Shown here one piece after another: positions 1 to 64,000 of a stretch of DNA of 64,000 nt; positions within the stretch are counted from its first letter, which is position 1, and the number at the start of each line of letters is the position of its first letter. The position numbers were made by a program, and so were the translations under genes. The stretch lies in the NCBI RefSeq assembly GCF_003790525.1, contig NZ_CP033635.1; one strand, written 5' to 3'. The notes below the pieces were generated by a model. The model did not search any database, had not been told where the DNA came from, and saw only the letters and a program-made list of their open reading frames with translations. The DNA is from Escherichia coli. Its GTDB lineage: Bacteria; Pseudomonadota; Gammaproteobacteria; Enterobacterales; Enterobacteriaceae.

Positions 1-2190
1 ATGTTTGTGGAGCATAACCTGATAAAAAATATCAAGATATTCACACTAGCGTTTACGCTCACCGTGGTACTTATTCAGCTATCCCGTTTTATTTCGCCAC
101 TTGCCATTATCCATTCCAGTTATATCTTTCTGGCGTGGATGCCACTGTGCGTAATGCTGTCAATCTTGTTTATCTTTGGCTGGCGCGGTGTCGTTCCCGT
201 TTTATGCGGGATGTTTTGCACCAATCTGTGGAACTTTCATCTCTCTTTTTTACAGACCGCGGTCATGCTCGGCAGCCAGACGTTTGTTGTGTTGTGTGCC
301 TGCGCAATATTACGCTGGCAGCTGGGGACGCGTTGGCGTTATGGATTGACCAGCCGATATGTCTGGCAACGTCTGTTCTGGCTTGGTTTGGTGGCGCCGA
401 TTGGCATCAAATGCAGCATGTATCTTGTGGGAAATTTCTTTGATTTTCCGCTAAAGATATCTACCTTTTTCGGCGATGCGGATGCCATTTTCACGGTCGT
501 TGATTTGCTAAGCCTTTTCACCGCAGTGCTGATTTACAACATGCTTTTTTACTATCTCACCCGCATGATTGTAAGTCCCCACTTTGCACAGATATTGTGG
601 CGTAGGGATATCGCTCCGTCGTTGAGCAAAGAGAAACGCGCATTTACCTTAAGCTGGCTGGCAGCTCTTAGCGTGCTGCTACTTCTGATGTGCACACCGT
701 ATGAAAATGACTTTATTGCCGGTTACCTGGTACCTGTTTTCTTTATCATCTTTACCCTCGGTGTCGGTAAGCTTCGCTATCCGTTTTTAAATCTCACCTG
801 GGCTGTTTCAACGCTTTGCCTTCTGAATTACAACCAGAACTTTTTGCAAGGGGTACTAACCGAATATTCGCTGGCATTTATTCTCGCAGTACTGATTTCC
901 TTTAGTGTTTGCCTGCTCTATATGGTGCGTATTTATCATCGTAGTGAATGGCTTAACCGCCGCTGGCATTTGCAGGCGCTGACCGATCCGTTAACGCTTC
1001 TACCCAACTTTCGTGCGTTGGAGCAAGCGCCGGAGCAAGAGGCGGGCAAGAGTTTTTGCTGCCTGCGCATTGATAATCTTGAGTTTATGAGTCGTCATTA
1101 CGGCTTAATGATGCGCGTTCACTGTATCCGCTCAATTTACCGTACGCTGCTGCCGTTGATGCAGGAAAACGAAAAGTTGTATCAATTGCCGGGTAGTGAA
1201 CTGCTGATAGTGCTGAGCGGGCCGGAAACGGAAGGGCGACTCCAGCATATGGTTAACATCCTGAATAGTCGGCAAATTCACTGGAACAATACCGGGCTGG
1301 ATATGGGCTATGGTGCTGCCTGGGGGCGTTTTGATGGAAATCAGGAAACCCTGCAACCCTTGTTGGGGCAGTTAAGCTGGCTGGCGGAACAATCCTGCGC
1401 TCATCATCATGTGCTGGCGCTGGATAGCAGAGAGGAGATGGTTTCCGGGCAGACCACTAAACAGGTGCTATTGCTGAATACCATTCGTACTGCATTAGAT
1501 CAGGGCGATTTGCTGCTCTACGCCCAGCCAATTCGCAACAAAGAGGGTGAAGGTTATGATGAGATCCTCGCGCGACTGAAATATGACGGCGGCATTATGA
1601 CCCCGGATAAGTTTCTGCCCCTTATTGCTCAGTTTAACCTTAGCGCGCGTTTTGATTTGCAAGTGCTGGAATCCTTGTTGAAGTGGCTGGCAACACACCC
1701 TTGCGACAAAAAAGGTCCGCGCTTTTCAGTCAATTTAATGCCGCTCACGCTGCTGCAAAAAAATATCGCCGGGCGGATTATTCGTCTGTTTAAGCGTTAT
1801 CACATCTCCCCGCAGGCGGTCATTCTTGAGATCACCGAGGAGCAGGCGTTTTCTAACGCAGAAAGCAGCATGTACAACATCGAGCAACTGCATAAGTTTG
1901 GTTTCCGGATTGCGATTGATGACTTTGGCACCGGCTATGCCAACTACGAACGGTTAAAGCGTTTGCAGGCTGATATCATCAAAATTGATGGTGTCTTTGT
2001 GAAAGATATCGTCACGAATACGCTGGATGCGATGATTGTGAGATCAATTACCGATCTGGCGAAAGCGAAGTCATTGAGTGTGGTCGCGGAGTTTGTCGAG
2101 ACGCAACAGCAGCAGGCGCTATTGCATAAGCTCGGGGTGCAATATCTGCAAGGGTATTTGATTGGTCGCCCGCAGCCATTAGCTGATTAA
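1..2190 (+). CDS. yfeA: Membrane-anchored c-di-GMP phosphodiesterase-type protein (EAL domain), 729 aa
   Basis: Full ORF with hydrophobic N-terminal half and C-terminal EAL-type region (EITEEQ motif); position next to nupC matches K-12 yfeA (pdeA). Confidence 0.88.
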   Translation: MFVEHNLIKNIKIFTLAFTLTVVLIQLSRFISPLAIIHSSYIFLAWMPLCVMLSILFIFGWRGVVPVLCGMFCTNLWNFHLSFLQTAVMLGSQTFVVLCACAILRWQLGTRWRYGLTSRYVWQRLFWLGLVAPIGIKCSMYLVGNFFDFPLKISTFFGDADAIFTVVDLLSLFTAVLIYNMLFYYLTRMIVSPHFAQILWRRDIAPSLSKEKRAFTLSWLAALSVLLLLMCTPYENDFIAGYLVPVFFIIFTLGVGKLRYPFLNLTWAVSTLCLLNYNQNFLQGVLTEYSLAFILAVLISFSVCLLYMVRIYHRSEWLNRRWHLQALTDPLTLLPNFRALEQAPEQEAGKSFCCLRIDNLEFMSRHYGLMMRVHCIRSIYRTLLPLMQENEKLYQLPGSELLIVLSGPETEGRLQHMVNILNSRQIHWNNTGLDMGYGAAWGRFDGNQETLQPLLGQLSWLAEQSCAHHHVLALDSREEMVSGQTTKQVLLLNTIRTALDQGDLLLYAQPIRNKEGEGYDEILARLKYDGGIMTPDKFLPLIAQFNLSARFDLQVLESLLKWLATHPCDKKGPRFSVNLMPLTLLQKNIAGRIIRLFKRYHISPQAVILEITEEQAFSNAESSMYNIEQLHKFGFRIAIDDFGTGYANYERLKRLQADIIKIDGVFVKDIVTNTLDAMIVRSITDLAKAKSLSVVAEFVETQQQQALLHKLGVQYLQGYLIGRPQPLAD

Positions 2191-2198
2191 CAGGCGTA

Positions 2199-2229
2199 AA
2201 AAACCGGGGAATTATCCCCGGCTTTTTTA
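2199..2229. terminator. Bidirectional rho-independent terminator between convergent yfeA and nupC
   Basis: GC hairpin ccgggg-aattat-ccccgg flanked by an A-run upstream and a T-run downstream, so it reads as a terminator on both strands. Confidence 0.7.
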
Positions 2230-2238
2230 TGTATGGTC

Positions 2239-3441
2239 TTACAGCACCAGTGCTGCGATTGACGCAGACAGCACACTCACCAGGGTAGAGCCGTAAACCA
2301 GTTTCAGACCGAAGCGAGAAACCACGTTACCTTGCTCTTCATTCAGGCCTTTAACTGCACCTGCGATAATCCCGATTGATGAGAAGTTAGCGAAGGAAAC
2401 CAGGAACACAGAGATGATGCCTTCAGCACGCGGAGAGAGCGTGGAAGCAATTTTCTGCAGATCCATCATCGCAACGAACTCGTTGGAAACCAGTTTGGTC
2501 GCCATGATACTGCCCACTTGCAGTGCTTCACTGGAAGGAACACCCATCACCCATGCAATCGGATAGAAGATGTAGCCCAGGATGCCCTGGAAGGAGATGC
2601 TGTAGCCAAACCAGCCAGTCACGGTAGCAAACAGTGCGTTCAGCGCGGCGATCAGGGCGATAAAGCCGATCAGCATTGCGGCAACGATAATGGCAACTTT
2701 GAAACCTGCCAGAATGTATTCACCCAGCATTTCGAAGAAGCTCTGACCTTCGTGCAGGTTGGACATCTGAATGTTTTCTTCACTGGCATCAACACGGTAA
2801 GGGTTGATCAGCGACAGCACGATAAAGGTGCTGAACATGTTCAGTACCAGCGCCGCAACGACATATTTCGGCTCCAGCATGGTCATGTATGCACCAACGA
2901 TGGACATCGACACGGTGGACATCGCCGTTGCTGCCATGGTGTACATACGATTGCGGGAGATTTTGCCGAGGATATCTTTATAGGCAATAAAGTTTTCAGA
3001 CTGACCCAGAATCAGGGAGCTGACGGCGTTAAAGGATTCCAGTTTGCCCATACCGTTGACTTTGGAAAGCAGGAAACCAATTGCGCGGATAATCACTGGC
3101 AACACGCGAATGTGCTGGAGAATACCGATCAATGCAGAGATAAAGACGATTGGGCACAGCACTTTCAGAAAGAAGAATGCCAGGCCTTGATCATTCATGC
3201 TACCAAAGACGAAGTTAGTCCCTTCGTTGGCAAATCCGAGCAGTTTTTCGAACATTTCGGAGAAGCCTTTCACGAAGCCTAAACCAACGTCGGAGTTCAG
3301 GAAGAACCACGCCAGTAACACTTCGATAACAAGCAGTTGAATAACATAACGGATACGAATTTTTTTGCGGTCGCTGCTTACCAGCAGTGCGAGAATCGCA
3401 ACAACGGCAAGTGCCAGTACAAAATGAAGGACGCGGTCCAT
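2239..3441 (-). CDS. nupC: Nucleoside:H+ symporter NupC (400 aa from internal Met MDRVLHF)
   Basis: Polytopic membrane protein translation; the track ORF has a 13-codon N-terminal extension, start chosen at the Met matching the 400-aa form. Confidence 0.88.
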
Positions 3442-3708
3442 ATTTGCTCCAAATATGAGGCAGGTTAAATTTCCGTGCACATTCTATGTAACATGGTTAA
3501 GGAAAACGAGATCTGACACACACTATAATGACGTCCTGTGACAAGCTTCAAAAATAGTGAGCTGTCATACATTTCTGCTATGTTGTGTATGGAAGCTGAA
3601 AGTTATGTAAATGTGCTAACATTAAACATAATCACAACATTCAAGTCATCAATCTTTTCGTCGTCATAATTCTGGTCTATCAAAGAAATCATCACAATCC
3701 ACTTAAAT

Positions 3709-3727
3709 GAATTTGATAATCATTCTC
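3709..3727. promoter_or_regulatory. Fur box-like site in mntH promoter
   Basis: tgaatttGATAATCATTcTC matches the Fur consensus GATAATGATAATCATTATC at about 12 of 13 aligned positions, ~50 bp upstream of mntH. Confidence 0.55.
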
Positions 3728-3743
3728 GTTTGACATAGCATGA

Positions 3744-3765
3744 AACATAGCAAAGGCTATGTTTT
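3744..3765. promoter_or_regulatory. MntR operator-like palindrome in mntH promoter
   Basis: Perfect 9-bp inverted arms AAACATAGC / GCTATGTTT with 4-bp spacer, 12 bp upstream of the mntH start. Confidence 0.65.
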
Positions 3766-3767
3766 AG

Positions 3768-5015
<1,248 letters not shown>

Positions 5016-5043
5016 TGGAACTGGTGTCGGAGCAGGCATCACT

Positions 5044-5079
5044 GGCGGATGCGGCGTAAAACGCCTTATCCGCCCTACG
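5044..5079. repeat. REP (repetitive extragenic palindromic) element
   Basis: ggcggatgcggcgtaaaacgccttatccgccctacg resembles the E. coli REP consensus, between convergent mntH and ypeC. Confidence 0.6.
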
Positions 5080-5082
5080 TGT

Positions 5083-5409
5083 TTAATGGCGATGTCCATG
5101 TCCGCGGCCTTTTCCGCGATGATCATCACGATCGCGCCAGCCTTCACGATAGCCACGCTCATACGCTTTACGCTTATCCCAGCCACGGTGGTAGCCATTA
5201 TCATGACGCCACCAGCGGTTCTTACGCCATTCATAATTGCGATGCCAGTAGTCACGGTCGCGCCAGTGACCACCGTCCCAGTAATTACCGTAATGATCGC
5301 GATCGCCAATTTGTAATTTGATTGATGGCAGTAGGGTGATTTCACCTGCGTTTGCCGCAAGCGGGGTAAATGCCATCAGGGCGGCCGCCAGAAACAGTGA
5401 CCTGAACAT
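5083..5409 (-). CDS. ypeC: Secreted DUF2502-family protein YpeC, 108 aa
   Basis: Signal peptide [21 protein letters not shown] followed by an Arg/Asp/His/Trp-rich repetitive region. Confidence 0.8.
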
Positions 5410-5523
5410 TGTTATTCTCCTTCACGATCGAAGCCGTCAGCGGCCTGTTAACGCAATATTACGGGGAGGTAAAGCCCCGTATCATCGCCATAACTCTTAA
5501 ATCATAAAGGAGAGCATTTTTTG

Positions 5524-6780
5524 CTAAACGTTATCGTGGGGTGGCTGTTGCTTCGGACGATTGACCATCATCATCGGCTTACCTGCTAATAACAGCCATG
5601 CCGGAAGCATGACGATACAGAGCAGCGGTAGCAATGTGGTATTGGGTACAACGACTGCCGCCATAAAAAGACTTAACCAGCCATCGCGTGTTACCACCAG
5701 CACGATGCCGAGAATAGCGCAGGAAACGGTTATTGCCGCTGGAACGGCGGGAACGTGCTCATGCAGCATCAACCCTAATGCCACCCCGACAAACACTGCC
5801 GGGAATATTCGCCCACCGCGAAAGCCGCTGGCGGCAGCAACCACGAGAGCGGCAAGTTTAATCACGGCCAGCAAAAAGTAATCGCTGGTGCTGAAAGCCT
5901 GATTTGCCACCATCTGCTGCATCTCATCCAGCCCTTTAAATAGCGAAACTGGTCCAGCAATAACCCCCAGAATACCGAGAATAAATCCGCCCACTCCCAG
6001 CATTAGCACCGGATTTTTAATCTGATGCATCATCGCGTGCAACCGTGGCAGACACCATACGGCAACCATCCCTGCTGCGATGGCAATCGCCGCCACAATT
6101 GCACCGCTGAGAATATCGGTCATCTCCATCTGCCCATAATGCGCAATGGGCAGTGAAAAATGAGGATGGAAAAACAATCCGGTGGTTAGCGCACCAGCCG
6201 CCGCCGCCATTAACGGCGCAAAGAGACGATCCCATAGCGGGACTTCACTACTGCCATTTAAGGTTTGCGAAAATATCAACGCCGCCGCAACAGGTGTGCC
6301 AAACAGCGCGCCGATGGTTCCGGCAGAGGCTAAAATAGTCCACTCCATCCGATTGACGCGCGGTAACAGACGAGCACCTATCGCAACCGCAAGGGCGATA
6401 TTGACGGTCATGATCGGATGTTCCGGCCCCAGGCTGACGCCGCCAGCAAGACCGAGAATTAATGCTACGATAAGTCCTGGTAGCGCAGAGGGCGGAACCG
6501 GCGCGCCGATCAGCGGTTCACAGGCGGGGTCTGGTCCAGCATGCCCCTGGCTGAAACGGATAACCAACCCCACCGCAATACCTGTTAGCGTTAATATGGC
6601 GATGATCCAGAAAGGTGAATCCTGGGCTATCCCCAGAGTTCCCGGCAGTCGTAGCCAGAGCAAATTCTGTAATACCGAGGCGATTTTCATCACCACAATC
6701 AGAATAAGACTGGACGCAATCCCAATTGCCACGGCGGGGAGCGATAATAACAACATGGTTCTGGCTCGCGGATGGAGCAT
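5524..6780 (-). CDS. yfeO: ClC-family ion channel-like membrane protein YfeO, 418 aa
   Basis: Highly hydrophobic, Gly/Ala-rich multi-TM translation; position between ypeC and glk. Confidence 0.85.
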
Positions 6781-6983
6781 GTTCTATTCCTTATGCGGGG
6801 TCAGATACTTAGTTTGCCCAGCTTGCAAAAAGGCATCGCTGCAATTGGTGCTGAAACGATAAAGTAATTGTGTGACCCAGATCGATATTTACAGGGAGCC
6901 TGCCTTTCCGGCGTTGTTGTTATGCCCCCAGGTATTTACAGTGTGAGAAAGAATTATTTTGACTTTAGCGGAGCAGTTGAAGA

Positions 6984-7949
6984 ATGACAAAGTATGCATT
7001 AGTCGGTGATGTGGGCGGCACCAACGCACGTCTTGCTCTGTGTGATATTGCCAGTGGTGAAATCTCGCAGGCTAAGACCTATTCAGGGCTTGATTACCCC
7101 AGCCTCGAAGCGGTCATTCGCGTTTATCTTGAAGAACATAAGGTCGAGGTGAAAGACGGCTGTATTGCCATCGCTTGCCCAATTACCGGTGACTGGGTGG
7201 CAATGACCAACCATACCTGGGCGTTCTCAATTGCCGAAATGAAAAAGAATCTCGGTTTTAGCTATCTGGAAATTATTAACGATTTTACTGCTGTATCGAT
7301 GGCGATCCCGATGCTGAAAAAAGAGCATCTGATTCAGTTTGGTGGCGCAGAACCGGTAGAAGGTAAGCCTATTGCGGTTTACGGTGCCGGAACGGGGCTA
7401 GGGGTTGCGCATCTGGTCCATGTCGATAAGCGTTGGGTAAGCTTGCCAGGCGAAGGCGGTCACGTTGATTTTGCGCCGAATAGTGAAGAAGAGGGCATTA
7501 TCCTCGAAATACTGCGTGCAGAAATTGGTCATGTTTCGGCAGAGCGCGTGCTTTCTGGCCCTGGGCTGGTGAATTTGTATCGCGCAATTGTTAAAGCCGA
7601 CAACCGCCTGCCAGAAAATCTCAAGCCAAAAGATATTACCGAACGCGCGCTGGCTGACAGCTGCACCGATTGCCGCCGCGCGTTGTCGCTGTTTTGCGTC
7701 ATTATGGGCCGTTTTGGCGGCAATCTGGCGCTCAATCTCGGGACATTTGGCGGCGTGTTTATTGCCGGTGGTATCGTGCCGCGCTTCCTTGAGTTCTTCA
7801 AAGCCTCTGGTTTCCGTGCCGCATTTGAAGATAAAGGGCGCTTTAAAGAATATGTCCATGATATTCCGGTGTATCTCATCGTCCATGACAATCCGGGCCT
7901 TCTCGGTTCCGGCGCACATTTACGCCAGACCTTAGGCCACATTCTGTAA
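6984..7949 (+). CDS. glk: Glucokinase, 321 aa
   Basis: N-terminal [14 protein letters not shown] sugar-kinase ATP-binding motif; length matches Glk. Confidence 0.93.
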
Positions 7950-7964
7950 ATCCTTCCTGTCAAA

Positions 7965-7995
7965 TCGGGAGATAACTCTCCCGATAATCTTTTAA
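7965..7995 (+). terminator. Rho-independent terminator after glk
   Basis: Hairpin tcgggag-ataac-tctcccga followed by a T-rich tract. Confidence 0.6.
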
Positions 7996-8167
7996 ATCAT
8001 ACAGTTAATTCAATTTTTCTTTGTGTCACCTCACAAGGCCGACCTGCGTCACACTTCCGTACAGCGGGATTAATTCTCCAGTAAATGCATTATTTGTCTG
8101 GTAACGGCGATTTGTTTTGCACGTTCATAATTTCACTCGTCAACTATCACTGAACGAGGAATTAACG

Positions 8168-8494
8168 ATGAGTAAGAAACTGATTGCTTTATGTGCCTGC
8201 CCGATGGGTCTGGCTCACACCTTTATGGCAGCCCAGGCGCTGGAAGAAGCGGCGGTGGAAGCAGGCTATGAAGTGAAAATTGAAACTCAGGGCGCGGACG
8301 GCATCCAGAATCGCCTGACCGCGCAGGATATCGCCGAAGCGACCATCATCATCCACTCCGTGGCGGTTACCCCGGAAGATAACGAACGTTTCGAATCACG
8401 CGACGTTTATGAAATCACTTTGCAGGACGCAATTAAAAACGCTGCGGGCATCATCAAAGAAATCGAAGAGATGATTGCCTCTGAACAACAGTAA
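8168..8494 (+). CDS. fryB: PTS fructose-like IIB component FryB, 108 aa
   Basis: Start taken at MSKKLIALCACPMG (Cys phosphorylation-site motif of PTS IIB); the track ORF has a 17-codon upstream extension. Confidence 0.85.
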   Translation: MSKKLIALCACPMGLAHTFMAAQALEEAAVEAGYEVKIETQGADGIQNRLTAQDIAEATIIIHSVAVTPEDNERFESRDVYEITLQDAIKNAAGIIKEIEEMIASEQQ

Positions 8495-8515
8495 TATTCG
8501 ACAGGGATAATTGTT

Positions 8516-9763
8516 ATGGCCATTAAAAAACGCAGTGCAACCGTTGTGCCTGGCGCATCCGGTGCGGCAGCGGCAGTTAAGAATCCGCAGGCCTCTAAAA
8601 CCAGCTTCTGGGGTGAACTCCCGCAGCATGTGATGTCAGGGATTTCACGCATGGTGCCGACCTTAATTATGGGCGGTGTGATCCTCGCTTTCAGCCAGCT
8701 GATTGCTTATAGCTGGCTTAAAATTCCTGCTGATATCGGCATCATGGATGCTCTTAATAGCGGGAAATTCTCCGGTTTCGACCTCTCCTTACTGAAATTT
8801 GCCTGGTTGTCGCAGTCCTTCGGCGGCGTGTTGTTTGGTTTTGCCATTCCGATGTTTGCTGCATTTGTGGCGAACTCTATCGGTGGCAAACTGGCGTTCC
8901 CGGCTGGTTTTATCGGTGGGTTGATGTCTACCCAGCCGACGCAACTGCTGAACTTCGATCCCAGCACTATGCAATGGGCGACCTCTTCGCCGGTACCGTC
9001 CACCTTCATTGGTGCCCTGATTATTTCTATCGTTGCTGGTTACCTTGTGAAGTGGATGAACCAGAAAATCCAGTTACCGGATTTCCTGTTAGCGTTCAAA
9101 ACCACATTTTTGCTACCGATTCTTTCCGCCATTTTTGTCATGCTGGCGATGTACTACGTCATCACCCCCTTTGGTGGCTGGATCAACGGCGGTATCCGTA
9201 CCGTGCTGACTGCCGCAGGTGAGAAGGGCGCGCTGATGTACGCGATGGGGATCGCCGCGGCGACAGCAATCGACCTTGGTGGCCCGATCAACAAAGCAGC
9301 TGGTTTCGTTGCCTTCAGCTTTACCACTGACCACGTATTACCGGTTACCGCGCGTTCCATCGCTATTGTTATTCCGCCGATTGGTCTGGGTCTGGCGACC
9401 ATTATCGACCGCCGTTTAACCGGCAAACGTCTGTTCAGTGCTCAGCTTTATCCGCAGGGTAAAACCGCCATGTTCCTGGCGTTTATGGGGATCAGTGAAG
9501 GTGCGATTCCGTTTGCACTGGAAAGTCCCATCACCGCCATTCCGTCCTATATGGTTGGCGCGATTGTCGGCTCAACCGCTGCAGTCTGGCTGGGCGCAGT
9601 GCAATGGTTCCCGGAGTCCGCTATCTGGGCATGGCCGCTGGTCACTAACCTCGGCGTCTATATGGCGGGGATCGCGCTGGGAGCAGTCATTACTGCGCTG
9701 ATGGTGGTGTTCCTGCGTCTGATGATGTTCCGCAAAGGCAAATTGTTAATCGATAGCCTGTAA
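8516..9763 (+). CDS. fryC: PTS fructose-like IIC permease FryC, 415 aa
   Basis: Multi-TM permease translation directly downstream of fryB. Confidence 0.88.
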
Positions 9764-9777
9764 GAAGGACAATCCTG

Positions 9778-10863
9778 ATGACATTACTCGCTTCGCTGCG
9801 CGACTGGCTTAAGGCGCAACAACTGGATGCGGTGCTTCTCTCCTCACGGCAGAACAAACAGCCGCATCTGGGGATCTCCACCGGATCAGGCTATGTGCTG
9901 ATTAGCCGTGAAAGTGCGCACATTCTGGTGGACTCGCGCTATTACGCGGATGTAGAAGCCCGCACGCAAGGCTACCAGCTGCATTTGCTTGACGCGACGC
10001 ACACGCTTGCAACCATCGCCAGGCAAATCATTGCCGATGAGCAGTTAAAAACGCTCGGTTTTGAAGGCCAGCAGGTGAGTTGGGAAACCGCGCACCGCTG
10101 GCAGTCTGAACTCAATGCGAAACTGGTAAGCGCCACGCCGGATGTGCTGCGGCAAATCAAAACGCCAGAGGAGGTGGAGAAAATCCGCCTCGCCTGTGGG
10201 ATTGCCGATCGCGGTGCAGAGCATATTCGCCGCTTTATTCAGGCGGGAATGAGCGAGCGCGAGATAGCCGCTGAACTGGAGTGGTTTATGCGCCAGCAGG
10301 GCGCAGAAAAAGCCTCTTTCGATACCATTGTCGCCAGCGGCTGGCGTGGGGCGCTGCCGCACGGCAAAGCCAGCGACAAGATTGTTGCAGCGGGCGAGTT
10401 TGTCACTCTTGATTTTGGTGCGCTGTATCAGGGCTACTGCTCTGATATGACGCGCACCTTGCTGGTGAATGGCGAAGGGGTGAGCGCCGAATCTCACCCG
10501 CTGTTTGACGTCTATCAGATTGTTTTGCAGGCACAGCTCGCGGCAATCTCCGCGATTCGCCCCGGCGTGCGCTGCCAGCAGGTTGACGACGCCGCGCGCC
10601 GGGTGATTACCGAGGCTGGATTTGGCGACTATTTCGGTCATAACACCGGTCATGCTATCGGCATTGAAGTCCATGAAGGTCCGCGTTTTTCACCGCGGGA
10701 CACCACGACGCTACAGCCAGGCATGTTACTGACCGTGGAGCCGGGGATTTATTTGCCAGGGCAAGGGGGCGTGCGCATCGAAGATGTTGTGCTGGTCACC
10801 CCGCAAGGCGCAGAAGTGCTCTACGCCATGCCGAAAACAGTGTTGCTCACGGGAGAGGCATAA
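9778..10863 (+). CDS. ypdF: Xaa-Pro aminopeptidase (M24 family) YpdF, 361 aa
   Basis: Creatinase/prolidase-fold translation with metal-ligand His/Glu/Asp pattern; operon context. Confidence 0.85.
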
Positions 10864-11900
10864 TGGATTTATCGCTATTAAAAGCGTTGAGCGAGGCAGA
10901 TGCGATCGCCTCCTCGGAACAGGAAGTACGGCAGATCCTGCTGGAAGAAGCGGATCGCCTGCAAAAAGAAGTGCGATTTGACGGCCTGGGATCGGTGCTG
11001 ATCCGCCTCAATGAATCGACAGGTCCGAAGGTGATGATCTGTGCACATATGGATGAAGTGGGATTTATGGTGCGCAGCATCTCCCGCGAAGGGGCGATTG
11101 ATGTGCTGCCAGTTGGCAACGTGCGCATGGCTGCCCGACAGCTTCAGCCGGTGCGCATCACCACCCGTGAAGAGTGCAAAATACCTGGCCTGCTTGACGG
11201 CGACCGGCAGGGGAATGACGTCAGCACCATGCGCGTGGACATTGGCGCGCGCTCGTGTGACGAAGTGATGCAGGCGGGAATTCGTCCAGGCGATCGCGTC
11301 ACCTTCGATACCACTTTTCAGGTTCTCCCTCACCAGCGGGTGATGGGGAAAGCCTTTGATGACCGCCTCGGTTGCTACCTGCTGGTGACGTTACTACGTG
11401 AGCTGCACGACGCCGAACTGCCTGCGGAAGTATGGCTGGTGGCAAGTTCCAGCGAAGAGGTGGGATTACGCGGCGGGCAAACTGCCACCCGCGCGGTGTC
11501 GCCGGATGTCGCCATTGTGCTTGATACCGCCTGCTGGGCGAAAAACTTTGATTATGGCGCGGCTAACCATCGTCAGATTGGTAACGGGCCGATGCTGGTG
11601 TTAAGCGATAAATCGCTGATTGCGCCGCCAAAACTTACCGCGTGGATTGAAACCGTGGCGGCAGAAATTGGCGTGCCGTTACAGGCAGATATGTTCAGCA
11701 ACGGCGGCACGGACGGTGGAGCGGTGCATTTAACCGGCACTGGCGTACCCACAGTGGTGATGGGGCCAGCCACCCGCCACGGACATTGCGCGGCATCGAT
11801 TGCCGATTGTCGCGACATTTTGCAGATGCAGCAACTTTTATCTGCCCTTATTCAACGTCTTACGCGTGAGACGGTTGTTCAACTGACGGATTTCAGATGA
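10863..11900 (+). CDS. ypdE: M42-family aminopeptidase YpdE, 345 aa
   Basis: Start codon overlaps the ypdF stop; M42 peptidase-like translation. Confidence 0.85.
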
Positions 11901-11924
11901 TCTCCTGATTAACCCGGAGCGGTT

Positions 11925-14420
11925 ATGCTAACGATTCAATTTCTCTGTCCTCTGCCTAACGGTCTGCATGCTCGTCCGGCGTGGGAACTTAAAGAACAGT
12001 GCAGCCAGTGGCAAAGCGAAATCACCTTCATCAACCATCGCCAGAACGCAAAGGCAGATGCGAAAAGCTCGCTGGCGCTGATTGGCACCGGCACCCTATT
12101 TAATGACAGTTGCAGCCTGAACATTAGCGGCAGCGATGAAGAGCAGGCGCGGCGCGTGCTGGAAGAGTACATCCAGGTGCGCTTTATCGACAGCGACAGC
12201 GTCCAGCCAACGCAGGCAGAACTGACAGCGCATCCGCTGCCGCGTTCATTAAGCCGTCTGAACCCGGATTTACTGTACGGCAATGTGCTGGCAAGCGGCG
12301 TCGGCGTGGGTACGCTGACCCTGTTACAGAGCGACAGCCTCGACAGTTATCGGGCCATCCCGGCCAGTGCGCAAGACTCCACCCGGCTGGAGCACAGCCT
12401 GGCAACGCTTGCCGAGCAACTGAACCAGCAACTGCGCGAGCGTGACGGCGAAAGCAAAACTATCCTCAGCGCCCATTTGTCGCTGATCCAGGATGATGAA
12501 TTTGCAGGCAATATCCGTCGCCTGATGGCAGAACAGCATCAGGGGCTGGGGGCGGCGATCATCAGCAATATGGAGCAGGTTTGCGCCAAACTATCTGCTT
12601 CTGCCAGCGATTATCTGCGCGAGCGGGTCAGCGACATTCGCGATATCAGCGAACAGTTACTGCATATCACCTGGCCGGAACTGAAACCGCGCAACAATCT
12701 GGTGCTGGAAAAACCGACTATTCTGGTGGCTGAAGATTTAACCCCAAGCCAGTTTTTGAGCCTCGATTTAAAAAATCTTGCGGGCATGATTCTGGAGAAA
12801 ACCGGGCGCACCTCGCATACCCTGATCCTGGCCCGCGCTTCGGCGATCCCGGTACTGAGCGGCCTGCCGCTGGATGCGATTGCCCGTTATGCCGGGCAAC
12901 CTGCAGTGCTTGACGCCCAGTGCGGCGTGCTGGCGATTAACCCGAATGACGCGGTGAGCGGTTATTATCAGGTCGCGCAGACGCTGGCGGATAAACGCCA
13001 AAAACAACAGGCGCAGGCGGCCGCGCAGCTGGCCTATTCCCGTGATAACAAGCGTATTGATATTGCGGCGAATATCGGCACCGCTCTGGAAGCGCCAGGC
13101 GCGTTTGCCAACGGCGCGGAAGGTGTCGGGCTGTTTCGTACCGAAATGCTCTATATGGATCGCGACAGCGCGCCGGACGAGCAGGAGCAATTTGAAGCCT
13201 ACCAGCAGGTGCTACTGGCGGCGGGCGACAAGCCGATTATCTTCCGCACGATGGACATCGGCGGCGATAAAAGCATTCCTTACCTCAACATTCCCCAGGA
13301 AGAGAACCCGTTCCTCGGCTATCGCGCGGTACGTATTTACCCGGAATTTGCTGGCCTGTTCCGCACTCAACTGCGGGCGATTTTGCGTGCTGCCTGTTTC
13401 GGCAACGCCCAGTTGATGATCCCGATGGTTCACAGCCTCGATCAGATCTTATGGGTGAAGGGCGAGATCCAAAAAGCGATCGTTGAGCTTAAGCGCGATT
13501 GCCTGCGTCATGCAGAGACGATTACGCTGGGTATCATGGTGGAAGTGCCGTCGGTGTGCTACATCATCGATCACTTCTGCGATGAGGTCGATTTCTTCAG
13601 TATCGGCTCCAACGATATGACCCAGTATCTGTATGCGGTCGATCGTAATAACCCGCGCGTATCGCCGCTGTATAACCCGATTACGCCATCGTTCCTGCGC
13701 ATGTTGCAGCAGATTGTTACCACTGCGCATCAGCGGGGTAAATGGGTAGGTATTTGCGGTGAACTGGGCGGTGAAAGCCGTTATCTTCCGCTACTGCTTG
13801 GGCTGGGCCTGGACGAGCTGAGTATGAGTAGCCCGCGCATTCCGGCGGTGAAAAGCCAGCTTCGTCAACTGGATAGCGAGGCGTGTCGGGAACTGGCGCG
13901 TCAGGCATGTGAATGCCGCAGTGCGCAGGAAATTGAAGCGTTACTCACCGCCTTTACGCCGGAAGAAGACGTTCGCCCACTGCTGGCGCTGGAGAATATC
14001 TTTGTTGATCAGGCTTTTAGCAATAAAGAGCAGGCGATCCAGTTCCTGTGCGGTAACCTCGGCGTTAACGGGCGCACTGAACATCCGTTCGAGCTGGAAG
14101 AGGATGTCTGGCAGCGGGAAGAGATTGTTACCACCGGCGTTGGTTTTGGCGTAGCGATCCCGCACACCAAATCTCAGTGGATCCGTCATTCCAGTATCAG
14201 CATTGCCCGGCTGGTGAAACCGGTTGACTGGCAGTCAGAAATGGGCGAAGTCGAACTGGTGATCATGCTGACACTGGGCGCTAACGAAGGGATGAATCAT
14301 GTGAAAGTCTTCTCGCAGCTGGCGCGTAAACTGGTGAATAAAAACTTCCGCCAGTCGCTGTTCGCCGCGCAAGATGCGCAAAGCATCCTGACGCTGCTGG
14401 AAACGGAATTAACCTTCTGA
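11925..14420 (+). CDS. fryA: PTS multiphosphoryl transfer protein FryA (HPr - Enzyme I - IIA fusion), 831 aa
   Basis: N-terminal HPr-like region (CPLPNGLHARPA), central PEP-utilising Enzyme I region, C-terminal IIA-like domain. Confidence 0.88.
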   Translation: MLTIQFLCPLPNGLHARPAWELKEQCSQWQSEITFINHRQNAKADAKSSLALIGTGTLFNDSCSLNISGSDEEQARRVLEEYIQVRFIDSDSVQPTQAELTAHPLPRSLSRLNPDLLYGNVLASGVGVGTLTLLQSDSLDSYRAIPASAQDSTRLEHSLATLAEQLNQQLRERDGESKTILSAHLSLIQDDEFAGNIRRLMAEQHQGLGAAIISNMEQVCAKLSASASDYLRERVSDIRDISEQLLHITWPELKPRNNLVLEKPTILVAEDLTPSQFLSLDLKNLAGMILEKTGRTSHTLILARASAIPVLSGLPLDAIARYAGQPAVLDAQCGVLAINPNDAVSGYYQVAQTLADKRQKQQAQAAAQLAYSRDNKRIDIAANIGTALEAPGAFANGAEGVGLFRTEMLYMDRDSAPDEQEQFEAYQQVLLAAGDKPIIFRTMDIGGDKSIPYLNIPQEENPFLGYRAVRIYPEFAGLFRTQLRAILRAACFGNAQLMIPMVHSLDQILWVKGEIQKAIVELKRDCLRHAETITLGIMVEVPSVCYIIDHFCDEVDFFSIGSNDMTQYLYAVDRNNPRVSPLYNPITPSFLRMLQQIVTTAHQRGKWVGICGELGGESRYLPLLLGLGLDELSMSSPRIPAVKSQLRQLDSEACRELARQACECRSAQEIEALLTAFTPEEDVRPLLALENIFVDQAFSNKEQAIQFLCGNLGVNGRTEHPFELEEDVWQREEIVTTGVGFGVAIPHTKSQWIRHSSISIARLVKPVDWQSEMGEVELVIMLTLGANEGMNHVKVFSQLARKLVNKNFRQSLFAAQDAQSILTLLETELTF

Positions 14421-14422
14421 CG

Positions 14423-15280
14423 TTAGCCCTGAAAACGGGCGCTGTACTCTCCCGGCGTCAGGCCAAACTGACGCCGGAAAATGCGACAAAAATAGTCGCT
14501 GTCCGGAAAACCGCAACGCTGTGCCACTTCATGAATCGACAGATGATATTTCTGCAAAATCATCCTTGCCTTTGCCATTCGTACCCAGCGAACATACTCG
14601 ATAAAACGCATTGTTCCATGCTGAGCAAACAGTTTTGACAGATGATTGGGCGTGATATTAAAAAACTGAGCCACGCTCTCGCGGGTGAGCTGCTGGGCAT
14701 AATTATCCTGAACCCAGTTACAAATGCTGTGATAGAGAAAATCGCCGCGCGGCTGCGAATTGCCCGGTGGCATATTCACCACGTTGCGGCAAAGATGCAG
14801 CAAACTTAACACCAGTGGCTGAATGATATTCTGCTCCAGCGGCGAACGGCTAAGATGGGTGAGGGCGGTAAGCATCGCTTCACCTTCGCCGCGTTGCAGG
14901 CTGGGAAGCTGGATCTGGCGGGCAGGATGCAACAACGACGTGGTGCGGCTATCGTAAAACGATAACCCAAGCCAGGTCGGTGCGAACACCAGGCTTAACA
15001 GCATCACCGGTTTGTTGTTGACCGGTAAATTAGCCGCGCGTGCCGGAATAAACAGCATTTCTCCTTCCACCATACGTTGCTGCTTTGCTTCCAGCAGATT
15101 GCCGTATTCGCCGCGTAGCACGATATCCAGACGGGGAAAATCAATACATAAACTGCCCACTGGCAATGAGGCAGGCTGGCTGGCAAACCAGACGCGCCCC
15201 AGTAGTTGCGGGTTAAGCACCAGGCCGCTGAACAGATCGGCGAAAAATTGTTGATCGGCGGGCAAGCCTGGTGCTTTCAT
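14423..15280 (-). CDS. ypdC: AraC-family transcriptional regulator YpdC, 285 aa
   Basis: C-terminal AraC-type HTH signature; convergent with fryA with a 2-bp gap. Confidence 0.85.
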   Translation of the reverse strand: MKAPGLPADQQFFADLFSGLVLNPQLLGRVWFASQPASLPVGSLCIDFPRLDIVLRGEYGNLLEAKQQRMVEGEMLFIPARAANLPVNNKPVMLLSLVFAPTWLGLSFYDSRTTSLLHPARQIQLPSLQRGEGEAMLTALTHLSRSPLEQNIIQPLVLSLLHLCRNVVNMPPGNSQPRGDFLYHSICNWVQDNYAQQLTRESVAQFFNITPNHLSKLFAQHGTMRFIEYVRWVRMAKARMILQKYHLSIHEVAQRCGFPDSDYFCRIFRRQFGLTPGEYSARFQG

Positions 15281-15292
15281 GAAAGTTCCCGA

Positions 15293-16044
15293 TTAAAGAT
15301 GCATTAACTGGCGGAATTCTTTAACTTTGCTGCGGCTGACCGGCACTTCAAAATCCAGATCTTTCAGCCGCAGAATGTAGGTGTTATTAAACCACGGTTC
15401 GATCTCGCGGATTTTGTTCAGATTGACACAAAATGAGCGATGGCAGCGGAAAAATGCGACGGCGGCAGCTTGCTGCAAAACTCGGTAATGTTCATCGGCA
15501 TTACGTAGGATTCACGCCGCGTATAGACAAAGGTCATTTTCTCATGCGCTTCGGCGTAATAGATATCGTTAATTGGCGTGACGATGATTCGCTCATCTTT
15601 CACCAGATTAATGGTGTCATTCTCACGCGTTACCGTCGTGGCAGGCGTACTGCTGGTCTGCTGTTGTTGCCAGGCTGCTTCCAGTTTTTGTAGCATCCCG
15701 GTAATGCGTGACTCCTGATACGGTTTGAGAATGTAGTCAAACGCCTCCAGTTCAAACGCTTCTACCGCATGTTCTTTCCATGCGGTGATAAACACAATAA
15801 ACGGTTTATGGGCGAACTGGCTGATGTTTTGCGCCAGCAACACGCCATCCAGCGACGGAATATTGATATCCAGAAAAATGGCGTCGACGCGGTTATGCTG
15901 CAAAAACTTCAACACGTCCAGACCGTCGTCAAAGGTGCCGACAATCTCCATCTGGCTGTGCTCTTTAATTAGCCAGCTCAGTTCCTGTTGTGCCAGGAAT
16001 TCGTCTTCAACAATGATGACTTTCACAATATCACTCCGGCTCAA
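15293..16044 (-). pseudogene. ypdB: LytTR-family response regulator YpdB, split by a -1 frameshift in a homopolymer run
   Basis: Receiver domain is ORF 15418..16044 (208 aa, stops after PPSHFSAAIAHFVSI); the LytTR C-terminus (FRCHRSFCVNL...) continues in another frame as ORF 15293..15478. The two join if the 5-nt A run at + strand 15440..15444 were 6 nt. Confidence 0.6.
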
Positions 16045-17738
16045 AGCAATAACGTAGCCTGTGAGGCGACTGGGGTGCGTTGGTTAGGAATGTAAAACGC
16101 AATTTCCGTTCCTGGTTCCAGGCGGCGGATATGCAGCCCCTCGCCATACAATAACTTCACGCGATGATGGACATTCAGCAGACCAATTTTATTGCCCGGC
16201 ATTTCGTTCGCTTCGACCCGCTCAATGACTTTTGGATCGATGCCGTGCCCGGTGTCTCGCACCGCAATGCGTACCCGATTACCGCACTCTGCAACGCTGA
16301 TGGTGACAACGCCTTTACCTTTGCAAGGCTGAATACCGTGGACAATGGCATTCTCCACCAACGGCTGGATCAGCAGGCTGGGAATGCAGCAATTCACCTC
16401 TTCATCAATATCATAGATAACCGTCAGCTTGTCGCCAAAGCGGGCCTGCTCAATGGCAATATAGTCTTTAATTTGATACAGCTCTTTTTTGATATCGATT
16501 TGCTCATCGTCTTTTAATTCAATGTTATAGCGCAGATAACGCGACAGATTAAAGATCAGCTGGCGAGCGGTATCCGGATTCAGACGGATTGACGATGAAA
16601 TAGCGTTCAGAGCGTTAAACAGAAAATGGGGATTAATTTTGCTTTGCAGCGCGCGAAGCTCTGCCTTATTTGCCATTTCACGTAACTGCTCGGCACGCGA
16701 AACCTCCAGTTGCGTGGAGATGATTTGCGACAGACCGACCGCCATTTCCTGTAATGATGACGTAATCTGATGCGCGTGGCAGTAGTAAATTTTCAGTGTT
16801 CCGGTCACAACGCCTTTCTCCCACAATGGGATCACCAGCATGGAATGAATCTCTGGTGTGCGGTGGGCTTCATCATTGTTTTTAATGATGATTTTTCCGT
16901 AATTCATCGCCTGTCGGGTAGTCGGGCTAATGAAGTCATCGCCATTCTGATAGTTGTGTTCACCCACGCCGACATAGGCCAGCACATGATCAGTATTAGT
17001 AATCGCCACCGCATCGGCGTGAATGTCATCGCGGATAATTTCGCAGACCTTGCGTAATGACTCGCTATTGACATGGCGAAACAGCGGCAGCGTTTTGTTG
17101 GCAATATCCAGCGCCAGCTTGGCCTGCCGCGCGGCGCTGGCCTCTTTTTCGCCCTCAACGCTTTGCACCAGCAGCACAATAAAGCCGATACAGACGCTAC
17201 CGAGGATCATTGGAATCCCGATTTTAGAGACGATATCGATCCCCAACGCGGTAGTTGGTGCCCAGACAATCACCAGAATCATGGTCAACGTTTCACATAA
17301 CATGCCGCCGAGAATACCGACGCGCCAGCGCTGTGCTTTAGGGATTTTCAGGTTGATCCAGCCCGATATACAACCCGCCAGAATGCTGGTGATAAAGCAG
17401 GGGATCGCCGTCACGCCGCCGATATCAATTAAATAACGGTGAATACCTGCGATCACGCCGGTAATAATGCCTACCCACGGGCCAAACAGAATTCCGCCTG
17501 ACATCACCGCGATAATACGTACGTTCACCAGCGAGCCTTCTACGGGAACGCCGGACCAGGTGCTGAACAGGGCGAACAGCGAGAAAATGGCGGTAACGGC
17601 GAGCAGCTCTTTCGGTGAGTGTGCCGACTTGTGCAACAGTTCGCGAAACAGGCGGATACGGATGAGAAAGAACAGGCAGATAAGCATTAACGCTGCCCGA
17701 TCGAAGACCGCCAGCAGCATGTTGAATATTTCGTGCAC
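16041..17738 (-). CDS. ypdA: LytS-type sensor histidine kinase YpdA, 565 aa
   Basis: N-terminal multi-TM domain, H-box and ATPase region; stop overlaps ypdB start by 4 bp. Confidence 0.88.
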
Positions 17739-18114
17739 GGGTGACTCTGAATAAGGATTAAACCTCTATGATAGGTAACCTGAAGGCTGATGACCAGCAG
17801 GCCGTTTTTGAGGAAAAACCACAATTTTAAAAGGGGATTGAAAGATAAATGGTGTATTAGCAATGCATCTCTTGATAATGCACATCTGGTTGGTAAATTT
17901 ATTGAAATTATAATGTTAATAAAATGAGTGGTAATTTTCTTGTTAGCGTAGATAAATTTCCTGTTTTTGAAGTGGAGTTCCTCATTTAAAACCATTGATA
18001 AAAATGTTCTAAAACGCTGGACAGACAGAAATTAATCAGGCTATTTTCAAAACAGCCACCATCGTGGCAGCGTCGCTCGGACGGTCCGGGCGCTAACGTT
18101 AATCTGAGGAAATT

Positions 18115-19353
18115 ATGGCTGACACTCGCCCTGAACGTCGCTTTACGCGTATTGATCGTCTCCCGCCCTACGTTTTTAATATTACCGCTGAACTGAAAAT
18201 GGCTGCGCGTCGGCGCGGCGAAGATATTATCGATTTCAGTATGGGTAACCCGGACGGTGCGACTCCGCCGCATATCGTCGAAAAATTATGTACGGTGGCC
18301 CAGCGCCCGGACACGCATGGTTACTCCACGTCGCGCGGCATTCCGCGGTTACGTCGCGCCATTTCCCGCTGGTATCAGGATCGCTACGGCGTTGAGATCG
18401 ACCCGGAATCAGAAGCTATCGTCACCATTGGTTCGAAAGAGGGACTGGCGCATCTGATGCTGGCGACGCTGGATCATGGTGACACTGTACTGGTGCCTAA
18501 TCCAAGCTACCCGATTCATATTTACGGCGCGGTGATTGCCGGGGCGCAGGTACGCTCAGTGCCGCTGGTGGAAGGTGTCGATTTCTTCAACGAACTGGAA
18601 CGCGCCATTCGCGAAAGTTATCCGAAACCGAAGATGATGATCCTCGGCTTCCCGTCGAACCCAACCGCGCAATGCGTGGAGCTGGAATTCTTTGAGAAGG
18701 TTGTGGCGCTGGCGAAACGCTACGATGTGCTGGTGGTCCATGACCTGGCCTATGCCGATATCGTCTACGATGGCTGGAAAGCGCCGTCAATCATGCAGGT
18801 GCCAGGTGCACGCGATGTGGCGGTCGAGTTCTTTACGCTGTCGAAAAGTTACAACATGGCGGGCTGGCGTATCGGCTTTATGGTCGGTAACAAAACGCTG
18901 GTCAGCGCGTTGGCACGTATTAAAAGCTATCACGATTACGGCACCTTTACGCCGTTGCAGGTGGCAGCGATTGCGGCGCTGGAGGGCGATCAACAGTGCG
19001 TGCGCGACATTGCTGAACAGTACAAACGCCGCCGTGATGTACTGGTAAAAGGGCTGCATGAAGCGGGCTGGATGGTCGAAATGCCGAAGGCTTCGATGTA
19101 TGTCTGGGCGAAAATCCCGGAACCATATGCGGCCATGGGTTCACTGGAATTTGCCAAGAAGCTGCTTAACGAAGCGAAGGTCTGTGTCTCTCCAGGGATT
19201 GGCTTTGGCGACTACGGCGACACCCATGTTCGCTTTGCACTGATTGAAAACCGCGATCGTATTCGCCAGGCGATTCGTGGAATTAAAGCGATGTTCCGTG
19301 CCGACGGTTTACTACCCGCCAGCAGCAAACATATTCACGAAAACGCGGAATAA
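18115..19353 (+). CDS. alaC: Glutamate-pyruvate aminotransferase AlaC (YfdZ), 412 aa
   Basis: Class I aminotransferase translation including the PLP-lysine region [14 protein letters not shown]. Confidence 0.9.
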
Positions 19354-19374
19354 ACACCATCGCCAGAAATGCAA

Positions 19375-19401
19375 ACAGGAGCCAGATGGCTCCTGTTTTT
19401 C
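19375..19401 (+). terminator. Rho-independent terminator after alaC
   Basis: Hairpin acaggagcc-agat-ggctcctgt followed by tttt. Confidence 0.7.
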
Positions 19402-19844
19402 ATTGCACAGTTTGCTTTTAGATCATCAGGGCAAAAGTACCGGCCCAAACGATGACCATAAAAGAAATGCCCATAAAGAAATATTTCACTTTACATCTCT
19501 CCGCGTAATTACTGTTACGCCTGAATGACTTCATTACACCTGATACAGTGAGTTGACACCGGGCAAAACGACCTTAAAAGTCCTGTATTTTACCGTGGGC
19601 ATCACCCCAGAATTCTGAGCTAAACTGCTCCAGACGGCGCTAATGTACGCCTAAAACTGAAACGAGACAAGAGGCATTTTCTTATTTACTTTTAGTAACT
19701 TACAGGTGTCTCATATCGGCGACAGTTTAATTTCTGACGGTAATAATTAGAGATTCAGCGAAGGAAAAAACCTTAAGAAAAAAGCCATAAAAACCATGAG
19801 GTTATTATGGCTGATTTGAGGAGGGAAAGAGTAAGAGCAGTTTG

Positions 19845-20765
19845 TTAAATGTATAGCGACGATTCTCCCACCGGGCGCGTTTTAAAGCGACGGTGGATCC
19901 ATAGGTACTGCTCCGGTGCGCGCATGATCTCTTTTTCGATAATCTTGTTCATATAGGCAGCGGCTTGATTTTCATCTGCCGGGTAGCCTTCCATCTCTGG
20001 GGTGATGTACAAACGATATCCGCTGTAATCCGCTTTTCTTACCATCGTTACGGTTAACATGGCTGCGCCAGAGAGACGTGAAAGGACATACGTACCATTG
20101 GTTGTGGCAACATTTTCCACCGCAAAGAACGGCGCGAAGGAGCTGCCTTTACGACCATAATCCTGATCGGGAGCAAACCATACCGCTTCACCTTTCTTCA
20201 GTGCACCGACAATGCCGCGCAGATTATTTCTGCCGATCATCGCTTTGTTAGAGCGCATGCGACCACGGGTCTGCACCCATTCCATCAGCTGATTATTATG
20301 TGGACGATAGGTGGCCATCATTGGCTGACAAAGTCCCATCACGCGGCCGCCCAGTTCCAGCGACATAAAATGGACGCCGACAACCATTACGCCGCGATTT
20401 TGCATTTGTGCGCGTTTAAGATTATCCAACCCTTCAACATCAAACCATTTACGTACGCGACTGTCGGGCCAGAACCACGCCATGCCGGTTTCTACCAGCG
20501 CCATGCCGAGTGAACGAAAGTTTTCGGCAATCATCTTCTCGCGTTCTTCCGCAGAATGCTGCGGGAAACAAAGTTCCAGGTTTTTACGGGCGATAGATTC
20601 ACGCCGTTTCAGGAATGGTCGCGCCATTGCGCCAATACGCGTGCCGAGAAAGCAGAGAACAGGATAAGGAAGTTGTACCCAAAGCCAGAGTACACCAAGC
20701 CCAAACCATGTGAGCCAGTAGCGAGGATGCAGAAACTCGCGGGAAAATTTGCATTGTGGAAACAT
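19845..20765 (-). CDS. lpxP: Lipid A palmitoleoyltransferase LpxP, 306 aa from Met MFPQCKF
   Basis: LpxL/LpxM-family late acyltransferase translation; the track ORF carries a 22-codon N-terminal extension. Confidence 0.85.
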   Translation of the reverse strand: MFPQCKFSREFLHPRYWLTWFGLGVLWLWVQLPYPVLCFLGTRIGAMARPFLKRRESIARKNLELCFPQHSAEEREKMIAENFRSLGMALVETGMAWFWPDSRVRKWFDVEGLDNLKRAQMQNRGVMVVGVHFMSLELGGRVMGLCQPMMATYRPHNNQLMEWVQTRGRMRSNKAMIGRNNLRGIVGALKKGEAVWFAPDQDYGRKGSSFAPFFAVENVATTNGTYVLSRLSGAAMLTVTMVRKADYSGYRLYITPEMEGYPADENQAAAYMNKIIEKEIMRAPEQYLWIHRRFKTRPVGESSLYI

Positions 20766-21117
20766 AGTTACCTTCTGTAGATACGAATTGTTGTATCGCA
20801 GAAGATTCCATGTCGACAGCGGTACACTCAATTGATTAGGCCATCATGTACGACAATGGTTCCTGTAAAGAGTGTAAAGACTAGTCAGGACATAACCACG
20901 AGGAGCATGAATGCGGTGGCTCTACTTTATCACTGGCTGACTGCTTTCAGCTACTGATTATTAATCGTGCAAAGTAAAAAGTTTTCCGCACGCAATAGCG
21001 TTGCATTTAACGTGCTGTTTTCATTGATGCTTAGCAAAAATTGCCAGAGGTTAAGGATTGTCTTACTATTAAAGTGACTGAAGTTACAGGTTTTTTAGCG
21101 CGGCAGGAGGTTGAGCT

Positions 21118-21360
21118 ATGATTTATTTATGGATGTTTCTCGCCCTGTGTATTGTCTGCGTAAGCGGATACATCGGTCAGGTCCTGAACGTGGTCTCGGC
21201 GGTCTCTTCTTTCTTCGGCATGGTGATCCTCGCTGCACTCATTTACTACTTCACCATGTGGTTAACTGGCGGTAATGAACTAGTGACGGGGATATTTATG
21301 TTTCTTGCCCCGGCTTGTGGCTTGATGATTCGCTTTATGGTGGGGTATGGCAGGCGCTAG
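21118..21360 (+). CDS. yfdY: Small membrane protein YfdY, 80 aa
   Basis: Two predicted TM helices; position between lpxP and ypdI. Confidence 0.7.
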   Translation: MIYLWMFLALCIVCVSGYIGQVLNVVSAVSSFFGMVILAALIYYFTMWLTGGNELVTGIFMFLAPACGLMIRFMVGYGRR

Positions 21361-21436
21361 TGGGTCAGGATGGTTCATTTGGGCAGGTGTTCACATCAGC
21401 ATCAGGCATGATTGTTCACCTGCCATGTGACAGACG

Positions 21437-21712
21437 CTATCGCACAGGATGGATAAGATAATTCGCCTTTGTCGGAAAAGGGGGCGGAATTTCATCTGTG
21501 AGGTTTAATGGTGGCGCATCTTCTCTCATTTTTAACAAAATCGCCTGTGATGGCTGAAATTTTGTAGAATGAGTTGTCGTCATCATTGACGTTTTTTCTG
21601 TCTCTTTATAGCTCGCCTCACTACCACCACCAGAAATAGAAAATGCAAAAACATTGCATGCCATAATAGAGACCAATAAAAATAAGCTAAAAAGCATTAA
21701 GTTTACTTTCAT
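21437..21712 (-). CDS. ypdI: Small lipoprotein YpdI, 91 aa
   Basis: Signal peptide with lipobox-like IMAC; position between yfdY and yfdX. Confidence 0.7.
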   Translation of the reverse strand: MKVNLMLFSLFLLVSIMACNVFAFSISGGGSEASYKETEKTSMMTTTHSTKFQPSQAILLKMREDAPPLNLTDEIPPPFPTKANYLIHPVR

Positions 21713-21854
21713 AGAAAGTTATCCTGAAAATGGTTCACTGAAAACCTACGACGTTATTGCTGTATTTACATATAATTAATCAGTATTTACATCGATATAA
21801 TAAATGACATCTCTTTTTGGTATATAAGAATAGTTCTCTGTGACAGGAAGCATA

Positions 21855-21872
21855 TTCCTACAACTGTAAGAC
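21855..21872. promoter_or_regulatory. EvgA box-like 18-bp inverted repeat upstream of yfdX
   Basis: TTCCTACA-AC-TGTAAGAC matches TTCYTACA-N2-TGTARGAA at 17 of 18 positions; a weaker second copy lies at 21893..21910. Confidence 0.6.
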
Positions 21873-22007
21873 TAAATGCCGCTTTGCGATAATAACTACA
21901 GTTGTAAGATAACCCTTTCAAAATGTCCGTTGCTCTCTGATTTCTCATTTCATGCTCACCCAATATGATGGCGGCGTTTTCTAAAACTGTTAAAGAATGA
22001 GGTAAGT

Positions 22008-22631
22008 ATGAAACGTTTAATTATGGCTACGATGGTCACAGCAGTTCTGGCATCTTCAACTGTATGGGCTGCTGATAATGCACCGGTAGCGGCACAACAG
22101 CAAACTCAGCAAGTTCAGCAAACGGCAGCAGCAGAGCGTATCTCTGAACAAGGTTTATATGCGATGCGTGACGTGCAGGTAGCGCGCCTGGCTCTGTTTC
22201 ATGGCGATCCGGAAAAGGCAAAAGAACTGACCAATGAAGCTTCCGCTTTGTTGTCAGATGACAGTACCGAATGGGCAAAGTTCGCAAAGCCAGGTAAAAA
22301 GACCAATGTCAATGATGACCAATATATTGTCATTAATGCATCTGTCGGAATTTCTGAGAGTTATGTAGCGACACCTGAAAAAGAAGCCGCGATAAAAATT
22401 GCCAACGAAAAAATGGCGAAAGGGGATAAAAAGGGCGCAATGGAAGAGCTTCGCCTGGCCGGTGTTGGTGTAATGGAAAACCAATATCTGATGCCGCTTA
22501 AACAGACTCGTAATGCACTTGCTGATGCGCAGAAACTGCTTGATAAAAAGCAATACTACGAGGCAAACCTGGCGCTTAAAGGTGCGGAAGATGGAATCAT
22601 CGTCGATAGCGAAGCACTGTTTGTGAACTAA
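22008..22631 (+). CDS. yfdX: Periplasmic protein YfdX, 207 aa
   Basis: Signal peptide [21 protein letters not shown]; first gene of the EvgA-regulated oxalate cluster. Confidence 0.82.
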
Positions 22632-22874
22632 AGCTGACAGGCAATATATTGAGGTAAAGGATTTTACTCCCTCCAGCCGACAATTTTTTATGGCCACAAT
22701 ACGACAGGTTGTGGCCATAAAATTATTTGGCGCTCGCGGTTCTATAAACTCGAATTTTATCTTCCTCAAAGTAAACCGCAATAATCCCGTGTTATCACAA
22801 ATCATTTATTATGTTATGTTTTATGGTACGCTTTAAAAAGCGTAATCATACCCTTACTTGTAAATCACTGGCGC

Positions 22875-22892
22875 TTCTTACAGTTGTAAGAA
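22875..22892. promoter_or_regulatory. EvgA box (perfect 18-bp palindrome) between yfdX and frc
   Basis: TTCTTACA-GT-TGTAAGAA is a perfect match to the EvgA consensus inverted repeat. Confidence 0.65.
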
Positions 22893-23142
22893 TAACATCA
22901 CAAATGTCGCGGCTCTCTCTGATTACCGCGAGCCAATATTTATCATATTCTTCTTTTCGTCCTCACTACTTACCATGCAGAAAGGAATTGGAAGTAGCGA
23001 TGAAATGATTTTCAGTACTTGATACAGGAATTTAAAAATATCGAGTGCAGCTACGACGATATTTTGCGGATTATTTATAGAGGCGTTATGTCTTAAATAA
23101 ACGCTAAATTAACACATATTTAATTAACTAATAGGTATTGCT

Positions 23143-24393
23143 ATGTCAACTCCACTTCAAGGAATTAAAGTTCTCGATTTCACCGGTGTGCAATCTGGCC
23201 CATCTTGTACTCAAATGCTGGCCTGGTTTGGCGCTGACGTCATTAAAATTGAACGTCCCGGCGTTGGTGACGTAACGCGTCACCAGCTGCGAGATATTCC
23301 TGATATCGATGCGCTTTACTTCACCATGCTTAACAGTAACAAACGTTCTATTGAATTAAATACCAAAACAGCGGAAGGCAAAGAGGTAATGGAAAAGCTG
23401 ATCCGCGAAGCTGATATCTTAGTCGAGAACTTTCATCCTGGGGCCATTGATCACATGGGCTTCACCTGGGAGCATATTCAAGAAATCAATCCACGTCTGA
23501 TTTTTGGTTCGATCAAAGGGTTTGATGAGTGTTCGCCTTATGTGAATGTAAAAGCCTATGAAAACGTTGCTCAGGCAGCGGGTGGCGCGGCATCCACTAC
23601 GGGTTTTTGGGACGGTCCGCCGCTGGTAAGCGCTGCAGCGTTGGGTGACAGCAACACCGGAATGCATTTACTGATCGGTTTACTTGCTGCTTTGCTGCAT
23701 CGCGAAAAAACGGGGCGTGGGCAACGAGTCACCATGTCAATGCAGGATGCCGTATTGAACCTTTGCCGCGTGAAATTACGCGACCAGCAGCGTCTCGATA
23801 AATTGGGTTATCTGGAAGAATACCCGCAGTATCCGAATGGCACATTTGGTGATGCAGTTCCCCGCGGAGGTAATGCGGGTGGTGGCGGTCAGCCTGGCTG
23901 GATCCTGAAATGTAAAGGCTGGGAAACCGATCCTAATGCCTATATTTATTTCACTATTCAGGAGCAAAACTGGGAAAACACCTGTAAAGCTATCGGCAAA
24001 CCAGAATGGATTACCGATCCGGCATACAGTACAGCCCATGCCCGACAGCCACATATTTTCGATATTTTTGCTGAAATCGAAAAATACACTGTCACTATTG
24101 ATAAACATGAAGCTGTGGCCTATTTGACTCAGTTTGATATTCCTTGTGCACCGGTTTTAAGTATGAAAGAAATTTCACTTGATCCCTCTTTGCGCCAAAG
24201 TGGCAGTGTTGTCGAAGTGGAACAACCGTTGCGTGGAAAATATCTGACAGTTGGTTGTCCAATGAAATTCTCTGCCTTTACGCCGGATATTAAAGCTGCG
24301 CCGCTATTAGGTGAACATACCGCTGCTGTATTGCAGGAGCTGGGTTATAGCGACGATGAAATTGCTGCAATGAAGCAAAACCACGCCATCTGA
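23143..24393 (+). CDS. frc: Formyl-CoA:oxalate CoA-transferase, 416 aa
   Basis: Family III CoA-transferase translation; paired with oxc downstream. Confidence 0.9.
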
Positions 24394-24446
24394 TATTAAC
24401 GGGGGCTTCTGGCTCCCAATTTATAAAAATTTCGAGGTTATTAATC

Positions 24447-26141
24447 ATGTCAGATCAACTTCAAATGACAGATGGTATGCATATCATCGTTGAAGCATTA
24501 AAACAGAATAATATTGACACTATTTATGGTGTTGTAGGTATTCCTGTGACGGATATGGCACGCCATGCCCAGGCGGAAGGCATTCGTTATATTGGTTTTC
24601 GTCATGAGCAGTCGGCAGGCTATGCCGCTGCGGCAAGCGGTTTTCTTACCCAAAAACCAGGGATCTGCCTGACAGTGTCTGCGCCAGGATTCCTCAATGG
24701 TTTGACCGCATTGGCCAACGCAACGGTAAATGGTTTTCCGATGATCATGATTAGCGGCTCCAGCGACCGCGCGATCGTCGACCTACAGCAAGGTGATTAT
24801 GAAGAGCTGGACCAAATGAATGCGGCAAAACCGTATGCCAAAGCAGCATTCCGCGTTAATCAGCCGCAGGATCTTGGCATTGCATTGGCACGCGCTATCC
24901 GGGTCTCAGTATCGGGTCGCCCTGGCGGAGTTTATCTTGATTTGCCAGCAAATGTCCTGGCCGCGACGATGGAAAAAGACGAAGCGTTAACCACGATTGT
25001 AAAAGTTGAAAATCCGTCGCCAGCATTATTGCCATGCCCGAAGTCAGTCGCTAGCGCAATTTCGCTTTTAGCAAAAGCTGAACGACCATTAGTTATCCTT
25101 GGCAAAGGCGCGGCGTATTCACAAGCTGATGAACAGCTTCGTGAATTTATTGAAAGTGCCCAGATTCCATTCCTGCCAATGTCTATGGCGAAAGGGATCC
25201 TGGAAGATACACATCCACTTTCTGCGGCAACTGCGCGTTCGTTTGCCCTGGCAAATGCTGACGTTGTCATGCTTGTTGGTGCACGACTGAATTGGTTACT
25301 GGCACACGGTAAAAAAGGATGGGCGGCAGATACACAGTTTATTCAACTGGATATTGAACCGCAGGAAATTGACAGCAACCGCCCCATTGCTGTGCCAGTC
25401 GTTGGCGATATTGCATCCAGTATGCAAGGTATGCTGGCAGAACTGAAACAAAACACATTTACGACTCCACTGGTATGGCGCGATATTTTAAATATCCACA
25501 AGCAGCAAAATGCACAAAAAATGCATGAAAAGTTAAGTACAGATACCCAACCATTAAATTACTTTAATGCATTGAGTGCCGTGCGCGATGTTTTGCGCGA
25601 GAACCAGGATATTTATTTAGTTAATGAAGGGGCAAATACCCTGGATAATGCACGAAATATTATTGATATGTATAAACCACGTCGTCGTCTGGATTGTGGC
25701 ACCTGGGGTGTCATGGGCATCGGTATGGGCTATGCCATCGGTGCTAGCGTGACCTCTGGTTCTCCGGTTGTCGCCATTGAAGGTGATAGTGCTTTTGGTT
25801 TCAGTGGGATGGAGATTGAAACGATTTGTCGATATAACCTGCCGGTGACGATCGTTATTTTTAATAATGGCGGCATCTACAGAGGAGACGGTGTTGATCT
25901 CAGTGGCGCTGGTGCACCATCACCAACAGATCTGTTGCACCATGCAAGGTATGACAAATTAATGGATGCGTTTCGTGGCGTTGGCTATAACGTCACCACG
26001 ACAGATGAACTTCGTCATGCTTTAACCACCGGTATTCAGTCGCGCAAACCGACCATTATTAATGTGGTCATCGACCCTGCAGCAGGAACTGAAAGTGGCC
26101 ATATTACCAAACTTAACCCAAAACAAGTCGCTGGTAATTAA
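24447..26141 (+). CDS. oxc: Oxalyl-CoA decarboxylase (ThDP-dependent), 564 aa
   Basis: Thiamine-diphosphate enzyme translation including the [14 protein letters not shown] cofactor-binding motif. Confidence 0.9.
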
Positions 26142-26209
26142 ATACTGACATCGTCTCCTCTTGCCAACTCATTATCGATGGTGAGGGGACCCTTATCGGA
26201 AATACTATT

Positions 26210-27154
26210 ATGCTAACATTTTTTATTGGCGATTTATTGCCTATTATCGTAATCATGCTGTTGGGTTATTTTAGCGGCAGACGAGAAACTTTTTCAGAAG
26301 ATCAAGCCCGGGCATTTAATAAACTGGTATTAAACTACGCTCTTCCTGCGGCCCTATTTGTTTCTATTACCCGGGCAAACAGGGAAATGATTTTTGCGGA
26401 CACTCGCCTGACCCTTGTATCACTTGTGGTTATTGTCGGATGTTTCTTTTTCTCCTGGTTTGGTTGCTACAAATTTTTTAAACGTACCCATGCAGAAGCA
26501 GCAGTATGTGCATTAATTGCAGGTTCACCTACCATCGGATTCCTGGGGTTTGCAGTTCTCGACCCTATTTATGGTGATTCCGTATCAACAGGTTTAGTGG
26601 TAGCAATTATTTCTATTATTGTTAACGCAATTACTATTCCTATTGGTCTGTATTTGTTGAATCCTTCCTCAGGAGCGGATGGTAAGAAGAATAGCAATCT
26701 GAGCGCATTAATTTCTGCGGCAAAGGAGCCAGTAGTATGGGCACCTGTTCTGGCAACGATCCTGGTGTTGGTTGGGGTAAAAATTCCGGCAGCATGGGAC
26801 CCAACCTTTAATCTGATTGCGAAGGCTAACTCAGGGGTAGCGGTATTCGCTGCGGGGTTGACTCTGGCTGCACATAAATTCGAGTTCAGTGCCGAAATTG
26901 CTTATAACACCTTCCTGAAGCTGATTCTGATGCCACTGGCGCTGCTTCTCGTGGGTATGGCATGTCATTTGAACAGCGAACATTTGCAGATGATGGTACT
27001 GGCAGGCGCCTTACCGCCGGCATTCTCCGGAATCATTATTGCCAGCCGGTTTAATGTCTATACCCGCACTGGTACAGCATCATTGGCTGTGAGCGTACTG
27101 GGCTTTGTCGTCACGGCTCCCTTGTGGATTTATGTCAGTCGACTGGTTTCATAA
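26210..27154 (+). CDS. yfdV: AEC-family transporter YfdV, 314 aa
   Basis: Multi-TM translation in the frc-oxc cluster. Confidence 0.82.
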
Positions 27155-27227
27155 TTAATCATGTTATTGATTTTACATAAATGCCGAAGTGTCTTTTCAC
27201 CTTCGGCTTTTTTCAAGGCATAAGCAA

Positions 27228-28373
27228 ATGACAAATAATGAAAGCAAAGGGCCGTTTGAAGGCTTATTAGTTATCGATATGACGCATGTCCTTAATGGGC
27301 CTTTCGGAACTCAACTTCTTTGTAATATGGGCGCAAGGGTAATTAAAGTTGAGCCGCCAGGTCATGGTGATGATACCCGCACATTTGGTCCCTATGTGGA
27401 TGGACAGTCACTCTATTACAGTTTTATTAATCATGGCAAAGAGAGTGTGGTTCTTGATTTAAAGAATGATCACGATAAAAGTATATTTATAAATATGCTT
27501 AAACAAGCTGATGTATTAGCTGAGAATTTTCGCCCAGGTACAATGGAAAAACTGGGGTTTTCATGGGAAAGGTTACAAGAAATCAACCCGCGCCTTATAT
27601 ATGCTTCATCGTCAGGTTTCGGACATACCGGTCCGCTAAAAGATGCTCCTGCCTACGATACCATCATTCAGGCAATGAGCGGGATAATGATGGAAACAGG
27701 ATACCCTGATGCTCCGCCAGTGCGCGTTGGTACCTCTCTTGCGGATCTATGTGGTGGTGTTTATTTATTCAGCGGAATAGTGAGTGCACTTTATGGCCGC
27801 GAAAAGAGCCAGAGAGGTGCGCATGTCGATATAGCGATGTTTGATGCCACGCTGAGTTTTCTGGAGCATGGACTGATGGCATATATCGCGACTGGGAAGT
27901 CACCACAACGCCTGGGAAATCGCCATCCCTACATGGCACCTTTTGATGTTTTTGATACTCAGGATAAGCCGATTACAATTTGTTGTGGTAATGACAAGCT
28001 TTTTTCTGCGTTATGCCAGGCACTGGAGCTTACAGAACTGGTTAATGATCCCCGATTTAGCAGCAATATTTTACGCGTACAAAACCAGGCTATTCTTAAA
28101 CAATATATTGAGCGAACGTTAAAAACGCAGGCAGCTGAAGTTTGGTTAGCCAGAATACATGAAGTTGGTGTACCCGTCGCGCCGTTATTAAGTGTGGCTG
28201 AGGCCATTAATTTGCCACAAACTCAGGCGAGAAATATGTTGATTGAAGCCGGAGGAATAATGATGCCAGGTAATCCGATAAAAATCAGCGGCTGCGCGGA
28301 CCCGCATGTTATGCCGGGAGCGGCAACGCTCGACCAGCATGGGGAACAAATTCGCCAGGAGTTCTCATCATAA
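27228..28373 (+). CDS. yfdE: Acetyl-CoA:oxalate CoA-transferase YfdE, 381 aa from Met MTNNESKG
   Basis: Paralogue of frc (family III CoA-transferase); the track ORF has a 13-codon upstream extension. Confidence 0.85.
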   Translation: MTNNESKGPFEGLLVIDMTHVLNGPFGTQLLCNMGARVIKVEPPGHGDDTRTFGPYVDGQSLYYSFINHGKESVVLDLKNDHDKSIFINMLKQADVLAENFRPGTMEKLGFSWERLQEINPRLIYASSSGFGHTGPLKDAPAYDTIIQAMSGIMMETGYPDAPPVRVGTSLADLCGGVYLFSGIVSALYGREKSQRGAHVDIAMFDATLSFLEHGLMAYIATGKSPQRLGNRHPYMAPFDVFDTQDKPITICCGNDKLFSALCQALELTELVNDPRFSSNILRVQNQAILKQYIERTLKTQAAEVWLARIHEVGVPVAPLLSVAEAINLPQTQARNMLIEAGGIMMPGNPIKISGCADPHVMPGAATLDQHGEQIRQEFSS

Positions 28374-28428
28374 ATGTAAGATGTGCTGGTAAATAGCTCC
28401 CACATTAGAACATTGTGGGAGCCGCAAT

Positions 28429-31400
28429 TTAGTCATTTTTCTGACAGAAAACAGCAATCTCCTGGTCCAGCTCTGCAATGTGTTCTTTTACAGAGTTCAG
28501 CAACTGAAGAATTTCAGGCTTACTGTCATCTGAAACAGGTGTTATTTCTAACTGATGGCTAATATTAATCAACTTTTGCAAATTCAGGATGTTAGCCGCA
28601 CCGTGGATGCGATGAATACACTGATGGAAAGTTCTGTTATCGCCAGCTTCTAGTGCATGAAACGCAGCGGGTAGATCTTTATGCGTTTCATGCTGGAAAG
28701 TCATGAGAATCTCCTGCATCAGTTGTAGATCATTCGCCGTATTATTCTTCAGGGCCTCGATATCAAGGTGGCGATACTGAGGTGCAATATGCGCAACCTG
28801 GTGTAACTGACTTAAATGTGTTTTCAGTACATCCAGAGTCAACGGTTTGAACAAACATAAGTTCATGCCGCAATTTAACCCTTTTTCACGTTCGTTAGCC
28901 TGTGCGTTGGCTGTAAGCCCCCAGATGGGTAAGGAAGAATTTTGCTCACGGAGTTTGCGAGTCAACTCAAAACCATCCATATTCGGCATATTTACGTCAG
29001 TAATAAGCAGATCATAATGTTGCATACTGATTTTGTGTAGCGCTTGCACACCATCAGTGGCTTCATCAACATCATATCCTAATAGATTTAGCTGGCGTTT
29101 GAGTAATAGCCTGTTGGTCGGATGATCATCCGCGATTAATATGCTCAACTTTTCAGGTAGTGTGATAGGTTGTTCTGCTTTTGTCTCTATAGCCGCCACT
29201 TGTTGGGTAATTTCTACCGGGATTGTGATCGTAAATATCGTTCCTATGCCTGGATGACTTTCTAATGACAAATCGCCCTGCATGTTTTTTATTAATTCTT
29301 TGCAGATCATTAAGCCTAAACCAGAACCTGTTTGCTGACGACCTGCACTTGTTTGGCTATAGCGTTTAAACAGTTGTTGTTGTTCTTCCTGCGATAATCC
29401 ACTTCCAGAATCCATAATCGTCATTTTGATAACAGCGTGGTTGTCATCAATGTGACCCAGGGAGGTCGTAATTTTTACTGCTCCCTCGGTAGTAAATTTG
29501 AGAGCATTACTCAGTAAATTAGATAAGACCTGCTTAAACGCCTGAGGGTCGATCTTAACCAGGTAGCGTTCAGGAAACGTACTGCTGCAACTTAATGCGA
29601 TGGATTTGCTTGCAGCAATCGCACCGAAAGAGTGACAAGTGTTCTGGACTAAAGTAGGGATATCGACCCATTGTGGTTGAAGTTGATAGTTACCCGATTC
29701 AATTTTGTCGACATCAAGGATTTCACCAATTAAGCCGAGGAGTGATTGTCCGGTGGCGTAGGCAAGTGAAATCGCCTCCACCCGTTGCTCCTTGCTAAGA
29801 CCAGAACCCGACAGTAGTTCCAGGAAGCCCATAATGGAGCTTATTGGTGTTCTTATTTCGTGACTCATTGTTGCCAGAAACTGGCTTTTTGCGACAGTTG
29901 CATTGATCGCTTTATTTCTCTCTACTTCGAGTGCATGAATTAAATCACGCGTCTCGGTAATATCTTGCCAACCACAAATATAAACAGCATGTTCGCTTGC
30001 TGGCAGATTACATAAGGTATGCCAGTGATTAATGCATCTTTTCTCGATGCCATTATCAATTTCAAATACCTGTGTGTATATTGTTCGGTTTTCTTTCGTT
30101 TCTGCTGTGACTTCATGCGTATTAGAAAAAACATCTTTAAAGGGGGATTCACTGTTTTCTAATGGTAACATTGCACTTTTATAGTAATCAGCAGTGAAAT
30201 AATGTTCAAATGCACTATTGTGACTAATGACATTACCTTGCCAGTTTACAACATAAGTTGGATTCGGTAAGGAGTCCGAGAGTGCTTTCCGGAATGATAT
30301 TTGGTTTTCTAAATCACCCTGAATAACTTTACGACGACGAACTGAGCGTAACAGGTAGAATCCCCATAAAAGGCTACTGCCAACTAATAAAACGGATAAT
30401 GTCGTAACAATATAAAATTGCTCGCTATAGAGGTCCCATGTATCAATGGTCACATTGGGCATTTTAATCCATTTTTCGGTCAGGCGCAGAACTTCGCTTG
30501 GGGGAATTGCATTCAGTGCTTTATTAATAATATCCTTAAGTTCCGGTTCTCCGCGAGGAAAAGCGAACGAAAGTGATGCATTCTGAACGCCGGGAATAAG
30601 AAAATGATAAAGTTCATTAGGATAGTAATGGTCGATCATGTAACGCGAATTTAACTGTGTCGCGACCAGAGCATCAAGTTCACCTTCCTTGACCTTGTGA
30701 AATGCAGCGCTGGCGTTATCGACTTTTATCCACTCTACCTCCGGATACATCTCTTTTAATTGCGAATGAAGCTCATAATAATATGGAATGGCAACTTTCA
30801 TTCCTTTTTTTAATGTTTGTTCACTGTCAGGCGCTTTTTGCATGACAAAAACGTAAGGCGTTGTTATGAAGGCTTCAGCAAATGAAACATTATTTTCTCG
30901 ATCTTCACTATAAATAGCGGCGGGCAATATATCCCATCCACCGGGGTTAAGCTGTGTCCCCGCATGAATATTGTGTGAAACGGTGATCGGAGAAAAATTT
31001 AAACCTGTTTGCAAGGTAATAATATTAAGAATATCACCCATCACGCCCCGAACTGAGCCAGTTTCATCTGTCATAGAATAGGGTGGCGAGTAAGGATTTT
31101 CCAGCACCTTTAAATCGGGATGCTGCTTAATCCACTGTTTTTCATGTTCAGTGAGTTCTAATGGTTTGTTCAGAAAGGCCAGGTTTCCTGTATCAAGCCA
31201 ATTTTGTGATACTTCATAGCGAACTTCATTTGTTAAAGCATCAACAAATCGATTGAGTACTTCATTAAGAACGATTGAATCTTTTCTGGTTAATAAAAAG
31301 TTATATTGACGCGGTGAGTTATAATACTTCACTACATTTAAGGAGTGAGTAAAATAACGGGAAATCATACTGCTGGTAATGATGTTACTACCAATAAAGT

Positions 31401-32022
31401 AATCATTCTGTCCGGCTGAGACGGATGCTAATGCCTGATATAAATTTGTAAAAGAGATAATTGTTGCTTTTGGAAATGATTGATGAATTACCTCGTCTGG
31501 GGGATAATTTGCTACTCGAGCAATATTTACTGGTTTTGATGAGGTAAGCGGTCGCATTGAATCGTGAAGGGTAGTGACCAGCGCCGGAAAGGTAATTATC
31601 AGAGGATTAGTTGCAGCAATGTCATCATTAAGAGGCGGCGAAGCAACTAAATGTGATAACACTATATCAACTTCACCGTCTTCCAGCGCGTCCATTGCTT
31701 TTTGATGATCTGCGTATTCCCGGAGTGTTAATTTGATATTTAACGCTCTTTTTAAAAGATTTAAATAATCAGCATTAATACCACGAATCCGTTGCTGCGA
31801 ATCGGTATGCAACAACGTAGCTGTTTGGGACTTGTGTACTGCAATCACAAGATTTTTTTTGCTCGCTAGCCAACGTAATTCCTTGTTGCTCAGACGTAGT
31901 GGATCAAGTGTGACACGGTTGTTACTACTGATGCCACGATATTCGATGTAATCTCCGTCTGCGAAACTTATGGTCGACCAAAGACCACAACAGAGAAGAA
32001 AAATATAGGGTAAAAACTTCAT
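28429..32022 (-). CDS. evgS: Hybrid sensor histidine kinase EvgS, 1197 aa
   Basis: Signal peptide, tandem periplasmic solute-binding-like domains, TM, HisKA/ATPase, receiver and HPt domains. Confidence 0.92.
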   Translation of the reverse strand: MKFLPYIFLLCCGLWSTISFADGDYIEYRGISSNNRVTLDPLRLSNKELRWLASKKNLVIAVHKSQTATLLHTDSQQRIRGINADYLNLLKRALNIKLTLREYADHQKAMDALEDGEVDIVLSHLVASPPLNDDIAATNPLIITFPALVTTLHDSMRPLTSSKPVNIARVANYPPDEVIHQSFPKATIISFTNLYQALASVSAGQNDYFIGSNIITSSMISRYFTHSLNVVKYYNSPRQYNFLLTRKDSIVLNEVLNRFVDALTNEVRYEVSQNWLDTGNLAFLNKPLELTEHEKQWIKQHPDLKVLENPYSPPYSMTDETGSVRGVMGDILNIITLQTGLNFSPITVSHNIHAGTQLNPGGWDILPAAIYSEDRENNVSFAEAFITTPYVFVMQKAPDSEQTLKKGMKVAIPYYYELHSQLKEMYPEVEWIKVDNASAAFHKVKEGELDALVATQLNSRYMIDHYYPNELYHFLIPGVQNASLSFAFPRGEPELKDIINKALNAIPPSEVLRLTEKWIKMPNVTIDTWDLYSEQFYIVTTLSVLLVGSSLLWGFYLLRSVRRRKVIQGDLENQISFRKALSDSLPNPTYVVNWQGNVISHNSAFEHYFTADYYKSAMLPLENSESPFKDVFSNTHEVTAETKENRTIYTQVFEIDNGIEKRCINHWHTLCNLPASEHAVYICGWQDITETRDLIHALEVERNKAINATVAKSQFLATMSHEIRTPISSIMGFLELLSGSGLSKEQRVEAISLAYATGQSLLGLIGEILDVDKIESGNYQLQPQWVDIPTLVQNTCHSFGAIAASKSIALSCSSTFPERYLVKIDPQAFKQVLSNLLSNALKFTTEGAVKITTSLGHIDDNHAVIKMTIMDSGSGLSQEEQQQLFKRYSQTSAGRQQTGSGLGLMICKELIKNMQGDLSLESHPGIGTIFTITIPVEITQQVAAIETKAEQPITLPEKLSILIADDHPTNRLLLKRQLNLLGYDVDEATDGVQALHKISMQHYDLLITDVNMPNMDGFELTRKLREQNSSLPIWGLTANAQANEREKGLNCGMNLCLFKPLTLDVLKTHLSQLHQVAHIAPQYRHLDIEALKNNTANDLQLMQEILMTFQHETHKDLPAAFHALEAGDNRTFHQCIHRIHGAANILNLQKLINISHQLEITPVSDDSKPEILQLLNSVKEHIAELDQEIAVFCQKND

Positions 32023-32026
32023 GTGG

Positions 32027-32641
32027 TTAGCCGATTTTGTTACGTTGTGCGAATGTGTAAAGATCCATCAGTGATTTGCATTCTAATTTTTCCATCAAGC
32101 GACTTTTATACGTGCTGACAGTTTTGTTGCTGATGAACATTTTTTCAGCAATGTCATTATTATCCTTGCCATCAAGAATATACCGCATGACACTAATTTC
32201 TTGTTTCGATAAGGAGTCGAGTTTTTGCTGGTCGGACGTTAAACTTCCAACAAACCGGTTGAGAGAGAAGGGGAAATAGCAGTAGCCATTTTTTGCAGCT
32301 TCAATAGCCGCAATGATATTGTTCATGCCTTCTTTTTTACTCACGAAACCATTAGCGCCAGCATCAGCACAATGTTTCCCGTAAAAATGGTCATTTTTAG
32401 CGGAGACAATAATAATAATTCCGCTATATTGGCGCTTTCTCAGCGTTTCTAACACCTGGATACCGTTAACTCCGGGGATATCGACATCAATGATGACGAT
32501 ATCAGGCTTAAGTGTTTCCACCCGCTGAACGGCACTTCCGCCTTCAGTCAACTCTGCTAAGATTTCAATATCGTTTTTGATCAATAAATTACGAATTGCT
32601 GCGATAGCAAGAGGATGGTCATCAATAATTATTGCGTTCAT
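32027..32641 (-). CDS. evgA: Response regulator EvgA (receiver + LuxR-type HTH), 204 aa
   Basis: Receiver domain plus C-terminal LuxR/FixJ HTH; immediately upstream of evgS on the same strand. Confidence 0.92.
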   Translation of the reverse strand: MNAIIIDDHPLAIAAIRNLLIKNDIEILAELTEGGSAVQRVETLKPDIVIIDVDIPGVNGIQVLETLRKRQYSGIIIIVSAKNDHFYGKHCADAGANGFVSKKEGMNNIIAAIEAAKNGYCYFPFSLNRFVGSLTSDQQKLDSLSKQEISVMRYILDGKDNNDIAEKMFISNKTVSTYKSRLMEKLECKSLMDLYTFAQRNKIG

Positions 32642-32865
32642 AGATTATTCCCTTTGCAATGAAGCATCTCCCTTCTCCCTGTAGTAATACAGACATAAGG
32701 CATCATCTCATTTTCTCAATAAAAATAAGAAAATTTGAGCTTCCTTTAAGATAATTCGACAAGTATACCATATAAATAGTCGGCATATATGAAATGTCAA
32801 CAATAAAATCAGGGATTGTACCGATGATTTATAGTTTCACATTAGCACTATAAGTCTTCTCACTA

Positions 32866-32883
32866 ATCCTACAGGCGTAAGAA
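32866..32883. promoter_or_regulatory. EvgA box in the evgA-emrK divergent intergenic region
   Basis: ATCCTACA-GG-CGTAAGAA matches the EvgA consensus at 16 of 18 positions. Confidence 0.6.
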
Positions 32884-33056
32884 TTGTATTGCAAAAGCCA
32901 CGGTTTAGTCCTCTGTTGTTTTTTTTGCACCTCATTTAAATTAGGCCTCCAACGTTCCTGGGATAATGTGCAACACATGCACTGTGTTTGATATGAAGAA
33001 TGAATACTCTTTTCATTCAATTCATAAATTTCATCTATGCGAAATGAGAGATAAAA

Positions 33057-34220
33057 GTGGAACAGATTAATTCAAATAAAAAACATTCTGACAGAAAAAA
33101 ATATTTTGCTTTGTTAGCGGTAGTTTTATTTATTGCGTTTTCAGGTGCCTATGCCTATTGGTCAATGGAATTAGAAGACATGATTAGTACAGATGACGCC
33201 TATGTCACGGGAAATGCAGATCCAATTTCTGCACAAGTTTCAGGCAGCGTCACTGTCGTTAATCATAAAGATACGAACTACGTTCGACAGGGTGACATTT
33301 TAGTCTCACTGGATAAGACTGATGCCACTATCGCACTCAATAAAGCTAAAAATAATCTGGCCAATATTGTTCGGCAAACGAATAAACTGTACTTACAGGA
33401 TAAACAATACAGTGCCGAAGTCGCTTCAGCTCGTATTCAGTATCAACAATCTTTAGAAGATTATAACCGTCGTGTACCTTTAGCGAAGCAGGGGGTTATT
33501 TCAAAAGAAACGCTGGAGCATACCAAAGATACGTTAATAAGTAGCAAAGCGGCATTGAATGCTGCTATTCAGGCTTATAAAGCGAATAAAGCTTTAGTAA
33601 TGAACACACCATTAAACCGTCAGCCACAAGTCGTTGAAGCGGCGGATGCAACCAAAGAAGCCTGGTTGGCGCTTAAACGTACGGATATTAAGAGTCCGGT
33701 TACCGGCTATATTGCCCAGCGAAGTGTTCAGGTCGGCGAAACAGTGAGTCCCGGACAATCGTTAATGGCTGTCGTACCGGCACGTCAAATGTGGGTTAAT
33801 GCCAACTTTAAAGAAACACAACTCACGGATGTGCGGATTGGTCAATCGGTCAATATTATTAGCGATCTTTATGGTGAAAATGTTGTGTTTCATGGTCGGG
33901 TGACAGGGATCAATATGGGAACCGGCAATGCGTTCTCCTTATTACCTGCACAAAATGCGACAGGGAATTGGATCAAAATCGTTCAGCGTGTACCGGTTGA
34001 GGTTTCTCTTGATCCAAAAGAACTCATGGAACATCCCTTGCGCATTGGTTTATCGATGACTGCAACTATTGATACCAGGAACGAAGACATTGCCGATATG
34101 CCCGATCTGGCTTCAACCGTGACGTCCATGCCTGCTTATACCAGTAAGGCTTTAATTATCGATACCAGTCCGATAGAAAAAGAAATTAGCAACATTATTT
34201 CGCATAATGGACAACTTTAA
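33057..34220 (+). CDS. emrK: Multidrug efflux membrane-fusion protein EmrK (EmrA paralogue), 387 aa
   Basis: HlyD-family periplasmic adaptor translation with single N-terminal TM. Confidence 0.88.
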   Translation: MEQINSNKKHSDRKKYFALLAVVLFIAFSGAYAYWSMELEDMISTDDAYVTGNADPISAQVSGSVTVVNHKDTNYVRQGDILVSLDKTDATIALNKAKNNLANIVRQTNKLYLQDKQYSAEVASARIQYQQSLEDYNRRVPLAKQGVISKETLEHTKDTLISSKAALNAAIQAYKANKALVMNTPLNRQPQVVEAADATKEAWLALKRTDIKSPVTGYIAQRSVQVGETVSPGQSLMAVVPARQMWVNANFKETQLTDVRIGQSVNIISDLYGENVVFHGRVTGINMGTGNAFSLLPAQNATGNWIKIVQRVPVEVSLDPKELMEHPLRIGLSMTATIDTRNEDIADMPDLASTVTSMPAYTSKALIIDTSPIEKEISNIISHNGQL

Positions 34221-54965: not shown

Positions 54966-55199
54966 ATGAAAAAACAAAAGAAAATGCGATACGTATTACG
55001 CTGTATTCGTATCCCGCACGAAATCGACCATAAAATAAATCAGATATGTAAGGACAGAGAGATGAACTACTCCCAGTGCGTCAGAATGTTTATCTGTCAG
55101 GGAATTAAGGCCGGGGAAACGCAGGAAGAAGACCGCAACGGGCGCAATGTAGCGGGAGATGTGTGGGCCTGGGCAAATGACCAGAACTACACGACGTAA
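54966..55199 (+). CDS. Small putative ribbon-helix-helix-type DNA-binding protein, 77 aa
   Basis: Start at MKKQKKMRYVLRCIRIP with an upstream AGGGAGG ribosome-binding site; beta-strand then helices typical of RHH regulators; surrounded by GCGTAATAC repeats. Confidence 0.4.
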   Translation: MKKQKKMRYVLRCIRIPHEIDHKINQICKDREMNYSQCVRMFICQGIKAGETQEEDRNGRNVAGDVWAWANDQNYTT

Positions 55200-55249
55200 T
55201 ACAGAAATAACGTAGCCGGTTACACTCGCTGGCTGCGTTATACAAATCA

Positions 55250-55432
55250 CTATGAAGTTTTCAACTTCCTGCGCTTAGTGATGCGTACAAACGACTCAAG
55301 CGTACAAAAACAAGCCCCACACTCAATATTACTGCACTGGTAATACGTTTTGTAGATGTTTTGTTCGTGCTCTTCCAACGAACGACTACGGGTTCGGGCT
55401 GAAGCGCCACAGGCCGGGCAAGGGAAAGACAT
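55250..55432 (-). CDS. Ogr/Delta-family zinc-finger late-gene activator, 60 aa
   Basis: CPACGASARTRSRS...YQCSNIECGACFCTLES matches the P2 Ogr / P4 Delta C-X2-C-X22-C-X4-C signature. Confidence 0.7.
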   Translation of the reverse strand: MSFPCPACGASARTRSRSLEEHEQNIYKTYYQCSNIECGACFCTLESFVRITKRRKLKTS

Positions 55433-56046
55433 ATCACGCTCCTCTTACTGGTGTGAAATTTGACCTATTATATCTCCTGCCGCCCCCTCTGGCTGTATCA
55501 AATAAACCCGCAGCAGTCGCCGCGTATTACGGACGGACGCACCGTTCCCATGCTCACTCGTCACATTCCCCGTATCAGTTCTCTCTTACCGTAAGAACGG
55601 CTCTGGCTGGCGATAAAACTAACCCGGTCGGGCATTCCCGCAGTCTTTAGAGAAAATGTAATTTACCCCCTGAAACGTGGGCTGTTCCCCCGTCACCTGC
55701 GCGCGAAAAACTCACCGTTTTTTGTGCACGCACGAAATCGCCCTCCGGGTGCGCCAGTACTGGGCCGGATGGGCAAAAAGTTACTCTAAAAAATTGTGCA
55801 AATTTGTGCACTTTTGTGCAGATGAACAATAGCGTGAAAAAGAGTGCTTTTGAGAGATTTTTTATGGCAACTGCGCCGCGTGTATTACGTTTTTTACCAT
55901 CCCCGCCGCGCATGTACATACTTCATTTTTCTGCCAGACAACAGGGCAACTCCCCGTGACTGACAGCCCCAAAAAATCAATGATTGATGTTGCATTTTTG
56001 TTAAAGGTTAGACCAGTTGTTTTAGGGCTCTGCCTCATAATCCGGT

Positions 56047-56360
56047 GGGGGGTGCGCAAAGCGGTTACAACGGTTACAACACTCAAAAACACCACTTAAC
56101 AGCATGATTTTAATGGATATTGTTTGTAACCGCTTTGCGGTTACACTGCGGTTACAACGGTTACAGGTTTCAAAAAGCACTTTATTATCAATCAATTAAA
56201 AACTTAACCTGTAACCGCCTGTAACCTAACAAAACGGTTACATGTAACCGCGTTGTAACCGCTTTTATAACTCATCGGACCAGTTATAATATATTGATAT
56301 ATAATACAAAAATAAGTAATTTTAAATTTGTAACCGTTGTAACCGCTTTGCGCACCCCCC
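56047..56360. repeat. Heptamer-repeat cluster (GGTTACA / TGTAACC) bounded by 33-bp perfect inverted repeats, candidate replication origin
   Basis: 56047..56079 ggggggtgcgcaaagcggttacaacggttacaa is the exact reverse complement of 56328..56360; about 14 heptamer copies in both orientations lie between. Confidence 0.6.
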
Positions 56361-56611
56361 CCCAAACTTTAGCGCGACCCTTTAAAATGTTAATTAAACT
56401 CACTTACTCTGTATCTCTCTCGTTAACTCTCTGTTATTGAAATGTATCTCTCCACTGTTTCACTCTTTCTGATAATCAGGGGAAGCAAAAAATTGATGGC
56501 GGCACTACTGCAATATGGCCACCATTGCATTGCTGTTACCGTTGGTTCTGGCCAACAAAAAAGGTCAGCGGGAAACTGACCTCTTTTGCTGTGAATGCGG
56601 CGTTCTGCGGG

Positions 56612-57616
56612 TTACTCTGCTGGCTCTTTTTCTTCGGTGATCACTATGTTGGCTACCGGGTTAAATCTCATGGCATCTGCCAGATAATCCGGTGCAAAAT
56701 GTGCGTATGCCATAGTCTGCTGAATTGTCGCATGCCCAAGGATTTTTTGTAGCGCAAGAATGTTGCCACCGTTCATCACAAAGTGACTGGCGAATGTATG
56801 CCGCAATACATGCGCAGCCTGCCCCCTCGGTAAATCGGGTTTTATTTTTTTTAATGCCCGGCAAAACTCTCTGTACTTCACATCAAACAGTCGCCCGGTT
56901 TCTTTTGTTTTTACGGCATCGCATATTTCCTGCGACACAGGCACCGTTCTTTTTCTACCGTTTTTGGTTTCCAGAAACGTTATTCTGTTATGAACTATTT
57001 GCTCTCCATGCAATCTGCTGGCCTCACTCCAGCGGGCTCCGGTACAAAGACACAAGAGCGCAACCCTTCGTTGATCTCCATTCAGCCCGTCAAGCAACAA
57101 TGTGACCTCGTTTTTTGATAAAAAGGCCATTTCCCGCTGCTTTACATAAAGAACAGGAATACCACGAACCGGATGCTCTGCATCCCACAAACCGATCTTT
57201 TTCAGGGCTGTAAACATCCCCGATAATCTGTTCATGTATCTGTTTGCTGAGGACGGCTTTAATCCTTCCGCAATTTTCTGCGATCGCCATGCAATGATTT
57301 TTAATTTGTTGAGTTCTGCCGCAAACATGTCAGCTCCAAGCTCATTAATAATTTTGCCAAGTTGCTGTTTATCCGTGTTTGCCTTTCGCCTGTGCTGACC
57401 GTGATAGACCCACCACAATTCCAGTAAATCGCTAAGCGTTCTCCGGTCGCGATAGCCCTGTATAAACTCGCGCTTTTCGGCGTTCGCTATGATGTACCGT
57501 TCAGTTGCTGTAGCTATCGATTTTTTGTCAAATATTCTTCTGATGCGCTTCCCTTTACGTCCGCATGGCCTGATATCGAGCAGCCACCGCCCATCATGCA
57601 TCTTTCTGATCGGCAT
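56612..57616 (-). CDS. Tyrosine recombinase / phage-type integrase, 334 aa from Met MPIRK
   Basis: Box I TGARWSEASRL and box II HVLRHTFASH...LGH...Y motifs; strong AGGAGG ribosome-binding site 8 bp upstream; start 2 bp after the primase stop. Confidence 0.75.
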   Translation of the reverse strand: MPIRKMHDGRWLLDIRPCGRKGKRIRRIFDKKSIATATERYIIANAEKREFIQGYRDRRTLSDLLELWWVYHGQHRRKANTDKQQLGKIINELGADMFAAELNKLKIIAWRSQKIAEGLKPSSANRYMNRLSGMFTALKKIGLWDAEHPVRGIPVLYVKQREMAFLSKNEVTLLLDGLNGDQRRVALLCLCTGARWSEASRLHGEQIVHNRITFLETKNGRKRTVPVSQEICDAVKTKETGRLFDVKYREFCRALKKIKPDLPRGQAAHVLRHTFASHFVMNGGNILALQKILGHATIQQTMAYAHFAPDYLADAMRFNPVANIVITEEKEPAE

Positions 57617-57618
57617 GT

Positions 57619-60312
57619 TTAACTCCCCTCCTTGTAACTGAATATCCGGCATTTCAGTACTTCCGGCTCTCTGGCCTCGGCGACCCCTCTTCCGGCGTTT
57701 GCCTGTCTGGAGACCTCACTACGAATGGTTTTGCGGCCTGTCAAAGGTCGGGAACGTCCGGCTGCGAGCAACTCAATCATTTCGCGGTCAGTTCGGATCT
57801 CCACGCGGTGAATAGCGGCAGCCTGTGCCAGTTGCGGAATACTGATAGCAATCCCCTCGCGGCATCCCTTGCCGTAGTGGTTTACACCGTATTTTGTTAT
57901 GCCGTCCAGATAGTCGAACGCCTCCCAGAACGCTATTACTTCCGGCAAGTCATCCGTTACCGCTTTAACTTGTTCCGCTGCCATTCGTTCCAGTTCCTGG
58001 CATGTGGCATTAAGCCATTCATCCGGGATATCAATAACGCATTTCAGCGCCCTGACCAGCGCAATAAGTTGCGCGTGATTTTTGGCAATACGGGGATGGA
58101 GAATATTTTCGCAACCGCAAAGGCGGGTCGTTTCAGGCTCTGAGAGCGCCAGAAACATTTCCATAATTGCCCGTTCACGGCTGACTGCCCGATGAATAAA
58201 CCCTGACACCTTCTCAACGGGGTAGAGTTCCAGTCGTCTCGCCGCCAGCCGGGTATCAGACGAGTGGCGCTTTTTATCGGTATATATGCGAATCAGTCGC
58301 TCAATAATTGCAAGTGAGGCGTTTACCCTGGCATTCTGTGCAATCACGATAGCGCCCTTAAAATCCGGGTCATAGGTGTTGTTATTGTTGGTCTTAACGC
58401 CACGAACGCCGATACCGCCGCCGTTATAGAGGCTTTTCAGGTTATCGAAGTCAAACGCACCTCTTTTTTGCGCATTGCCTCCCCTGTCTGCTTCAATCAG
58501 AACAACAGGTAATCCGGCGACCTGTCCAAAGGTGCGCTTCCAGCCCGCCTCTGATCCTTTGGTTGGATCAACGCCTTCATAGTTGTCACGACCGCACAAC
58601 CGCCAGCAAAAATCAATCAATGTTGATTTACCCGTTCCGGGCTCCCCGGTGACTTCAAGGAAGGGGAAGGATTCTTCTTTATCCCGGATTTGTTCGCTGA
58701 ACAGGGAGCCCAACCAGAAAGCCAGGGTAATAATTCCTTTTTCACCAAAAGCCAGCCAGAGATCTTCCACCCAGGACTCTGTAAACTCATCCGGTTTTTT
58801 GTAGTTAATCTGTAATGTGGGTTTTTCGCTTAATGGTTTTGCGTTTATGCCATCAATTTCAAAATAATCTTCGTCATTGATTTCATAAGTTTTTCCCTTG
58901 TAAACAGCAATATCATTAAACAGCCATGCCCCAATCGCCTTGTTGTATCCGATAAAATCCTGACCAATAACCTCTTTTATTGCGGGAAGGTCATTTTTTA
59001 TTAATGCGTCAAGGTGCGCAGTTGTTCCGGTATAAATGCCGCCTTTTGCCACATGCAACAGGCGTTTTTTAAATTCAGATGCGGATGTCAATTGTCCTGA
59101 TGTAAAGGTGTTTTTCACCGTAGCACCATCCGGGAACGTAACACGGAAGTAATACCATGCTTCATCCGTGTCATTATTTCTAATGTAATAAAGCGGCGCT
59201 GGGTTACAGTTTGCGATTTCTTTTACTGCGCCAGATTCCTTAAGTGCAATTTTGCGCGCTTCATCCTCATCAACACTTCTCTCATTCTTGGCACGCTCTA
59301 CAGCTTTCATATAGCGCTCAATGTCCAGTTTGAACCAGAAAACACGGTTATCAAAAGTAAAATGAAATTCCTTCCGCTCACGAAAGGAAAATATTATTAG
59401 CGCCTTATCTCTCGGAGATTTCGCCAGCAATAAATCACCGTAATGACGGTATCTTTTCACATCATGGCCACGCAGCTTTCCGGCGATGTGTAAATCATTC
59501 CAGTCGCGTTTATTGTTGTTTTTACCTGGCAACGCCGCTGCCGTTCTCCAGCCGTCTTCGGCGCTGCGTTCTGCATGTTTTTTCGCGTAACGCTCACCCG
59601 CACGCCCGTTATCCAGCGCCCACACAATAACCGGACGGGGATTATCCCCGCACAGCTTCGCCAGCTCTTCCAGCGCCTTATCAGGGTAGTTCACGGCAGA
59701 CATGACAGAAACGGCCGCAATGCCATTCTGGTTAAGGCTGATGGCATCAAAGATGCCCTCACAAATCCAGATTTCTTTGGCCTTGCTTAAATCTGCTCCC
59801 GGATAAGCCCACCACAACCCCTTGTAGCTGCCGGAAAAATTCGCCTTGCGCGCGAAGCGTCCCGGTCGGTCTATGATGCGCTCCCACCACACGCCGTCAG
59901 CCAGCGTAAAACGCACAGTAGCGGCCTGTTCGCCGTTTTCCTTGTCCTGGTATCGCTCCTGAGTAAATGCGCCCTTCAGTGGCCCCACAGCAATATTGCG
60001 CGCCTCCTGAAGATAAGCTGCCACCGCTGCATATGGCTCGTCTTTCGTGCTGATATAACGATCTGACCATGATGAAAACACATCCGGGTAAAGTTCTTTG
60101 GTCAGCAGGTCTGTACCGCATTTATTTTCGCGCCCACAGTGTACGATGTACGGCCTTTCAAGGCTGGTAAACAACTCTTTCTTTCCACATTGCGGACAAA
60201 CACCATACCGGAGGTAGTTATTTTCTTCTTTGAAGTTGTAATCACGGATAAGACGGTTAATAATCTCTTTTCTGATGTCAGATTTCATATATAAAACTCC
60301 ACCCCACTGCAC
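57619..60312 (-). CDS. Primase-helicase replication protein (P4 alpha-like), 897 aa
   Basis: N-terminal zinc-binding CPQCG...HCG..C, Toprim-like CEGIFDAISL region and Walker A TGEPGTGKST. Confidence 0.75.
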   Translation of the reverse strand: MQWGGVLYMKSDIRKEIINRLIRDYNFKEENNYLRYGVCPQCGKKELFTSLERPYIVHCGRENKCGTDLLTKELYPDVFSSWSDRYISTKDEPYAAVAAYLQEARNIAVGPLKGAFTQERYQDKENGEQAATVRFTLADGVWWERIIDRPGRFARKANFSGSYKGLWWAYPGADLSKAKEIWICEGIFDAISLNQNGIAAVSVMSAVNYPDKALEELAKLCGDNPRPVIVWALDNGRAGERYAKKHAERSAEDGWRTAAALPGKNNNKRDWNDLHIAGKLRGHDVKRYRHYGDLLLAKSPRDKALIIFSFRERKEFHFTFDNRVFWFKLDIERYMKAVERAKNERSVDEDEARKIALKESGAVKEIANCNPAPLYYIRNNDTDEAWYYFRVTFPDGATVKNTFTSGQLTSASEFKKRLLHVAKGGIYTGTTAHLDALIKNDLPAIKEVIGQDFIGYNKAIGAWLFNDIAVYKGKTYEINDEDYFEIDGINAKPLSEKPTLQINYKKPDEFTESWVEDLWLAFGEKGIITLAFWLGSLFSEQIRDKEESFPFLEVTGEPGTGKSTLIDFCWRLCGRDNYEGVDPTKGSEAGWKRTFGQVAGLPVVLIEADRGGNAQKRGAFDFDNLKSLYNGGGIGVRGVKTNNNNTYDPDFKGAIVIAQNARVNASLAIIERLIRIYTDKKRHSSDTRLAARRLELYPVEKVSGFIHRAVSRERAIMEMFLALSEPETTRLCGCENILHPRIAKNHAQLIALVRALKCVIDIPDEWLNATCQELERMAAEQVKAVTDDLPEVIAFWEAFDYLDGITKYGVNHYGKGCREGIAISIPQLAQAAAIHRVEIRTDREMIELLAAGRSRPLTGRKTIRSEVSRQANAGRGVAEAREPEVLKCRIFSYKEGS

Positions 60313-60336
60313 CTTTTGCCGTGGGGTTTTTATTAA

Positions 60337-60636
60337 TTACTCGTTACTTATTGCTTTGGCAATCCCGGCGGTTTCAGCACTATGCCATGAAAAAATTCCG
60401 CCAGAAGTATGCATTCCTGACTTAATCACTCGTAATTCCCGATAAAGAATGTTAGTTAATGATTCCATTTCATTAATTTGCACTGGCATTCTCTCACTGG
60501 TATTAATTTCACCTGTCAATGCTGAAATGAGCGCAATAACATTTATTACATCTTCAAGATTCTCAATGGAATCTTCCGTGAAAAAACCAGCGTATTCTTT
60601 TTTGTATATATTGCGGATATTCTGATTTTCAGACAT
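60337..60636 (-). CDS. Hypothetical protein, 99 aa
   Basis: ORF on the same strand immediately upstream of the primase gene; no motif recognised. Confidence 0.35.
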   Translation of the reverse strand: MSENQNIRNIYKKEYAGFFTEDSIENLEDVINVIALISALTGEINTSERMPVQINEMESLTNILYRELRVIKSGMHTSGGIFSWHSAETAGIAKAISNE

Positions 60637-60703
60637 AAAAACTCCCCGACCCGTTAAGATCGAAATATAAATTTAATTCAGTTATCAGTTGGTAATTCGG
60701 TAA

Positions 60704-60922
60704 TCAGTCGGAAAGCTGCGTCACCTTCAACGCTTTGAAATGTGTCATTCCCAGCTCTTCCAGCCCTTCGGCTGCGCGGCGTATGGCTTCGCCCGGTCCC
60801 GTTCCGTATACCGTTGCATGTGCATGTTTGGTTAACCCACGTTTATTAACGGCATAACCCAACACAAAGAAACGTTTTTCACCACTGCCATTATTTTTAC
60901 GGGATATTGAACGGCTTTTCAT
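60704..60922 (-). CDS. Hypothetical protein, 72 aa
   Basis: Small ORF in the same-strand string upstream of the primase; overlaps the next ORF by 4 bp. Confidence 0.3.
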   Translation of the reverse strand: MKSRSISRKNNGSGEKRFFVLGYAVNKRGLTKHAHATVYGTGPGEAIRRAAEGLEELGMTHFKALKVTQLSD

Positions 60923-61134
60923 TTCTTCACCCTTACCACTGATGCTGTGAGTTCTTCTGGCAATTGATATTTCGGCGCAATTTCTTCCGTATACCTGATA
61001 GCGTCCCTTGCCGCTTTTCCTTTTGATTTATATTTATATGTGGTGCGGTAGTTTTCTTCCTCTCCTGTTACCACATTACGCAATTTTATATGAATCTCGT
61101 ACATCGTTACCCCTCCATGATTTTTACTGCGCAT
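60919..61134 (-). CDS. Hypothetical protein, 71 aa or shorter
   Basis: Small ORF with a 4-bp overlap to the downstream gene, suggesting an operon. Confidence 0.3.
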   Translation of the reverse strand: MRSKNHGGVTMYEIHIKLRNVVTGEEENYRTTYKYKSKGKAARDAIRYTEEIAPKYQLPEELTASVVRVKK

Positions 61135-61281
61135 TTGTGGGTTAATCGCCCCTGTTTGTCATTGCGGGAATATGCCATACGACAGGTATCACGCCATGCA
61201 TCGTCATAAGTCGGATATTCCCGGGAATGAATCATCTGGCGAACGTCGCCGTTCTGGTAGTTAATCAGGGTGATAAGGAGC

Positions 61282-61719
61282 TTAAACATGGCACGCCTCC
61301 CGGACACGGATACGGGCAACAAAGACCAGACGGGATGCCGGAAGCAGGGCGCGCGCTTCGCGCTCACTGGCAGCGGTAACGGTATGAAGGCGGATATTTT
61401 TACCGTGGCACTGCATAAAGCGCCAGATAAAATCAGGGCGTGTTGATATAGCCATTTTGGCGGCTCCTTGATTAAGTTTACGGAGTCTCGCCAGCACGCT
61501 GTCAAACATGGTGGCGGGACGTAACAGGGTTGACAGACTGGCAATCAAGGAACCAGCGAGCGCAAAGGCTCCCCCATTACGCCCCGCCATAATACGGGGT
61601 AGGGTGGAATTACGGGCACAAAAAAACCGCATTACGGAAATATAGCGGCTACCCGCTTGATTGTTCAGGCTGTCAAACCCGGCACCCGCTTTATGAGGTG
61701 CGGGCAAACGATACGCCAT
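61282..61719 (-). CDS. Hypothetical protein, ~145 aa from Met MAYRLPAP
   Basis: ORF in the same-strand array between alpA and the primase gene; start codon uncertain. Confidence 0.3.
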   Translation of the reverse strand: MAYRLPAPHKAGAGFDSLNNQAGSRYISVMRFFCARNSTLPRIMAGRNGGAFALAGSLIASLSTLLRPATMFDSVLARLRKLNQGAAKMAISTRPDFIWRFMQCHGKNIRLHTVTAASEREARALLPASRLVFVARIRVREACHV

Positions 61720-62362
61720 GACAAAAAAGCGAGTCAAGCAATATTGCAAATTATTTTTGCGCAATTGCGCTGAGTGATTGATTTTTAAGAGTAAAAAAGT
61801 CATAATCATTTCTGCCTATTGTTTCTTATTGTTGATTTCAGGTGCACTAAATGCACATCCTTGACTGGTTGGCTCGCTGGCTTTAGCGAGCTTCTTTTTT
61901 GCTCTGCTGCCAATACCCGGCCTCCTTCCCTCACATGTAGTCATGTGCTCATTCCAGTCAGGTGGATAATGCTGTATTACCGGACATCCGGTTATGATGT
62001 TTAAAGCGTTTGTTTGTTTATGCCACGTGGAGAATATACCCCCACCGCCATTACTTGTATTTATCATAACAGTTCACCCAATTCGGTTAATGTAACCGGA
62101 ATAACTCAATTTCATACACTGTAAATAAATGCTGATTTTAAACTTAGCTCCTTGGAATATATTTCTTACGTGTGACGCACAGGTGAAAATATCCCTCTGA
62201 TAGTCCATTTTCTTTTATTTTGTCACATCTGTTTACTCCGGTTCCCTTAACAAGGGTAGAGCATCTTTTAAACCATGAATGCATCTTCGGTTAAGTGATG
62301 TTTCTTATTGTATGAAATATTTAGGCGCATATCGCGCCATGCTGACTATAAAATGAAAATAA

Positions 62363-62584
62363 TTAAGCCTGAAAACGTTGTTGTTTTCTTTCTTCTATCC
62401 AGTCGATAATTTCCTCTTCAACCCATGCAACCGCGCGAGGGCCTATTTTTATTGGTTTGGGGAATATATCAGATTTTATATCTTCGTAAATTCGAGCTCT
62501 TGATCTCCCTGTGATTTCAATGACTCTGGGGAGTCTTATTAATTTTTGAATCCGCCTTTCGCTGGTCTGTGAGTATGCTGACAT
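62363..62584 (-). CDS. alpA: AlpA-family prophage transcriptional regulator, 73 aa
   Basis: IRLPRVIEITGRSRARIYEDIKSDIFPKPIKIGPRAVAWVEEEIIDWI matches the AlpA/MerR-like excisionase-regulator signature. Confidence 0.8.
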   Translation of the reverse strand: MSAYSQTSERRIQKLIRLPRVIEITGRSRARIYEDIKSDIFPKPIKIGPRAVAWVEEEIIDWIEERKQQRFQA

Positions 62585-63194
62585 ATTGGCCTCCTGTATA
62601 TGCTGACATTTTACGTTAGCTCACAGCGGGAGCATGTAAGATCTCGCGGTCGTCTGCGGGACGAGAAAAATCATAAACAACGAAAAGCGGATTTGTAAAT
62701 CAGGTCGATTTTCAGGCGGGGTTGACATGGACAGTGAGATTTGTTCCATGTGTGCAATATACATTTTAGGACCACTTTAAGCCACTTTAAACCGCCAGAA
62801 AGCGACAAAGAATAACAAGTTAGTGCCAGAAAGGTTTGCTGACTTACCCTTTTAGGTACCAGAAAAAGCCCTTTCAGGTCGGTGTAATGCTTGTGAACGC
62901 TGAAATAGTGGTTTCTGAAAACAAAAAAAGAATTGAAAATGTGATAAATATCACAAAATAATATCGATAAAATAGTTTGATTTTTTTGTTTTTATTAAAA
63001 GCACTGGTTAATTGTAAAAAATTAATTATAAATCAAATGGATATATCTGTTTTTTTAGGGTAAAAATCACTAGGTGCTTTTAGCAGTATCTTATTCTATT
63101 GATTTTAAAAGATAAAAAAATCGGCGTGTCCACATATTGTCCACGCCTTGAGTTTAATTCAGCCGCTTGGGATAGTTTAGTTTGTTGAGTTGAT

Positions 63195-64000: not shown

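Follow-up and report, generated by a model that had tools for sequence, protein, structure and literature searches.

A probable mntH promoter-operator with adjacent Fur and MntR sites in Escherichia coli

Introduction

In Escherichia coli K-12, mntH is dually repressed by Fe2+-Fur and Mn2+-MntR. In the description by Patzer and Hantke, the MntR DNase I footprint reportedly covers a nearly perfect palindrome, while the Fur site was reportedly narrowed to 22 nucleotides by operator titration. For Salmonella enterica, Kehres and colleagues are said to have identified OxyR, Fur and MntR motifs in the mntH promoter, with the Fur motif over the -35 element and an inverted repeat between the -10 element and the ribosome-binding site.

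Reviews assign separate MntR, Fur and OxyR sites to the E. coli mntH promoter, and the literature places the action of MntR of E. coli and Salmonella at an inverted repeat of this promoter. MntR boxes are described, in literature that cites Patzer and Hantke, as short inverted repeats. In RegulonDB, mntH is curated as a target of the repressors MntR and Fur and, in line with the literature, of the activator OxyR. Fur represses an mntH-lacZ fusion (Beauchene et al. 2015). A study of nine E. coli strains found mntH to be derepressed when fur was deleted and placed the gene within the 36-gene Fur core regulon (Gao et al. 2023). Finally, an information-theory model predicted a 25-bp cluster of two Fur sites at -56 of mntH (Chen et al. 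2007).

The dual metal reading of the mntH promoter is, therefore, already known: the biology has been settled since 2001-2002, with dual iron and manganese repression of the MntH importer and, in addition, activation by peroxide. Here, we follow up a reading of the raw sequence of an E. coli locus, and the value of the exercise is one of calibration, i.e. the reading recognised two textbook operators and their target gene, with a slip of one base.

Methods

The window is the whole stretch of E. coli DNA that was analysed, 64 kb in length, and all coordinates refer to it unless K-12 coordinates are given. For the analysis of conservation, one orthologous mntH locus was taken from each of 80 species in about 25 genera of Enterobacteriaceae. 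Together with the window this gave 81 sequences, of which the 200 bp upstream of the mntH start codon were aligned. The 18 arm positions of the palindrome upstream of mntH were used to scan the K-12 mntS/mntR and mntP regions (7.5 kb). Published K-12 positions in the old U00096.2 coordinates were transferred to the window using two anchors: mntH itself, which is at 2509490..2510728 in U00096.2, and the 51-nt flank of the transcription start site (TSS) at 2510875, which is identical to window positions 3580..3630.

Results

The mntH coding sequence (3777..5015, plus strand), which encodes an Nramp-family Mn2+/H+ importer, is separated by an intergenic region of 335 bp (3442..3776) from nupC (2239..3441, minus strand). 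The nupC gene was taken from the RefSeq annotation of a genome identical to the window. The identity of mntH, as named in the original prediction, is borne out by the list of open reading frames, by the RefSeq annotation of 100%-identical genomes and by orthologues that are 89-99% identical in 80 species. The proposed Fur box and the palindrome both lie at most 68 bp upstream of the ATG at 3777, and hence inside the 70 bp that had been given for them. With a 701-bp query around the two motifs, a match was obtained in 5424 of the 5426 complete E. coli genomes, and in several the identity was 100%; the exact 77-bp allele of the window is present in only 245 of approximately 5400 complete E. coli genomes. 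In K-12, the flanking genes are the same and the Fur box and palindrome are identical to those in the window at every base. The differences from K-12 are an A for a G at 3733, between the two motifs, and a synonymous change in codon 2 of mntH.

Across the 81 promoters, most of the sequence upstream of mntH has diverged to 10-50% identity, and five conserved islands stand out. These are an OxyR-type block (3666..3702), the Fur box including TTGATA (3705..3727), TAGCAT on the plus strand with a TAnnnT pattern (3736..3741), the palindrome except for the end of its right arm (3743..3760), and the Shine-Dalgarno region GAGGCA on the plus strand (3767..3772), which is 93-100% conserved and located 5-10 nt before the ATG. 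Seven E. coli alleles, among them the most divergent of those sampled, have the same sequence at 3743..3764; their polymorphisms gather at 3728..3735, in the stretch that separates the Fur box from the predicted -10 element. In Trabulsiella odontotermitis TbOT1.10, the Shine-Dalgarno region just upstream of mntH is present as a 16-bp tandem duplication, TTTCAGAGGCAGAAta TTTCAGAGGCAGAAAATG.

The classical Fur 19-mer GAATTTGATAATCATTCTC is located at 3709..3727, precisely where a Fur-box-like sequence had been proposed. It matches the Fur consensus GATAATGATAATCATTATC at 15 of 19 positions and is the sole site with at most four mismatches in the 64-kb window. It is accompanied by a 7-1-7 inverted-repeat core, TGATAATcATTCTCg, at 3714..3728 and by a weaker, overlapping 19-mer at 3715..3733. 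Matches of equal quality arose 0.3 times per 64 kb in dinucleotide shuffles of the whole window; when the 335-bp intergenic region was shuffled 5000 times, 0.44% of the shuffled sequences contained one. In the 81 promoters, columns 3713-3719, 3722-3724 and 3727 of the Fur box are invariant. The position -56 given by Chen et al. (2007) corresponds to 3721 in the window, and the weaker 19-mer at 3715..3733 is consistent with the two sites of their predicted cluster.

Published binding data place Fur on the same segment. The K-12 Fur ChIP-exo peak P75 (2510767..2510798 in U00096.2), which was assigned to mntH (Gao et al. 2023), maps to 3707..3738 and covers the proposed box. In the literature data as mapped onto the window, Fur occupancy is thus seen in K-12, and Fur-dependent mntH expression in the nine strains and in the lacZ fusion. 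A second K-12 peak, P76 (2511044..2511073 in the old coordinates), maps to 3432..3461, over the start codon of nupC and its leader; this peak carries no target assignment, and no obvious Fur box was seen at 3432..3461. A natural change within the box was observed in E. coli strain 98212, in which C is replaced by A at the centre, at the equivalent of 3721, giving GATAATAATTCTC. This position is 98% conserved across genera, and the strain may carry a natural operator variant.

The second motif is a perfect palindrome, AAACATAGC-AAAG-GCTATGTTT, with arms of 9 bp at 3743..3751 and 3756..3764 and a spacer at 3752..3755. The original prediction had the sequence and the arms right and its coordinates one base too high, at 3744..3765 instead of 3743..3764. 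The palindrome sits between the predicted -10 hexamer TAGCAT (3736..3741) and GAGG (3767..3770) and spans the predicted TSS at approximately 3748. Of 5000 shuffled versions of the intergenic region, 0.3% contained a palindrome with 9-bp arms and a 4-bp loop. Because palindromes with 9-bp arms and loops of 0-10 bp are present at about a dozen loci in the 64-kb window, such a structure is common by itself, and the significance of the one at mntH derives from its sequence and position.

The palindrome is also nearly invariant, with 3743..3760 unchanged in 80-81 of the 81 orthologous promoters from about 25 genera. More variation is seen in the right arm than in the left: at 3761, 21 sequences have G and 60 have A, and at 3763, 12 have C. 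Thus, the palindrome is perfect in the Escherichia/Salmonella/Citrobacter group only. The two Salmonella orthologues have the same order of elements and retain TTGATAATCATT and AAACATAGCAAAGGCTATGTTT. The AAAG spacer is invariant in 80 of 81 orthologues.

The same core recurs at other K-12 MntR targets. In the 7.5 kb of K-12 sequence, only three matches had at least 14 of the 18 arm positions: a single one (14/18) where the rybA/mntS transcript begins and a pair (15/18 each) between yobD and mntP. All three share an ATAGC-N4-GCTAT core with the mntH palindrome. In shuffled 64-kb windows, matches of at least 14/18 arose approximately 0.5 times per 64 kb. Among these MntR sites, only that of mntH has perfect 9-bp arms, and the spacers differ, with AAAG at mntH and ACAG, TTAG and CAAA at the others. 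As stated in abstracts and in a curation table, mntP is activated by MntR, not repressed. A full-text literature search for the operator sequence returned only unrelated matches for AAACATAGC and none for the 16-mer CATAGCAAAGGCTATG. The palindrome that the MntR footprint of Patzer and Hantke reportedly covers would be the one at 3743..3764.

A promoter scan predicted a -35 hexamer TTGATA (3713..3718) and a -10 hexamer TAGCAT (3736..3741) on the plus strand, separated by 17 bp and matching the consensus at 9 of 12 positions. The -35 hexamer falls within the Fur box and is invariant in 81 of 81 sequences. In the -10 hexamer, variation is confined to the middle positions, with T3736, A3737 and T3741 the same in all sequences, as expected of a -10 element of the TAnnnT type. 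The spacing of 17 bp in the window is 16 bp in 62 of the 81 relatives. The TSS of this regulated mntH promoter is a predicted one. This anatomy fits what Patzer and Hantke and Kehres and colleagues are reported to have described.

Two other promoter arrangements were considered. The pair ATCACA (3691)-18-GATAAT (3715..3720), also proposed by the scan, was discarded as a candidate for the main promoter, since its -35 element is unconserved (12-80% identity); it may serve as a minor or OxyR-dependent start. The A at 3733 that sets the window apart from K-12 creates a perfect TTGACA hexamer at 3730..3735, where K-12 has TTGGCA. This hexamer was rejected as a -35 element: no -10-like hexamer is present 16-18 bp downstream, and K-12 and most relatives have G at 3733.

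Just upstream of the predicted -35 element, a block of the ATAG-N7-CTAT-N7-ATAG-N7-CTAT type at 3666..3702 is a candidate OxyR site. It matches 13 of 20 specified consensus positions in the window and 16 of 20 in the majority consensus of the 81 sequences, and it belongs to the top-scoring class of the whole 64 kb. Its conserved columns (3666-67, 3670-71, 3677-3690, 3697 and 3699) fall mostly on specified consensus positions. Judged by its sequence, the block is likely to be the OxyR activator site of mntH.

Experimentally mapped starts lie farther upstream. Two weak plus-strand TSSs have been assigned to mntH, with leaders of 186 nt (11 reads) and 147 nt (5 reads) (Kim et al. 2012); these correspond to 3591 and 3630 in the window, respectively, so that some transcripts read through both operators. 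In the TSS data of that study, the mntH entries for E. coli comprise only these two distal starts, and the text gives none for the Klebsiella orthologue.

Discussion

Based on the data reported here, we are confident in suggesting that the region upstream of mntH is its core promoter-operator, i.e. a sigma-70 promoter overlaid by independent Fur and MntR sites, with a conserved OxyR-type site upstream. In this model, RNA polymerase would use TTGATA (3713..3718) and TAGCAT (3736..3741) and start at approximately 3748. When iron is sufficient, Fe2+-Fur bound to 3709..3727, and onwards to about 3733, would cover the -35 hexamer and exclude RNA polymerase. When manganese is sufficient, Mn2+-MntR, a DtxR-family dimer that we infer to occupy its site in this strain, would bind to 3743..3764, immediately after the -10 hexamer and over the predicted start, and block initiation. 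The OxyR-type site at 3666..3702 would probably provide activation by peroxide. In other words, two independent metalloregulators would each occlude the promoter. The dual iron and manganese repression that had been proposed for the locus is in agreement with the reviews, with RegulonDB, with the Fur ChIP-exo data, with the core shared by other MntR targets and with the near-invariance of the palindrome. Comparison with published Fur binding also comes out in favor of the original prediction, since the K-12 peak covers the proposed box.

This design can be compared with other metal-regulated promoters. Fur promoters of the fepA, fhuA and cirA type resemble that of mntH in that a 19-bp Fur box lies over the core promoter, which at mntH is a predicted one, and in that they belong to the Fur core regulon. 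However, mntH encodes a manganese importer and has a second metal-specific operator 15 bp downstream. The MntR sites at rybA/mntS and mntP have ATAGC-N4-GCTAT in common with mntH and are identical to it at 14-15 of 18 arm positions. At mntH, AAAG is invariant even though the spacers at the other K-12 MntR sites differ, which suggests that a constraint beyond recognition of the MntR half-sites acts here. The simplest account of the spacer and of the strict left arm would be that they overlap the TSS and the first transcribed bases.

Two explanations would make the motifs incidental. By chance alone, AT-rich intergenic DNA may come to resemble regulatory sites, and Fur-like sites with 5-6 mismatches are indeed common in the window (30 sites). 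By contrast, the shuffle frequencies of 0.44% and 0.3%, the near-invariance across genera and the overlap with the ChIP-exo peak leave chance resemblance with a close to negligible probability. Alternatively, the conservation could reflect coding constraint on the small protein YpeD, whose frame runs through both motifs. In K-12, ypeD (b4819, 29 aa) is annotated at the equivalent of 3707..3796, where it shares sequence with the Fur box, the MntR palindrome and the start of mntH, and in genomes identical to the window RefSeq annotates a 14-aa open reading frame at 3740..3784 as a hypothetical protein. However, only remnants of ypeD persist in this strain (3707..3784, plus strand): the frame is cut by TGG to TGA at 3731..3733, leaving 8 codons from the ATG at 3707, and by GAA to TAA at 3782..3784, which ends the 14-codon frame beginning at 3740. 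Moreover, the open reading frame from the equivalent ATG varies between 0 and 50 aa across the 81 sequences, with the start codon absent in 8, and 62 of 81 carry a frameshifting 1-bp deletion that lies between the two motifs. Eighteen consecutive invariant bases, with all wobble positions included, are not a coding pattern either. We conclude that the ypeD frame is unconserved and that conservation acts at the level of the DNA, which makes coding constraint a highly improbable explanation.

The more serious competitor concerns the palindrome as RNA. Shi and colleagues are said to have described a riboswitch in the 5' UTR of Salmonella mntH, in which GCUAUG pairs alternatively with a duplicated CAUAGC, and here copies of CATAGC are present at 3734..3739 and 3746..3751 and GCTATG at 3756..3761. 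According to reviews, Mn2+ repression of Salmonella mntH persists without MntR, and the 5'-UTR riboswitch forms a Rho-independent terminator. The palindrome could, then, act mainly or additionally as RNA, in which a hairpin and the short U run behind it would be a Mn2+-responsive terminator or riboswitch in transcripts that start upstream of 3734. The weak TSSs at 3591 and 3630 imply that some transcripts contain the whole element, the AAAG that would form the loop is invariant, and the RNA of 3740..3768 is computed to form an 11-bp hairpin of -12.4 kcal/mol (z = -7.2). However, the hairpin energy is not independent evidence, because the transcript of any perfect palindrome will fold on itself. 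In 64 distinct sequences, compensatory changes were found in 0 of 9 pairs, and variation only breaks pairs, with C.A in 48/64 and A.C in 11/64. Nor does the alternative pairing show double changes, and the first CATAGC copy is without its C in 62 of 81 sequences. Thus, the RNA-level Mn2+ switch that has additionally been reported for the Salmonella mntH leader found no comparative support here. The conserved -35 and -10 elements predict a start at approximately 3748, inside the left arm, so that only 4 bp of the stem would be left; the promoter and terminator scan gave no terminator-like site; and Rfam families, yybP-ykoY included, had no match at E<=1 in 3400..3900. All in all, a role for the palindrome chiefly or additionally at the RNA level is unlikely, and such a layer is not needed to explain it.

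A related reading, for which we see a small chance, is that in the Escherichia/Salmonella/Citrobacter group the 22-bp palindrome is bifunctional, i.e. an MntR operator on DNA and an RNA hairpin in the minority of transcripts with distal starts. If so, the hairpin, by pairing alternatively with the duplicated CAUAGC, would add MntR-independent control by Mn2+, and this RNA control would possibly be coupled to translation of a short upstream open reading frame that ends just inside mntH. Bifunctionality would also explain why AAAG and the left arm are stricter than recognition by MntR seems to need.

Beyond the promoter, downstream of the mntH region, the GC content falls to 35-45% across approximately 20000..44000, with a minimum of 34.9% in 40001..44000, as compared with 50-55% at 4-16 kb. 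This suggests that the low-GC segment is horizontally acquired DNA. Several long perfect palindromes are located inside it, e.g. at 43442..43466 and 42052..42075.

Follow-up and report, generated by a model that had tools for sequence, protein, structure and literature searches.

Whether ypdB has been lost from this strain of Escherichia coli, or only from its assembly, is the question raised by a single missing base. The window (the whole stretch of DNA analyzed, 64,000 nt of contig NZ_CP033635.1 from assembly GCF_003790525.1) carries ypdB on the minus strand of 15293..16044, between ypdA and ypdC, and the gene has lost its reading frame because a run of six T residues (T6) is written as five (T5). 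The original prediction offered two readings of this lesion, genuine inactivation or a homopolymer sequencing error, and the choice was aptly posed; the T5 allele turned out to be unique to this assembly among good-quality genomes. Weighing the evidence set out below, we rank a base-calling error as slightly more likely than a private knockout.

The identity of the gene is secure. Of 5,426 complete E. coli genomes, 5,422 contain an annotated ypdB that the 752-nt stretch matches, with the best matches differing from it by exactly one gap, so the likeness to ypdB is no chance resemblance; the assignment first made from the letters alone, a LytTR-type response regulator beside ypdA, is thus borne out. 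The gene order ypdA-ypdB-ypdC is retained, with ypdB directly downstream of the gene for its cognate LytS-type histidine kinase, ypdA (pyrS; 16041..17738, minus strand, intact, 565 aa), and followed by the third gene of the cluster, ypdC, which encodes an AraC-family regulator (14423..15280, minus strand, intact, 285 aa). The coding region of ypdB (pyrR) spans 15293..16026 on the minus strand and measures 734 nt, versus 735 nt in relatives. Insertion of one T into the T5 run yields a 735-nt coding sequence that is base-for-base that of ypdB in strain SMS-3-5 (WP_001298580.1, 244 aa), as had been foreseen for a restored base.

The two open reading frames into which the gene is split lie where they had been described: a 208-aa frame at 15418..16044 on the minus strand, with the C-terminal end ...PPSHFSAAIAHFVSI, and a 61-aa frame at 15293..15478 on the same strand, which holds FRCHRSFCVNL... 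Two details of that description had to be amended. First, the shortened run had been placed at 15440..15444 of the plus strand, which reads ATGGC there; the true AAAAA run, T5 on the coding strand and the site of the one-base loss, is found 10 bases away at 15450..15454, where it falls in codons H191-F192-F193 and is T6 in every relative. Second, the receiver frame had been started at position 16044. This TTG codon was rejected as the ypdB start, as it overlaps the ypdA stop and the SMS-3-5 annotation uses the GTG at 16026, which is preceded by GGAG. With GTG 16026 as the true start, the shortened product is 202 residues long, 192 of them native and 10 out of frame. Translation from this codon runs through the receiver domain to ...CSKLPPSHF, continues with SAAIAHFVSI, and ends at a stop codon at 15418..15420, from which the start of ypdC is now 137 nt away, versus 12 nt from the natural stop. 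The remainder of the gene (FRCHRSFCVNL...QLMHL) is stranded in the -1 frame at 15293..15449 on the minus strand and comprises residues 193/194-244, including the LytTR signature and all later strands.

The reading frame as it stands (15418..16026, minus strand, 202 aa plus stop) therefore encodes the receiver domain, a linker, the first 47 residues of the LytTR domain, and the ten out-of-frame residues. The receiver is recognized by Pfam Response_reg (PF00072) on residues 3-112 (E = 3.4e-24), with the phospho-acceptor D53 present (...AIFLDINIP...), and PDB entry 2qv0 matches YpdB residues 1-125. In the restored protein the Pfam LytTR domain (PF04397) extends over residues 146-242; with the window's frame broken at residue 193 and ending at 202, over half of this domain is lost. 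Restored YpdB aligns with 3d6w from B. cereus across the whole LytTR domain (E = 2.5e-14), and in the solved domains used in the alignment (3d6w, S. pneumoniae ComE 4cbv, and S. aureus AgrA 3bs1) the most conserved motif lies exactly at and after the break. In YpdB this motif reads FFRCHRSFCVN and starts at the break itself; its counterparts in the alignment are FIRCHRSFIVN (3d6w) and FFRCHNSFVVN (AgrA), and restored YpdB shares the pattern FFRCH(R/N)SF(C/V)VN with AgrA and ComE. Unlike in the solved proteins, the motif and all that follows it are untranslated in the window's frame. The window's ypdB is thus ypdB by descent and, as written, a pseudogene, a complete in-frame C-terminal LytTR domain being absent. 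Both the extent of the loss and the position of the break, exactly before the most conserved motif, speak for a functional null should the lesion be real.

We then placed the lesion against complete genomes. Window positions 1..51,966 align to SMS-3-5 (NC_010498.1), and the ypdB gap is the only difference in 1..51,950; further differences, at 51,956 and 51,962, fall in an imperfect copy of a tRNA-Arg 3' end at the junction with a genomic island. Thirteen further complete genomes match the window as SMS-3-5 does across these 51,966 bases, the gap being the sole difference outside the island junction. In a 24-kb search, 14 complete genomes tie for the top score, and the 12 of them that align in one piece each cover 24,002 record bases against a 24,001-base query, which leaves the ypdB gap as their only difference. 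The same ypdB haplotype occurs in 30 complete genomes, and T6 is found in 30 out of 30. Comparison with other assemblies, which the original prediction had proposed, was extended with a T5-specific 40-mer in which each 28-base seed spans the T5 run. Among 5,426 complete RefSeq E. coli genomes this probe had no match, against 5,257 for the corresponding T6 control probe. The seeds tolerate all flank variants seen in 49 fetched loci, such that these variants could not mask a T5 allele. No T5 was found in JGI metagenome contigs or among GTDB species representatives, a small denominator in which the T6 control itself reached only 25 metagenome contigs, so that this absence counts for little. Among the loci fetched, T6 came from NCBI, ENA, and metagenome assemblies and T5 solely from short Logan contigs.

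The Logan assemblies are the one public source in which the allele recurs. In the protein collection, the exact 202-aa product is encoded in Logan assemblies only (15 blocks, every contig shorter than 10 kb), whereas of the 90,199 blocks that list the adjacent intact YpdA about 96% are on contigs longer than 10 kb and about 4% on contigs as short as those with T5. The neighbor of YpdA was the intact 244-aa YpdB in ten out of ten places among the matches listed. The 208-aa version starting at TTG and the 61-aa C-terminal frame are both absent from the protein collection. The 202-aa fragment is filed there under '90% identity' with a PLP-dependent aminotransferase/GntR-type protein of 468 aa, which is unrelated to it and represents a cluster of 2,866 members. 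The grouping is apparently an artefact of how the collection was clustered, and the size of a cluster headed by an unrelated protein is uninformative on the T5 allele.

Ten T5 contigs were fetched, and they carry at least five ypdB haplotypes that are 7-14 substitutions apart, which implies several independent origins, or calls, of T5. Further indels are present in six of the ten, where they break ypdA, fryA, or ypdC (10 in 36.7 kb, mostly one-base homopolymer contractions), a density of broken genes that is not credible as biology and marks these data as error-prone. One contig (L005, run ERR15602660) matches the window's haplotype without a substitution yet has three additional indels, and a single accession series (ERR10498116, ERR10498692) yields T5 on two different haplotypes. 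Five T5 contigs come from the series SRR309494xx-97xx, where a T6 run in ypdA is also under-called: L006 and L008 (runs SRR30949556 and SRR30949657) have in common a second T6-to-T5 contraction, inside ypdA at SMS-3-5 position 2,589,546, which suggests that this accession series under-calls T6 runs systematically. In the remaining four contigs, T5 is the sole indel over 2-4.7 kb. No long clean contig with T5 was present among the Logan contigs. In public data, then, T5 is confined to fragmentary assemblies, the majority of which are demonstrably noisy.

The reading that we consider probable is a homopolymer-length miscall, in which T6 was called as T5 in the assembly and the true chromosome has an intact ypdB identical to that of SMS-3-5. 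The real chromosome would keep T6 and the assembly consensus would drop one T. The YpdA/YpdB system would work normally, pyruvate being sensed by YpdA, D53 of YpdB being phosphorylated, and the LytTR domain acting on the yhjX promoter. Three lines of evidence argue for such an error. First, errors of long-read, 454, or Ion Torrent sequencing classically show as a minus-one homopolymer change; the one seen here is missing from all close relatives and forms the sole difference from clonal relatives, with no companion SNP. Second, the T5 allele is unique among good assemblies, and the same call is repeated by noisy data. Third, a real T5 allele with public short reads would predict a long Logan contig encoding the 202-aa product, and none was found. 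Other observations count against an error. The window is otherwise clean: 88 other runs of at least 6 nt, 17 of them 7 nt and 4 of them 8 nt long, all agree with SMS-3-5, and a noisy long-read assembly should fail at the longer runs first. The four Logan contigs in which T5 is the only indel point the same way, as does the dispensability of ypdB, which is truncated in nature by a 158-aa nonsense allele. Furthermore, natural frameshifts arise most commonly by replication slippage in homopolymers. That the error sits in this particular assembly is what we infer from this balance. If it does, ypdB is not to be annotated as a pseudogene and the reads are to be checked first, and the T6 run at codons 191-193 could be flagged as a site repeatedly under-called by error-prone data sets.

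The strongest competitor, which we hold to be a tenable though less probable account, is that T5 is real: a strain-private ypdB null produced by replication slippage at T6, with a product that lacks residues 193-244, cannot bind the yhjX promoter, and leaves YpdA signaling cut off from yhjX. The clean surroundings favor it, with one difference in 52 kb and every longer homopolymer correct, together with the nature of the break itself. It is also favored by the existence of other natural ypdB nulls, such as the 158-aa product P0004, and by the likely tolerance of the loss. YpdA is the sensor of extracellular pyruvate, and YpdB, once phosphorylated at D53, binds to two repeat sequences of the yhjX promoter, with yhjX reported to be its sole direct target (PMC4847170); the system is missing from some relatives, for example Salmonella (PMC5552118). 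A sole direct target and absence from Salmonella together make loss of ypdB tolerable. Set against a real allele are its absence from every other good-quality genome (0 of 5,426), the invariable T6 in complete genomes of the same haplotype, the lack of a long clean Logan contig with T5, and the sequencing noise that accompanies T5 in six of the ten contigs inspected. A private indel with not one SNP in 52 kb is, in addition, improbable beforehand.

Were T5 real, the allele would be a null for yhjX induction with a free receiver domain left over, and the isolate would be unable to turn on the yhjX transporter gene on meeting extracellular pyruvate. The consequence would be a modest, strain-private shift in nutrient scavenging at the stationary-phase transition, and another case of two-component-system decay. 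Expression of ypdC might possibly be weakened as well, through polarity from the stop codon 137 nt upstream. A more elaborate version of a real T5 involves BtsS/BtsR, the sister pyruvate system. In it, a stable 202-aa receiver would be phosphorylated by YpdA and act as a phosphate sink or decoy without DNA binding, silencing yhjX and altering cross-talk with BtsS/BtsR in the lineage, perhaps with faint wild-type activity through -1 slippage on U5; we regard this combination as very unlikely.

The weakest account, that the T5 run is a functional recoding site (a -1 slip of tRNA-Phe on U UUU U) or a phase-variable on/off switch, has in its favor that a -1 slip on CAU UUU UCC re-reads UUC and then CGC to restore the native H-F-F-R, which makes background leakiness conceivable, but it is the least probable of all and is effectively refuted by the comparative data, in which the frameshifted arrangement is unconserved (no T5 and 5,257 T6 matches among 5,426 genomes, with no relative out of frame) and the tract length is invariant among same-haplotype genomes. 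Programmed frameshifting or an RNA element was rejected as a candidate on this want of conservation and on the local sequence: the site, T TTT TCC, departs from the X XXY YYZ heptamer pattern, no Shine-Dalgarno-like element was seen upstream of the run on reading the sequence, folding of the 80 nt downstream is no stronger than that of shuffled sequence (z = -0.58) and offers no stimulatory structure, and there is no Rfam match in 14,000..18,500. Phase variation was likewise set aside, T6 being fixed among relatives; typical contingency tracts are also longer than six bases.

Compared with known systems, a miscall or a private null would equally be nothing new in kind, as ypdB is a well-known gene and both the homopolymer miscall and the slippage pseudogene are textbook phenomena. 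The closest counterpart is E. coli YpdB itself (PyrR; WP_001298580.1; receiver structure PDB 2qv0), with the same DNA save one T and the same context of alaC, ypdA-ypdB-ypdC, and fryA. Relative to this protein, the window's product keeps the D53 receiver and the first half of the LytTR domain; the frame is broken at codon 193, and 10 unrelated residues take the place of the last 52. The Logan contigs L003-L012 share this T6-to-T5 change at precisely the same site and have other minus-one homopolymer changes nearby, whereas in 52 kb of the window the ypdB change stands alone. The nonsense allele P0004, which lies outside the window, likewise truncates YpdB inside the LytTR domain and shows that natural loss is possible. 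It ends ...DIYYA where the full-length protein has Glu159 (NCBI records CTU97602.1 and HGF5667906.1). In contrast to T5, P0004 is a substitution, is found on 73 contigs of up to 189 kb that include NCBI assemblies, and is clearly real and lineage-inherited; T5 lacks such support. A literature search on ypdB and frameshifts yielded no report of the T5 allele, the only relevant item being a genome-reduced strain in which ypdB was deleted with its neighbors. Either outcome raises no new biological question.

Beyond the ypdB locus, the window ends in a P4-like satellite island at the argW tRNA-Arg site (51,941..64,000), which begins at the imperfect tRNA 3'-end copy and is absent from SMS-3-5. It contains a PemK/MazF toxin pair (52,184..52,776), a P2-type capsid-like gene, an integrase (56,612..57,652), a toprim primase (57,619..60,312), and a second integrase at the window edge (63,195..63,998). 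Its closest match is strain GF60, at 99.1-99.5% identity, and GF60 also has an IS21 element there. The 12 kb of the island (51,967..64,000) were considered as a second test for homopolymer errors and discarded, because at this level of identity to GF60 errors are inseparable from divergence; the island indels relative to GF60 comprise one 3-nt in-frame change, two compensated pairs, and one indel between annotated GF60 genes. An island-specific 236-aa open reading frame lies at 54094..54801, and its protein is listed in 40 blocks. Upstream of the island, a region identical to SMS-3-5 (about 40,100..50,950) carries upaE, the gene for a phase-variable autotransporter adhesin (about 43,019..50,932), and the tyrosine invertase genes ipuA (about 41,427..42,056) and ipuB (about 40,109..40,678), the coordinates of all three genes being converted from the SMS-3-5 annotation.

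Follow-up and report, generated by a model that had tools for sequence, protein, structure and literature searches.

Four 18-bp inverted repeats in the evgAS-linked acid-resistance and efflux cluster of E. coli are very probably operator sites of EvgA, the regulator encoded in the same cluster, a reading for which the literature supplies binding and induction. That EvgA boxes occur at yfdX, frc and emrK and that frc has its own promoter was known before, and finding them here is a rediscovery. Comparative analysis of the boxes additionally indicated that their half-sites are constrained while the spacer between them is free to vary, and a polymorphism in the number of boxes upstream of yfdX was detected.

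EvgA boxes in the evgAS-linked cluster

The analysed stretch of DNA (64 kb, hereafter the window) was scanned in full with the pattern TTCYTACANNTGTARGAA (TTCYTACA-N2-TGTARGAA), allowing up to three mismatches. Exactly four matches were obtained, starting at positions 21855, 21893, 22875 and 32866 with 1, 3, 0 and 2 mismatches, respectively. These are the four inverted repeats of the original prediction, at the same coordinates. All four are confined to three intergenic regions, upstream of yfdX, frc and emrK/evgA, and the earlier assignment of these genes around the boxes was correct against the annotated coordinates. The features of the region are as follows.

21855..21872: distal of the two EvgA boxes 5' of yfdX (TTCCTACAACTGTAAGAC, 1 mismatch; its centre precedes the yfdX ATG by 144.5 bp)
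21893..21910: proximal of the two EvgA boxes 5' of yfdX, degenerate (TAACTACAGTTGTAAGAT, 3 mismatches; its centre is 38 bp from that of the distal box)
21911..21969, plus strand: conserved module after the proximal box with putative yfdX core promoter (TCAAAATGTCCGTTGCTCTCTGATT; from promoter scan, alignment to the frc region and conservation)
22008..22631, plus strand: yfdX CDS
22686..22722, plus strand: terminator-like hairpin 3' of yfdX (15-bp stem, then T-rich tail)
22875..22892: EvgA box 5' of frc (TTCTTACAGTTGTAAGAA, 0 mismatches; its centre precedes the frc ATG by 259.5 bp)
22893..22950, plus strand: conserved block 3' of the frc box, presumed EvgA-dependent frc core promoter (TAACATCACAAATGTCGCGGCTCTCTCTGATT...CCAATATTTATCATATT)
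23143-24393, plus strand: frc, oxalate/acid-tolerance gene
24447-26141, plus strand: oxc, oxalate/acid-tolerance gene
26210-27154, plus strand: yfdV, oxalate/acid-tolerance gene
27228-28373, plus strand: yfdE, oxalate/acid-tolerance gene
28429-32022, minus strand: evgS, sensor kinase
32027-32641, minus strand: evgA, NarL/LuxR-type response regulator (annotated WP_000991370.1)
32866..32883: EvgA box between the divergent genes evgA and emrK (ATCCTACAGGCGTAAGAA, 2 mismatches)
33057-34220, plus strand: emrK, MFS efflux pump together with emrY
34220-35758, plus strand: emrY, MFS efflux pump together with emrK

The emrK box precedes the emrK GTG by 182.5 bp and the evgA ATG by 233.5 bp. Upstream of yfdX, a promoter scan identified the promoter-like sequence TTCTCA-16-TATGAT at 21942-21969. 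If promoter-like -10 elements of this kind are used, the box centres would lie roughly at -60 to -75 from the transcription start, and the distal yfdX box at about -112. An Rfam scan of positions 21000-34000 returned two sub-threshold chance matches only, and no known RNA element was found in the long frc leader.

The number of matches exceeds chance expectation. Dinucleotide shuffles of the window (n = 100) gave a mean of 0.58 matches, and four matches were reached in none of them. Based on 1000 first-order Markov simulations, the expected number of matches per window is <0.001 for zero mismatches, 0.006 for one, 0.058 for two, 0.67 for three and 6.1 for four, so that the frc, distal yfdX and emrK boxes are each improbable on their own. 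The proximal yfdX box had been predicted as a weaker copy and is indeed present, while its motif score alone is at chance level (three-mismatch class) and other evidence is therefore needed. Its position, its conservation and its homology to the frc site provide this support. The frc box had been called a perfect palindrome. Its 8-bp arms are fully complementary and its match to the consensus is perfect, but the central GT lacks self-complementarity, and the 18-mer as a whole therefore falls short of a perfect palindrome. Two other roles for the repeats were rejected: an RNA hairpin, since a 2-nt loop cannot be folded, and a repeated mobile element, since the region is single-copy (median of one place per genome).

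Half-site conservation and occurrence beyond the window

The window is E. coli DNA and is 100% identical to strain SMS-3-5, with about 96% identity to K-12 in this region. Among 10 diverse E. coli genomes, variable columns made up 1 of 64 positions in the box arms, 4 of 8 in the central dinucleotides and 109 of 1149 (9.5%) in the remaining intergenic sequence (Fisher tests: 0.015 for arms versus flanks, 0.0003 for central dinucleotides versus arms). The frc box is invariant in these genomes, as is the block 3' of it within E. coli; the emrK box arms do not vary in E. coli either, and the proximal yfdX box is conserved among the 10 genomes. All four boxes are also kept in a divergent Escherichia locus (L012), where intergenic identity to the window is 82-85% and only 3 of 64 arm bases are changed (binomial P = 0.003). 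None of these three changes weakens the match, and two of them make the emrK box perfect (TTCCTACAGGTGTAAGAA). In case of the distal yfdX box, the arms are invariant in the 10 genomes and L012 alike and variation is found in the central dinucleotide only, which is also the only part of the frc box that differs in L012. This pattern points to constraint on the half-sites with a spacer that is free to vary, and it is one of the few modestly new, comparative results of this work.

Further matches to the motif were found upstream of safA (TTCTTACAGCTGTAGGCA, one mismatch to the EvgA-box consensus) and ydeP (TTCTTACAGGTGTAGGCT, two mismatches) in K-12. Both genes are established direct EvgA targets. 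Outside Escherichia, at least 79 frc loci among the matches listed (1.48 Mb) contained only two three-mismatch matches, with none near frc in the two loci that were inspected. At the two closest non-Escherichia loci among the matches listed (Moellerella and Providencia), evgAS was absent within 10 kb of frc. The contig scan was based on Frc and included one Escherichia locus among the matches listed, and is thus uninformative on other Escherichia species. The absence of boxes from frc clusters without evgAS, among the matches listed, is a second modestly new comparative result.

The conservation data bear directly on whether the repeats have any function. We attach a negligible probability to the view that they are chance AT-rich palindromes or relics without a present regulatory role. 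The intergenic regions are AT-rich and three-mismatch copies have an expectation of 0.67 per window, yet the better three sites have the far lower expectations given above, every box falls in one of the three regions that regulate EvgA-induced genes, the arms are conserved while the spacer varies, the L012 substitutions shift the emrK box towards the consensus, and the motif recurs at safA and ydeP. This view is already contradicted by the statistics and the conservation. A functional site could also be bound mainly by another LuxR/GerE-family regulator such as RcsB or GadE instead of EvgA. Several E. coli GerE-domain regulators recognise short inverted repeats with TAAGA/TCTTA-like elements, and RcsB is among the structural relatives of EvgA. 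We nevertheless consider such a regulator very improbable, since the motif accompanies evgAS, is missing from frc clusters without evgAS (among the matches listed) and marks exactly the genes reported as direct EvgA targets. Of these, emrKY and ydeP have no other common regulator in EcoCyc (PMC8174306).

Control by EvgA and the probable separate frc transcription unit

Direct control by EvgA agrees with the domain structure of the regulator and with published work. EvgA carries Response_reg and GerE domains (Pfam) and matches PDB 5F64 (E = 5e-132), belonging to the same family as 5F64, 8ZWN and 3F6C; its nearest solved relative outside EvgA is NarL. According to PMC3720670, inverted repeats bound by EvgA induce yfdX and yfdWUVE (citing Masuda & Church 2003), and PMC9496106 and PMC8174306 report binding of EvgA to the emrKY promoter (citing Kato et al. 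2000). Every gene under direct EvgA regulation has an EvgA site, and an evgS-constitutive mutant shows induction of frc and emrKY, strongest for frc (PMC4283999). At pH 5.8, expression of yfdX, frc, oxc and yfdV rises by about log2 4-5 (PMC10746267). The predicted direct control of the oxalate-catabolism genes and emrKY is thus supported by the literature, by arm conservation and by the motif at safA and ydeP. In motif, position, occurrence at other targets, linkage to a cognate regulator and constraint on the half-sites, the repeats look like EvgA boxes.

The K-12 EvgA regulon (ydeP, safA-ydeO, yfdX, frc/yfdW and emrKY) shares the 18-bp 8-2-8 inverted repeat, the genes and the regulator with the window (Masuda & Church 2003, Kato et al. 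2000 and Itou et al. 2009, as relayed by PMC3720670, PMC4283999 and PMC8174306). The boxes occupy the same four positions in K-12, and their sequences differ from those of the window only in the central dinucleotides of both yfdX boxes. There is no difference of substance, the window representing a phylogroup-divergent strain of the SMS-3-5 type. The 7-2-7 sites of NarL resemble EvgA boxes in that inverted half-sites 2 bp apart are bound by a GerE-type helix-turn-helix dimer after phosphorylation; they differ in half-site sequence and frequently occur as multiple sites in various arrangements. BvgAS of Bordetella is the homologue behind the EvgAS name, and both systems combine an unorthodox phosphorelay with a NarL-family regulator. 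In BvgA virulence promoters, as in EvgA promoters, a long distance separates the core promoter from a high-affinity inverted repeat upstream of it. By analogy to BvgA, one may speculate that the conserved in-register sequence between box and core promoter serves secondary binding. No recognisable secondary half-sites were found 3' of the EvgA boxes despite the conserved in-register blocks, the best candidate being a ACAAATGT core at 22900-22907.

An internal promoter for frc-oxc-yfdV-yfdE had been proposed from the frc box. This promoter is already published and is supported by the literature (PMC3720670), by the hairpin after yfdX and by a homologous promoter module. The hairpin at 22686-22722 has a folding energy of -27.8 kcal/mol (z = -7.3), and a G:C pair in its stem is A:T in other strains, with both sides of the stem changed. 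Such a strong hairpin 3' of yfdX, with its compensatory change, fits a frc promoter of its own. Further, the frc box and about 30 nt 3' of it can be aligned in the same register with the region of the proximal yfdX box, a score reached by 9 of 2000 shuffles. The region downstream of the emrK box could not be aligned significantly with the frc or safA regions. The only sequence that it has in common with the frc/safA downstream regions is AGTCCT at the same offset. In a promoter scan, no consensus-like -35/-10 (sigma-70) pair was detected between the frc box and frc. This would suit an activator-dependent promoter, and it is also the reason why we can only infer the position of the frc promoter. 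Genomic SELEX identified sites for RNA polymerase-sigma70 and H-NS in both the yfdX-frc and the emrK-evgA spacers (PMC3946193).

The same observations can be read without a promoter of frc's own. The yfdX promoter would then serve all five genes, and the frc box would allow read-through from afar, through looping to the yfdX boxes about 1 kb away or through displacement of H-NS. The literature often writes of a 'yfdXWUVE operon', yfdX and frc/oxc/yfdV are induced similarly at pH 5.8 (PMC10746267), H-NS reportedly has a site between yfdX and frc (PMC3946193), and the promoter scan found no consensus-like core promoter 3' of the frc box. Still, we regard a single promoter as unlikely. It would have to account for a very stable hairpin with T-rich tail and compensatory change after yfdX, for sequence downstream of the frc box that shows in-register homology to the yfdX module and does not vary in E. 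coli, and for sigma-70 holoenzyme binding in the spacer by genomic SELEX (PMC3946193). In addition, yfdX and yfdWUVE are each induced via their own inverted repeats, according to PMC3720670.

With a separate frc promoter, the cluster would operate as follows. At mildly acidic pH, EvgA would be phosphorylated by the sensor kinase EvgS, and a dimer of its LuxR/GerE-type helix-turn-helix domains would occupy the two 8-bp arms, 2 bp apart. Bound upstream of weak, H-NS-covered core promoters, EvgA would activate three transcription units: yfdX with two boxes 38 bp apart; frc-oxc-yfdV-yfdE with one perfect box 3' of the yfdX terminator hairpin; and emrKY, whose box would be common to the divergent evgAS promoter region.

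Box number variation and implications

Of 5,426 complete E. coli genomes, 415 (about 8%) have three boxes at yfdX owing to a 38-bp duplication between the two boxes, as counted with a junction-specific 45-mer. No description of this three-box variant was found in the literature searched, and the duplication with its third yfdX box may be a new by-product of the analysis. The yfdX-proximal and frc promoters have the box and about 30 nt in common, in register, and so do the safA and ydeP promoters. EvgA-box promoters might thus form a small evolving family of duplicated cassettes with copy-number polymorphism of the yfdX box, an idea that we put forward tentatively and hold to be rather doubtful.

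In conclusion, reading the DNA on its own was enough to work out correctly how the evgAS-linked acid-resistance/efflux island is regulated in cis. The box arrangement confirmed here is textbook or database knowledge and brings no new biology. If box number tunes the acid-induced expression of yfdX between lineages, the three-box variant would represent natural variation in the output of a two-component system at a single promoter, and it might offer a natural experiment on operator number.

EvgA-type boxes and their gene neighbourhood

A search of the whole 64-kb window for TTCYTACANNTGTARGAA with at most three mismatches gave exactly four matches:

21855-21872, distal yfdX box, TTCCTACAACTGTAAGAC, 1 mismatch
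21893-21910, proximal yfdX box, TAACTACAGTTGTAAGAT, 3 mismatches
22875-22892, frc box, TTCTTACAGTTGTAAGAA, 0 mismatches
32866-32883, emrK/evgA box, ATCCTACAGGCGTAAGAA, 2 mismatches

All four boxes claimed by the original prediction were thus recovered in place. Dinucleotide-shuffled sequences contained 0.58 matches on average and never reached four (0 of 100 shuffles). According to 1000 first-order Markov simulations, <0.001, 0.006, 0.058, 0.67 and 6.1 matches are expected per window at 0, 1, 2, 3 and 4 mismatches, respectively. The three sites with 0, 1 and 2 mismatches are therefore each far beyond chance, while the proximal yfdX box, described previously as a weaker copy, belongs to a class expected 0.67 times per window and needs other grounds than motif score. 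The 22875 site had been called a perfect palindrome; its 8-bp arms are indeed fully complementary and free of mismatches, but the central GT is not self-complementary, so that it is a perfect inverted repeat and not strictly a perfect palindrome. The 4-mismatch class is mildly over-represented in the window (11 observed) and includes two matches 40 bp apart at 40320 and 40360 (40320-40377), the former with a perfect left arm (TTCTTACA).

The 13 kb carrying the boxes (21000-34000) show 100% identity to several E. coli strains, SMS-3-5 among them. Gene calls were taken from the RefSeq annotation and an ORF list:

ypdI, strand (-)
22008-22631, yfdX
23143-24393, frc
24447-26141, oxc
26210-27154, yfdV
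27228-28373, yfdE
28429-32022, evgS, strand (-)
32027-32641, evgA, strand (-)
33057-34220, emrK
34220-35758, emrY

The yfdX boxes are centred 144.5 bp (distal) and 106.5 bp (proximal) 5' of the yfdX ATG and the frc box 259.5 bp 5' of the frc ATG. From the centre of the emrK/evgA box it is 182.5 bp to the emrK GTG and 233.5 bp to the evgA ATG. EvgA consists of a receiver and a GerE/LuxR helix-turn-helix domain and matches the solved EvgA structures 5F64, 8ZWN and 3F6C, with NarL as the next nearest solved relative. A 9-codon leader ORF, evgL (MLHCKGNNL*, 32638-32667, strand (-)), overlaps the evgA start; it is annotated in K-12 (L003, 3730-3759) and also present in the window, though unannotated in the SMS-3-5 record.

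Box conservation and association with evgAS

K-12 MG1655 carries the same four sites at orthologous positions. Two further K-12 genes have the motif upstream: safA, with 1 mismatch and the centre 120.5 bp from the ATG, and ydeP, with 2 mismatches and the centre 252.5 bp from the ATG. PMC9496106 and PMC8174306, citing Itou et al. 2009, name ydeP and safA-ydeO as direct EvgA targets.

Most E. coli are ca. 96% identical to the window in this region. All four boxes were present in every one of 10 E. coli genomes compared, including eight further ones sampled across the identity range. Variable columns made up 1 of 64 arm positions, 4 of 8 central N2 positions and 109 of 1149 other intergenic positions (9.5%), with Fisher tests giving 0.015 for arms vs flanks and 0.0003 for N2 vs arms. 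A divergent genome labelled E. coli SCPM-O-B-8794 (L012; EvgS 90.7%, intergenic regions 82-85% identical to the window) retains 4 of 4 boxes with only 3 of 64 arm bases changed (binomial P = 0.003 at flank divergence). None of these changes weakens the match, two of them make the emrK box perfect (TTCCTACAGGTGTAAGAA), and the frc box differs from that of the window solely in the central dinucleotide. Constrained half-sites with a free spacer are the pattern predicted for a dimeric helix-turn-helix operator. The reading of the boxes as chance palindromes is contradicted by both the match statistics and this conservation and is excluded; their recognition by some other regulator of the GerE family has no support.

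A Frc query against species-representative genomes listed at least 79 loci outside Escherichia, together 1.48 Mb; that further Escherichia species are missing from the matches listed permits no inference about them. Across these loci only two 3-mismatch box matches were found, one in Moellerella, 5.6 kb upstream of frc, and one in a Variovorax locus. The nearest frc-oxc-yfdV relatives among the matches listed were those of Moellerella wisconsensis and Providencia stuartii (Morganellaceae; Frc 86-87% identical), where evgS, evgA, yfdX and emrK were not found within 10 kb. This hints that the frc-oxc-yfdV core may have been horizontally acquired, with EvgA control added later. Both species carry a second frc-like gene after yfdV, in the place of yfdE. 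In L012 (14089-15228), YfdE is 71% identical to the window protein, compared with 97-99% for its neighbours Frc, Oxc and YfdV, suggesting allele replacement or a different paralogue there.

A probable separate frc promoter

Three sequence-based lines agree with an EvgA-dependent promoter of its own for frc-oxc-yfdV-yfdE. Just 3' of yfdX lies a terminator-like hairpin (22686-22722; 15-bp stem followed by a T-rich tail; -27.8 kcal/mol, z = -7.3 vs shuffles), in which one stem pair is G:C in the window and A:T in nine other E. coli and L012, both sides having changed. The region of the proximal yfdX box can be aligned, in register, to the frc box plus 30 nt (TACAGTTGTAAGA-TAAC..TCA.AAATGTC.CG..CTCTCTGATT; 21893-21943 vs 22875-22925); with boxes excluded, 9 of 2000 shuffles reached this score. 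In E. coli the block after the frc box does not vary. The alignment puts the "weaker" yfdX box in the same promoter-proximal place as the frc box, and this likeness is the best argument that the proximal yfdX box is functional. An RNA polymerase-sigma70 site and an H-NS site were mapped by genomic SELEX to each of two spacers, yfdX-frc and emrK-evgA (PMC3946193).

One rival alone carries some weight: the frc box would work on read-through from the yfdX promoter instead of on a promoter of its own. Against it stand the hairpin after yfdX, the homologous promoter module at frc and the published statement in PMC3720670. A simple promoter scan detected TTCTCA-16-TATGAT (21942-21969) 3' of the proximal yfdX box. 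After the frc box it picked up no consensus-like pair, as would fit a promoter that needs an activator. Should transcription use the -10-like elements at about 21964-21969 and 22934-22947, the promoter-proximal boxes would be centred at about -60 to -75, and the distal one of yfdX at about -112. The ca. 190-nt frc leader, which gave no Rfam match, contains a 15-codon ORF (22975-23022, strand (+), MQKGIGSSDEMIFST*) within a block nearly invariant in E. coli. It is unannotated in K-12 and SMS-3-5; in L012 the frame is still open, with a displaced stop and several residues substituted, its protein being poorly conserved.

Promoter variation and EvgA control

In strain MS6193 (L011, 11756-11849, orthologous to 21855-21910), a 38-bp tandem duplication between the yfdX boxes yields three EvgA-type boxes 38 bp apart, the middle one (TAACTACAATTGTAAGAC) being a hybrid of the proximal left and distal right arms. 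Of 5,426 complete E. coli genomes, 415 contain a 45-mer unique to the duplication junction, some of them in up to 3 copies. Downstream of their boxes, K-12 safA and ydeP likewise have an in-register block of about 30 nt in common (score reached by 23 of 2000 shuffles). EvgA-dependent promoters thus appear to occur as homologous pairs (yfdX-proximal/frc and safA/ydeP), suggesting duplicated cassettes or a common constraint between box and core promoter. At 24-29 nt past the box end, AGTCCT is found in emrK (32907-32912) and safA and AGTCTT in ydeP, while frc and yfdX have TCTCTG at this offset. The AGTCCT/AGTCTT feature reached no significance by alignment; it may represent a secondary half-site or belong to the -35 region. 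In strain 165 (NZ_CP020509.1), otherwise 100% identical to the window, IS903B at the yfdX 5' end (orthologous to ca. 22010-22040) parts yfdX from its EvgA boxes, the annotated CDS being cut to 609 nt. Strain M15 (L007, 13053-14303) carries frc as an annotated pseudogene with an internal stop and an intact EvgA box.

The motif, its placement, the arm-specific constraint, the co-occurrence with evgAS and the yfdX-frc hairpin were observed here; EvgA binding and EvgA-dependent induction are taken from the literature. EvgA activates the yfdXWUVE genes (PMC3720670). In an evgS-constitutive mutant, induction is strongest for frc, and every gene known as directly regulated has an EvgA binding site (PMC4283999). 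The emrKY promoter region is bound by EvgA (PMC9496106 and PMC8174306, citing Kato et al. 2000), and at pH 5.8 yfdX, frc, oxc and yfdV are up by ca. log2 4-5 in ribosome profiling and RNA-seq (PMC10746267). The observation underlying the original prediction is confirmed. Its interpretation is supported, direct EvgA control of the yfdX/frc genes and emrKY by these statements, the K-12 safA/ydeP motif and arm conservation, and the internal frc-oxc-yfdV-yfdE promoter by the hairpin, the homologous block and the SELEX site. Given the published statements on EvgA, the boxes, their EvgA reading and the internal frc promoter are already known.

We propose that a phospho-EvgA dimer would bind each 8-2-8 site, similar to the binding of NarL dimers to 7-2-7 sites. 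From this upstream position, EvgA would activate three weak promoters under H-NS silencing, those of yfdX, frc-yfdE and emrKY, and the single evgA-emrK box may serve evgAS autoregulation as well.

Follow-up and report, generated by a model that had tools for sequence, protein, structure and literature searches.

The 64,000-nucleotide window analyzed here, one strand of Escherichia coli contig NZ_CP033635.1 (assembly GCF_003790525.1), carries at positions 55250..55432, on the minus strand, an open reading frame (ORF) for a single-domain, Ogr/Delta-family zinc-finger late activator of 60 aa. The ORF, which translates as MSFPCPACGASARTRSRSLEEHEQNIYKTYYQCSNIECGACFCTLESFVRITKRRKLKTS, has an AGGAG 7 nt 5′ of its ATG. 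Pfam family PF04606 (Ogr_Delta) matches residues 5-51 at model positions 2-46 of 47 (i-E 3.5e-11), PHROG 603 ‘transcriptional regulator’ matches with 1.3e-10, and the same ORF is named ‘ogr/Delta-like zinc finger family protein’ by PGAP in complete E. coli genomes. Against the NCBIfam OgrK equivalog NF007241 the protein scores 31.7 bits where the cutoff is 116, and it is thus no OgrK ortholog. The ORF is real and its product is a member of the Ogr/Delta family, far beyond what chance would give, which bears out a preliminary description of this DNA that had reported a 60-aa Ogr/Delta-type ORF at exactly these coordinates.

In an alignment that includes P2 Ogr, P88 Ogr, and the two halves of P4 Delta, the island protein shows ARTRSR and YYQCSN at the family's ARTSR-like and YxQCxN positions, both of which the preliminary description had recognized. 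Its cysteines lie at C5, C8, C33, and C38, giving C-X2-C-X24-C-X4-C; the four cysteines described earlier are therefore present, but the X22 loop assigned to them was a miscount. X22 is the spacing of P2 Ogr and of both halves of P4 Delta, whereas X24 is common to the island protein, P88 Ogr, and the Ogr proteins of two relatives of the island, L008 and L010, so that the alignment upholds the family match and not the P2 Ogr/P4 Delta spacing. P88 Ogr, the closest phage homolog, is 47% identical to the island protein and P2 Ogr 32%. The island protein stops just beyond the zinc-finger domain and lacks the tail that the phage proteins, 72-86 aa long, possess. Judged by its sequence, the spacing is that of a genuine Ogr subfamily of P2-like phages, the P88-like Peduoviridae, in which the four-cysteine motif has a loop longer by two residues.

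The ORF lies within an integrative element whose boundaries can be placed on both sides. In the best chromosomal match of the window, E. coli GF60 (99.3% identity), the integrase is complete, has 420 aa including a DNA-binding domain of the arm type, and has tRNA-Arg (argW) and yfdC next to it. In the window itself, the P4-type integrase (63195..64000, minus strand; NCBIfam integrase domain, 5e-39) is cut by the window end, with argW just beyond. The left boundary is a degenerate distal att repeat, TGGTGTCCCTGCAGAAATC, at 51949..51967, which resembles the 3′ end of argW tRNA-Arg, TGGTGTCCCCTGCAGGAATC, with one base deleted and one mismatch. This repeat was located by reading the sequence directly; neither exact 13-mers taken from the tRNA region of GF60 nor a search tolerating as many as 3 mismatches had detected it. 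The boundaries give an element of ∼12.7 kb at argW, distinct from the UpaE/invertase island on its left.

From the tRNA inward, and mostly on the minus strand, the gene order is integrase, AlpA, isrK-like RNA, C4 RNA, Icd-like domain, small ORFs, primase-helicase, P2-type integrase, terminator, origin, cos, ogr, a divergent ORF (plus strand), a 236-aa gene, a capsid gene, a terminator, and a MazEF-like pair (plus strand). The AlpA-family regulator/excisionase (62363..62584, minus strand) matches PHROG 2790 and PHROG 66 ‘excisionase and transcriptional regulator’ and is placed in the AlpA family by PGAP. An immunity cassette follows (61303..61701, minus strand), composed of an isrK-like RNA at 61620-61701, a C4/CI-type antisense RNA at 61507-61594, and an Icd-like domain at 61303-61431, with Rfam scores of 74.6 bits for C4 and 50.6 bits for isrK and an NCBIfam phage_ICD_like match of 3.1e-14. 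C4 RNA is also found in P4, P88, and the relatives L006 and L008, and an isrK-like match precedes it in P4, P88, and L006.

Replication functions occupy the middle of the element. A Toprim plus P-loop primase-helicase (57619..60312, minus strand), a functional analog of P4 alpha, matches PHROG 1139 DNA primase with 2.4e-297, and in Pfam Toprim_2 (1.8e-12), Toprim_3 and, weakly, DUF5906. The origin of replication (56044..56363) consists of GGTTACA iterons around an AT-rich core, with 13 of the 18 window copies of the heptamer falling in 56063-56344, and is bounded by a 36-nt inverted repeat (56044-56079 and 56328-56363) whose arms are 97% complementary. In L010 a different iteron, CTGGGAACA, stands at the same position. 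Between the two, the element encodes another, internal tyrosine recombinase (56612..57652, minus strand). It is of the P2 Int type, with full-length identities of 48% to P2 Int and 43% to P88 Int, and a terminator-like hairpin lies beside it at 56562-56582; this gene is kept in the ETEC6333 and L014 copies of the element and is absent from L008 and L010. At the far end of the element, a MazE-like antitoxin (52184-52432) and a MazF/PemK toxin (52432-52776) are encoded on the plus strand (NCBIfam MazE, 3.5e-4; MazF, 1.1e-26). In ETEC6333, where the same element sits between hpt and gcd and carries a different integrase, the MazEF pair travels with it.

The ogr gene and the 236-aa gene flank a small divergent ORF, and a 165-bp divergent promoter region contains the putative Ogr/Delta binding dyad TTCTCGTAATACGCTCACAA (TTCT-N12-ACAA, 54876..54895). 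The exact TGT-N12-ACA dyad, which the preliminary description had named for P2-like late promoters, has a single match in the element, one that falls within the internal integrase and is uninformative. Informative instead was the extended pattern TT[CG]T-N12-ACAA, with one island site, located in the divergent region that separates the small ORF from the 236-aa gene. P4 contains the extended pattern exactly twice, 34 bp upstream of sid and again ∼400 bp further in the same direction, at the Ogr/Delta-activated promoters Psid and PLL. In P88 it occurs in both divergent late intergenic regions, terminase/protease and sheath/gpD. The dyad center of the island lies 84.5 bp from the ATG of the 236-aa gene and 80.5 bp from that of the divergent ORF, a spacing comparable to P2 pP/pO, where a single annotated activator site lies 55-56 bp from both transcription starts.

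Although the island site reads TCT-N12-ACA where family sites have TGT-N12-ACA near -55, and binding to it is putative, perfect TTGT-N12-ACAA dyads are present in the equivalent intergenic region of L008, L009, and L010, and L010 has another dyad ∼100 bp upstream of the ogr start. By chance ∼0.01 dyads per region would be expected, for a pattern that was picked after inspection and later checked on independent relatives. The recurrence of the dyad in diverged relatives is the strongest evidence for an Ogr-dependent operon, and suggests that such an operon exists here. No sigma-70 consensus promoter was found in the divergent region, a result that fits an activator-dependent promoter.

The same region is rich in a second repeat. 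Five GTAATAC heptads, putative operator repeats, are clustered at 54813..54999, and four more extend up to 55888, so that 9 of the 18 window copies fall in 54813-55888 as against ∼6 expected for the whole window; one of them lies inside the dyad spacer. GTAATAC is not enriched in P88, and it clusters around ogr and around the sid-like promoter in L008 and L010. The divergent ORF (54966..55199, plus strand; 77 aa, with a GGGAGG ribosome-binding site) is conserved, with homologs sharing the motif R-I/L-P-H/Y-E-x-D at the same position in L008 and L009. Its only Pfam match is a weak one to CopG_antitoxin (E 0.11). The product is possibly a ribbon-helix-helix regulator, and the conserved ORF is the obvious candidate for a GTAATAC-binding protein.

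Downstream of the dyad, on the minus strand, lies a two-gene operon. The 236-aa protein (54091..54801) appears to be a Sid homolog and is a putative capsid size-determination scaffold. It matches no Pfam or PHROG family, and BLASTP against Sid, Psu, P2 gpO, and the P88 protease/scaffold returned nothing significant; only a profile-profile or fold comparison brings out its relationship to Sid, and a single-sequence AF2 model was poor (pLDDT 54). A word-indexed homolog search recovered only proteins of at least 88% identity, and an exhaustive search recovered relatives of ∼240 aa and 24-41% identity in E. coli, Salmonella, Klebsiella, Citrobacter, Edwardsiella, and Enterobacter, all of them annotated as hypothetical. 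The second gene (52820..54091; 423 aa from the PGAP start, with the ORF extending to 54232) begins with a 1-nt overlap of the stop codon of the 236-aa gene and encodes a diverged P2-family major capsid protein, matching PHROG 70 major head protein with 2.1e-77 and TIGR01551 with 4.1e-39, the latter under the curated cutoff. The protein is 34% identical to P2 gpN over nearly its full length and 35% identical to the P88 capsid protein, while those two are 41% identical to each other; at 34-35% identity to the P2 and P88 capsid proteins, it therefore represents an old diverged lineage and no recent fragment. It has an N-terminal extension of ∼84 aa, in which no similarity to the P88 scaffold was found. 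Directly after the capsid stop codon, a terminator-like hairpin, GAGGGCTTCTCAGCCCTC, followed by a T-rich tail ends the late operon (52780..52797, minus strand). The capsid gene occupies the place that delta and psu have in P4.

A capsid-protein homolog that serves size redirection has a precedent in Ccm of SaPIbov5. The idea we prefer for the island is that a matched Sid/capsid pair may bypass helper capsids that are resistant to Sid; if true, satellite-sized heads would be possible even on helpers with Sid-resistant capsid proteins. That capsid genes of Gram-negative phage-inducible chromosomal islands (PICIs) were reported to be dispensable (PMC10111431) calls for caution about this role. 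The translational coupling of the capsid gene to a size-determination homolog makes the co-assembly hypothesis testable, and bears on why so many Gram-negative satellites carry a copy of a helper capsid gene.

Between the origin and ogr lies a cos block of the P88 type (55655..55821, minus strand) with the putative cohesive-end core GGTGACGGGGGAACAGCCC at 55679-55697. From 55661 to 55820 the block is 81.5% identical over 162 bp to noncoding P88 positions 10903-11062, downstream of the portal gene, and its matches in the phage collection are confined to P88-like Peduoviridae. The layout parallels that of P2/P4 cos, with TGCA..AAAA, then a hairpin, then a G-rich core, but the core differs from the GGCGAGGCGGGGAAAGCAC of P2/P4, and no match to P2/P4 cos was found in the island. 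The putative 19-nt core is identical in P88, the window, and the Salmonella relative L008, whose proteins are only 33-52% identical to those of the island. Such conservation is the pattern expected for a site selected by a helper terminase, the cos of P88 itself being a predicted site. The termini of the linear P884B11 record were considered as mapped cos ends and rejected; they fall inside the homologous block, ∼95 bp off the putative core.

P88 is 35.8 kb long, so that the element has 0.35 of its length; for comparison, P4 has 11.6 kb and P2 33.6 kb. P88-like cos, portal, and terminase genes are found in 1121 of 5426 complete E. coli genomes (∼21%). A further P88-type cos copy is present in 38 of the 55 genomes with the island cos, as against the ∼21% background, which gives an odds ratio of 8.5, or of 6.2 when second island copies are discounted; both ratios ignore kinship, and the genomes are not independent, as many carriers are related porcine enterotoxigenic E. 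coli (ETEC) strains. In two carriers that were checked, the extra cos copy was confirmed to lie inside a P88-like prophage. FDAARGOS_1299 and the O141:H4 strain P13-6 are examples of natural carriers with such a prophage. Neither the cos core nor the Ogr subtype is that of P2, and for this reason the predicted helper is P88-like (Xuanwuvirus-type) and not P2. The P2-like helper proposed in the preliminary description thus holds at the level of the P2 family, while P2 itself gives way to a P88-like phage, to which cos, Ogr subtype, and prophage enrichment all point.

The module is found in 56 of the 5426 complete E. coli genomes, at several chromosomal loci. The order ogr, divergent ORF, sid-like gene, capsid gene is kept in all four of the other contexts examined, among which the replication and integration modules differ. 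Relatives of the module from Salmonella and from metagenomes have proteins of 28-52% identity and retain the compact gene order intact. Two metagenomic contigs of 12.75 and 13.1 kb hold whole elements; neither circular nor cos-defined ends were found on them, and their ends, att-repeat fragments in one and host hpt in the other, do not prove an excised or packaged form in either case.

Taken as a whole, the island is probably a phage satellite that exploits a P88-like, and hence P2-family, helper through the life cycle proposed below. The preliminary description had already pointed to a phage satellite, a reading that gains support from the cos block, the late-promoter dyad, the Sid homolog, the RNA immunity, and the iteron origin, and also from att boundaries that enclose about one third of the helper length, from its occurrence at other chromosomal sites, and from the enrichment of P88-like prophages in its carriers. 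The observed family assignments, RNA motifs, repeats, cos homology, dyads, att boundaries, distribution, and co-occurrence are the material for this model, in which induction, activation, capsid size redirection, packaging, and transfer are modeled by analogy with P4. The C4 antisense RNA, of the P4/P1 type, would keep the element quiescent. Upon induction of, or infection by, a P88-like helper, the element would be derepressed and excised by Int and AlpA, and would replicate from the iteron origin with its own primase-helicase. Ogr-type activators, those of the island, the helper, or both, would then bind the TTCT-N12-ACAA dyad and fire the divergent late promoter, which would drive expression of the Sid homolog and the satellite-encoded P2-family major capsid protein. 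With these two proteins a small head would be assembled, or an existing one reshaped, to hold roughly a third of the helper genome length. Cutting and packaging of the satellite at the P88-type cos would fall to the terminase of the helper, which would also provide portal, protease/scaffold, tail, and lysis functions. P4 Delta activates helper late promoters, and the satellite Ogr probably also turns on those of its helper.

Three other explanations have to be set against this model. Were the island a canonical P4-like satellite mobilized by P2 itself, its Ogr would be an ordinary Delta, and the P4-type integrase, AlpA, the P4-like arrangement of the C4/CI RNA, the Delta homolog, and the Sid homolog would all be expected, as would the Phage_ASH (Epsilon) domain of the relative L010. 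Yet the core GGTGACGGGGGAACAGCCC is unlike the GGCGAGGCGGGGAAAGCAC of P2 and P4, the island contains no P2/P4 cos match, its Ogr is of the X24 P88 subtype, and it has an extra capsid gene. The marker set by which SatelliteFinder recognizes P4-like satellites comprises the integrase, AlpA (PF05930), Delta (PF04606), Sid, Psu (PF07455), Epsilon/Ash (PF10554), and Alpha (PF03288) (PMC8628076). The integrase, AlpA (by PHROG and PGAP name), and Delta are present in the island, which fails the markers for Psu, Epsilon, and alpha (Pfam), its cos also being of a non-P2/P4 type. For Psu, the Sid-like protein was the one tested; neither Pfam nor PHROG has a family that matches it, and a comparison to P4 Psu gave nothing. 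For Epsilon, the one ORF compared, of 99 aa and upstream of the primase, had neither a Pfam hit nor similarity to P4 Epsilon, and the other small island ORFs had no PHROG hit, whereas L010 does have Phage_ASH. Pfam did not find PF03288 in the island primase, which is barely similar to P4 alpha, the similarity being limited to the Walker and Toprim motifs. Because it is without Psu and a detectable Epsilon, has a non-P4 primase, and encodes its own major capsid protein, the island is not canonical P4-like, and mobilization by P2 on the pattern of P4 appears quite unlikely.

That the locus is a decayed P2-like prophage remnant, with ogr, capsid gene, and cos as leftovers that have no current function, is very improbable. 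While P2-like phages do possess ogr, a cos-like block, and integrase and capsid genes of the P2 type, the order ori, cos, ogr, divergent ORF, sid-like gene, capsid gene, toxin-antitoxin pair recurs intact at different sites, and again in Salmonella and metagenomic relatives at 28-52% protein identity. The capsid protein, moreover, is only 34-35% identical to helper capsids, replication and immunity are served by satellite-type modules, there are no other structural genes, and the noncoding cos core is conserved. The island might instead act mainly in anti-phage interference, its Sid-like protein and variant capsid protein poisoning P2-like head assembly, with spread by packaging rare or nonexistent. 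Through its dyad the late operon could answer to the Ogr of an incoming phage, there is toxin-antitoxin cargo in the element, and satellites commonly cut helper yield, P4-like elements being known carriers of defense genes (PMC9122126). Against this, the cos core is identical across diverged relatives, the length is about one third of that of the helper, and the element's own origin and primase and its multiple integration sites speak for packaging and transfer; PADLOC, run on nine island proteins (a set outside which the Sid-like and capsid proteins fell), gave no defense model. We regard a primarily interfering island as unlikely. Interference and mobilization are not mutually exclusive.

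If the island is a satellite of P88-like helpers, it may further represent a distinct Enterobacteriaceae-wide lineage, with members in E. coli, Salmonella, Klebsiella, Citrobacter, Edwardsiella, and Enterobacter, that is midway between P4 and the capsid-forming PICIs (cf-PICIs), has a matched Sid-capsid pair under an Ogr-dependent promoter, and uses a small regulator acting on GTAATAC heptads to gate the switch. We put this larger proposal forward tentatively, as a possibility that could well turn out otherwise. A literature search, incomplete in its coverage and weak as evidence, returned no description of satellites with a P2-family capsid gene. The element has probably been missed by present satellite censuses, because, with cos counted, it fails four P4 markers outright and its Sid is visible by profile or fold only. 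It would move toxin-antitoxin cargo between E. coli lineages, porcine ETEC included, and the helper group that it is predicted to target is a different and very common one, P88-like prophages being found in ∼21% of complete E. coli genomes.

Among phage activators, the island protein shares with P2 Ogr, 186 B, and P88 Ogr (all PF04606) the four-cysteine zinc finger, the A-R-T-S-R-like and Y-x-Q-C-x-N residues, and predicted dyads upstream of late operons. It differs from them in being encoded by a satellite and in its length, 60 aa as compared to 72-86 aa. P4 Delta, in turn, is a 166-aa tandem protein with X22 spacing, whereas the island activator is a 60-aa single domain with X24 spacing.

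To our knowledge, P4 has so far been the single model of satellite exploitation of P2-like phages. Functionally, the island is probably a P4-type satellite with a variant set of markers. Like P4, whose helpers are P2 and 186, it spans ∼12 kb, is integrated at a tRNA gene, and encodes AlpA as well as an integrase of the P4 type. In both, an isrK-like element stands before the C4/CI immunity RNA, the primase-helicase is paired with an iteron origin, the cos is of the helper type, the activator belongs to the Ogr family, a protein with a Sid fold (a probable one in the island) lies behind a promoter of the TGT-N12-ACA type, and the genome has about one third of the helper length. The logic of P4 is thereby kept in its RNA immunity, Ogr-type activator, Sid fold, and helper-type cos. 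Unlike in P4, the cos is P88-type, the primase is unrelated at the Pfam level, and the activator gene lies outside the sid operon; additions to the P4 plan are a capsid gene of the P2 family, the conserved small divergent ORF together with the GTAATAC heptads, and another integrase, which is P2-type.

The layout also invites comparison with Gram-negative PICIs such as EcCICFT073, in which int, alpA, pri, and ori are followed by a late zone, often with a helper capsid homolog, and in which helper-like extra integrases are occasional (PMC10111431). The island has the same int, alpA, pri, ori arrangement and a late-zone capsid gene. PICIs, however, use lambdoid/HK97-type helpers, have no Ogr, Sid, or C4 RNA, and frequently redirect packaging through TerS or Rpp, whereas the capsid gene of the island is P2-family and translationally coupled to a Sid homolog, its cos and Ogr are of the Peduoviridae type, and no terminase-like or Rpp-like gene was found in it. 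With cf-PICIs, which encode their own capsid protein (PMC10085698), the island shares this trait, but the cf-PICI gene set extends to portal, protease, head-tail connectors, and terminase subunits, and tails are all that these elements steal; because its 12.7 kb include no portal, protease, connector, or terminase genes, the island is not a cf-PICI. If the proposed lineage is real, it would stand between P4, which steals the whole capsid, and the cf-PICIs, which build the whole capsid themselves.

The satellite carries a second integrase, of the P2 Int type (window 56612-57652, minus strand), which lies immediately after the primase gene and shares 48% identity with P2 Int and 43% with the integrase of P88, the predicted helper phage. 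This gene is kept in E. coli copies of the satellite at two chromosomal sites and is missing from its Salmonella and metagenomic relatives. Candidate roles for the internal P2-type integrase are alternative integration or, in another reading, that of a captured helper gene.

Diverged relatives carry P4-like or packaging-related extras, both of them absent from the window element: L010 (2736-3317) encodes a protein with a Phage_ASH (Epsilon-like) domain, and L009 (249-554) one with a Terminase_5 domain. These additions suggest that members of the family vary modularly in how they derepress or redirect their helpers. P88 itself has its own isrK-like and C4 antisense RNA cassette (5028-5225 of the phage locus, L004), located just upstream of the annotated "derepression protein", and thus helper and satellite share RNA immunity of the same kind, with differing loop sequences. 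Cross-talk between the two immunity systems is conceivable.

A 90-aa "hypothetical protein", called by PGAP in related genomes, corresponds to window 55647-55919 on the minus strand. Since no family matches this ORF and it overlies the conserved cos block, it is unlikely to be a real gene. In the 99.3% identical copy of E. coli GF60, an IS21-family (ISSso4-like) insertion (L001 12548-14855, equivalent to window ~55440-55650) separates ogr from the cos block, and this copy of the satellite may be disabled by it.

Beyond the satellite's att remnant, the argW island has a separate module, which encodes two FimB/FimE-like tyrosine DNA invertases (window 40109-40678, minus strand, and 41427-42056, plus strand) and a LuxR-type regulator (42374-42994), immediately upstream of a 2637-aa autotransporter (43019-50932) that is named phase-variable adhesin UpaE in the GF60 annotation. 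An invertible switch is presumably located between the two invertase genes. Further left, window 23000-39714 is chromosomal backbone that we take, from ORF sizes and order alone, to resemble evgAS, oxc/frc and dsdCXA as in the argW region of E. coli K-12.

A cargo slot separates the capsid gene from the att site; in the window it is occupied by a MazEF-like pair (52184-52776, plus strand). A MazEF-like pair likewise fills this slot in ETEC6333, the E. coli copy at the hpt/gcd site; L010 holds HicAB there (11738-12330) and the Salmonella relative L008 holds a Gp49/HTH pair, with its MazE/PemK located elsewhere in the element. The capsid-att cargo slot of this family is similar to a variable hotspot that has been described in P4-like satellites.

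Follow-up and report, generated by a model that had tools for sequence, protein, structure and literature searches.

A phased TTGTGCA array in a P4-like satellite of Escherichia coli as the probable distal part of a P88-type cos packaging signal

The cosB site of phage lambda is built of R3-I1-R2-R1 sites bound by gpNu1 together with IHF, and the IHF site is an integral part of it. For phage P2 and the satellite P4, work by Ziermann and Calendar in 1990 reportedly defined the cos site, with a "55-bp" shared core and 19-nt 5' cohesive ends. P2 and P4 have a core cos signal in common (PMC9122126, PMC3931495), and transduction of P2 cosmids rises more than 1000-fold when longer cos flanks are included (PMC9594776). 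Satellites of other lineages use a comparable strategy, as SaPIbov5-type cos islands carry the cos of their helper and are packaged by the helper terminase (PMC5052747). Additionally, the cos of phage phiCTX is surrounded, according to its record (NC_003278), by repeats R3-R6 and an IHF site. A satellite-borne cos site of the Peduoviridae/P4 type is a known kind of feature, to which the locus described here newly adds a P88-type member.

The window, that is, the whole 64-kb stretch of E. coli DNA analysed, contains a region 97% identical to a 12.5-kb island that some 50 genomes of E. coli carry, inserted between hpt and gcd. This island is a P4-like satellite, which encodes a Toprim primase-helicase (alpha homologue, 57619-60312), an Ogr/Delta zinc-finger protein (55250-55432, minus strand; Pfam Ogr_Delta) and a P2-family major-capsid homologue (52820-54232, minus strand; Pfam PF05125, E = 2e-73), together with an integrase, an HTH regulator, an Icd-like gene and a PemK/MazF toxin-antitoxin pair. 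Upstream of the Icd-like gene, a C4 antisense RNA, the P4 CI-type immunity RNA (61507-61594, minus strand; 74.6 bits in Rfam), and an isrK RNA (61620-61701, minus strand; 50.6 bits, right at the Rfam gathering score) lie side by side, a pair which confirms a P4-type immunity region. Neither a terminase nor a portal gene was found in the part of the island covering 52.8-60.3 kb, and the satellite must therefore be packaged by a helper phage. While P4 carries sid and psu and no capsid gene, this satellite has a capsid homologue of its own, with 35% identity to the capsid protein of P88 and about 170 additional aa at its N terminus; a 236-aa coiled-coil-like ORF (54091-54801, minus strand) comes before it. 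A second tyrosine recombinase gene (56612-57652, minus strand) is placed between the primase-helicase gene and a field of GGTTACA heptamers, of which there are 13 copies in both orientations between 56063 and 56344 (18 in the whole window versus 6.4 expected). A 36-nt inverted repeat, 97% complementary (56044-56079 and 56328-56363), brackets this field, whose centre is AT-rich, and the field as a whole (56044-56363) probably corresponds to the satellite origin or to crr-type iterons for the primase-helicase. Upstream of the island, the window also contains a 2637-aa ORF (43019-50932, plus strand).

In the interval between the Ogr-like gene and the GGTTACA cluster, three exact copies of TTGTGCA are present on the plus strand, just where a preliminary description of this DNA had located them. 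The region, read directly from the window, has the plus-strand sequence aaaaaaTTGTGCAaatTTGTGCActtTTGTGCAgatg, and an exact search places the copies at 55794, 55804 and 55814, with a fourth one at 55722. The period is thus exactly 10 bp and not the 11 bp previously proposed on the basis of starts at 55795, 55806 and 55817, which are 1-3 nt off; the ten-letter units then given, TTGTGCAaat and TTGTGCActt, already imply the shorter period. The fourth copy, earlier set near 55724, does exist, with its start 2 nt before. Over the whole window TTGTGCA is not enriched (12 matches versus 16.8 expected), and apart from the array no exact 7-mer triple occurs in it at a period of 8-30 bp; block shuffles (n = 200) produced a mean of 0.015 such triples, with at least one in only 2 of the 200. 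The phased arrangement of these copies is far from chance.

Comparison of 55200-56500 with 50,697 phage records by blastn gave matches for a single short block, 55655-55821, at about 81% identity, in P88, 500465-2, P884B11 and other Peduoviridae. In P88 and 500465-2 the matching DNA is non-coding and directly follows the 3' end of the portal gene. The P2 record places cosL at 1-19 and the stop codon of Q at 187, and a segment just downstream of the portal gene in P88-like phages therefore occupies the position of the P2 cos; a location downstream of the portal gene was also found in 97 of the loci listed from IMG/VR, as detailed below. The homology between satellite and presumed helpers in this part of the island is a short block centred on cos, and P88 carries the identical string aaaaaaaTTGTGCAaatTTGTGCActaTTGTGCA plus the same fourth copy. 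When the larger segment 52100-60000 was compared with the phage records, the first Peduoviridae match in the list fell on the second integrase gene, and the 25 matches listed did not include the 167-bp cos match.

Within this block, the sequence GGTGACGGGGGAACAGCCC (55697-55679, minus strand) shares 13 of its 19 positions with the cohesive end of P2/P4, GGCGAGGCGGGGAAAGCAC, and its G-rich strand reads toward the portal side, in the same orientation as in P2. We accordingly designate 55679-55697 as the putative cosN, an assignment made from the 13/19 identity and the position only, as are the nick positions that we infer for it; none of the phage records examined starts at the proposed cohesive ends. 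Several otherwise 95-97% identical islands (L001, L251, L252 and L258) have T for G at 55680 (GTGCTG.. versus GGGCTG..), by which the G-rich strand ends in ..AACAGCAC, nearer to the ..AAAGCAC of P2, and related islands end in ..AGCAC like P2. This G/T difference makes the cohesive-end sequence polymorphic among these islands.

To delimit the conserved part of the region, we scanned IMG/VR with the putative 19-nt cohesive-end sequence alone, excluding the repeats from the query, and retrieved at least 120 loci. A P88-like portal or large-terminase gene stands on the upstream side of the 19-mer in 97 of the 120 loci listed, with portal identities of 68-100% at the amino acid level, and in the remaining listed loci the sequence ends on the portal side, save for one chance match. 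In essentially every one of the 120 loci listed the 19-mer is followed by the array, and no primase-helicase homologue was found in the cos-flanking DNA (up to about 10 kb on either side) of any of them. A total of 107 unique cos regions were aligned using the 19-mer as anchor and thinned to 49 representatives below 93% identity, for which majority-base fractions were calculated. In the alignment of the 107 unique regions, conservation begins at ..ATTTACCCCCTG and stops at the third repeat. Related islands, with alpha proteins 89-100% identical, also retain the array, one of them (L255) diverging from the window right after the third repeat, so that the conservation check suggested in the preliminary description came out positive in islands and, beyond them, in more than 100 phages.

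Combining blastn and the anchored alignment, the whole conserved cos module of the satellite spans 159 bp, from 55662 to 55820, with no strand assigned. The putative cosN abuts an invariant TGCGCGC on the plus strand (55698-55704, majority-base fraction 0.99), which is followed by a T-run with the proximal, fourth TTGTGCA (55716-55728, plus strand, the copy itself at 55722-55728; fraction 0.98, exact in 47 of the 49 representatives), whose TGCA core lies 27 nt from cosN in the window. Then comes a 58-nt interval (55729-55786, no strand assigned), a candidate for wrapped or bent DNA, which is variable in sequence and constant in length (fraction 0.71), and after it a conserved A-run (55787-55793, plus strand, 0.97) that introduces the array. 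The three repeats, all on the plus strand, are R1 (55794-55800; conservation 0.99, exact in 46/49), R2 (55804-55810; 0.98, exact in 43/49), which is part of a palindrome GTGCAC, and R3 (55814-55820; 0.95, exact in 34/49), the last conserved block. The fraction falls to 0.78-0.88 in the 3-nt spacers between the repeats and to 0.39 in the 40 nt past R3, where the DNA is unrelated from lineage to lineage. In 43 of the 49 representatives cosN is separated from the proximal copy by the same 25 nt and from R1 by the same 96 nt, and the interval sequence differs between lineages although its length stays fixed.

A second scan, performed with the P2-type cohesive end, provided 113 unique sequences and 96 representatives, P2 and P4 included. 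Read in the orientation of the window, these sites are organized as cosN - CGCCCGCTTCATGGGGCGG - TTTTAATGCAgtTGCAt - about 60 nt of variable sequence - cATGCAaaanCATGCAcnnnnTGCATGCA - unrelated DNA. Across the 96 representatives, TGCA is present at +25 in 98%, at +31 in 84%, at +97 in 72%, at +107 in 57% and at +116 or +120 in 30-40%, against a background of 0.004 per position; the third distal copy is thus looser in P2-type sites, and a three-copy rule is not strict. In P2 itself the TGCA cores are found 25, 97, 107 and 119 nt from cosN (array 33452-33477), and in P4 at 25, 31, 97, 107 and 120 nt (array 11501-11527, between psu and the right end), compared with 27, 99, 109 and 119 nt in the window (array 55794-55820). 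The geometry derived from P2, P4 and the 96 P2-type sites, on the arm away from the portal, is therefore present in the window, and P88-type and P2-type cos sites, which are mutually unalignable, share a "1 + 3" arrangement of copies with GTGCA cores in the former and ATGCA cores in the latter. The small terminase subunits of both types are 37% identical, and a lineage-specific core combined with this level of identity fits a reader encoded by the phage and not a host factor. Our search of the accessible full-text literature, outside of which the 1990 P2/P4 cos paper lies, yielded no description of the distal copies of the P2/P4 cos.

In position and geometry the locus is equivalent to the experimentally defined cos of P2 and P4: both have the same place relative to the portal gene and TGCA copies on the arm away from the portal, next to a G-rich 19-nt cosN that is putative here, in both the homology between helper and satellite ends past the third copy, and the logic of piracy is alike, with the cos of a helper residing in a satellite for which no terminase gene was found. 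They differ in the core (ATGCA in P2/P4, GTGCA here) and at 6 of the 19 cosN positions, the DNA cannot be aligned, and the copies are spaced by 10 and 9-13 bp in P2-type sites but by exactly 10/10 bp here. In addition, an integrase gene is common to this satellite and its presumed helpers, which is not so for the P2-P4 pair as described in PMC9122126. A more distant parallel is offered by phiCTX, also one of the Peduoviridae, in which repeats are marked around cos and the right arm bears GCAG-type copies at 20-35 nt and at 75-108 nt from cosN, including two that are 10 bp apart; its motif, its Pseudomonas host, its 21-nt cohesive end and a third distal copy 16 bp from the second are different. 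This right arm (L262, 273-360) contains GCAGGGTTTC/GCAGGGATTC 10 bp apart and three GCAGAAA copies, 20-108 nt from cosN. These repeats suggest that repeat-bearing right arms are general in the cos sites of Peduoviridae. The cos-type phage-inducible islands represented by SaPIbov5 follow the same strategy of copying the helper's cos, but belong to Gram-positive siphoviruses with HNH-dependent terminases, unrelated in lineage and sequence, and are not known to have a similar repeat geometry.

Given the shared cos position, the selective conservation of the copies and the same geometry in P2 and P4, we consider it probable that the array forms the distal part of the cos packaging signal of this satellite, where it would act as a cosB-like dock for the helper terminase. 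According to this proposal, the satellite would carry, as a copy of 159 bp, the cos of a P88-like (Xuanwuvirus/Gemsvirus, Peduoviridae) phage, laid out as cosN, one TTGTGCA at a distance of about 25 nt, some 70 bp free in sequence and fixed in length, and three copies at 10 bp. These copies would share one helical face, with phased A/T runs around and between them. In a model based on lambda cosB, an oligomer of the helper small terminase subunit (the gpM homologue, 266 aa in P88) would bind the phased copies and the proximal copy and would bend or wrap the intervening DNA, and the large subunit would thereby be placed to nick cosN, generating 19-nt 5' cohesive ends and starting the packaging of the satellite. 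Lambda cosB resembles the present site in having several short repeats on one side, adjoining the nicking site, which serve as a dock for the small terminase subunit and set the place of the large one, a correspondence of function that here would hold by analogy. In contrast, the sequences and the small-terminase family are unrelated, the lambda R sites are 16 bp long and of mixed orientation instead of 7-bp copies in tandem at 10 bp, and an integral IHF site exists in lambda cosB, with none identified here when the array was read by eye. The idea of the preliminary description that a protein binds cooperatively to copies phased on the same DNA face is probably right and is retained, the array being conserved in relatives, while its choice of the island's own Ogr-like protein or primase-helicase as the binder, or of the array as a unit with the heptamer cluster, is abandoned.

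Several other explanations were weighed against terminase docking. One of them, which we judge unlikely, regards the array as a structural part of cos recognized by a host protein (IHF, Fis or HU), or as acting through the intrinsic curvature of the phased A/T runs alone; it could appeal to the alternation of an A-run, AAATTT and TTTT tracts with GTGC cores at a 10-bp phase, to the IHF site annotated near cos in the phiCTX record and to that of lambda cosB. Nevertheless, P2-type and P88-type phages of the same host, E. coli, keep ATGCA and GTGCA, respectively, at the same positions, and different cores in phages of one host point toward a phage-specific reader; moreover, the conserved letters are those of the GTGCA cores (0.95-0.99) and not those of the A/T spacers (0.78-0.88), and no match to the IHF consensus was seen on reading the array by eye. 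It is quite improbable, in our view, that the conserved block serves mainly as a recombination anchor or boundary for the cassette next to cos, or as an outward promoter, with repeats incidental to packaging. The homology does stop exactly after R3 in every lineage, with many unrelated sequences beyond, and the old-tin transcript of P2 starts (33424/33426) about 25 nt past the third copy, but an anchor needs no fixed 1 + 3 geometry, nor its recurrence in two unalignable cos types, and within the block it is the interval that diverges freely, not the copies. For a promoter, in turn, the window shows no promoter-like site over the array, and the neighbouring cassette gene of P88 is oriented toward cos. 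A part of this idea is compatible with terminase docking, since the conservation beside a recombination hotspot could come partly from use of the block as a homology anchor.

Binding by a protein of the island, with the array as an operator or iteron for the C-terminal domain of the primase-helicase or for the Ogr-like activator, in replication or late transcription, appears very improbable to us. The array does adjoin the putative origin cluster and the ogr-like gene, and regulators use direct repeats phased at 10 bp, such as the P2 Cox boxes in P4 at 9176-9205, a stretch annotated as "ori type 2 repeat". Cox boxes (TTAAAGNCA) are bound cooperatively by a small phage regulator and, with three direct copies at exactly 10 bp in P4, come nearest in form to what the preliminary description had in mind, but their motif is another one and they are sited in promoter/attP regions, not at cos. 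Against an island regulator, about 100 phages have the array, always at the cos position, with no primase-helicase homologue found in their cos-flanking DNA, and its motif is unrelated to the 13 GGTTACA copies. Neither a sigma-70 promoter-like site nor an Ogr/Delta dyad is present at the array, the dyad TGT-N12-ACA, which in late promoters activated by Ogr/Delta is placed about 55 nt upstream of the promoter, being absent from 49377-56871 and occurring in the window at chance frequency. Finally, we give practically no weight to the repeats being part of a gene for a 90-aa "hypothetical protein" (55647-55919, minus strand), even though the window contains this ORF and PGAP annotates it in related genomes of E. 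coli. Pfam gave no match for it, a 10-bp period is not a multiple of 3, the same DNA is a non-coding cos flank in phages, the open stretch on the minus strand over the array has a median of 54 codons in 48 phage representatives, and the open plus-strand frame varies between lineages, so that no frame is conserved. With neither a family match nor a conserved frame, the "hypothetical protein" calls over cos (PGAP 55647-55919 and, in the P88 record, L002 3926-4069) are probably false genes. As for RNA, Rfam gave no family in the array region and matched only C4 and isrK, at 61.5-61.7 kb.

Among E. coli genomes with the full island, 36 of 52 show one or more additional P88-type matches to the cos segment, compared with about 21% of the other genomes (raw counts, clonality uncorrected; any match in 1172 of 5426 genomes), which suggests that the island is co-resident with a matching helper, these second sites being sequence matches only. 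Additionally, the second recombinase gene shows 74% DNA identity with the integrase of the Xuanwuvirus phages P884B11, Chuche and PhiR44_2; with recombinase and cos both matched in the same phages, two modules are common to the satellite and its presumed helpers. The helpers are likely to be P88-like Xuanwuvirus/Gemsvirus phages rather than P2.

These results place the packaging signal of the satellite at 55662-55820, name its likely helpers and provide a compact picture of how the cos of Peduoviridae is built, of use in predicting helper-satellite pairs. They could also serve the design of efficient P2/P4-type cosmids, for which longer cos flanks matter (PMC9594776), and the cos layout may help explain the exact start points of hypervariable defence-gene hotspots. 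It is possible that the conserved 1 + 3 geometry with its lineage-specific core is a determinant of the specificity of packaging between helper and satellite. Going further, we tentatively raise the possibility that the "1 + 3" TGCA geometry (at about 25, 97-99, 107-109 and 119 nt from the cohesive end) might constitute a terminase-docking code common to the cos sites of the whole family Peduoviridae, in which a difference of one or two bases, GTGCA in P88-like and ATGCA in P2-like phages, together with cosN, would decide which helper and satellite pair; if this were true, satellite-helper pairing could be read, and re-engineered, from some 160 bp.

During the analysis some more specific identities for the array were tried and rejected. 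A replication iteron of the P4 type (ori/crr type I repeats bound by alpha) would be expected to cluster at the origin and to be confined to elements with the cognate initiator, but the motif of the array differs from that of the GGTTACA cluster and occurs in phages for which no alpha homologue was found in the cos flanks, and a terminator-like match at the array is merely the self-complementarity of GTGCA..GTGCAC. Arm sites at attP for the second recombinase were discarded likewise, as the homologous phage integrase has neither GGTTACA nor a TTGTGCA array beside it. The array is not the Cox box of the helper either: the helper switch region, read from the repressor gene to cox in Xuanwuvirus P884B11, lacks TGTGCA and has AGCC-type 10-bp repeats instead. 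There, three AGCC units about 10 bp apart (ataAGCCgat ataAGCCatt ttgAGCCatt; L264, 2905-2950) are candidate Cox boxes of a P88-type helper.

What the first reader, a model, noticed from the sequence alone, without database searches (positions are those of the whole stretch)
56047..56360. Dense heptamer-repeat cluster bounded by 33-bp perfect inverted repeats: candidate satellite replication origin
56047..56079 and 56328..56360 are exact reverse complements over 33 bp, with G6 and C9 runs at the outer ends. Between and within them are about 14 copies of GGTTACA / TGTAACC in both orientations. The cluster lies 250 bp downstream of the primase-helicase-recombinase operon. Repeat-dense regions next to a primase gene are how P4-type origins are organised, but the long perfect terminal inverted repeats are unusual and could instead indicate a small transposable or recombination-site element.
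Basis: seen in the sequence. Interest (0 to 1): 0.65.

Follow-up and report, generated by a model that had tools for sequence, protein, structure and literature searches.

The report
Iteron replication origin of a phage satellite
This 314-bp stretch is most likely the origin where a phage satellite's own primase-helicase starts DNA copying; its long inverted ends are a conserved feature of this origin type, not a sign of a jumping element or a recombination site.

Summary
Positions 56047-56079 and 56328-56360 are perfect 33-bp reverse complements, and 13 exact GGTTACA heptamers lie between 56063 and 56344.

The cluster sits in a P4-like satellite, 251 bp past a primase-helicase / tyrosine-recombinase operon. 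It occurs once per genome, in 64 of 5426 complete E. coli genomes, and never inverted.

The same architecture accompanies homologues of this primase in Pectobacterium, Samsonia, Klebsiella indica, Comamonas, a Neisseriales MAG, Alkalilimnicola and Pseudomonas, and in the P2-like phages phiCTX and ESSI2_ev239. It consists of a G-run, GGAAA(A)G and two iterons 9 bp apart at each end, inverted, with AT-rich spacers and 10-13 iterons over 270-315 bp. Most of these elements lack the recombinase.

Among 19 distinct E. coli loci, the three iteron variants co-segregate perfectly with the helicase/C-terminal half of the primase (34 diagnostic columns). They do not co-segregate with the three recombinase alleles (0 columns), although that gene lies between primase and cluster.

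Best explanation: an iteron origin recognised by the primase-helicase. It works like P4 crr/ori and PICI/SaPI origins but is not a member of the P4 alpha system. This is inferred from comparison, not shown by experiment. Transposon and recombination-site readings are not supported.

The parts
56047..56079 (.). Primase-distal terminal module: G6, TGCGCAAAG box, and two iterons 9 bp apart (56063-56069, 56072-56078). This is the left arm of the 33-bp perfect inverted repeat.
   Evidence: The homologous module (G-run + GGAAA(A)G + 2 iterons) is present in relatives.
56080..56122 (.). AT-rich spacer 1, with an IHF-like site AATCATGCTGTTA at 56097-56109 (minus strand). A TAAAATCA motif recurs at the same place in relatives.
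   Evidence: Motif seen.
56125..56131 (-). Single inner iteron in inverted orientation.
56139..56165 (+). Three direct inner iterons (56139, 56150, 56159) with 11- and 9-bp spacing.
56166..56209 (.). Central AT-rich spacer 2, with a perfect IHF-consensus-like site TATCAATCAATTA at 56186-56198.
   Evidence: Conserved as TATCAATTAATTA / TATCAATTTGTTA in L002 / L004.
56210..56260 (-). Inner iterons on the right half: 56210 and 56220 (-), the palindromic pair GGTTACATGTAACC at 56236-56249, and 56254 (-).
   Evidence: The palindromic pair is conserved in L002, L003 and as ATTACATGTAAT in K. indica.
56262..56327 (.). Most AT-rich segment (GC 15-17.5% at 56280-56339). It is the candidate DNA-unwinding element and contains the conserved ATATATTGATATATAA and an IHF-like site at 56287-56299 (-).
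56328..56363 (.). Primase-proximal terminal module: two iterons (56329, 56338), CTTTGCGCA box and C9 run. This is the right arm of the inverted repeat.
56553..56591 (-). Terminator-like hairpin that ends the primase-recombinase operon and separates it from the cluster.
   Evidence: (I7).
56612..57616 (-). P2/HP1-type tyrosine integrase (334 aa). It occupies a variable cargo slot between primase and origin and is not a partner of the repeats.
   Evidence: Absent at this position in L020, L022, L091, L057, L061; replaced by another gene in L021.
57619..60288 (-). Primase-helicase (889 aa from the annotated ATG). It has a Zn-ribbon, toprim at 182-274, a Walker A motif at about 548-556, and a C-terminal helical bundle plus winged-helix-like domain. 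It is the proposed initiator that reads the iterons.

Best explanation
The 314-bp cluster is the vegetative replication origin, or at least the cis-acting site bound by the initiator, of a P4-like satellite integrated at tRNA-Arg. The proposed mechanism is as follows.

The satellite's 889-aa primase-helicase binds the (C)GGTTACA iterons. Binding most likely goes through its C-terminal helical-bundle plus winged-helix region together with the helicase half. The two terminal modules carry paired iterons 9 bp apart next to a G-run/GCAAAG box, in opposite orientation. The inner iterons are spaced 9-11 bp apart. Together they would assemble initiator oligomers head-to-head around the AT-rich spacers.

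IHF-like sites in all three spacers could bend the DNA. Melting would occur in the AT-rich stretch (56262-56327, GC about 15%). The same protein would then unwind the DNA and prime it with its toprim domain.

Shown here: the repeats exist; the architecture is conserved across the primase family; the iteron variant co-segregates with the C-terminal half of the primase; the recombinase is independent of the repeats. Inferred: actual binding, the melting site, any role for IHF, and replication itself.
For: 1. Context. The element has P4-type int, AlpA, C4 antisense RNA / Icd, primase, ogr/Delta and a gpN-like gene. P4's crr is likewise a 300-bp array of 10 octamers in both orientations, just downstream of its primase-helicase gene, with 9-11 bp spacing.

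2. The same architecture accompanies homologues of this primase that are 40-54% identical. It lies directly after the gene in Pectobacterium/Samsonia (+171 bp) and Comamonas (+231 to +272 bp). It lies after a different gene in K. indica. It lies 2.8-3.8 kb downstream in Neisseriales, Alkalilimnicola and Pseudomonas loci. In the phages ESSI2_ev239 and phiCTX it lies several kb from the primase gene: about 4.5 kb upstream of it, beyond int/attP, in ESSI2_ev239 as laid out in L099, and about 4.4 kb beyond it, past int, in phiCTX. Each lineage has its own iteron: GTTACA, ATTACA, GTAACC, GGTAAC, AGGTGA, GGTAAT, TCACA.

3. The primase is the only window protein found in all 12 cluster-bearing loci tested.

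4. In 19 distinct E. coli loci, iteron types A (CGGTTACA), B ((A/G)GGTTACA) and C (GGTCACA) match clusters of primase residues 460-889. Identity is 88-100% within a type and 81-89% between types, with 34 perfectly diagnostic columns, all at residues 463-881. Residues 1-460 show no such structure.

5. The inverted-repeat arms change together in both arms between lineages.

6. The C-terminal 200 aa model is confident (pLDDT 94). Its last 90 aa give winged-helix DNA-binding hits, and the whole fragment weakly matches the replication helicases SaPIbov5 Rep and SCCmec Cch.

7. Primase and cluster co-occur almost one to one: 65 versus 64 of 5426 genomes.

8. Three of the 12 window-wide IHF-like matches fall within the 314 bp, and GC drops to 15%.
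Against: There is no experimental evidence of replication or binding.

The architecture was found in only 10 of 83 genome loci within +/-4.5 kb of a primase homologue. It was not found in the whole genome of Ralstonia phage RSY1. It is therefore not universal for the family, or it is too degenerate for my k-mer method.

Co-segregation of iteron type with the primase C-terminal half rests on few independent recombination events and is partly linkage.

In phiCTX the cluster lies between int and cos. By my own reading of the sequence it sits just beyond a tRNA-like attP core, so a role in integration or packaging there cannot be excluded from position alone.
Confidence: 0.75

Rival explanations
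1. The cluster is bound by the primase-helicase but is not the site of initiation. It would act as an auxiliary cis replication region, or as a copy-control / incompatibility array (a P4 crr-like enhancer, or iteron handcuffing), with initiation elsewhere.
For: P4 needs two separate iteron regions, ori and crr, and crr is the one located just downstream of alpha. All the comparative evidence above shows association with the primase, not initiation itself.
Against: No second iteron cluster exists in the satellite part of the window. Only three isolated heptamers lie in that part (55218, 59202, 62091), close to chance. The cluster itself contains the AT-rich stretches and IHF-like sites expected of a melting site. 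Relatives also show a single cluster.
Confidence: 0.12
2. The cluster is a recombination site for the adjacent P2/HP1-type tyrosine recombinase. It would be an attP-like site with arm-type repeats, a multimer-resolution site, or an invertible switch bounded by the 33-bp inverted repeats.
For: The recombinase gene is 251 bp away. It is a true P2-type integrase (PDB 5c6k E 6e-80; 53% identical to the ESSI2_ev239 Int). The gene order ogr - cluster - int mirrors P2's ogr - attP - int (P2 order from my own knowledge). The size, 314 bp with inverted-repeat ends, resembles an inverton.
Against: The same architecture exists without any recombinase gene next to it in Pectobacterium, Samsonia and Comamonas, and with an unrelated gene in K. 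indica. Three recombinase alleles, 50-59% identical to one another, are shuffled across iteron types, with 0 diagnostic columns. The orientation string of the iterons is identical relative to the primase in all 20 loci, and all 40 listed E. coli matches are single collinear pieces, so no inversion is seen. ESSI2_ev239 has both a normal P2-type attP with TGTGGAC arm repeats next to its int and, about 1.4 kb further on, the iteron cluster. The cluster has no TGTGGAC sites.
Confidence: 0.04
3. The cluster is a packaging- or terminase-related site, or a binding array for another conserved phage/satellite protein such as an Ogr/Delta-type or AlpA-type regulator.
For: In phiCTX the cluster ends about 175 bp from cosR. 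No P2/P4-type cos was found anywhere in the window, so the satellite's packaging site is unassigned. Ogr-like or AlpA-like genes are present in many of the cluster-bearing loci. A 10-11-nt match (CGCAAAGCGG) to the sequence beside P4 cos exists.
Against: The cos-flank match is not significant (E 1.8-7.3). Iteron variants track the primase half rather than anything else measured. Within the flanks sampled, neither Ogr-like nor AlpA-like genes are found in all cluster-bearing loci, whereas the primase is. Established Ogr/Delta targets are single TGT-N12-ACA dyads at late promoters, not arrays (my own knowledge).
Confidence: 0.05
4. The unit is a small non-autonomous transposable element (MITE-like) bounded by terminal inverted repeats.
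For: It has 33-bp perfect terminal inverted repeats and a size of 314 bp.
Against: There is one copy per genome. The 'second place' reported by BLAST is the inverted-repeat arm matching itself on the other strand. It is always at the same position within the satellite. There are no flanking direct repeats (AATCCGGT on the left, CCCAAACT on the right). The interior is homologous across orders together with the neighbouring primase. It is absent from the plasmid and phage collections at DNA level.
Confidence: 0.01

Closest known systems
Bacteriophage P4 crr and ori (alpha-dependent replication)
   Same: Both are satellites of P2-like phages. Both have a single multifunctional primase-helicase with the domain order Zn-ribbon, toprim, P-loop helicase, C-terminal DNA-binding end. 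In both, a cluster of about 300 bp with 10-13 short iterons in both orientations and 9-11 bp spacing lies just downstream of the primase gene.
   Different: The initiator is not an alpha homologue; BLASTP finds only the toprim and Walker A patches (E 0.004 and 2e-4). The iteron is GGTTACA, not TGTTCACC. There is one cluster rather than ori plus crr 4.7 kb apart. The cluster is organised as a long inverted repeat with G-run/GGAAAAG end boxes, whereas P4 crr is two 120-bp direct repeats.
PICI / SaPI pri-rep-ori replicons (for example EcCICFT073, SaPIbov1)
   Same: The layout is int - alpA - ... - pri/rep - ori. The ori lies 3' of the initiator gene and is made of iteron sets flanking an AT-rich region. 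For EcCICFT073 the pri-ori segment drives plasmid replication (PMC6092414). The C-terminal region of the window's primase gives weak fold matches to SaPIbov5 Rep and SCCmec Cch.
   Different: This element has P4-type immunity RNA, ogr/Delta and a P2 capsid homologue rather than PICI interference genes. I could not test sequence homology of the initiator to PICI Pri-Rep. The terminal inverted modules with G-run boxes are not part of the published description available to me.
phiCTX / ESSI2_ev239-type P2-like phages (Peduoviridae that carry a toprim primase-helicase instead of P2 gpA)
   Same: The primase belongs to the same family (41% and 51% identity over the full length; phrog_1139 over 883 of 895 positions). 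Both phages carry the same cluster architecture with their own iterons.
   Different: In the phages the cluster is several kb from the primase gene, beyond int/attP. The papers I could search describe the primase only as 'suggesting involvement in replication' and name no origin (PMC5694545; no hits).

Membership tests
P4 alpha-dependent ori/crr system | The initiator is a homologue of the P4 alpha protein. | tested here: not met
   BLASTP against P4 alpha gives only two short local matches: Walker A (27 aa, E 2e-4) and toprim (98 aa, 32%, E 0.004). The protein matches phrog_1139 end to end instead.
P4 alpha-dependent ori/crr system | Type I octamer iterons TGTTCACC. | tested here: not met
   P4 repeats were read from NC_001609. 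The window repeats are (C)GGTTACA.
P4 alpha-dependent ori/crr system | Two separate cis regions (ori and crr), both carrying the iterons. | tested here: not met
   There is one cluster. The other GGTTACA matches in the satellite are three isolated sites.
P4 alpha-dependent ori/crr system | An iteron array of about 300 bp, in both orientations with 9-11 bp spacing, immediately downstream of the primase-helicase gene (the crr position). | tested here: met
   In relatives the cluster lies directly after the primase gene.
PICI/SaPI-type pri-rep-ori replicon | The ori is 3' of the initiator gene, with iteron sets flanking an AT-rich region. | tested here: met
   The published description is in PMC6092414.
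PICI/SaPI-type pri-rep-ori replicon | The initiator's C-terminal part determines iteron specificity. | tested here: inconclusive
PICI/SaPI-type pri-rep-ori replicon | The cloned initiator + ori segment replicates autonomously. | not testable with these tools
   This needs a plasmid-maintenance assay.
Origin module of phiCTX/ESSI2-type primase-helicases (defined here) | Two inverted end modules (G-run, GGAAA(A)G-like box, two iterons 9 bp apart) enclosing AT-rich spacers and inner iterons: 10-13 iterons in 270-315 bp, in a genome that encodes a phrog_1139-type primase. | tested here: met
   Window compared with 11 other lineages. In the window the box is GCGCAAAG rather than GGAAAAG.
Tyrosine-recombinase site (attP / resolution site / inverton) | The site co-occurs and co-varies with its recombinase. 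| tested here: not met
   The cluster is present without the recombinase in L020, L022, L091, L057, L061 and L021. Recombinase alleles are shuffled across iteron types.
Tyrosine-recombinase site (attP / resolution site / inverton) | Both orientations of the inverted-repeat-bounded segment occur among genomes. | tested here: not met
   The orientation is identical in 20 loci. All listed E. coli matches are single collinear pieces.
Tyrosine-recombinase site (attP / resolution site / inverton) | P2-type arm sites (TGTGGAC repeats), as in the attP of the related phage integrase. | tested here: not met
   The ESSI2_ev239 attP shows TGTGGAC repeats. None occur in 56047-56360.
MITE / inverted-repeat-bounded transposable element | Multiple dispersed copies with target-site duplications. 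| tested here: not met
   Single copy per genome. No flanking direct repeat.

The most novel reading that the evidence does not exclude
The cluster may represent a previously undescribed origin class shared by phiCTX/ESSI2-type P2-like phages and a lineage of their satellites. In that case helper and satellite would use homologous primase-helicases and homologous iteron origins. The rapid, concerted switching of iteron and initiator specificity (types A, B, C among about 90%-identical satellites; GTCACA in type C versus (C/A)TCACA in phage ESSI2_ev239) would then reflect selection either to escape or to exploit cross-replication between helper and satellite. That would be a replicon-level layer of molecular piracy or incompatibility.
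Probability: 0.2. Interest if true: 0.65.

Novelty: new variant of a known kind. Interest (0 to 1): 0.45.

Why it matters
If confirmed, this gives a concrete and easily testable origin for a widespread primase-helicase family. That family replaces gpA in many P2-like phages, including phiCTX, whose int-attP is the basis of mini-CTX vectors (my own knowledge). It also drives a lineage of E. coli, Klebsiella and Pectobacterium satellites. No origin for this family is named in the literature I could search.

The natural A/B/C iteron-initiator pairs are a ready-made system for studying how origin specificity evolves. The result also shows that the gene slot between primase and origin is a cargo site, holding here a second, P2-type integrase. 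Finally, it removes a false lead: the inverted repeats are not a mobile or invertible element.

Tried and rejected
- Inversion test. The orientation strings of the iterons relative to the primase are constant in 20 loci, and the BLAST matches are collinear, so the switch idea was rejected.
- Dispersed-repeat test. The apparent second copies per genome are self-matches of the inverted-repeat arms.
- DNA similarity in the phage and plasmid collections: none found.
- P2/P4 cos. There is no match with 3 or fewer mismatches in the window. A short CGCAAAGCGG match to the P4 cos flank is not significant.
- Rfam scan of 51500-64000. It found only C4/isrK at 61.5-61.7 kb and nothing in the cluster.
- Promoter/terminator scan. 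Hits in the cluster were at chance level; only the operon terminator is notable.
- PDB sequence search with the primase: nothing found.
- Fold searches of the C-terminal 200 aa and of the last 93 aa. They gave only weak matches (winged-helix proteins, SaPIbov5 Rep, Cch). P4 alpha's origin-binding domain was not retrieved.
- Ralstonia phage RSY1. No comparable cluster was found in the whole genome with exact 5/6-mer counting. About 70 other primase loci showed none within 4.5 kb.
- Literature searches for a described phiCTX-type origin: none found.
- TGTGGAC arm-site search in the cluster: none found.

Full report
**Observation**

Positions 56047-56079 and 56328-56360 are perfect reverse complements over 33 nt, and reach 36 nt with one mismatch. 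Thirteen exact GGTTACA/TGTAACC heptamers lie between 56063 and 56344. That is 13 of the 18 matches in the whole 64-kb window, where shuffles give 6.4 +/- 2.6. Twelve of the 13 extend to CGGTTACA.

The heptamers are arranged as follows:
- two at each end, 9 bp apart and in opposite orientation;
- an inverted single and a direct triple on the left;
- two inverted copies, a palindromic pair (GGTTACATGTAACC) and one more inverted copy on the right.

Three AT-rich spacers separate these groups. GC falls to 15% at 56280-56319. Three of the window's 12 matches to a relaxed IHF pattern fall inside the 314 bp.

**Context**

The region is 99% identical to E. coli GF60. There it lies in a roughly 12-kb island next to tRNA-Arg/yfdC. 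Read along the minus strand, from the right-hand end of the window leftwards, the window carries:
- a P4-type integrase (63195 to beyond 64000);
- AlpA (62363-62584);
- a C4 antisense RNA and isrK inside the 'Icd-like' region (61507-61714);
- small ORFs;
- a toprim primase-helicase (57619-60288);
- a tyrosine recombinase (56612-57616);
- a terminator hairpin (56553-56591);
- the cluster;
- ogr/Delta (55250-55432);
- a 236-aa ORF;
- a P2-gpN-like capsid homologue;
- on the plus strand, beyond the capsid homologue, a MazE/PemK pair.

This is a P4-like satellite. The cluster with its flanks occurs in 64 of 5426 complete E. coli genomes, always on the chromosome. The apparent second copy per genome is the inverted-repeat arm matching itself on the other strand. 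There is no DNA-level match among 50,697 phage records or 72,556 plasmids.

**The two neighbouring proteins**

The primase has Toprim_2 at residues 182-274 and a Walker A motif with a weak DUF5906 match. It matches phrog_1139 over its whole length. It is not a close relative of P4 alpha; only the toprim and Walker A patches align.

By tblastn it is the 'DNA primase' of P2-like phages that lack gpA: Escherichia phage ESSI2_ev239 (51%), Ralstonia RSY1-type phages (44%), and Pseudomonas phiCTX and Dobby (41%). It also appears in 4 plasmid records.

The recombinase is a genuine P2/HP1-type integrase. It matches PDB 5c6k at E 6e-80 and 1aih at 5e-48, has Pfam Int_N plus Phage_integrase, and is 53% identical to the ESSI2_ev239 integrase.

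**Which protein goes with the repeats?**

Three lines of evidence point to the primase.

First, the repeat architecture follows the primase family and not the recombinase. A scan of one genome per species found 80 loci with primase homologues across Gamma- and Betaproteobacteria, with a few from other groups.

The shared architecture is a G-run, a GGAAA(A)G-type box and two iterons 9 bp apart at one end, the mirror image at the other end, and AT-rich spacers with inner iterons between. It holds 10-13 iterons in 270-315 bp. It is present in:
- Pectobacterium and Samsonia, starting 171-177 bp after the primase stop, iteron GTTACA;
- two Comamonas genomes (+231 and +272 bp, GTAACC);
- Klebsiella indica (+1428 bp, ATTACA, with an unrelated gene in between);
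- a Neisseriales MAG (GGTAAC);
- Alkalilimnicola (AGGTGA);
- a Pseudomonas genome (GGTAAT).

It is also present in the phages themselves. In ESSI2_ev239 it is at L099:530-840 (iteron TCACA). In phiCTX it is at 35107-35385 (GGTAAT).

ESSI2_ev239 also has an ordinary P2-type attP beside its int gene, with TGTGGAC arm repeats. That attP looks nothing like the cluster. Of 14 window proteins tested by tblastn, only the primase is found in all 12 cluster-bearing loci.

Second, there is variation within E. coli. Nineteen distinct loci carry three iteron variants, each changed in concert in nearly all copies and in both inverted-repeat arms:
- type A, CGGTTACA;
- type B, (A/G)GGTTACA;
- type C, GGTCACA.

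Primase residues 460-889 cluster exactly by iteron type. Identity is 88-100% within a type and 81-89% between types. Thirty-four columns are perfectly diagnostic, all between residues 463 and 881. Residues 1-460 (Zn-ribbon and toprim) show no such structure.

The recombinase has three alleles only 50-59% identical to each other, and they are distributed across types:
- allele 1 occurs with A and B;
- allele 2 with B and C;
- allele 3 with A and B.

No recombinase column is diagnostic. The recombinase gene lies between the primase gene and the cluster. The primase-cluster pairing has therefore survived recombination that replaced the gene in the middle. This is what selection for a matched initiator-origin pair predicts. 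The number of independent events is small, so I treat this as good but not conclusive evidence.

**Rival readings**

An invertible or recombination site is contradicted in three ways. Many relatives lack the recombinase. The recombinase alleles are shuffled relative to iteron type. The cluster has the same orientation in all 20 loci, and all 40 listed E. coli matches are collinear.

A MITE is contradicted by the single copy, the fixed position and the lack of a target duplication.

A packaging role cannot be fully excluded. In phiCTX the cluster lies near cos, and I found no P2/P4-type cos in the window. However, the similarity to the P4 cos flank is at chance level, and the iteron type tracks the primase.

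The most serious alternative is a refinement rather than a contradiction. The array could be an auxiliary primase-binding region like P4 crr rather than the initiation point. Against this, there is only one cluster in the element, and it contains the AT-rich and IHF-like features itself.

**Limits**

The architecture was detected near only 10 of 83 primase loci sampled with 4.5-kb flanks. It was not detected in the complete genome of Ralstonia phage RSY1 by exact k-mer counting. It is therefore either not universal or too degenerate in GC-rich hosts for this method. Nothing here shows binding, melting or replication.

**Comparison with known systems**

Functionally the cluster resembles P4 crr/ori and the pri-rep-ori replicons of PICIs and SaPIs. 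The PICI/SaPI origins are described as two iteron sets flanking an AT-rich region 3' of the initiator gene, and the EcCICFT073 example was shown to replicate (PMC6092414).

It fails three defining features of the P4 system: alpha homology, the TGTTCACC iteron, and the bipartite ori plus crr. It should therefore not be filed as a P4-type origin in the strict sense.

The papers I could search describe the phiCTX/RSY1-type primase only as probably involved in replication and name no origin (PMC5694545). Older subscription papers were not searchable, so prior description cannot be excluded.

**Verdict**

This is a real, non-random feature. It is most likely an iteron origin read by the satellite's primase-helicase (confidence about 0.75). 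It is a new variant of a known kind. Interest is moderate. Its value lies in a family-wide, testable origin prediction and in natural specificity variants, not in a new principle.

Noticed in passing
window 52820-54091 (-), with 54091-54801 (-) and 55250-55432 (-): The satellite carries a 423-aa homologue of the P2 major capsid protein gpN (TIGR01551 E 4e-39, below the curated cutoff; phrog_70 E 2e-77) with an extra N-terminal region of about 120 aa. It sits after a 236-aa coiled-coil ORF and an ogr/Delta gene, where P4 has sid/psu. The same trio is present in a Klebsiella indica element (L021). A capsid-protein paralogue in a satellite suggests a different way of redirecting helper capsid assembly.
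   Followed up: partly
window 56612-57616 (-) and 63195 to beyond 64000 (-): The satellite encodes two tyrosine recombinases: a P4-type integrase at the tRNA-Arg end and an internal P2/HP1-type integrase. Three alleles of the latter, 50-59% identical to one another, are exchanged among otherwise about 90%-identical satellites. Its substrate and role are unknown.
   Followed up: partly
window 63128-63144 (-): A pair GTGGACAATATGTGGAC has the same motif as the P2-type Int arm sites in the attP of phage ESSI2_ev239 (L099:2240-2256), and its 11-bp repeat spacing matches the pair at L099:2240-2256. It lies between the P4-type int gene and alpA and is conserved in L001, L006, L012 and L015. It is a possible binding site for the internal P2-type integrase.
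   Followed up: partly
window 61507-61594 (-) and 61620-61701 (-): C4 antisense RNA (74.6 bits, E 2e-13) and isrK (50.6 bits) lie under the ORF annotated 'Icd-like'. This is a P4-type RNA immunity region.
   Followed up: no
window 52116-52125 and 52150-52159 (+): Two copies of TGTAGACACA, 34 bp apart, lie immediately upstream of mazE (52184). They are probably the operator of the MazE/PemK toxin-antitoxin pair.
   Followed up: no
window 55720-55822: A second, unrelated repeat set of TTGTGCA motifs, including the palindrome GTGCAAATTTGTGCAC at 55796-55811, lies between the cluster and ogr/Delta. It overlaps a dubious 90-aa annotated ORF (55647-55919). It may be a regulator binding site or a late promoter element.
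   Followed up: no
window 51500-64000: There is no match to the P2/P4 cohesive-end sequence GGCGAGGCGGGGAAAGCAC at 3 or fewer mismatches anywhere in the window. The satellite's packaging site, and therefore its helper type, is unassigned.
   Followed up: partly
L099:1-80 (end of RefSeq NC_049392, Escherichia phage ESSI2_ev239): The deposited phage genome ends in what I recognise as Illumina/Nextera adapter sequence (CAAGCAGAAGACGGCATACGAGAT...GTCTCGTGGGCTCGGAGATGTGTATAAGAGACAG). The record's ends are therefore not the true genome termini.
   Followed up: no
window 43019-50932 (+): A 2637-aa ORF annotated in the near-identical genome as the phase-variable autotransporter adhesin UpaE lies beyond the left end of the satellite, followed by an OmpH-family gene (50980-51510), which is the gene nearest that end.
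   Followed up: no

Follow-up and report, generated by a model that had tools for sequence, protein, structure and literature searches.

A helper-type integrase gene translationally coupled to the primase gene of a P4-like satellite of P2-like phages

Organization of the satellite island and of the primase-integrase junction

The DNA analysed here is a stretch of 64,000 nucleotides from Escherichia coli (contig NZ_CP033635.1), to be referred to as the window. An island spans the window from about 51.95 kb to beyond 64 kb, and the element itself is 12.7 kb in length. It is a compact PICI/P4-like satellite of P2-like phages. The int, alpA and pri genes are co-oriented and ori is located downstream of pri, which is the Gram-negative PICI layout. 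Outside of the primase-integrase operon, the island has the following features.

51949..51963, no strand: left attachment core of the satellite, ATGGTGTCCCTGCAG, identified as the argW core
52820..54091, minus strand: major capsid protein of the P2 family, encoded by the satellite, 423 aa, extended at its N-terminus
55250..55432, minus strand: Ogr/Delta-type zinc-finger activator of P2 late genes
56044..56363, no strand: putative origin, A+T-rich in its centre, with 36-nt terminal inverted repeats and 13 copies of the heptamer GGTTACA, which occur in both orientations
61507..61714, minus strand: C4 antisense RNA (74.6 bits) and its isrK/a1b1-type target (isrK, 50.6 bits)
62363..62584, minus strand: AlpA-like excisionase/regulator (PF05930 in the Yersinia homologue)
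63195..64000, continuing beyond the window end, minus strand: IntS/P4-type terminal integrase, the island's own, for the argW site

The argW core of KplE1 is CTGCAGGGGACACCAT (PMC2951348). The C4/isrK RNA pair, of the P4 CI/P1 c4 immunity type, is positioned upstream of the primase-integrase operon, inside an Icd-like open reading frame. The 99-aa open reading frame upstream of the primase gene finds nothing in Pfam and is unlike the 'Derepression' protein of a related satellite. The small open reading frames of the island have no family matches, and neither Psu nor Sid was recognized in the island by general family searches. P2-like prophages are enriched in the genomes that carry these satellites.

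The operon contains a second integrase gene (to be referred to as the internal int), located directly downstream of the primase gene.

60312..57619, minus strand: primase-helicase, 897 aa from a GTG, of the phiCTX/ev239 type of P2-like phages (phrog_1139, E=2e-297)
57623..57633, minus strand: int ribosome-binding site AAGGAGGGGAG, inside the final primase codons
57621..57614, minus strand: primase stop TAA (57621-57619), two nucleotides AC, and the int ATG (57616-57614)
57616..56612, minus strand: internal int, 'W' allele, 334 aa, a P2-type heterobivalent tyrosine integrase
56684..57616, minus strand: allele-specific cassette, codons 1 to about 311 of int
56612..56683, minus strand: 3' end of int, specific to the satellite and coding for the tail ...ADAMRFNPVANIVITEEKEPAE
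56553..56591, minus strand: terminator after int, a hairpin AGGTCAG-N7-CTGACCT followed by a T-run

The primase homologues in RefSeq have 889 residues, equivalent to a start at the ATG at 60288, which is probably the true start. The protein has a CxxC...C zinc motif, Toprim_2/Toprim_3 domains and the Walker A sequence GEPGTGKST, and it is of the Toprim_2 rather than the Pox_D5 type. It shows no similarity to the replication protein of Chuche-like phages.

The original prediction placed the int start 2 nt after the primase stop, with AGGAGG embedded in the last primase codons, and this arrangement is confirmed on the minus strand. The AGGAGG is at 57632-57627, and its GGAG is located 6 nt 5' of the int ATG. 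All inspected members, whether from E. coli, from Yersinia or from Salmonella, have a 2-nt gap, a 4-nt gap or an ATGA overlap between the stop codon of the primase gene and the start of int. Such recurrent coupling in every inspected member indicates that the juxtaposition is not due to chance. Of 5426 complete E. coli genomes, 69 have the primase and 64 the primase-int junction, and the int open reading frame is intact in 63 of these 64, as far as inspected. The internal int is a fixed part of the 12.7-kb element in all three genera, and the coupling is kept through independent allele replacements (see below).

Expression of int is probably tied to the replicative cycle, since no promoter-like site was found directly before the gene, a terminator follows it, and the operon is positioned behind an RNA immunity element of the C4/CI type.

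The internal integrase and its alleles

The internal gene encodes a P2-type integrase body, with arm-binding, core-binding and catalytic domains. Pfam recognizes Int_N (PF24624, E=1.5e-23) and Phage_integrase (PF00589, E=7e-19). An in-frame ATG at 57652 would yield a protein of 346 aa, and the homology to phage integrases begins at the Met of 57616. Residues 1-321 of the W protein are 82% identical to the integrase encoded by the P2-like phage Chuche, and the catalytic set of Arg195, Lys218, His269, Arg272, His295 and Tyr304 is invariant across nine sequences. In comparison, the XerC, XerD and XerA models give 72-79 bits, against cut-offs of 220-335. The nearest relatives of the 334-aa protein are canonical P2-like prophage integrases. 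The gene is under strong purifying selection, with dN/dS values of 0.05-0.17 within alleles.

The C-terminal end of the protein is different from that of the phage enzymes. The tail of the phage integrase, whose coding region overlaps the P-arm of attP, is replaced here by a satellite-specific tail. A protein-database query with the 42-aa tail returned fragments only. One E. coli satellite lacks the 3' half of int, and a sister Salmonella satellite lacks the internal gene altogether, which makes its function accessory.

In whole-island comparisons, the int open reading frame is the sole divergent block, and the satellites are otherwise 94-98% identical. Four allele classes (W, T1, T6 and T8) are found, 47-59% identical to one another. 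The W and T1 alleles are 47% identical in islands that are 94-96% identical in the rest of their length, including the origin region. The nearest phage integrases are those of Chuche for W (82%), P88 for T1 (77%) and 569R5 for T6 (87%), and the T8 allele has no phage relative above 57%. As the W allele is only 79-82% identical to the nearest phage integrase, with saturated synonymous sites, a shared specificity is not assured.

A closer pair is found in Salmonella, where the satellite integrase and that of a P2-like prophage at pdxB share 93% identity at the protein level and 90.8% at the DNA level. The similarity spans exactly the stretch from the ATG to about codon 312; the sequences on either side of it are unrelated. 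The Salmonella satellite gene is probably a near-recent capture from a P2-like phage. The boundaries of the cassette are located in conserved stretches at the 5' and 3' ends of int genes, and the sharing of alleles with phages could come partly from gene conversion by co-resident phages.

Two of the alleles, T1 and T6, co-occur with the matching type of prophage. Counted as places per record, with clonality ignored, 4 of the 7 genomes with a T1 satellite have a P88-type prophage int, compared to about 1 of the 57 genomes with other satellites and about 0.5% of the genomes overall; a 569R5-type prophage is present in 8 of 22 T6 genomes, compared to 2 of 38 and about 6%. Chuche-type prophages, by the same count, are not allele-specific: they are found in 7 of the 28 genomes with W and in about 7 of the 32 satellite genomes without it. 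The matching prophage is absent from most satellite genomes.

Insertion sites, attachment sites and the heptamer cluster

In E. coli and Yersinia, the inspected satellites are located at argW/yfdC or hpt|gcd, and those of Salmonella are at a third site, next to genes for alcohol dehydrogenase; none is at pdxB. Between argW and hpt|gcd, the terminal integrase differs with the site. On the other hand, the same internal allele is found at both sites, and different internal alleles are found at one site. The internal recombinase is therefore not the island's integrase, as the original prediction had proposed, and the second, P4-type integrase that it placed at the island edge (63195 to beyond 64000) is indeed of the P4/IntS type.

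A search for attP arm repeats near int, with TGTCCAC and relaxed forms across the whole island, found one pair only, at 63127/63138. This pair was considered as a target of the internal integrase and was rejected, as it is part of the argW integrase module: the hpt|gcd satellites lack it, and it is present in the Salmonella satellite that has no internal int. The Chuche-type core was derived from a lysogen, as the overlap of attL and attR at the start of pdxB. Nothing in the W-type satellites matches this core with three or fewer mismatches, and the matches with five or six are noise. A T6 satellite has no attP-like counterpart of the 569R5 attR DNA, and the core of the Salmonella prophage at pdxB is absent from the satellite of L028. 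These searches indicate that the internal integrase has no cognate att site in the satellite.

The GGTTACA heptamer occurs 18 times in the window, compared to 6.4 expected, and 13 of the copies are inside 56044..56363. The 36-nt inverted repeats flank a 248-bp segment (56080-56327), 250 bp downstream of int. The heptamers also follow the primase gene directly in a Providencia P2-like prophage, where int is missing, and are thus associated with the primase. The cluster is putatively the origin of this primase; in Gram-negative PICIs, ori is located downstream of pri (PMC10111431). The orientation of the segment is the same in 11 of 11 loci. This constancy, together with the Providencia case, led us to reject the cluster as a set of integrase sites or as an invertible switch. 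No direct repeats bracketing int were found in its flanks.

Possible role of the internal integrase and comparison with known systems

The internal integrase is wedged between the primase and its putative origin in a P2-dependent satellite. In the reading that we tentatively prefer, a P2-type int body would have been captured without attP and fixed as the last coupled cistron of the satellite replication operon. Integration and excision of the satellite would be carried out by the terminal IntS-type integrase, and the internal enzyme would act in trans on the att sites of a P2-like helper phage or prophage with the matching integrase type. As the satellite has neither arm nor core sites for the internal integrase, the helper att sites are its most likely target. 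The enzyme would most likely supply integrase for excision of the helper prophage: together with the helper's own Cox, it would allow a derepressed prophage to excise as the satellite enters its replicative cycle. The target (the helper att sites) and the direction (excision) are the parts of this proposal that we infer.

In Bertani's split-operon model, derepressed P2 prophages reportedly excise poorly, since the prophage does not express int. P4 makes use of P2 prophages that have not excised, and a satellite with an Ogr/Delta activator would therefore have no obvious need of helper excision. As a wider and still more tentative proposal, P2-dependent satellites may keep an att-less copy of the helper integrase, updated to the helper type by allele exchange, to control helper excision or integration in trans.

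The evidence for the helper att sites as the target applies equally to interference with the helper, which we consider rather unlikely. The enzyme would drive the helper back into the chromosome or produce attP x attP multimers, such that helper DNA remains unpackaged while the late proteins are made. The satellite's own capsid protein and Ogr/Delta activator are typical of satellites that divert helper assembly. However, Cox is made by the helper in the lytic cycle, and in P2 it blocks integrative recombination.

It is also doubtful that the enzyme resolves multimers of the satellite replicon, using a site close to the origin to convert dimers to monomer circles, in the manner of Cre/lox and ResD/rfsF. 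The position of int between the primase and the origin-like heptamers and its translational coupling to the primase would agree with this role, and P2-type packaging favours monomeric circles. However, the W and T1 enzymes are only 47% identical, while the flanking DNA and the whole origin region are nearly identical (94-96%), and no inverted-repeat core, or any other site, co-varies with the allele. Moreover, the protein is a heterobivalent, arm-binding integrase and not of the simple Xer/Cre type (about 72 bits with Xer models that have cut-offs of about 330), and the heptamers go with the primase even where int is absent. The resolvase suggested in the original prediction is not supported by these comparisons.

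A secondary integrase, which would insert the satellite at the attB sites that P2-like phages use, is highly unlikely. The enzyme is complete and is close kin of integrases that target pdxB and other sites, but all of the inspected satellites are at the site of the terminal integrase, none is at pdxB, and the satellite has no attP arms or core.

There is very little probability that the gene is a functionless passenger, kept phage-like by gene conversion from co-resident P2-like prophages. The cassette boundaries are in the conserved ends of int, which readily allow homologous exchange; the 3' half of the gene is missing from one E. coli satellite, and a sister lineage does without it. In contrast, the strong purifying selection (dN/dS 0.05-0.17), the invariant catalytic residues, the nearly universal intact reading frame at the inspected E. 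coli junctions, and the survival of the coupling through allele replacements all argue for a function.

Finally, the other two suggestions of the original prediction, an integrase belonging to a second element, nested or in tandem, and an invertase of the heptamer segment, are extremely improbable and largely refuted: the island does have a second integrase gene and a 36-nt inverted repeat close by, but int has no bracketing direct repeats or attP and is fixed in the element across three genera, the orientation of the segment is constant, the heptamers belong to the primase and occur without int in Providencia, and a 334-aa protein with an arm-binding domain contrasts with the FimB/FimE-type invertases of about 200 aa. 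That prediction had set against itself the case of a tandem prophage, with canonical prophage integrases as the closest homologues and attachment sites beside the gene; the homologues are indeed of this kind, but there is neither an adjacent attachment site nor a second prophage.

Known interactions between satellites and helpers include anti-repressors, late-gene activators, capsid redirection and packaging interference. If action on helper att sites is correct, the integration state of the helper would join the functions under satellite control, beyond transcription and capsid assembly, and there would be an answer to how satellites cope with P2-like prophages whose excision after derepression is poor. 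The deep polymorphism at one gene in nearly identical elements offers a clean, testable system for helper specificity. There is also a warning for annotation, as integrase-based delimitation of islands and satellite finders will split such elements wrongly or call them tandem or nested.

The island resembles the Gram-negative PICIs and P4-like satellites (int-alpA-pri-ori; 'hpt PICIs', PMC10111431) in its terminal integrase, AlpA, unidirectional early operon ending in the primase, and ori downstream. A captured P2-family capsid gene, an Ogr/Delta activator and a C4/CI-type immunity RNA are shared with them as well. It differs from the described members in having a second, helper-type integrase between pri and ori, which has not been reported for them. 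No account of satellites with an internal integrase of the helper type was returned by our literature searches; a survey of P4-like elements observed integrases beside alpha, as a rare occurrence, and assigned them to adjacent elements (PMC8628076).

In Cre/lox of P1, ResD/rfsF of F and XerCD/cer, a tyrosine recombinase is likewise located beside an origin and expressed with replication functions. These recombinases have a fixed cognate site in the replicon, whereas the satellite gene swaps alleles of 47-59% identity in unchanged surrounding DNA, where no site was found.

The closest likeness in the protein itself is to the integrases of P2-like phages (Peduoviridae) with the tgTGGaCa type of arm site, which have the same domains and the full catalytic set and are 77-93% identical, depending on the allele. 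In contrast to these, the satellite gene has no attP, has a satellite-specific C-terminal tail, does not set the integration site of its element, and is coupled to a primase gene instead of being preceded by a C repressor gene.

Position and identity of the internal recombinase

The recombinase gene opens two bases past the primase-helicase stop codon, and the ORF coordinates confirm the original prediction of this start with an embedded AGGAGG.

60312..57619, minus strand: primase-helicase ORF, 897 aa from a GTG
57632-57627, minus strand: AGGAGG, inside the final primase codons
57621-57619, minus strand: primase stop codon, TAA
57616 (ATG) to 56612, minus strand: recombinase ORF, 334 aa
56553-56591, minus strand: hairpin and T-run, 3' of the recombinase gene

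Homologues of the primase are annotated at 889 aa, equivalent to a start at ATG 60288. The final primase codons also hold a GGAG, 6 nt upstream of the recombinase ATG. A longer recombinase ORF (346 aa, from 57652) is disfavoured, because homology to integrases begins at the methionine of 57616. No promoter-like site was found 5' of the gene on its own strand, and expression of the recombinase is that of the last gene in the replication operon.

Along its whole length the primase matches phrog_1139, and it shares 41-51% identity with those of the P2-like phages phiCTX, RSY1 and ev239. It is present in 69 of 5426 complete E. coli genomes, and the primase-int junction in 64 of the 5426. Where ev239 and the Providencia and Salmonella prophages carry a homologous primase, different genes come after it; the coupling is therefore satellite-specific. 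In these three and in phage Chuche, the integrase is at the canonical attP-int-C|cox position.

The recombinase has the Pfam domains Int_N and Phage_integrase. Among the affiliations considered originally (Xer-like, phage or integron-like), only the phage one stood; scores for the Xer and integron models do not come near the cut-offs. In tblastn searches against phages, P2-like (Peduoviridae) integrases are about 50% identical and that of Chuche 82%; the protein is a P2-type integrase. The catalytic residues (R195, K218, H269, R272, H295 and Y304) are invariant, and dN/dS within allele classes is 0.05-0.17. The sequences show the protein to be a helper-type integrase, under selection and catalytically intact. 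The copy in E. coli K_EC180 (1851-2550) is a decayed satellite, in which the origin cluster and the 3' half of int have been deleted and the truncated gene (208 aa) is fused to the ogr/Delta gene.

The satellite and its terminal integrase

DNA nearly identical to the island is found in E. coli chromosomes. The element of strain HNSQ2209 is a compact island of 12.7 kb that lies between dsdC and tRNA-Arg (argW), with the order terminal integrase, AlpA-like regulator, Icd-like ORF and small ORFs, Toprim primase, tyrosine recombinase, Ogr/Delta zinc finger, 236-aa ORF, P2-family major capsid protein and MazEF.

~51949: argW core ATGGTGTCCCTGCAG (sequence as in PMC2951348), left end of the island
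52184-52776, plus strand: MazE/MazF (PemK) toxin-antitoxin pair, at the left end
52820-54801, minus strand: P2-family major capsid protein (423 aa, with a ~120-aa extension before the capsid domain) and the preceding 236-aa ORF
61507-61714, minus strand: C4 antisense RNA (74.6 bits) with isrK-type and a1b1-type targets, inside the Icd-like ORF
Past the window end to 63195 (stop): terminal P4/IntS-type integrase gene

The RNA module is an immunity system of the P4 CI / P1 c4-icd kind, controlling the satellite early operon. The 236-aa ORF has no family match and is possibly a scaffold; in three other loci (L007, L011, L015) a 350-aa capsid gene and a 290-aa ORF are located between alpA and icd instead. 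Other family members carry Hok/Gef or different cargo at the MazEF position. At 55790-55820, in the 5' third of a 90-aa ORF (55647-55919), AAATTTGTGC (minus-strand reading TGCACAAAAGTGCACAAATTTGCACAA) is repeated three times in tandem and could be an operator.

Between dsdC and the satellite left end is a locus with no relation to the satellite, which resembles the phase-variable ipuA/ipuB-ipuR-upaE locus of uropathogenic E. coli.

40109-40678, minus strand: FimB/FimE-like tyrosine DNA invertase
41427-42056, plus strand: FimB/FimE-like tyrosine DNA invertase
42374-42994: LuxR-type regulator
43019-50932: AIDA-type autotransporter, 2637 aa

The second, P4-type integrase expected at the island edge is indeed present, and the internal recombinase is distinct from it, as had been proposed. 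Every E. coli copy inspected occupies either argW or the hpt-gcd interval, with a separate terminal integrase for each site. One internal allele is found at both sites, and one site hosts different internal alleles; the internal integrase thus plays no part in choosing the insertion site.

Allele exchange and the search for a cognate site

Among satellites with 94-98% identical DNA throughout, the sole differing block is the int ORF.

56684..57616, minus strand: allele-specific block, start codon to about codon 311 (nucleotide comparison)

The final ~23 codons and all downstream DNA are common to the satellites. Four allele classes, mutually 47-59% identical, are found in E. coli: W (28 genomes, including the window), T1 (7), T6 (~22) and T8. 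The closest relatives of three are integrases of different P2-like phages (W, Chuche, 82%; T1, P88, 77%; T6, 569R5, 87%), and no phage relative above 57% identity was found for T8. All satellite alleles, including those of Yersinia and Salmonella, end in YLADAM(R/K)FNPxA... in place of the phage tail YLQDAxxLNPLKGG...VH.V.T, whose codons hold the P-arm repeats of attP.

The internal polymorphism mirrors P2-like phage integrase types. In Salmonella, P0148, the integrase of a satellite (GCA_011187575.1, 6107-9990), and P0146, that of a P2-like prophage located at pdxB, are 93% identical; the genes share 90.8% DNA identity exactly from ATG to nt 936, and their flanks are unrelated. This satellite has a P4 alpha-type primase (D5_N/Pox_D5), with a 71-aa ORF plus a gap between it and the P2-type integrase, which bears the satellite-type tail; the integrase therefore follows the satellite lifestyle and not one replicase. 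In a sister Salmonella satellite, whose primase is 55% identical, no integrase gene comes after the primase.

56044-56363: GGTTACA cluster, 13 copies in both orientations, A+T-rich in the middle and bounded by 36-nt inverted repeats
63126-63145: direct-repeat pair GTGTCCAC-ATAT-TGTCCAC, 11-nt spacing

The idea of attachment or resolution sites for the recombinase near the heptamer cluster did not hold. The same heptamers lie 3' of int in Yersinia and Salmonella satellites, and directly behind the primase in a Providencia P2-like prophage with no int there; the cluster is thus probably the origin of the primase. Its sequence is the same in W and T1 satellites.

The repeat pair fits the P2-type arm consensus, direct repeats of tgTGGaCa (PMC3448106), which in Chuche flank the core on both sides. 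It is the only such pair in the satellite (63127/63138), adjoins a long A+T-rich stretch and follows the 3' end of the terminal integrase gene by ~50 nt. Wherever the argW module was compared (E. coli, Yersinia and a Salmonella satellite without internal int) the pair is kept, and it is missing from hpt|gcd satellites; it therefore has no tie to the internal integrase and was ruled out as its site. The published IntS arm motif differs from this pair, which could bind the Int of a helper.

The Chuche-type core AAAATCCTTGTTGATGAAAA (start of pdxB), derived from a lysogen, is absent from the satellites, and searches for attP-like DNA of the 569R5 and Salmonella types found none. The internal integrase thus lacks a site in its own element.

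Possible action on helper phages

We infer that the internal integrase works in trans on att sites of P2-like helpers. P2 prophages excise poorly, since the integrated phage does not express int (Bertani's split-operon model). The most economical use would be for the satellite to supply a derepressed helper prophage with Int. Interference with the helper at the same att sites competes closely with this reading. The recombinase could resolve satellite multimers only if a site is hidden or allele-independent. An invertase is not supported, as the heptamer segment has the same orientation in all 11 loci compared, nor is a nested second element, since no direct repeats bracket int.

Prophage integrases in satellite genomes. 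Chimeric queries (satellite segment plus phage int block) were searched against E. coli genomes and places per genome counted; for 569R5 one int locus gives two places (opposite-strand self-match). Counts ignore clonality.
P88-type: T1 satellite genomes 4/7; other satellite genomes ~1/57; all genomes ~0.5%
569R5-type: T6 satellite genomes 8/22; other satellite genomes 2/38; all genomes ~6%
Chuche-type: W satellite genomes 7/28; other satellite genomes ~7/32; all genomes ~6%

Chuche-type prophages are commoner in satellite genomes but show no allele specificity. In E. coli 08_3323 a complete Chuche-type P2-like prophage lies between flk and pdxB (L014, 1233-37678), and hpt|gcd holds a satellite of W type (L005); the two are a candidate for a natural pair of helper and satellite.

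Both the gene family and this type of satellite are already known, and 'hpt PICIs' have been catalogued (PMC10111431). A survey of P4-like elements credited rare integrases beside alpha to neighbouring elements (PMC8628076). In the literature searched, no description was found of an internal, attP-less, allele-swapped helper-type integrase between pri and ori. The island has the same layout as Gram-negative PICIs: int, alpA and pri point the same way, ori lies on the downstream side of pri, and late genes have been captured.
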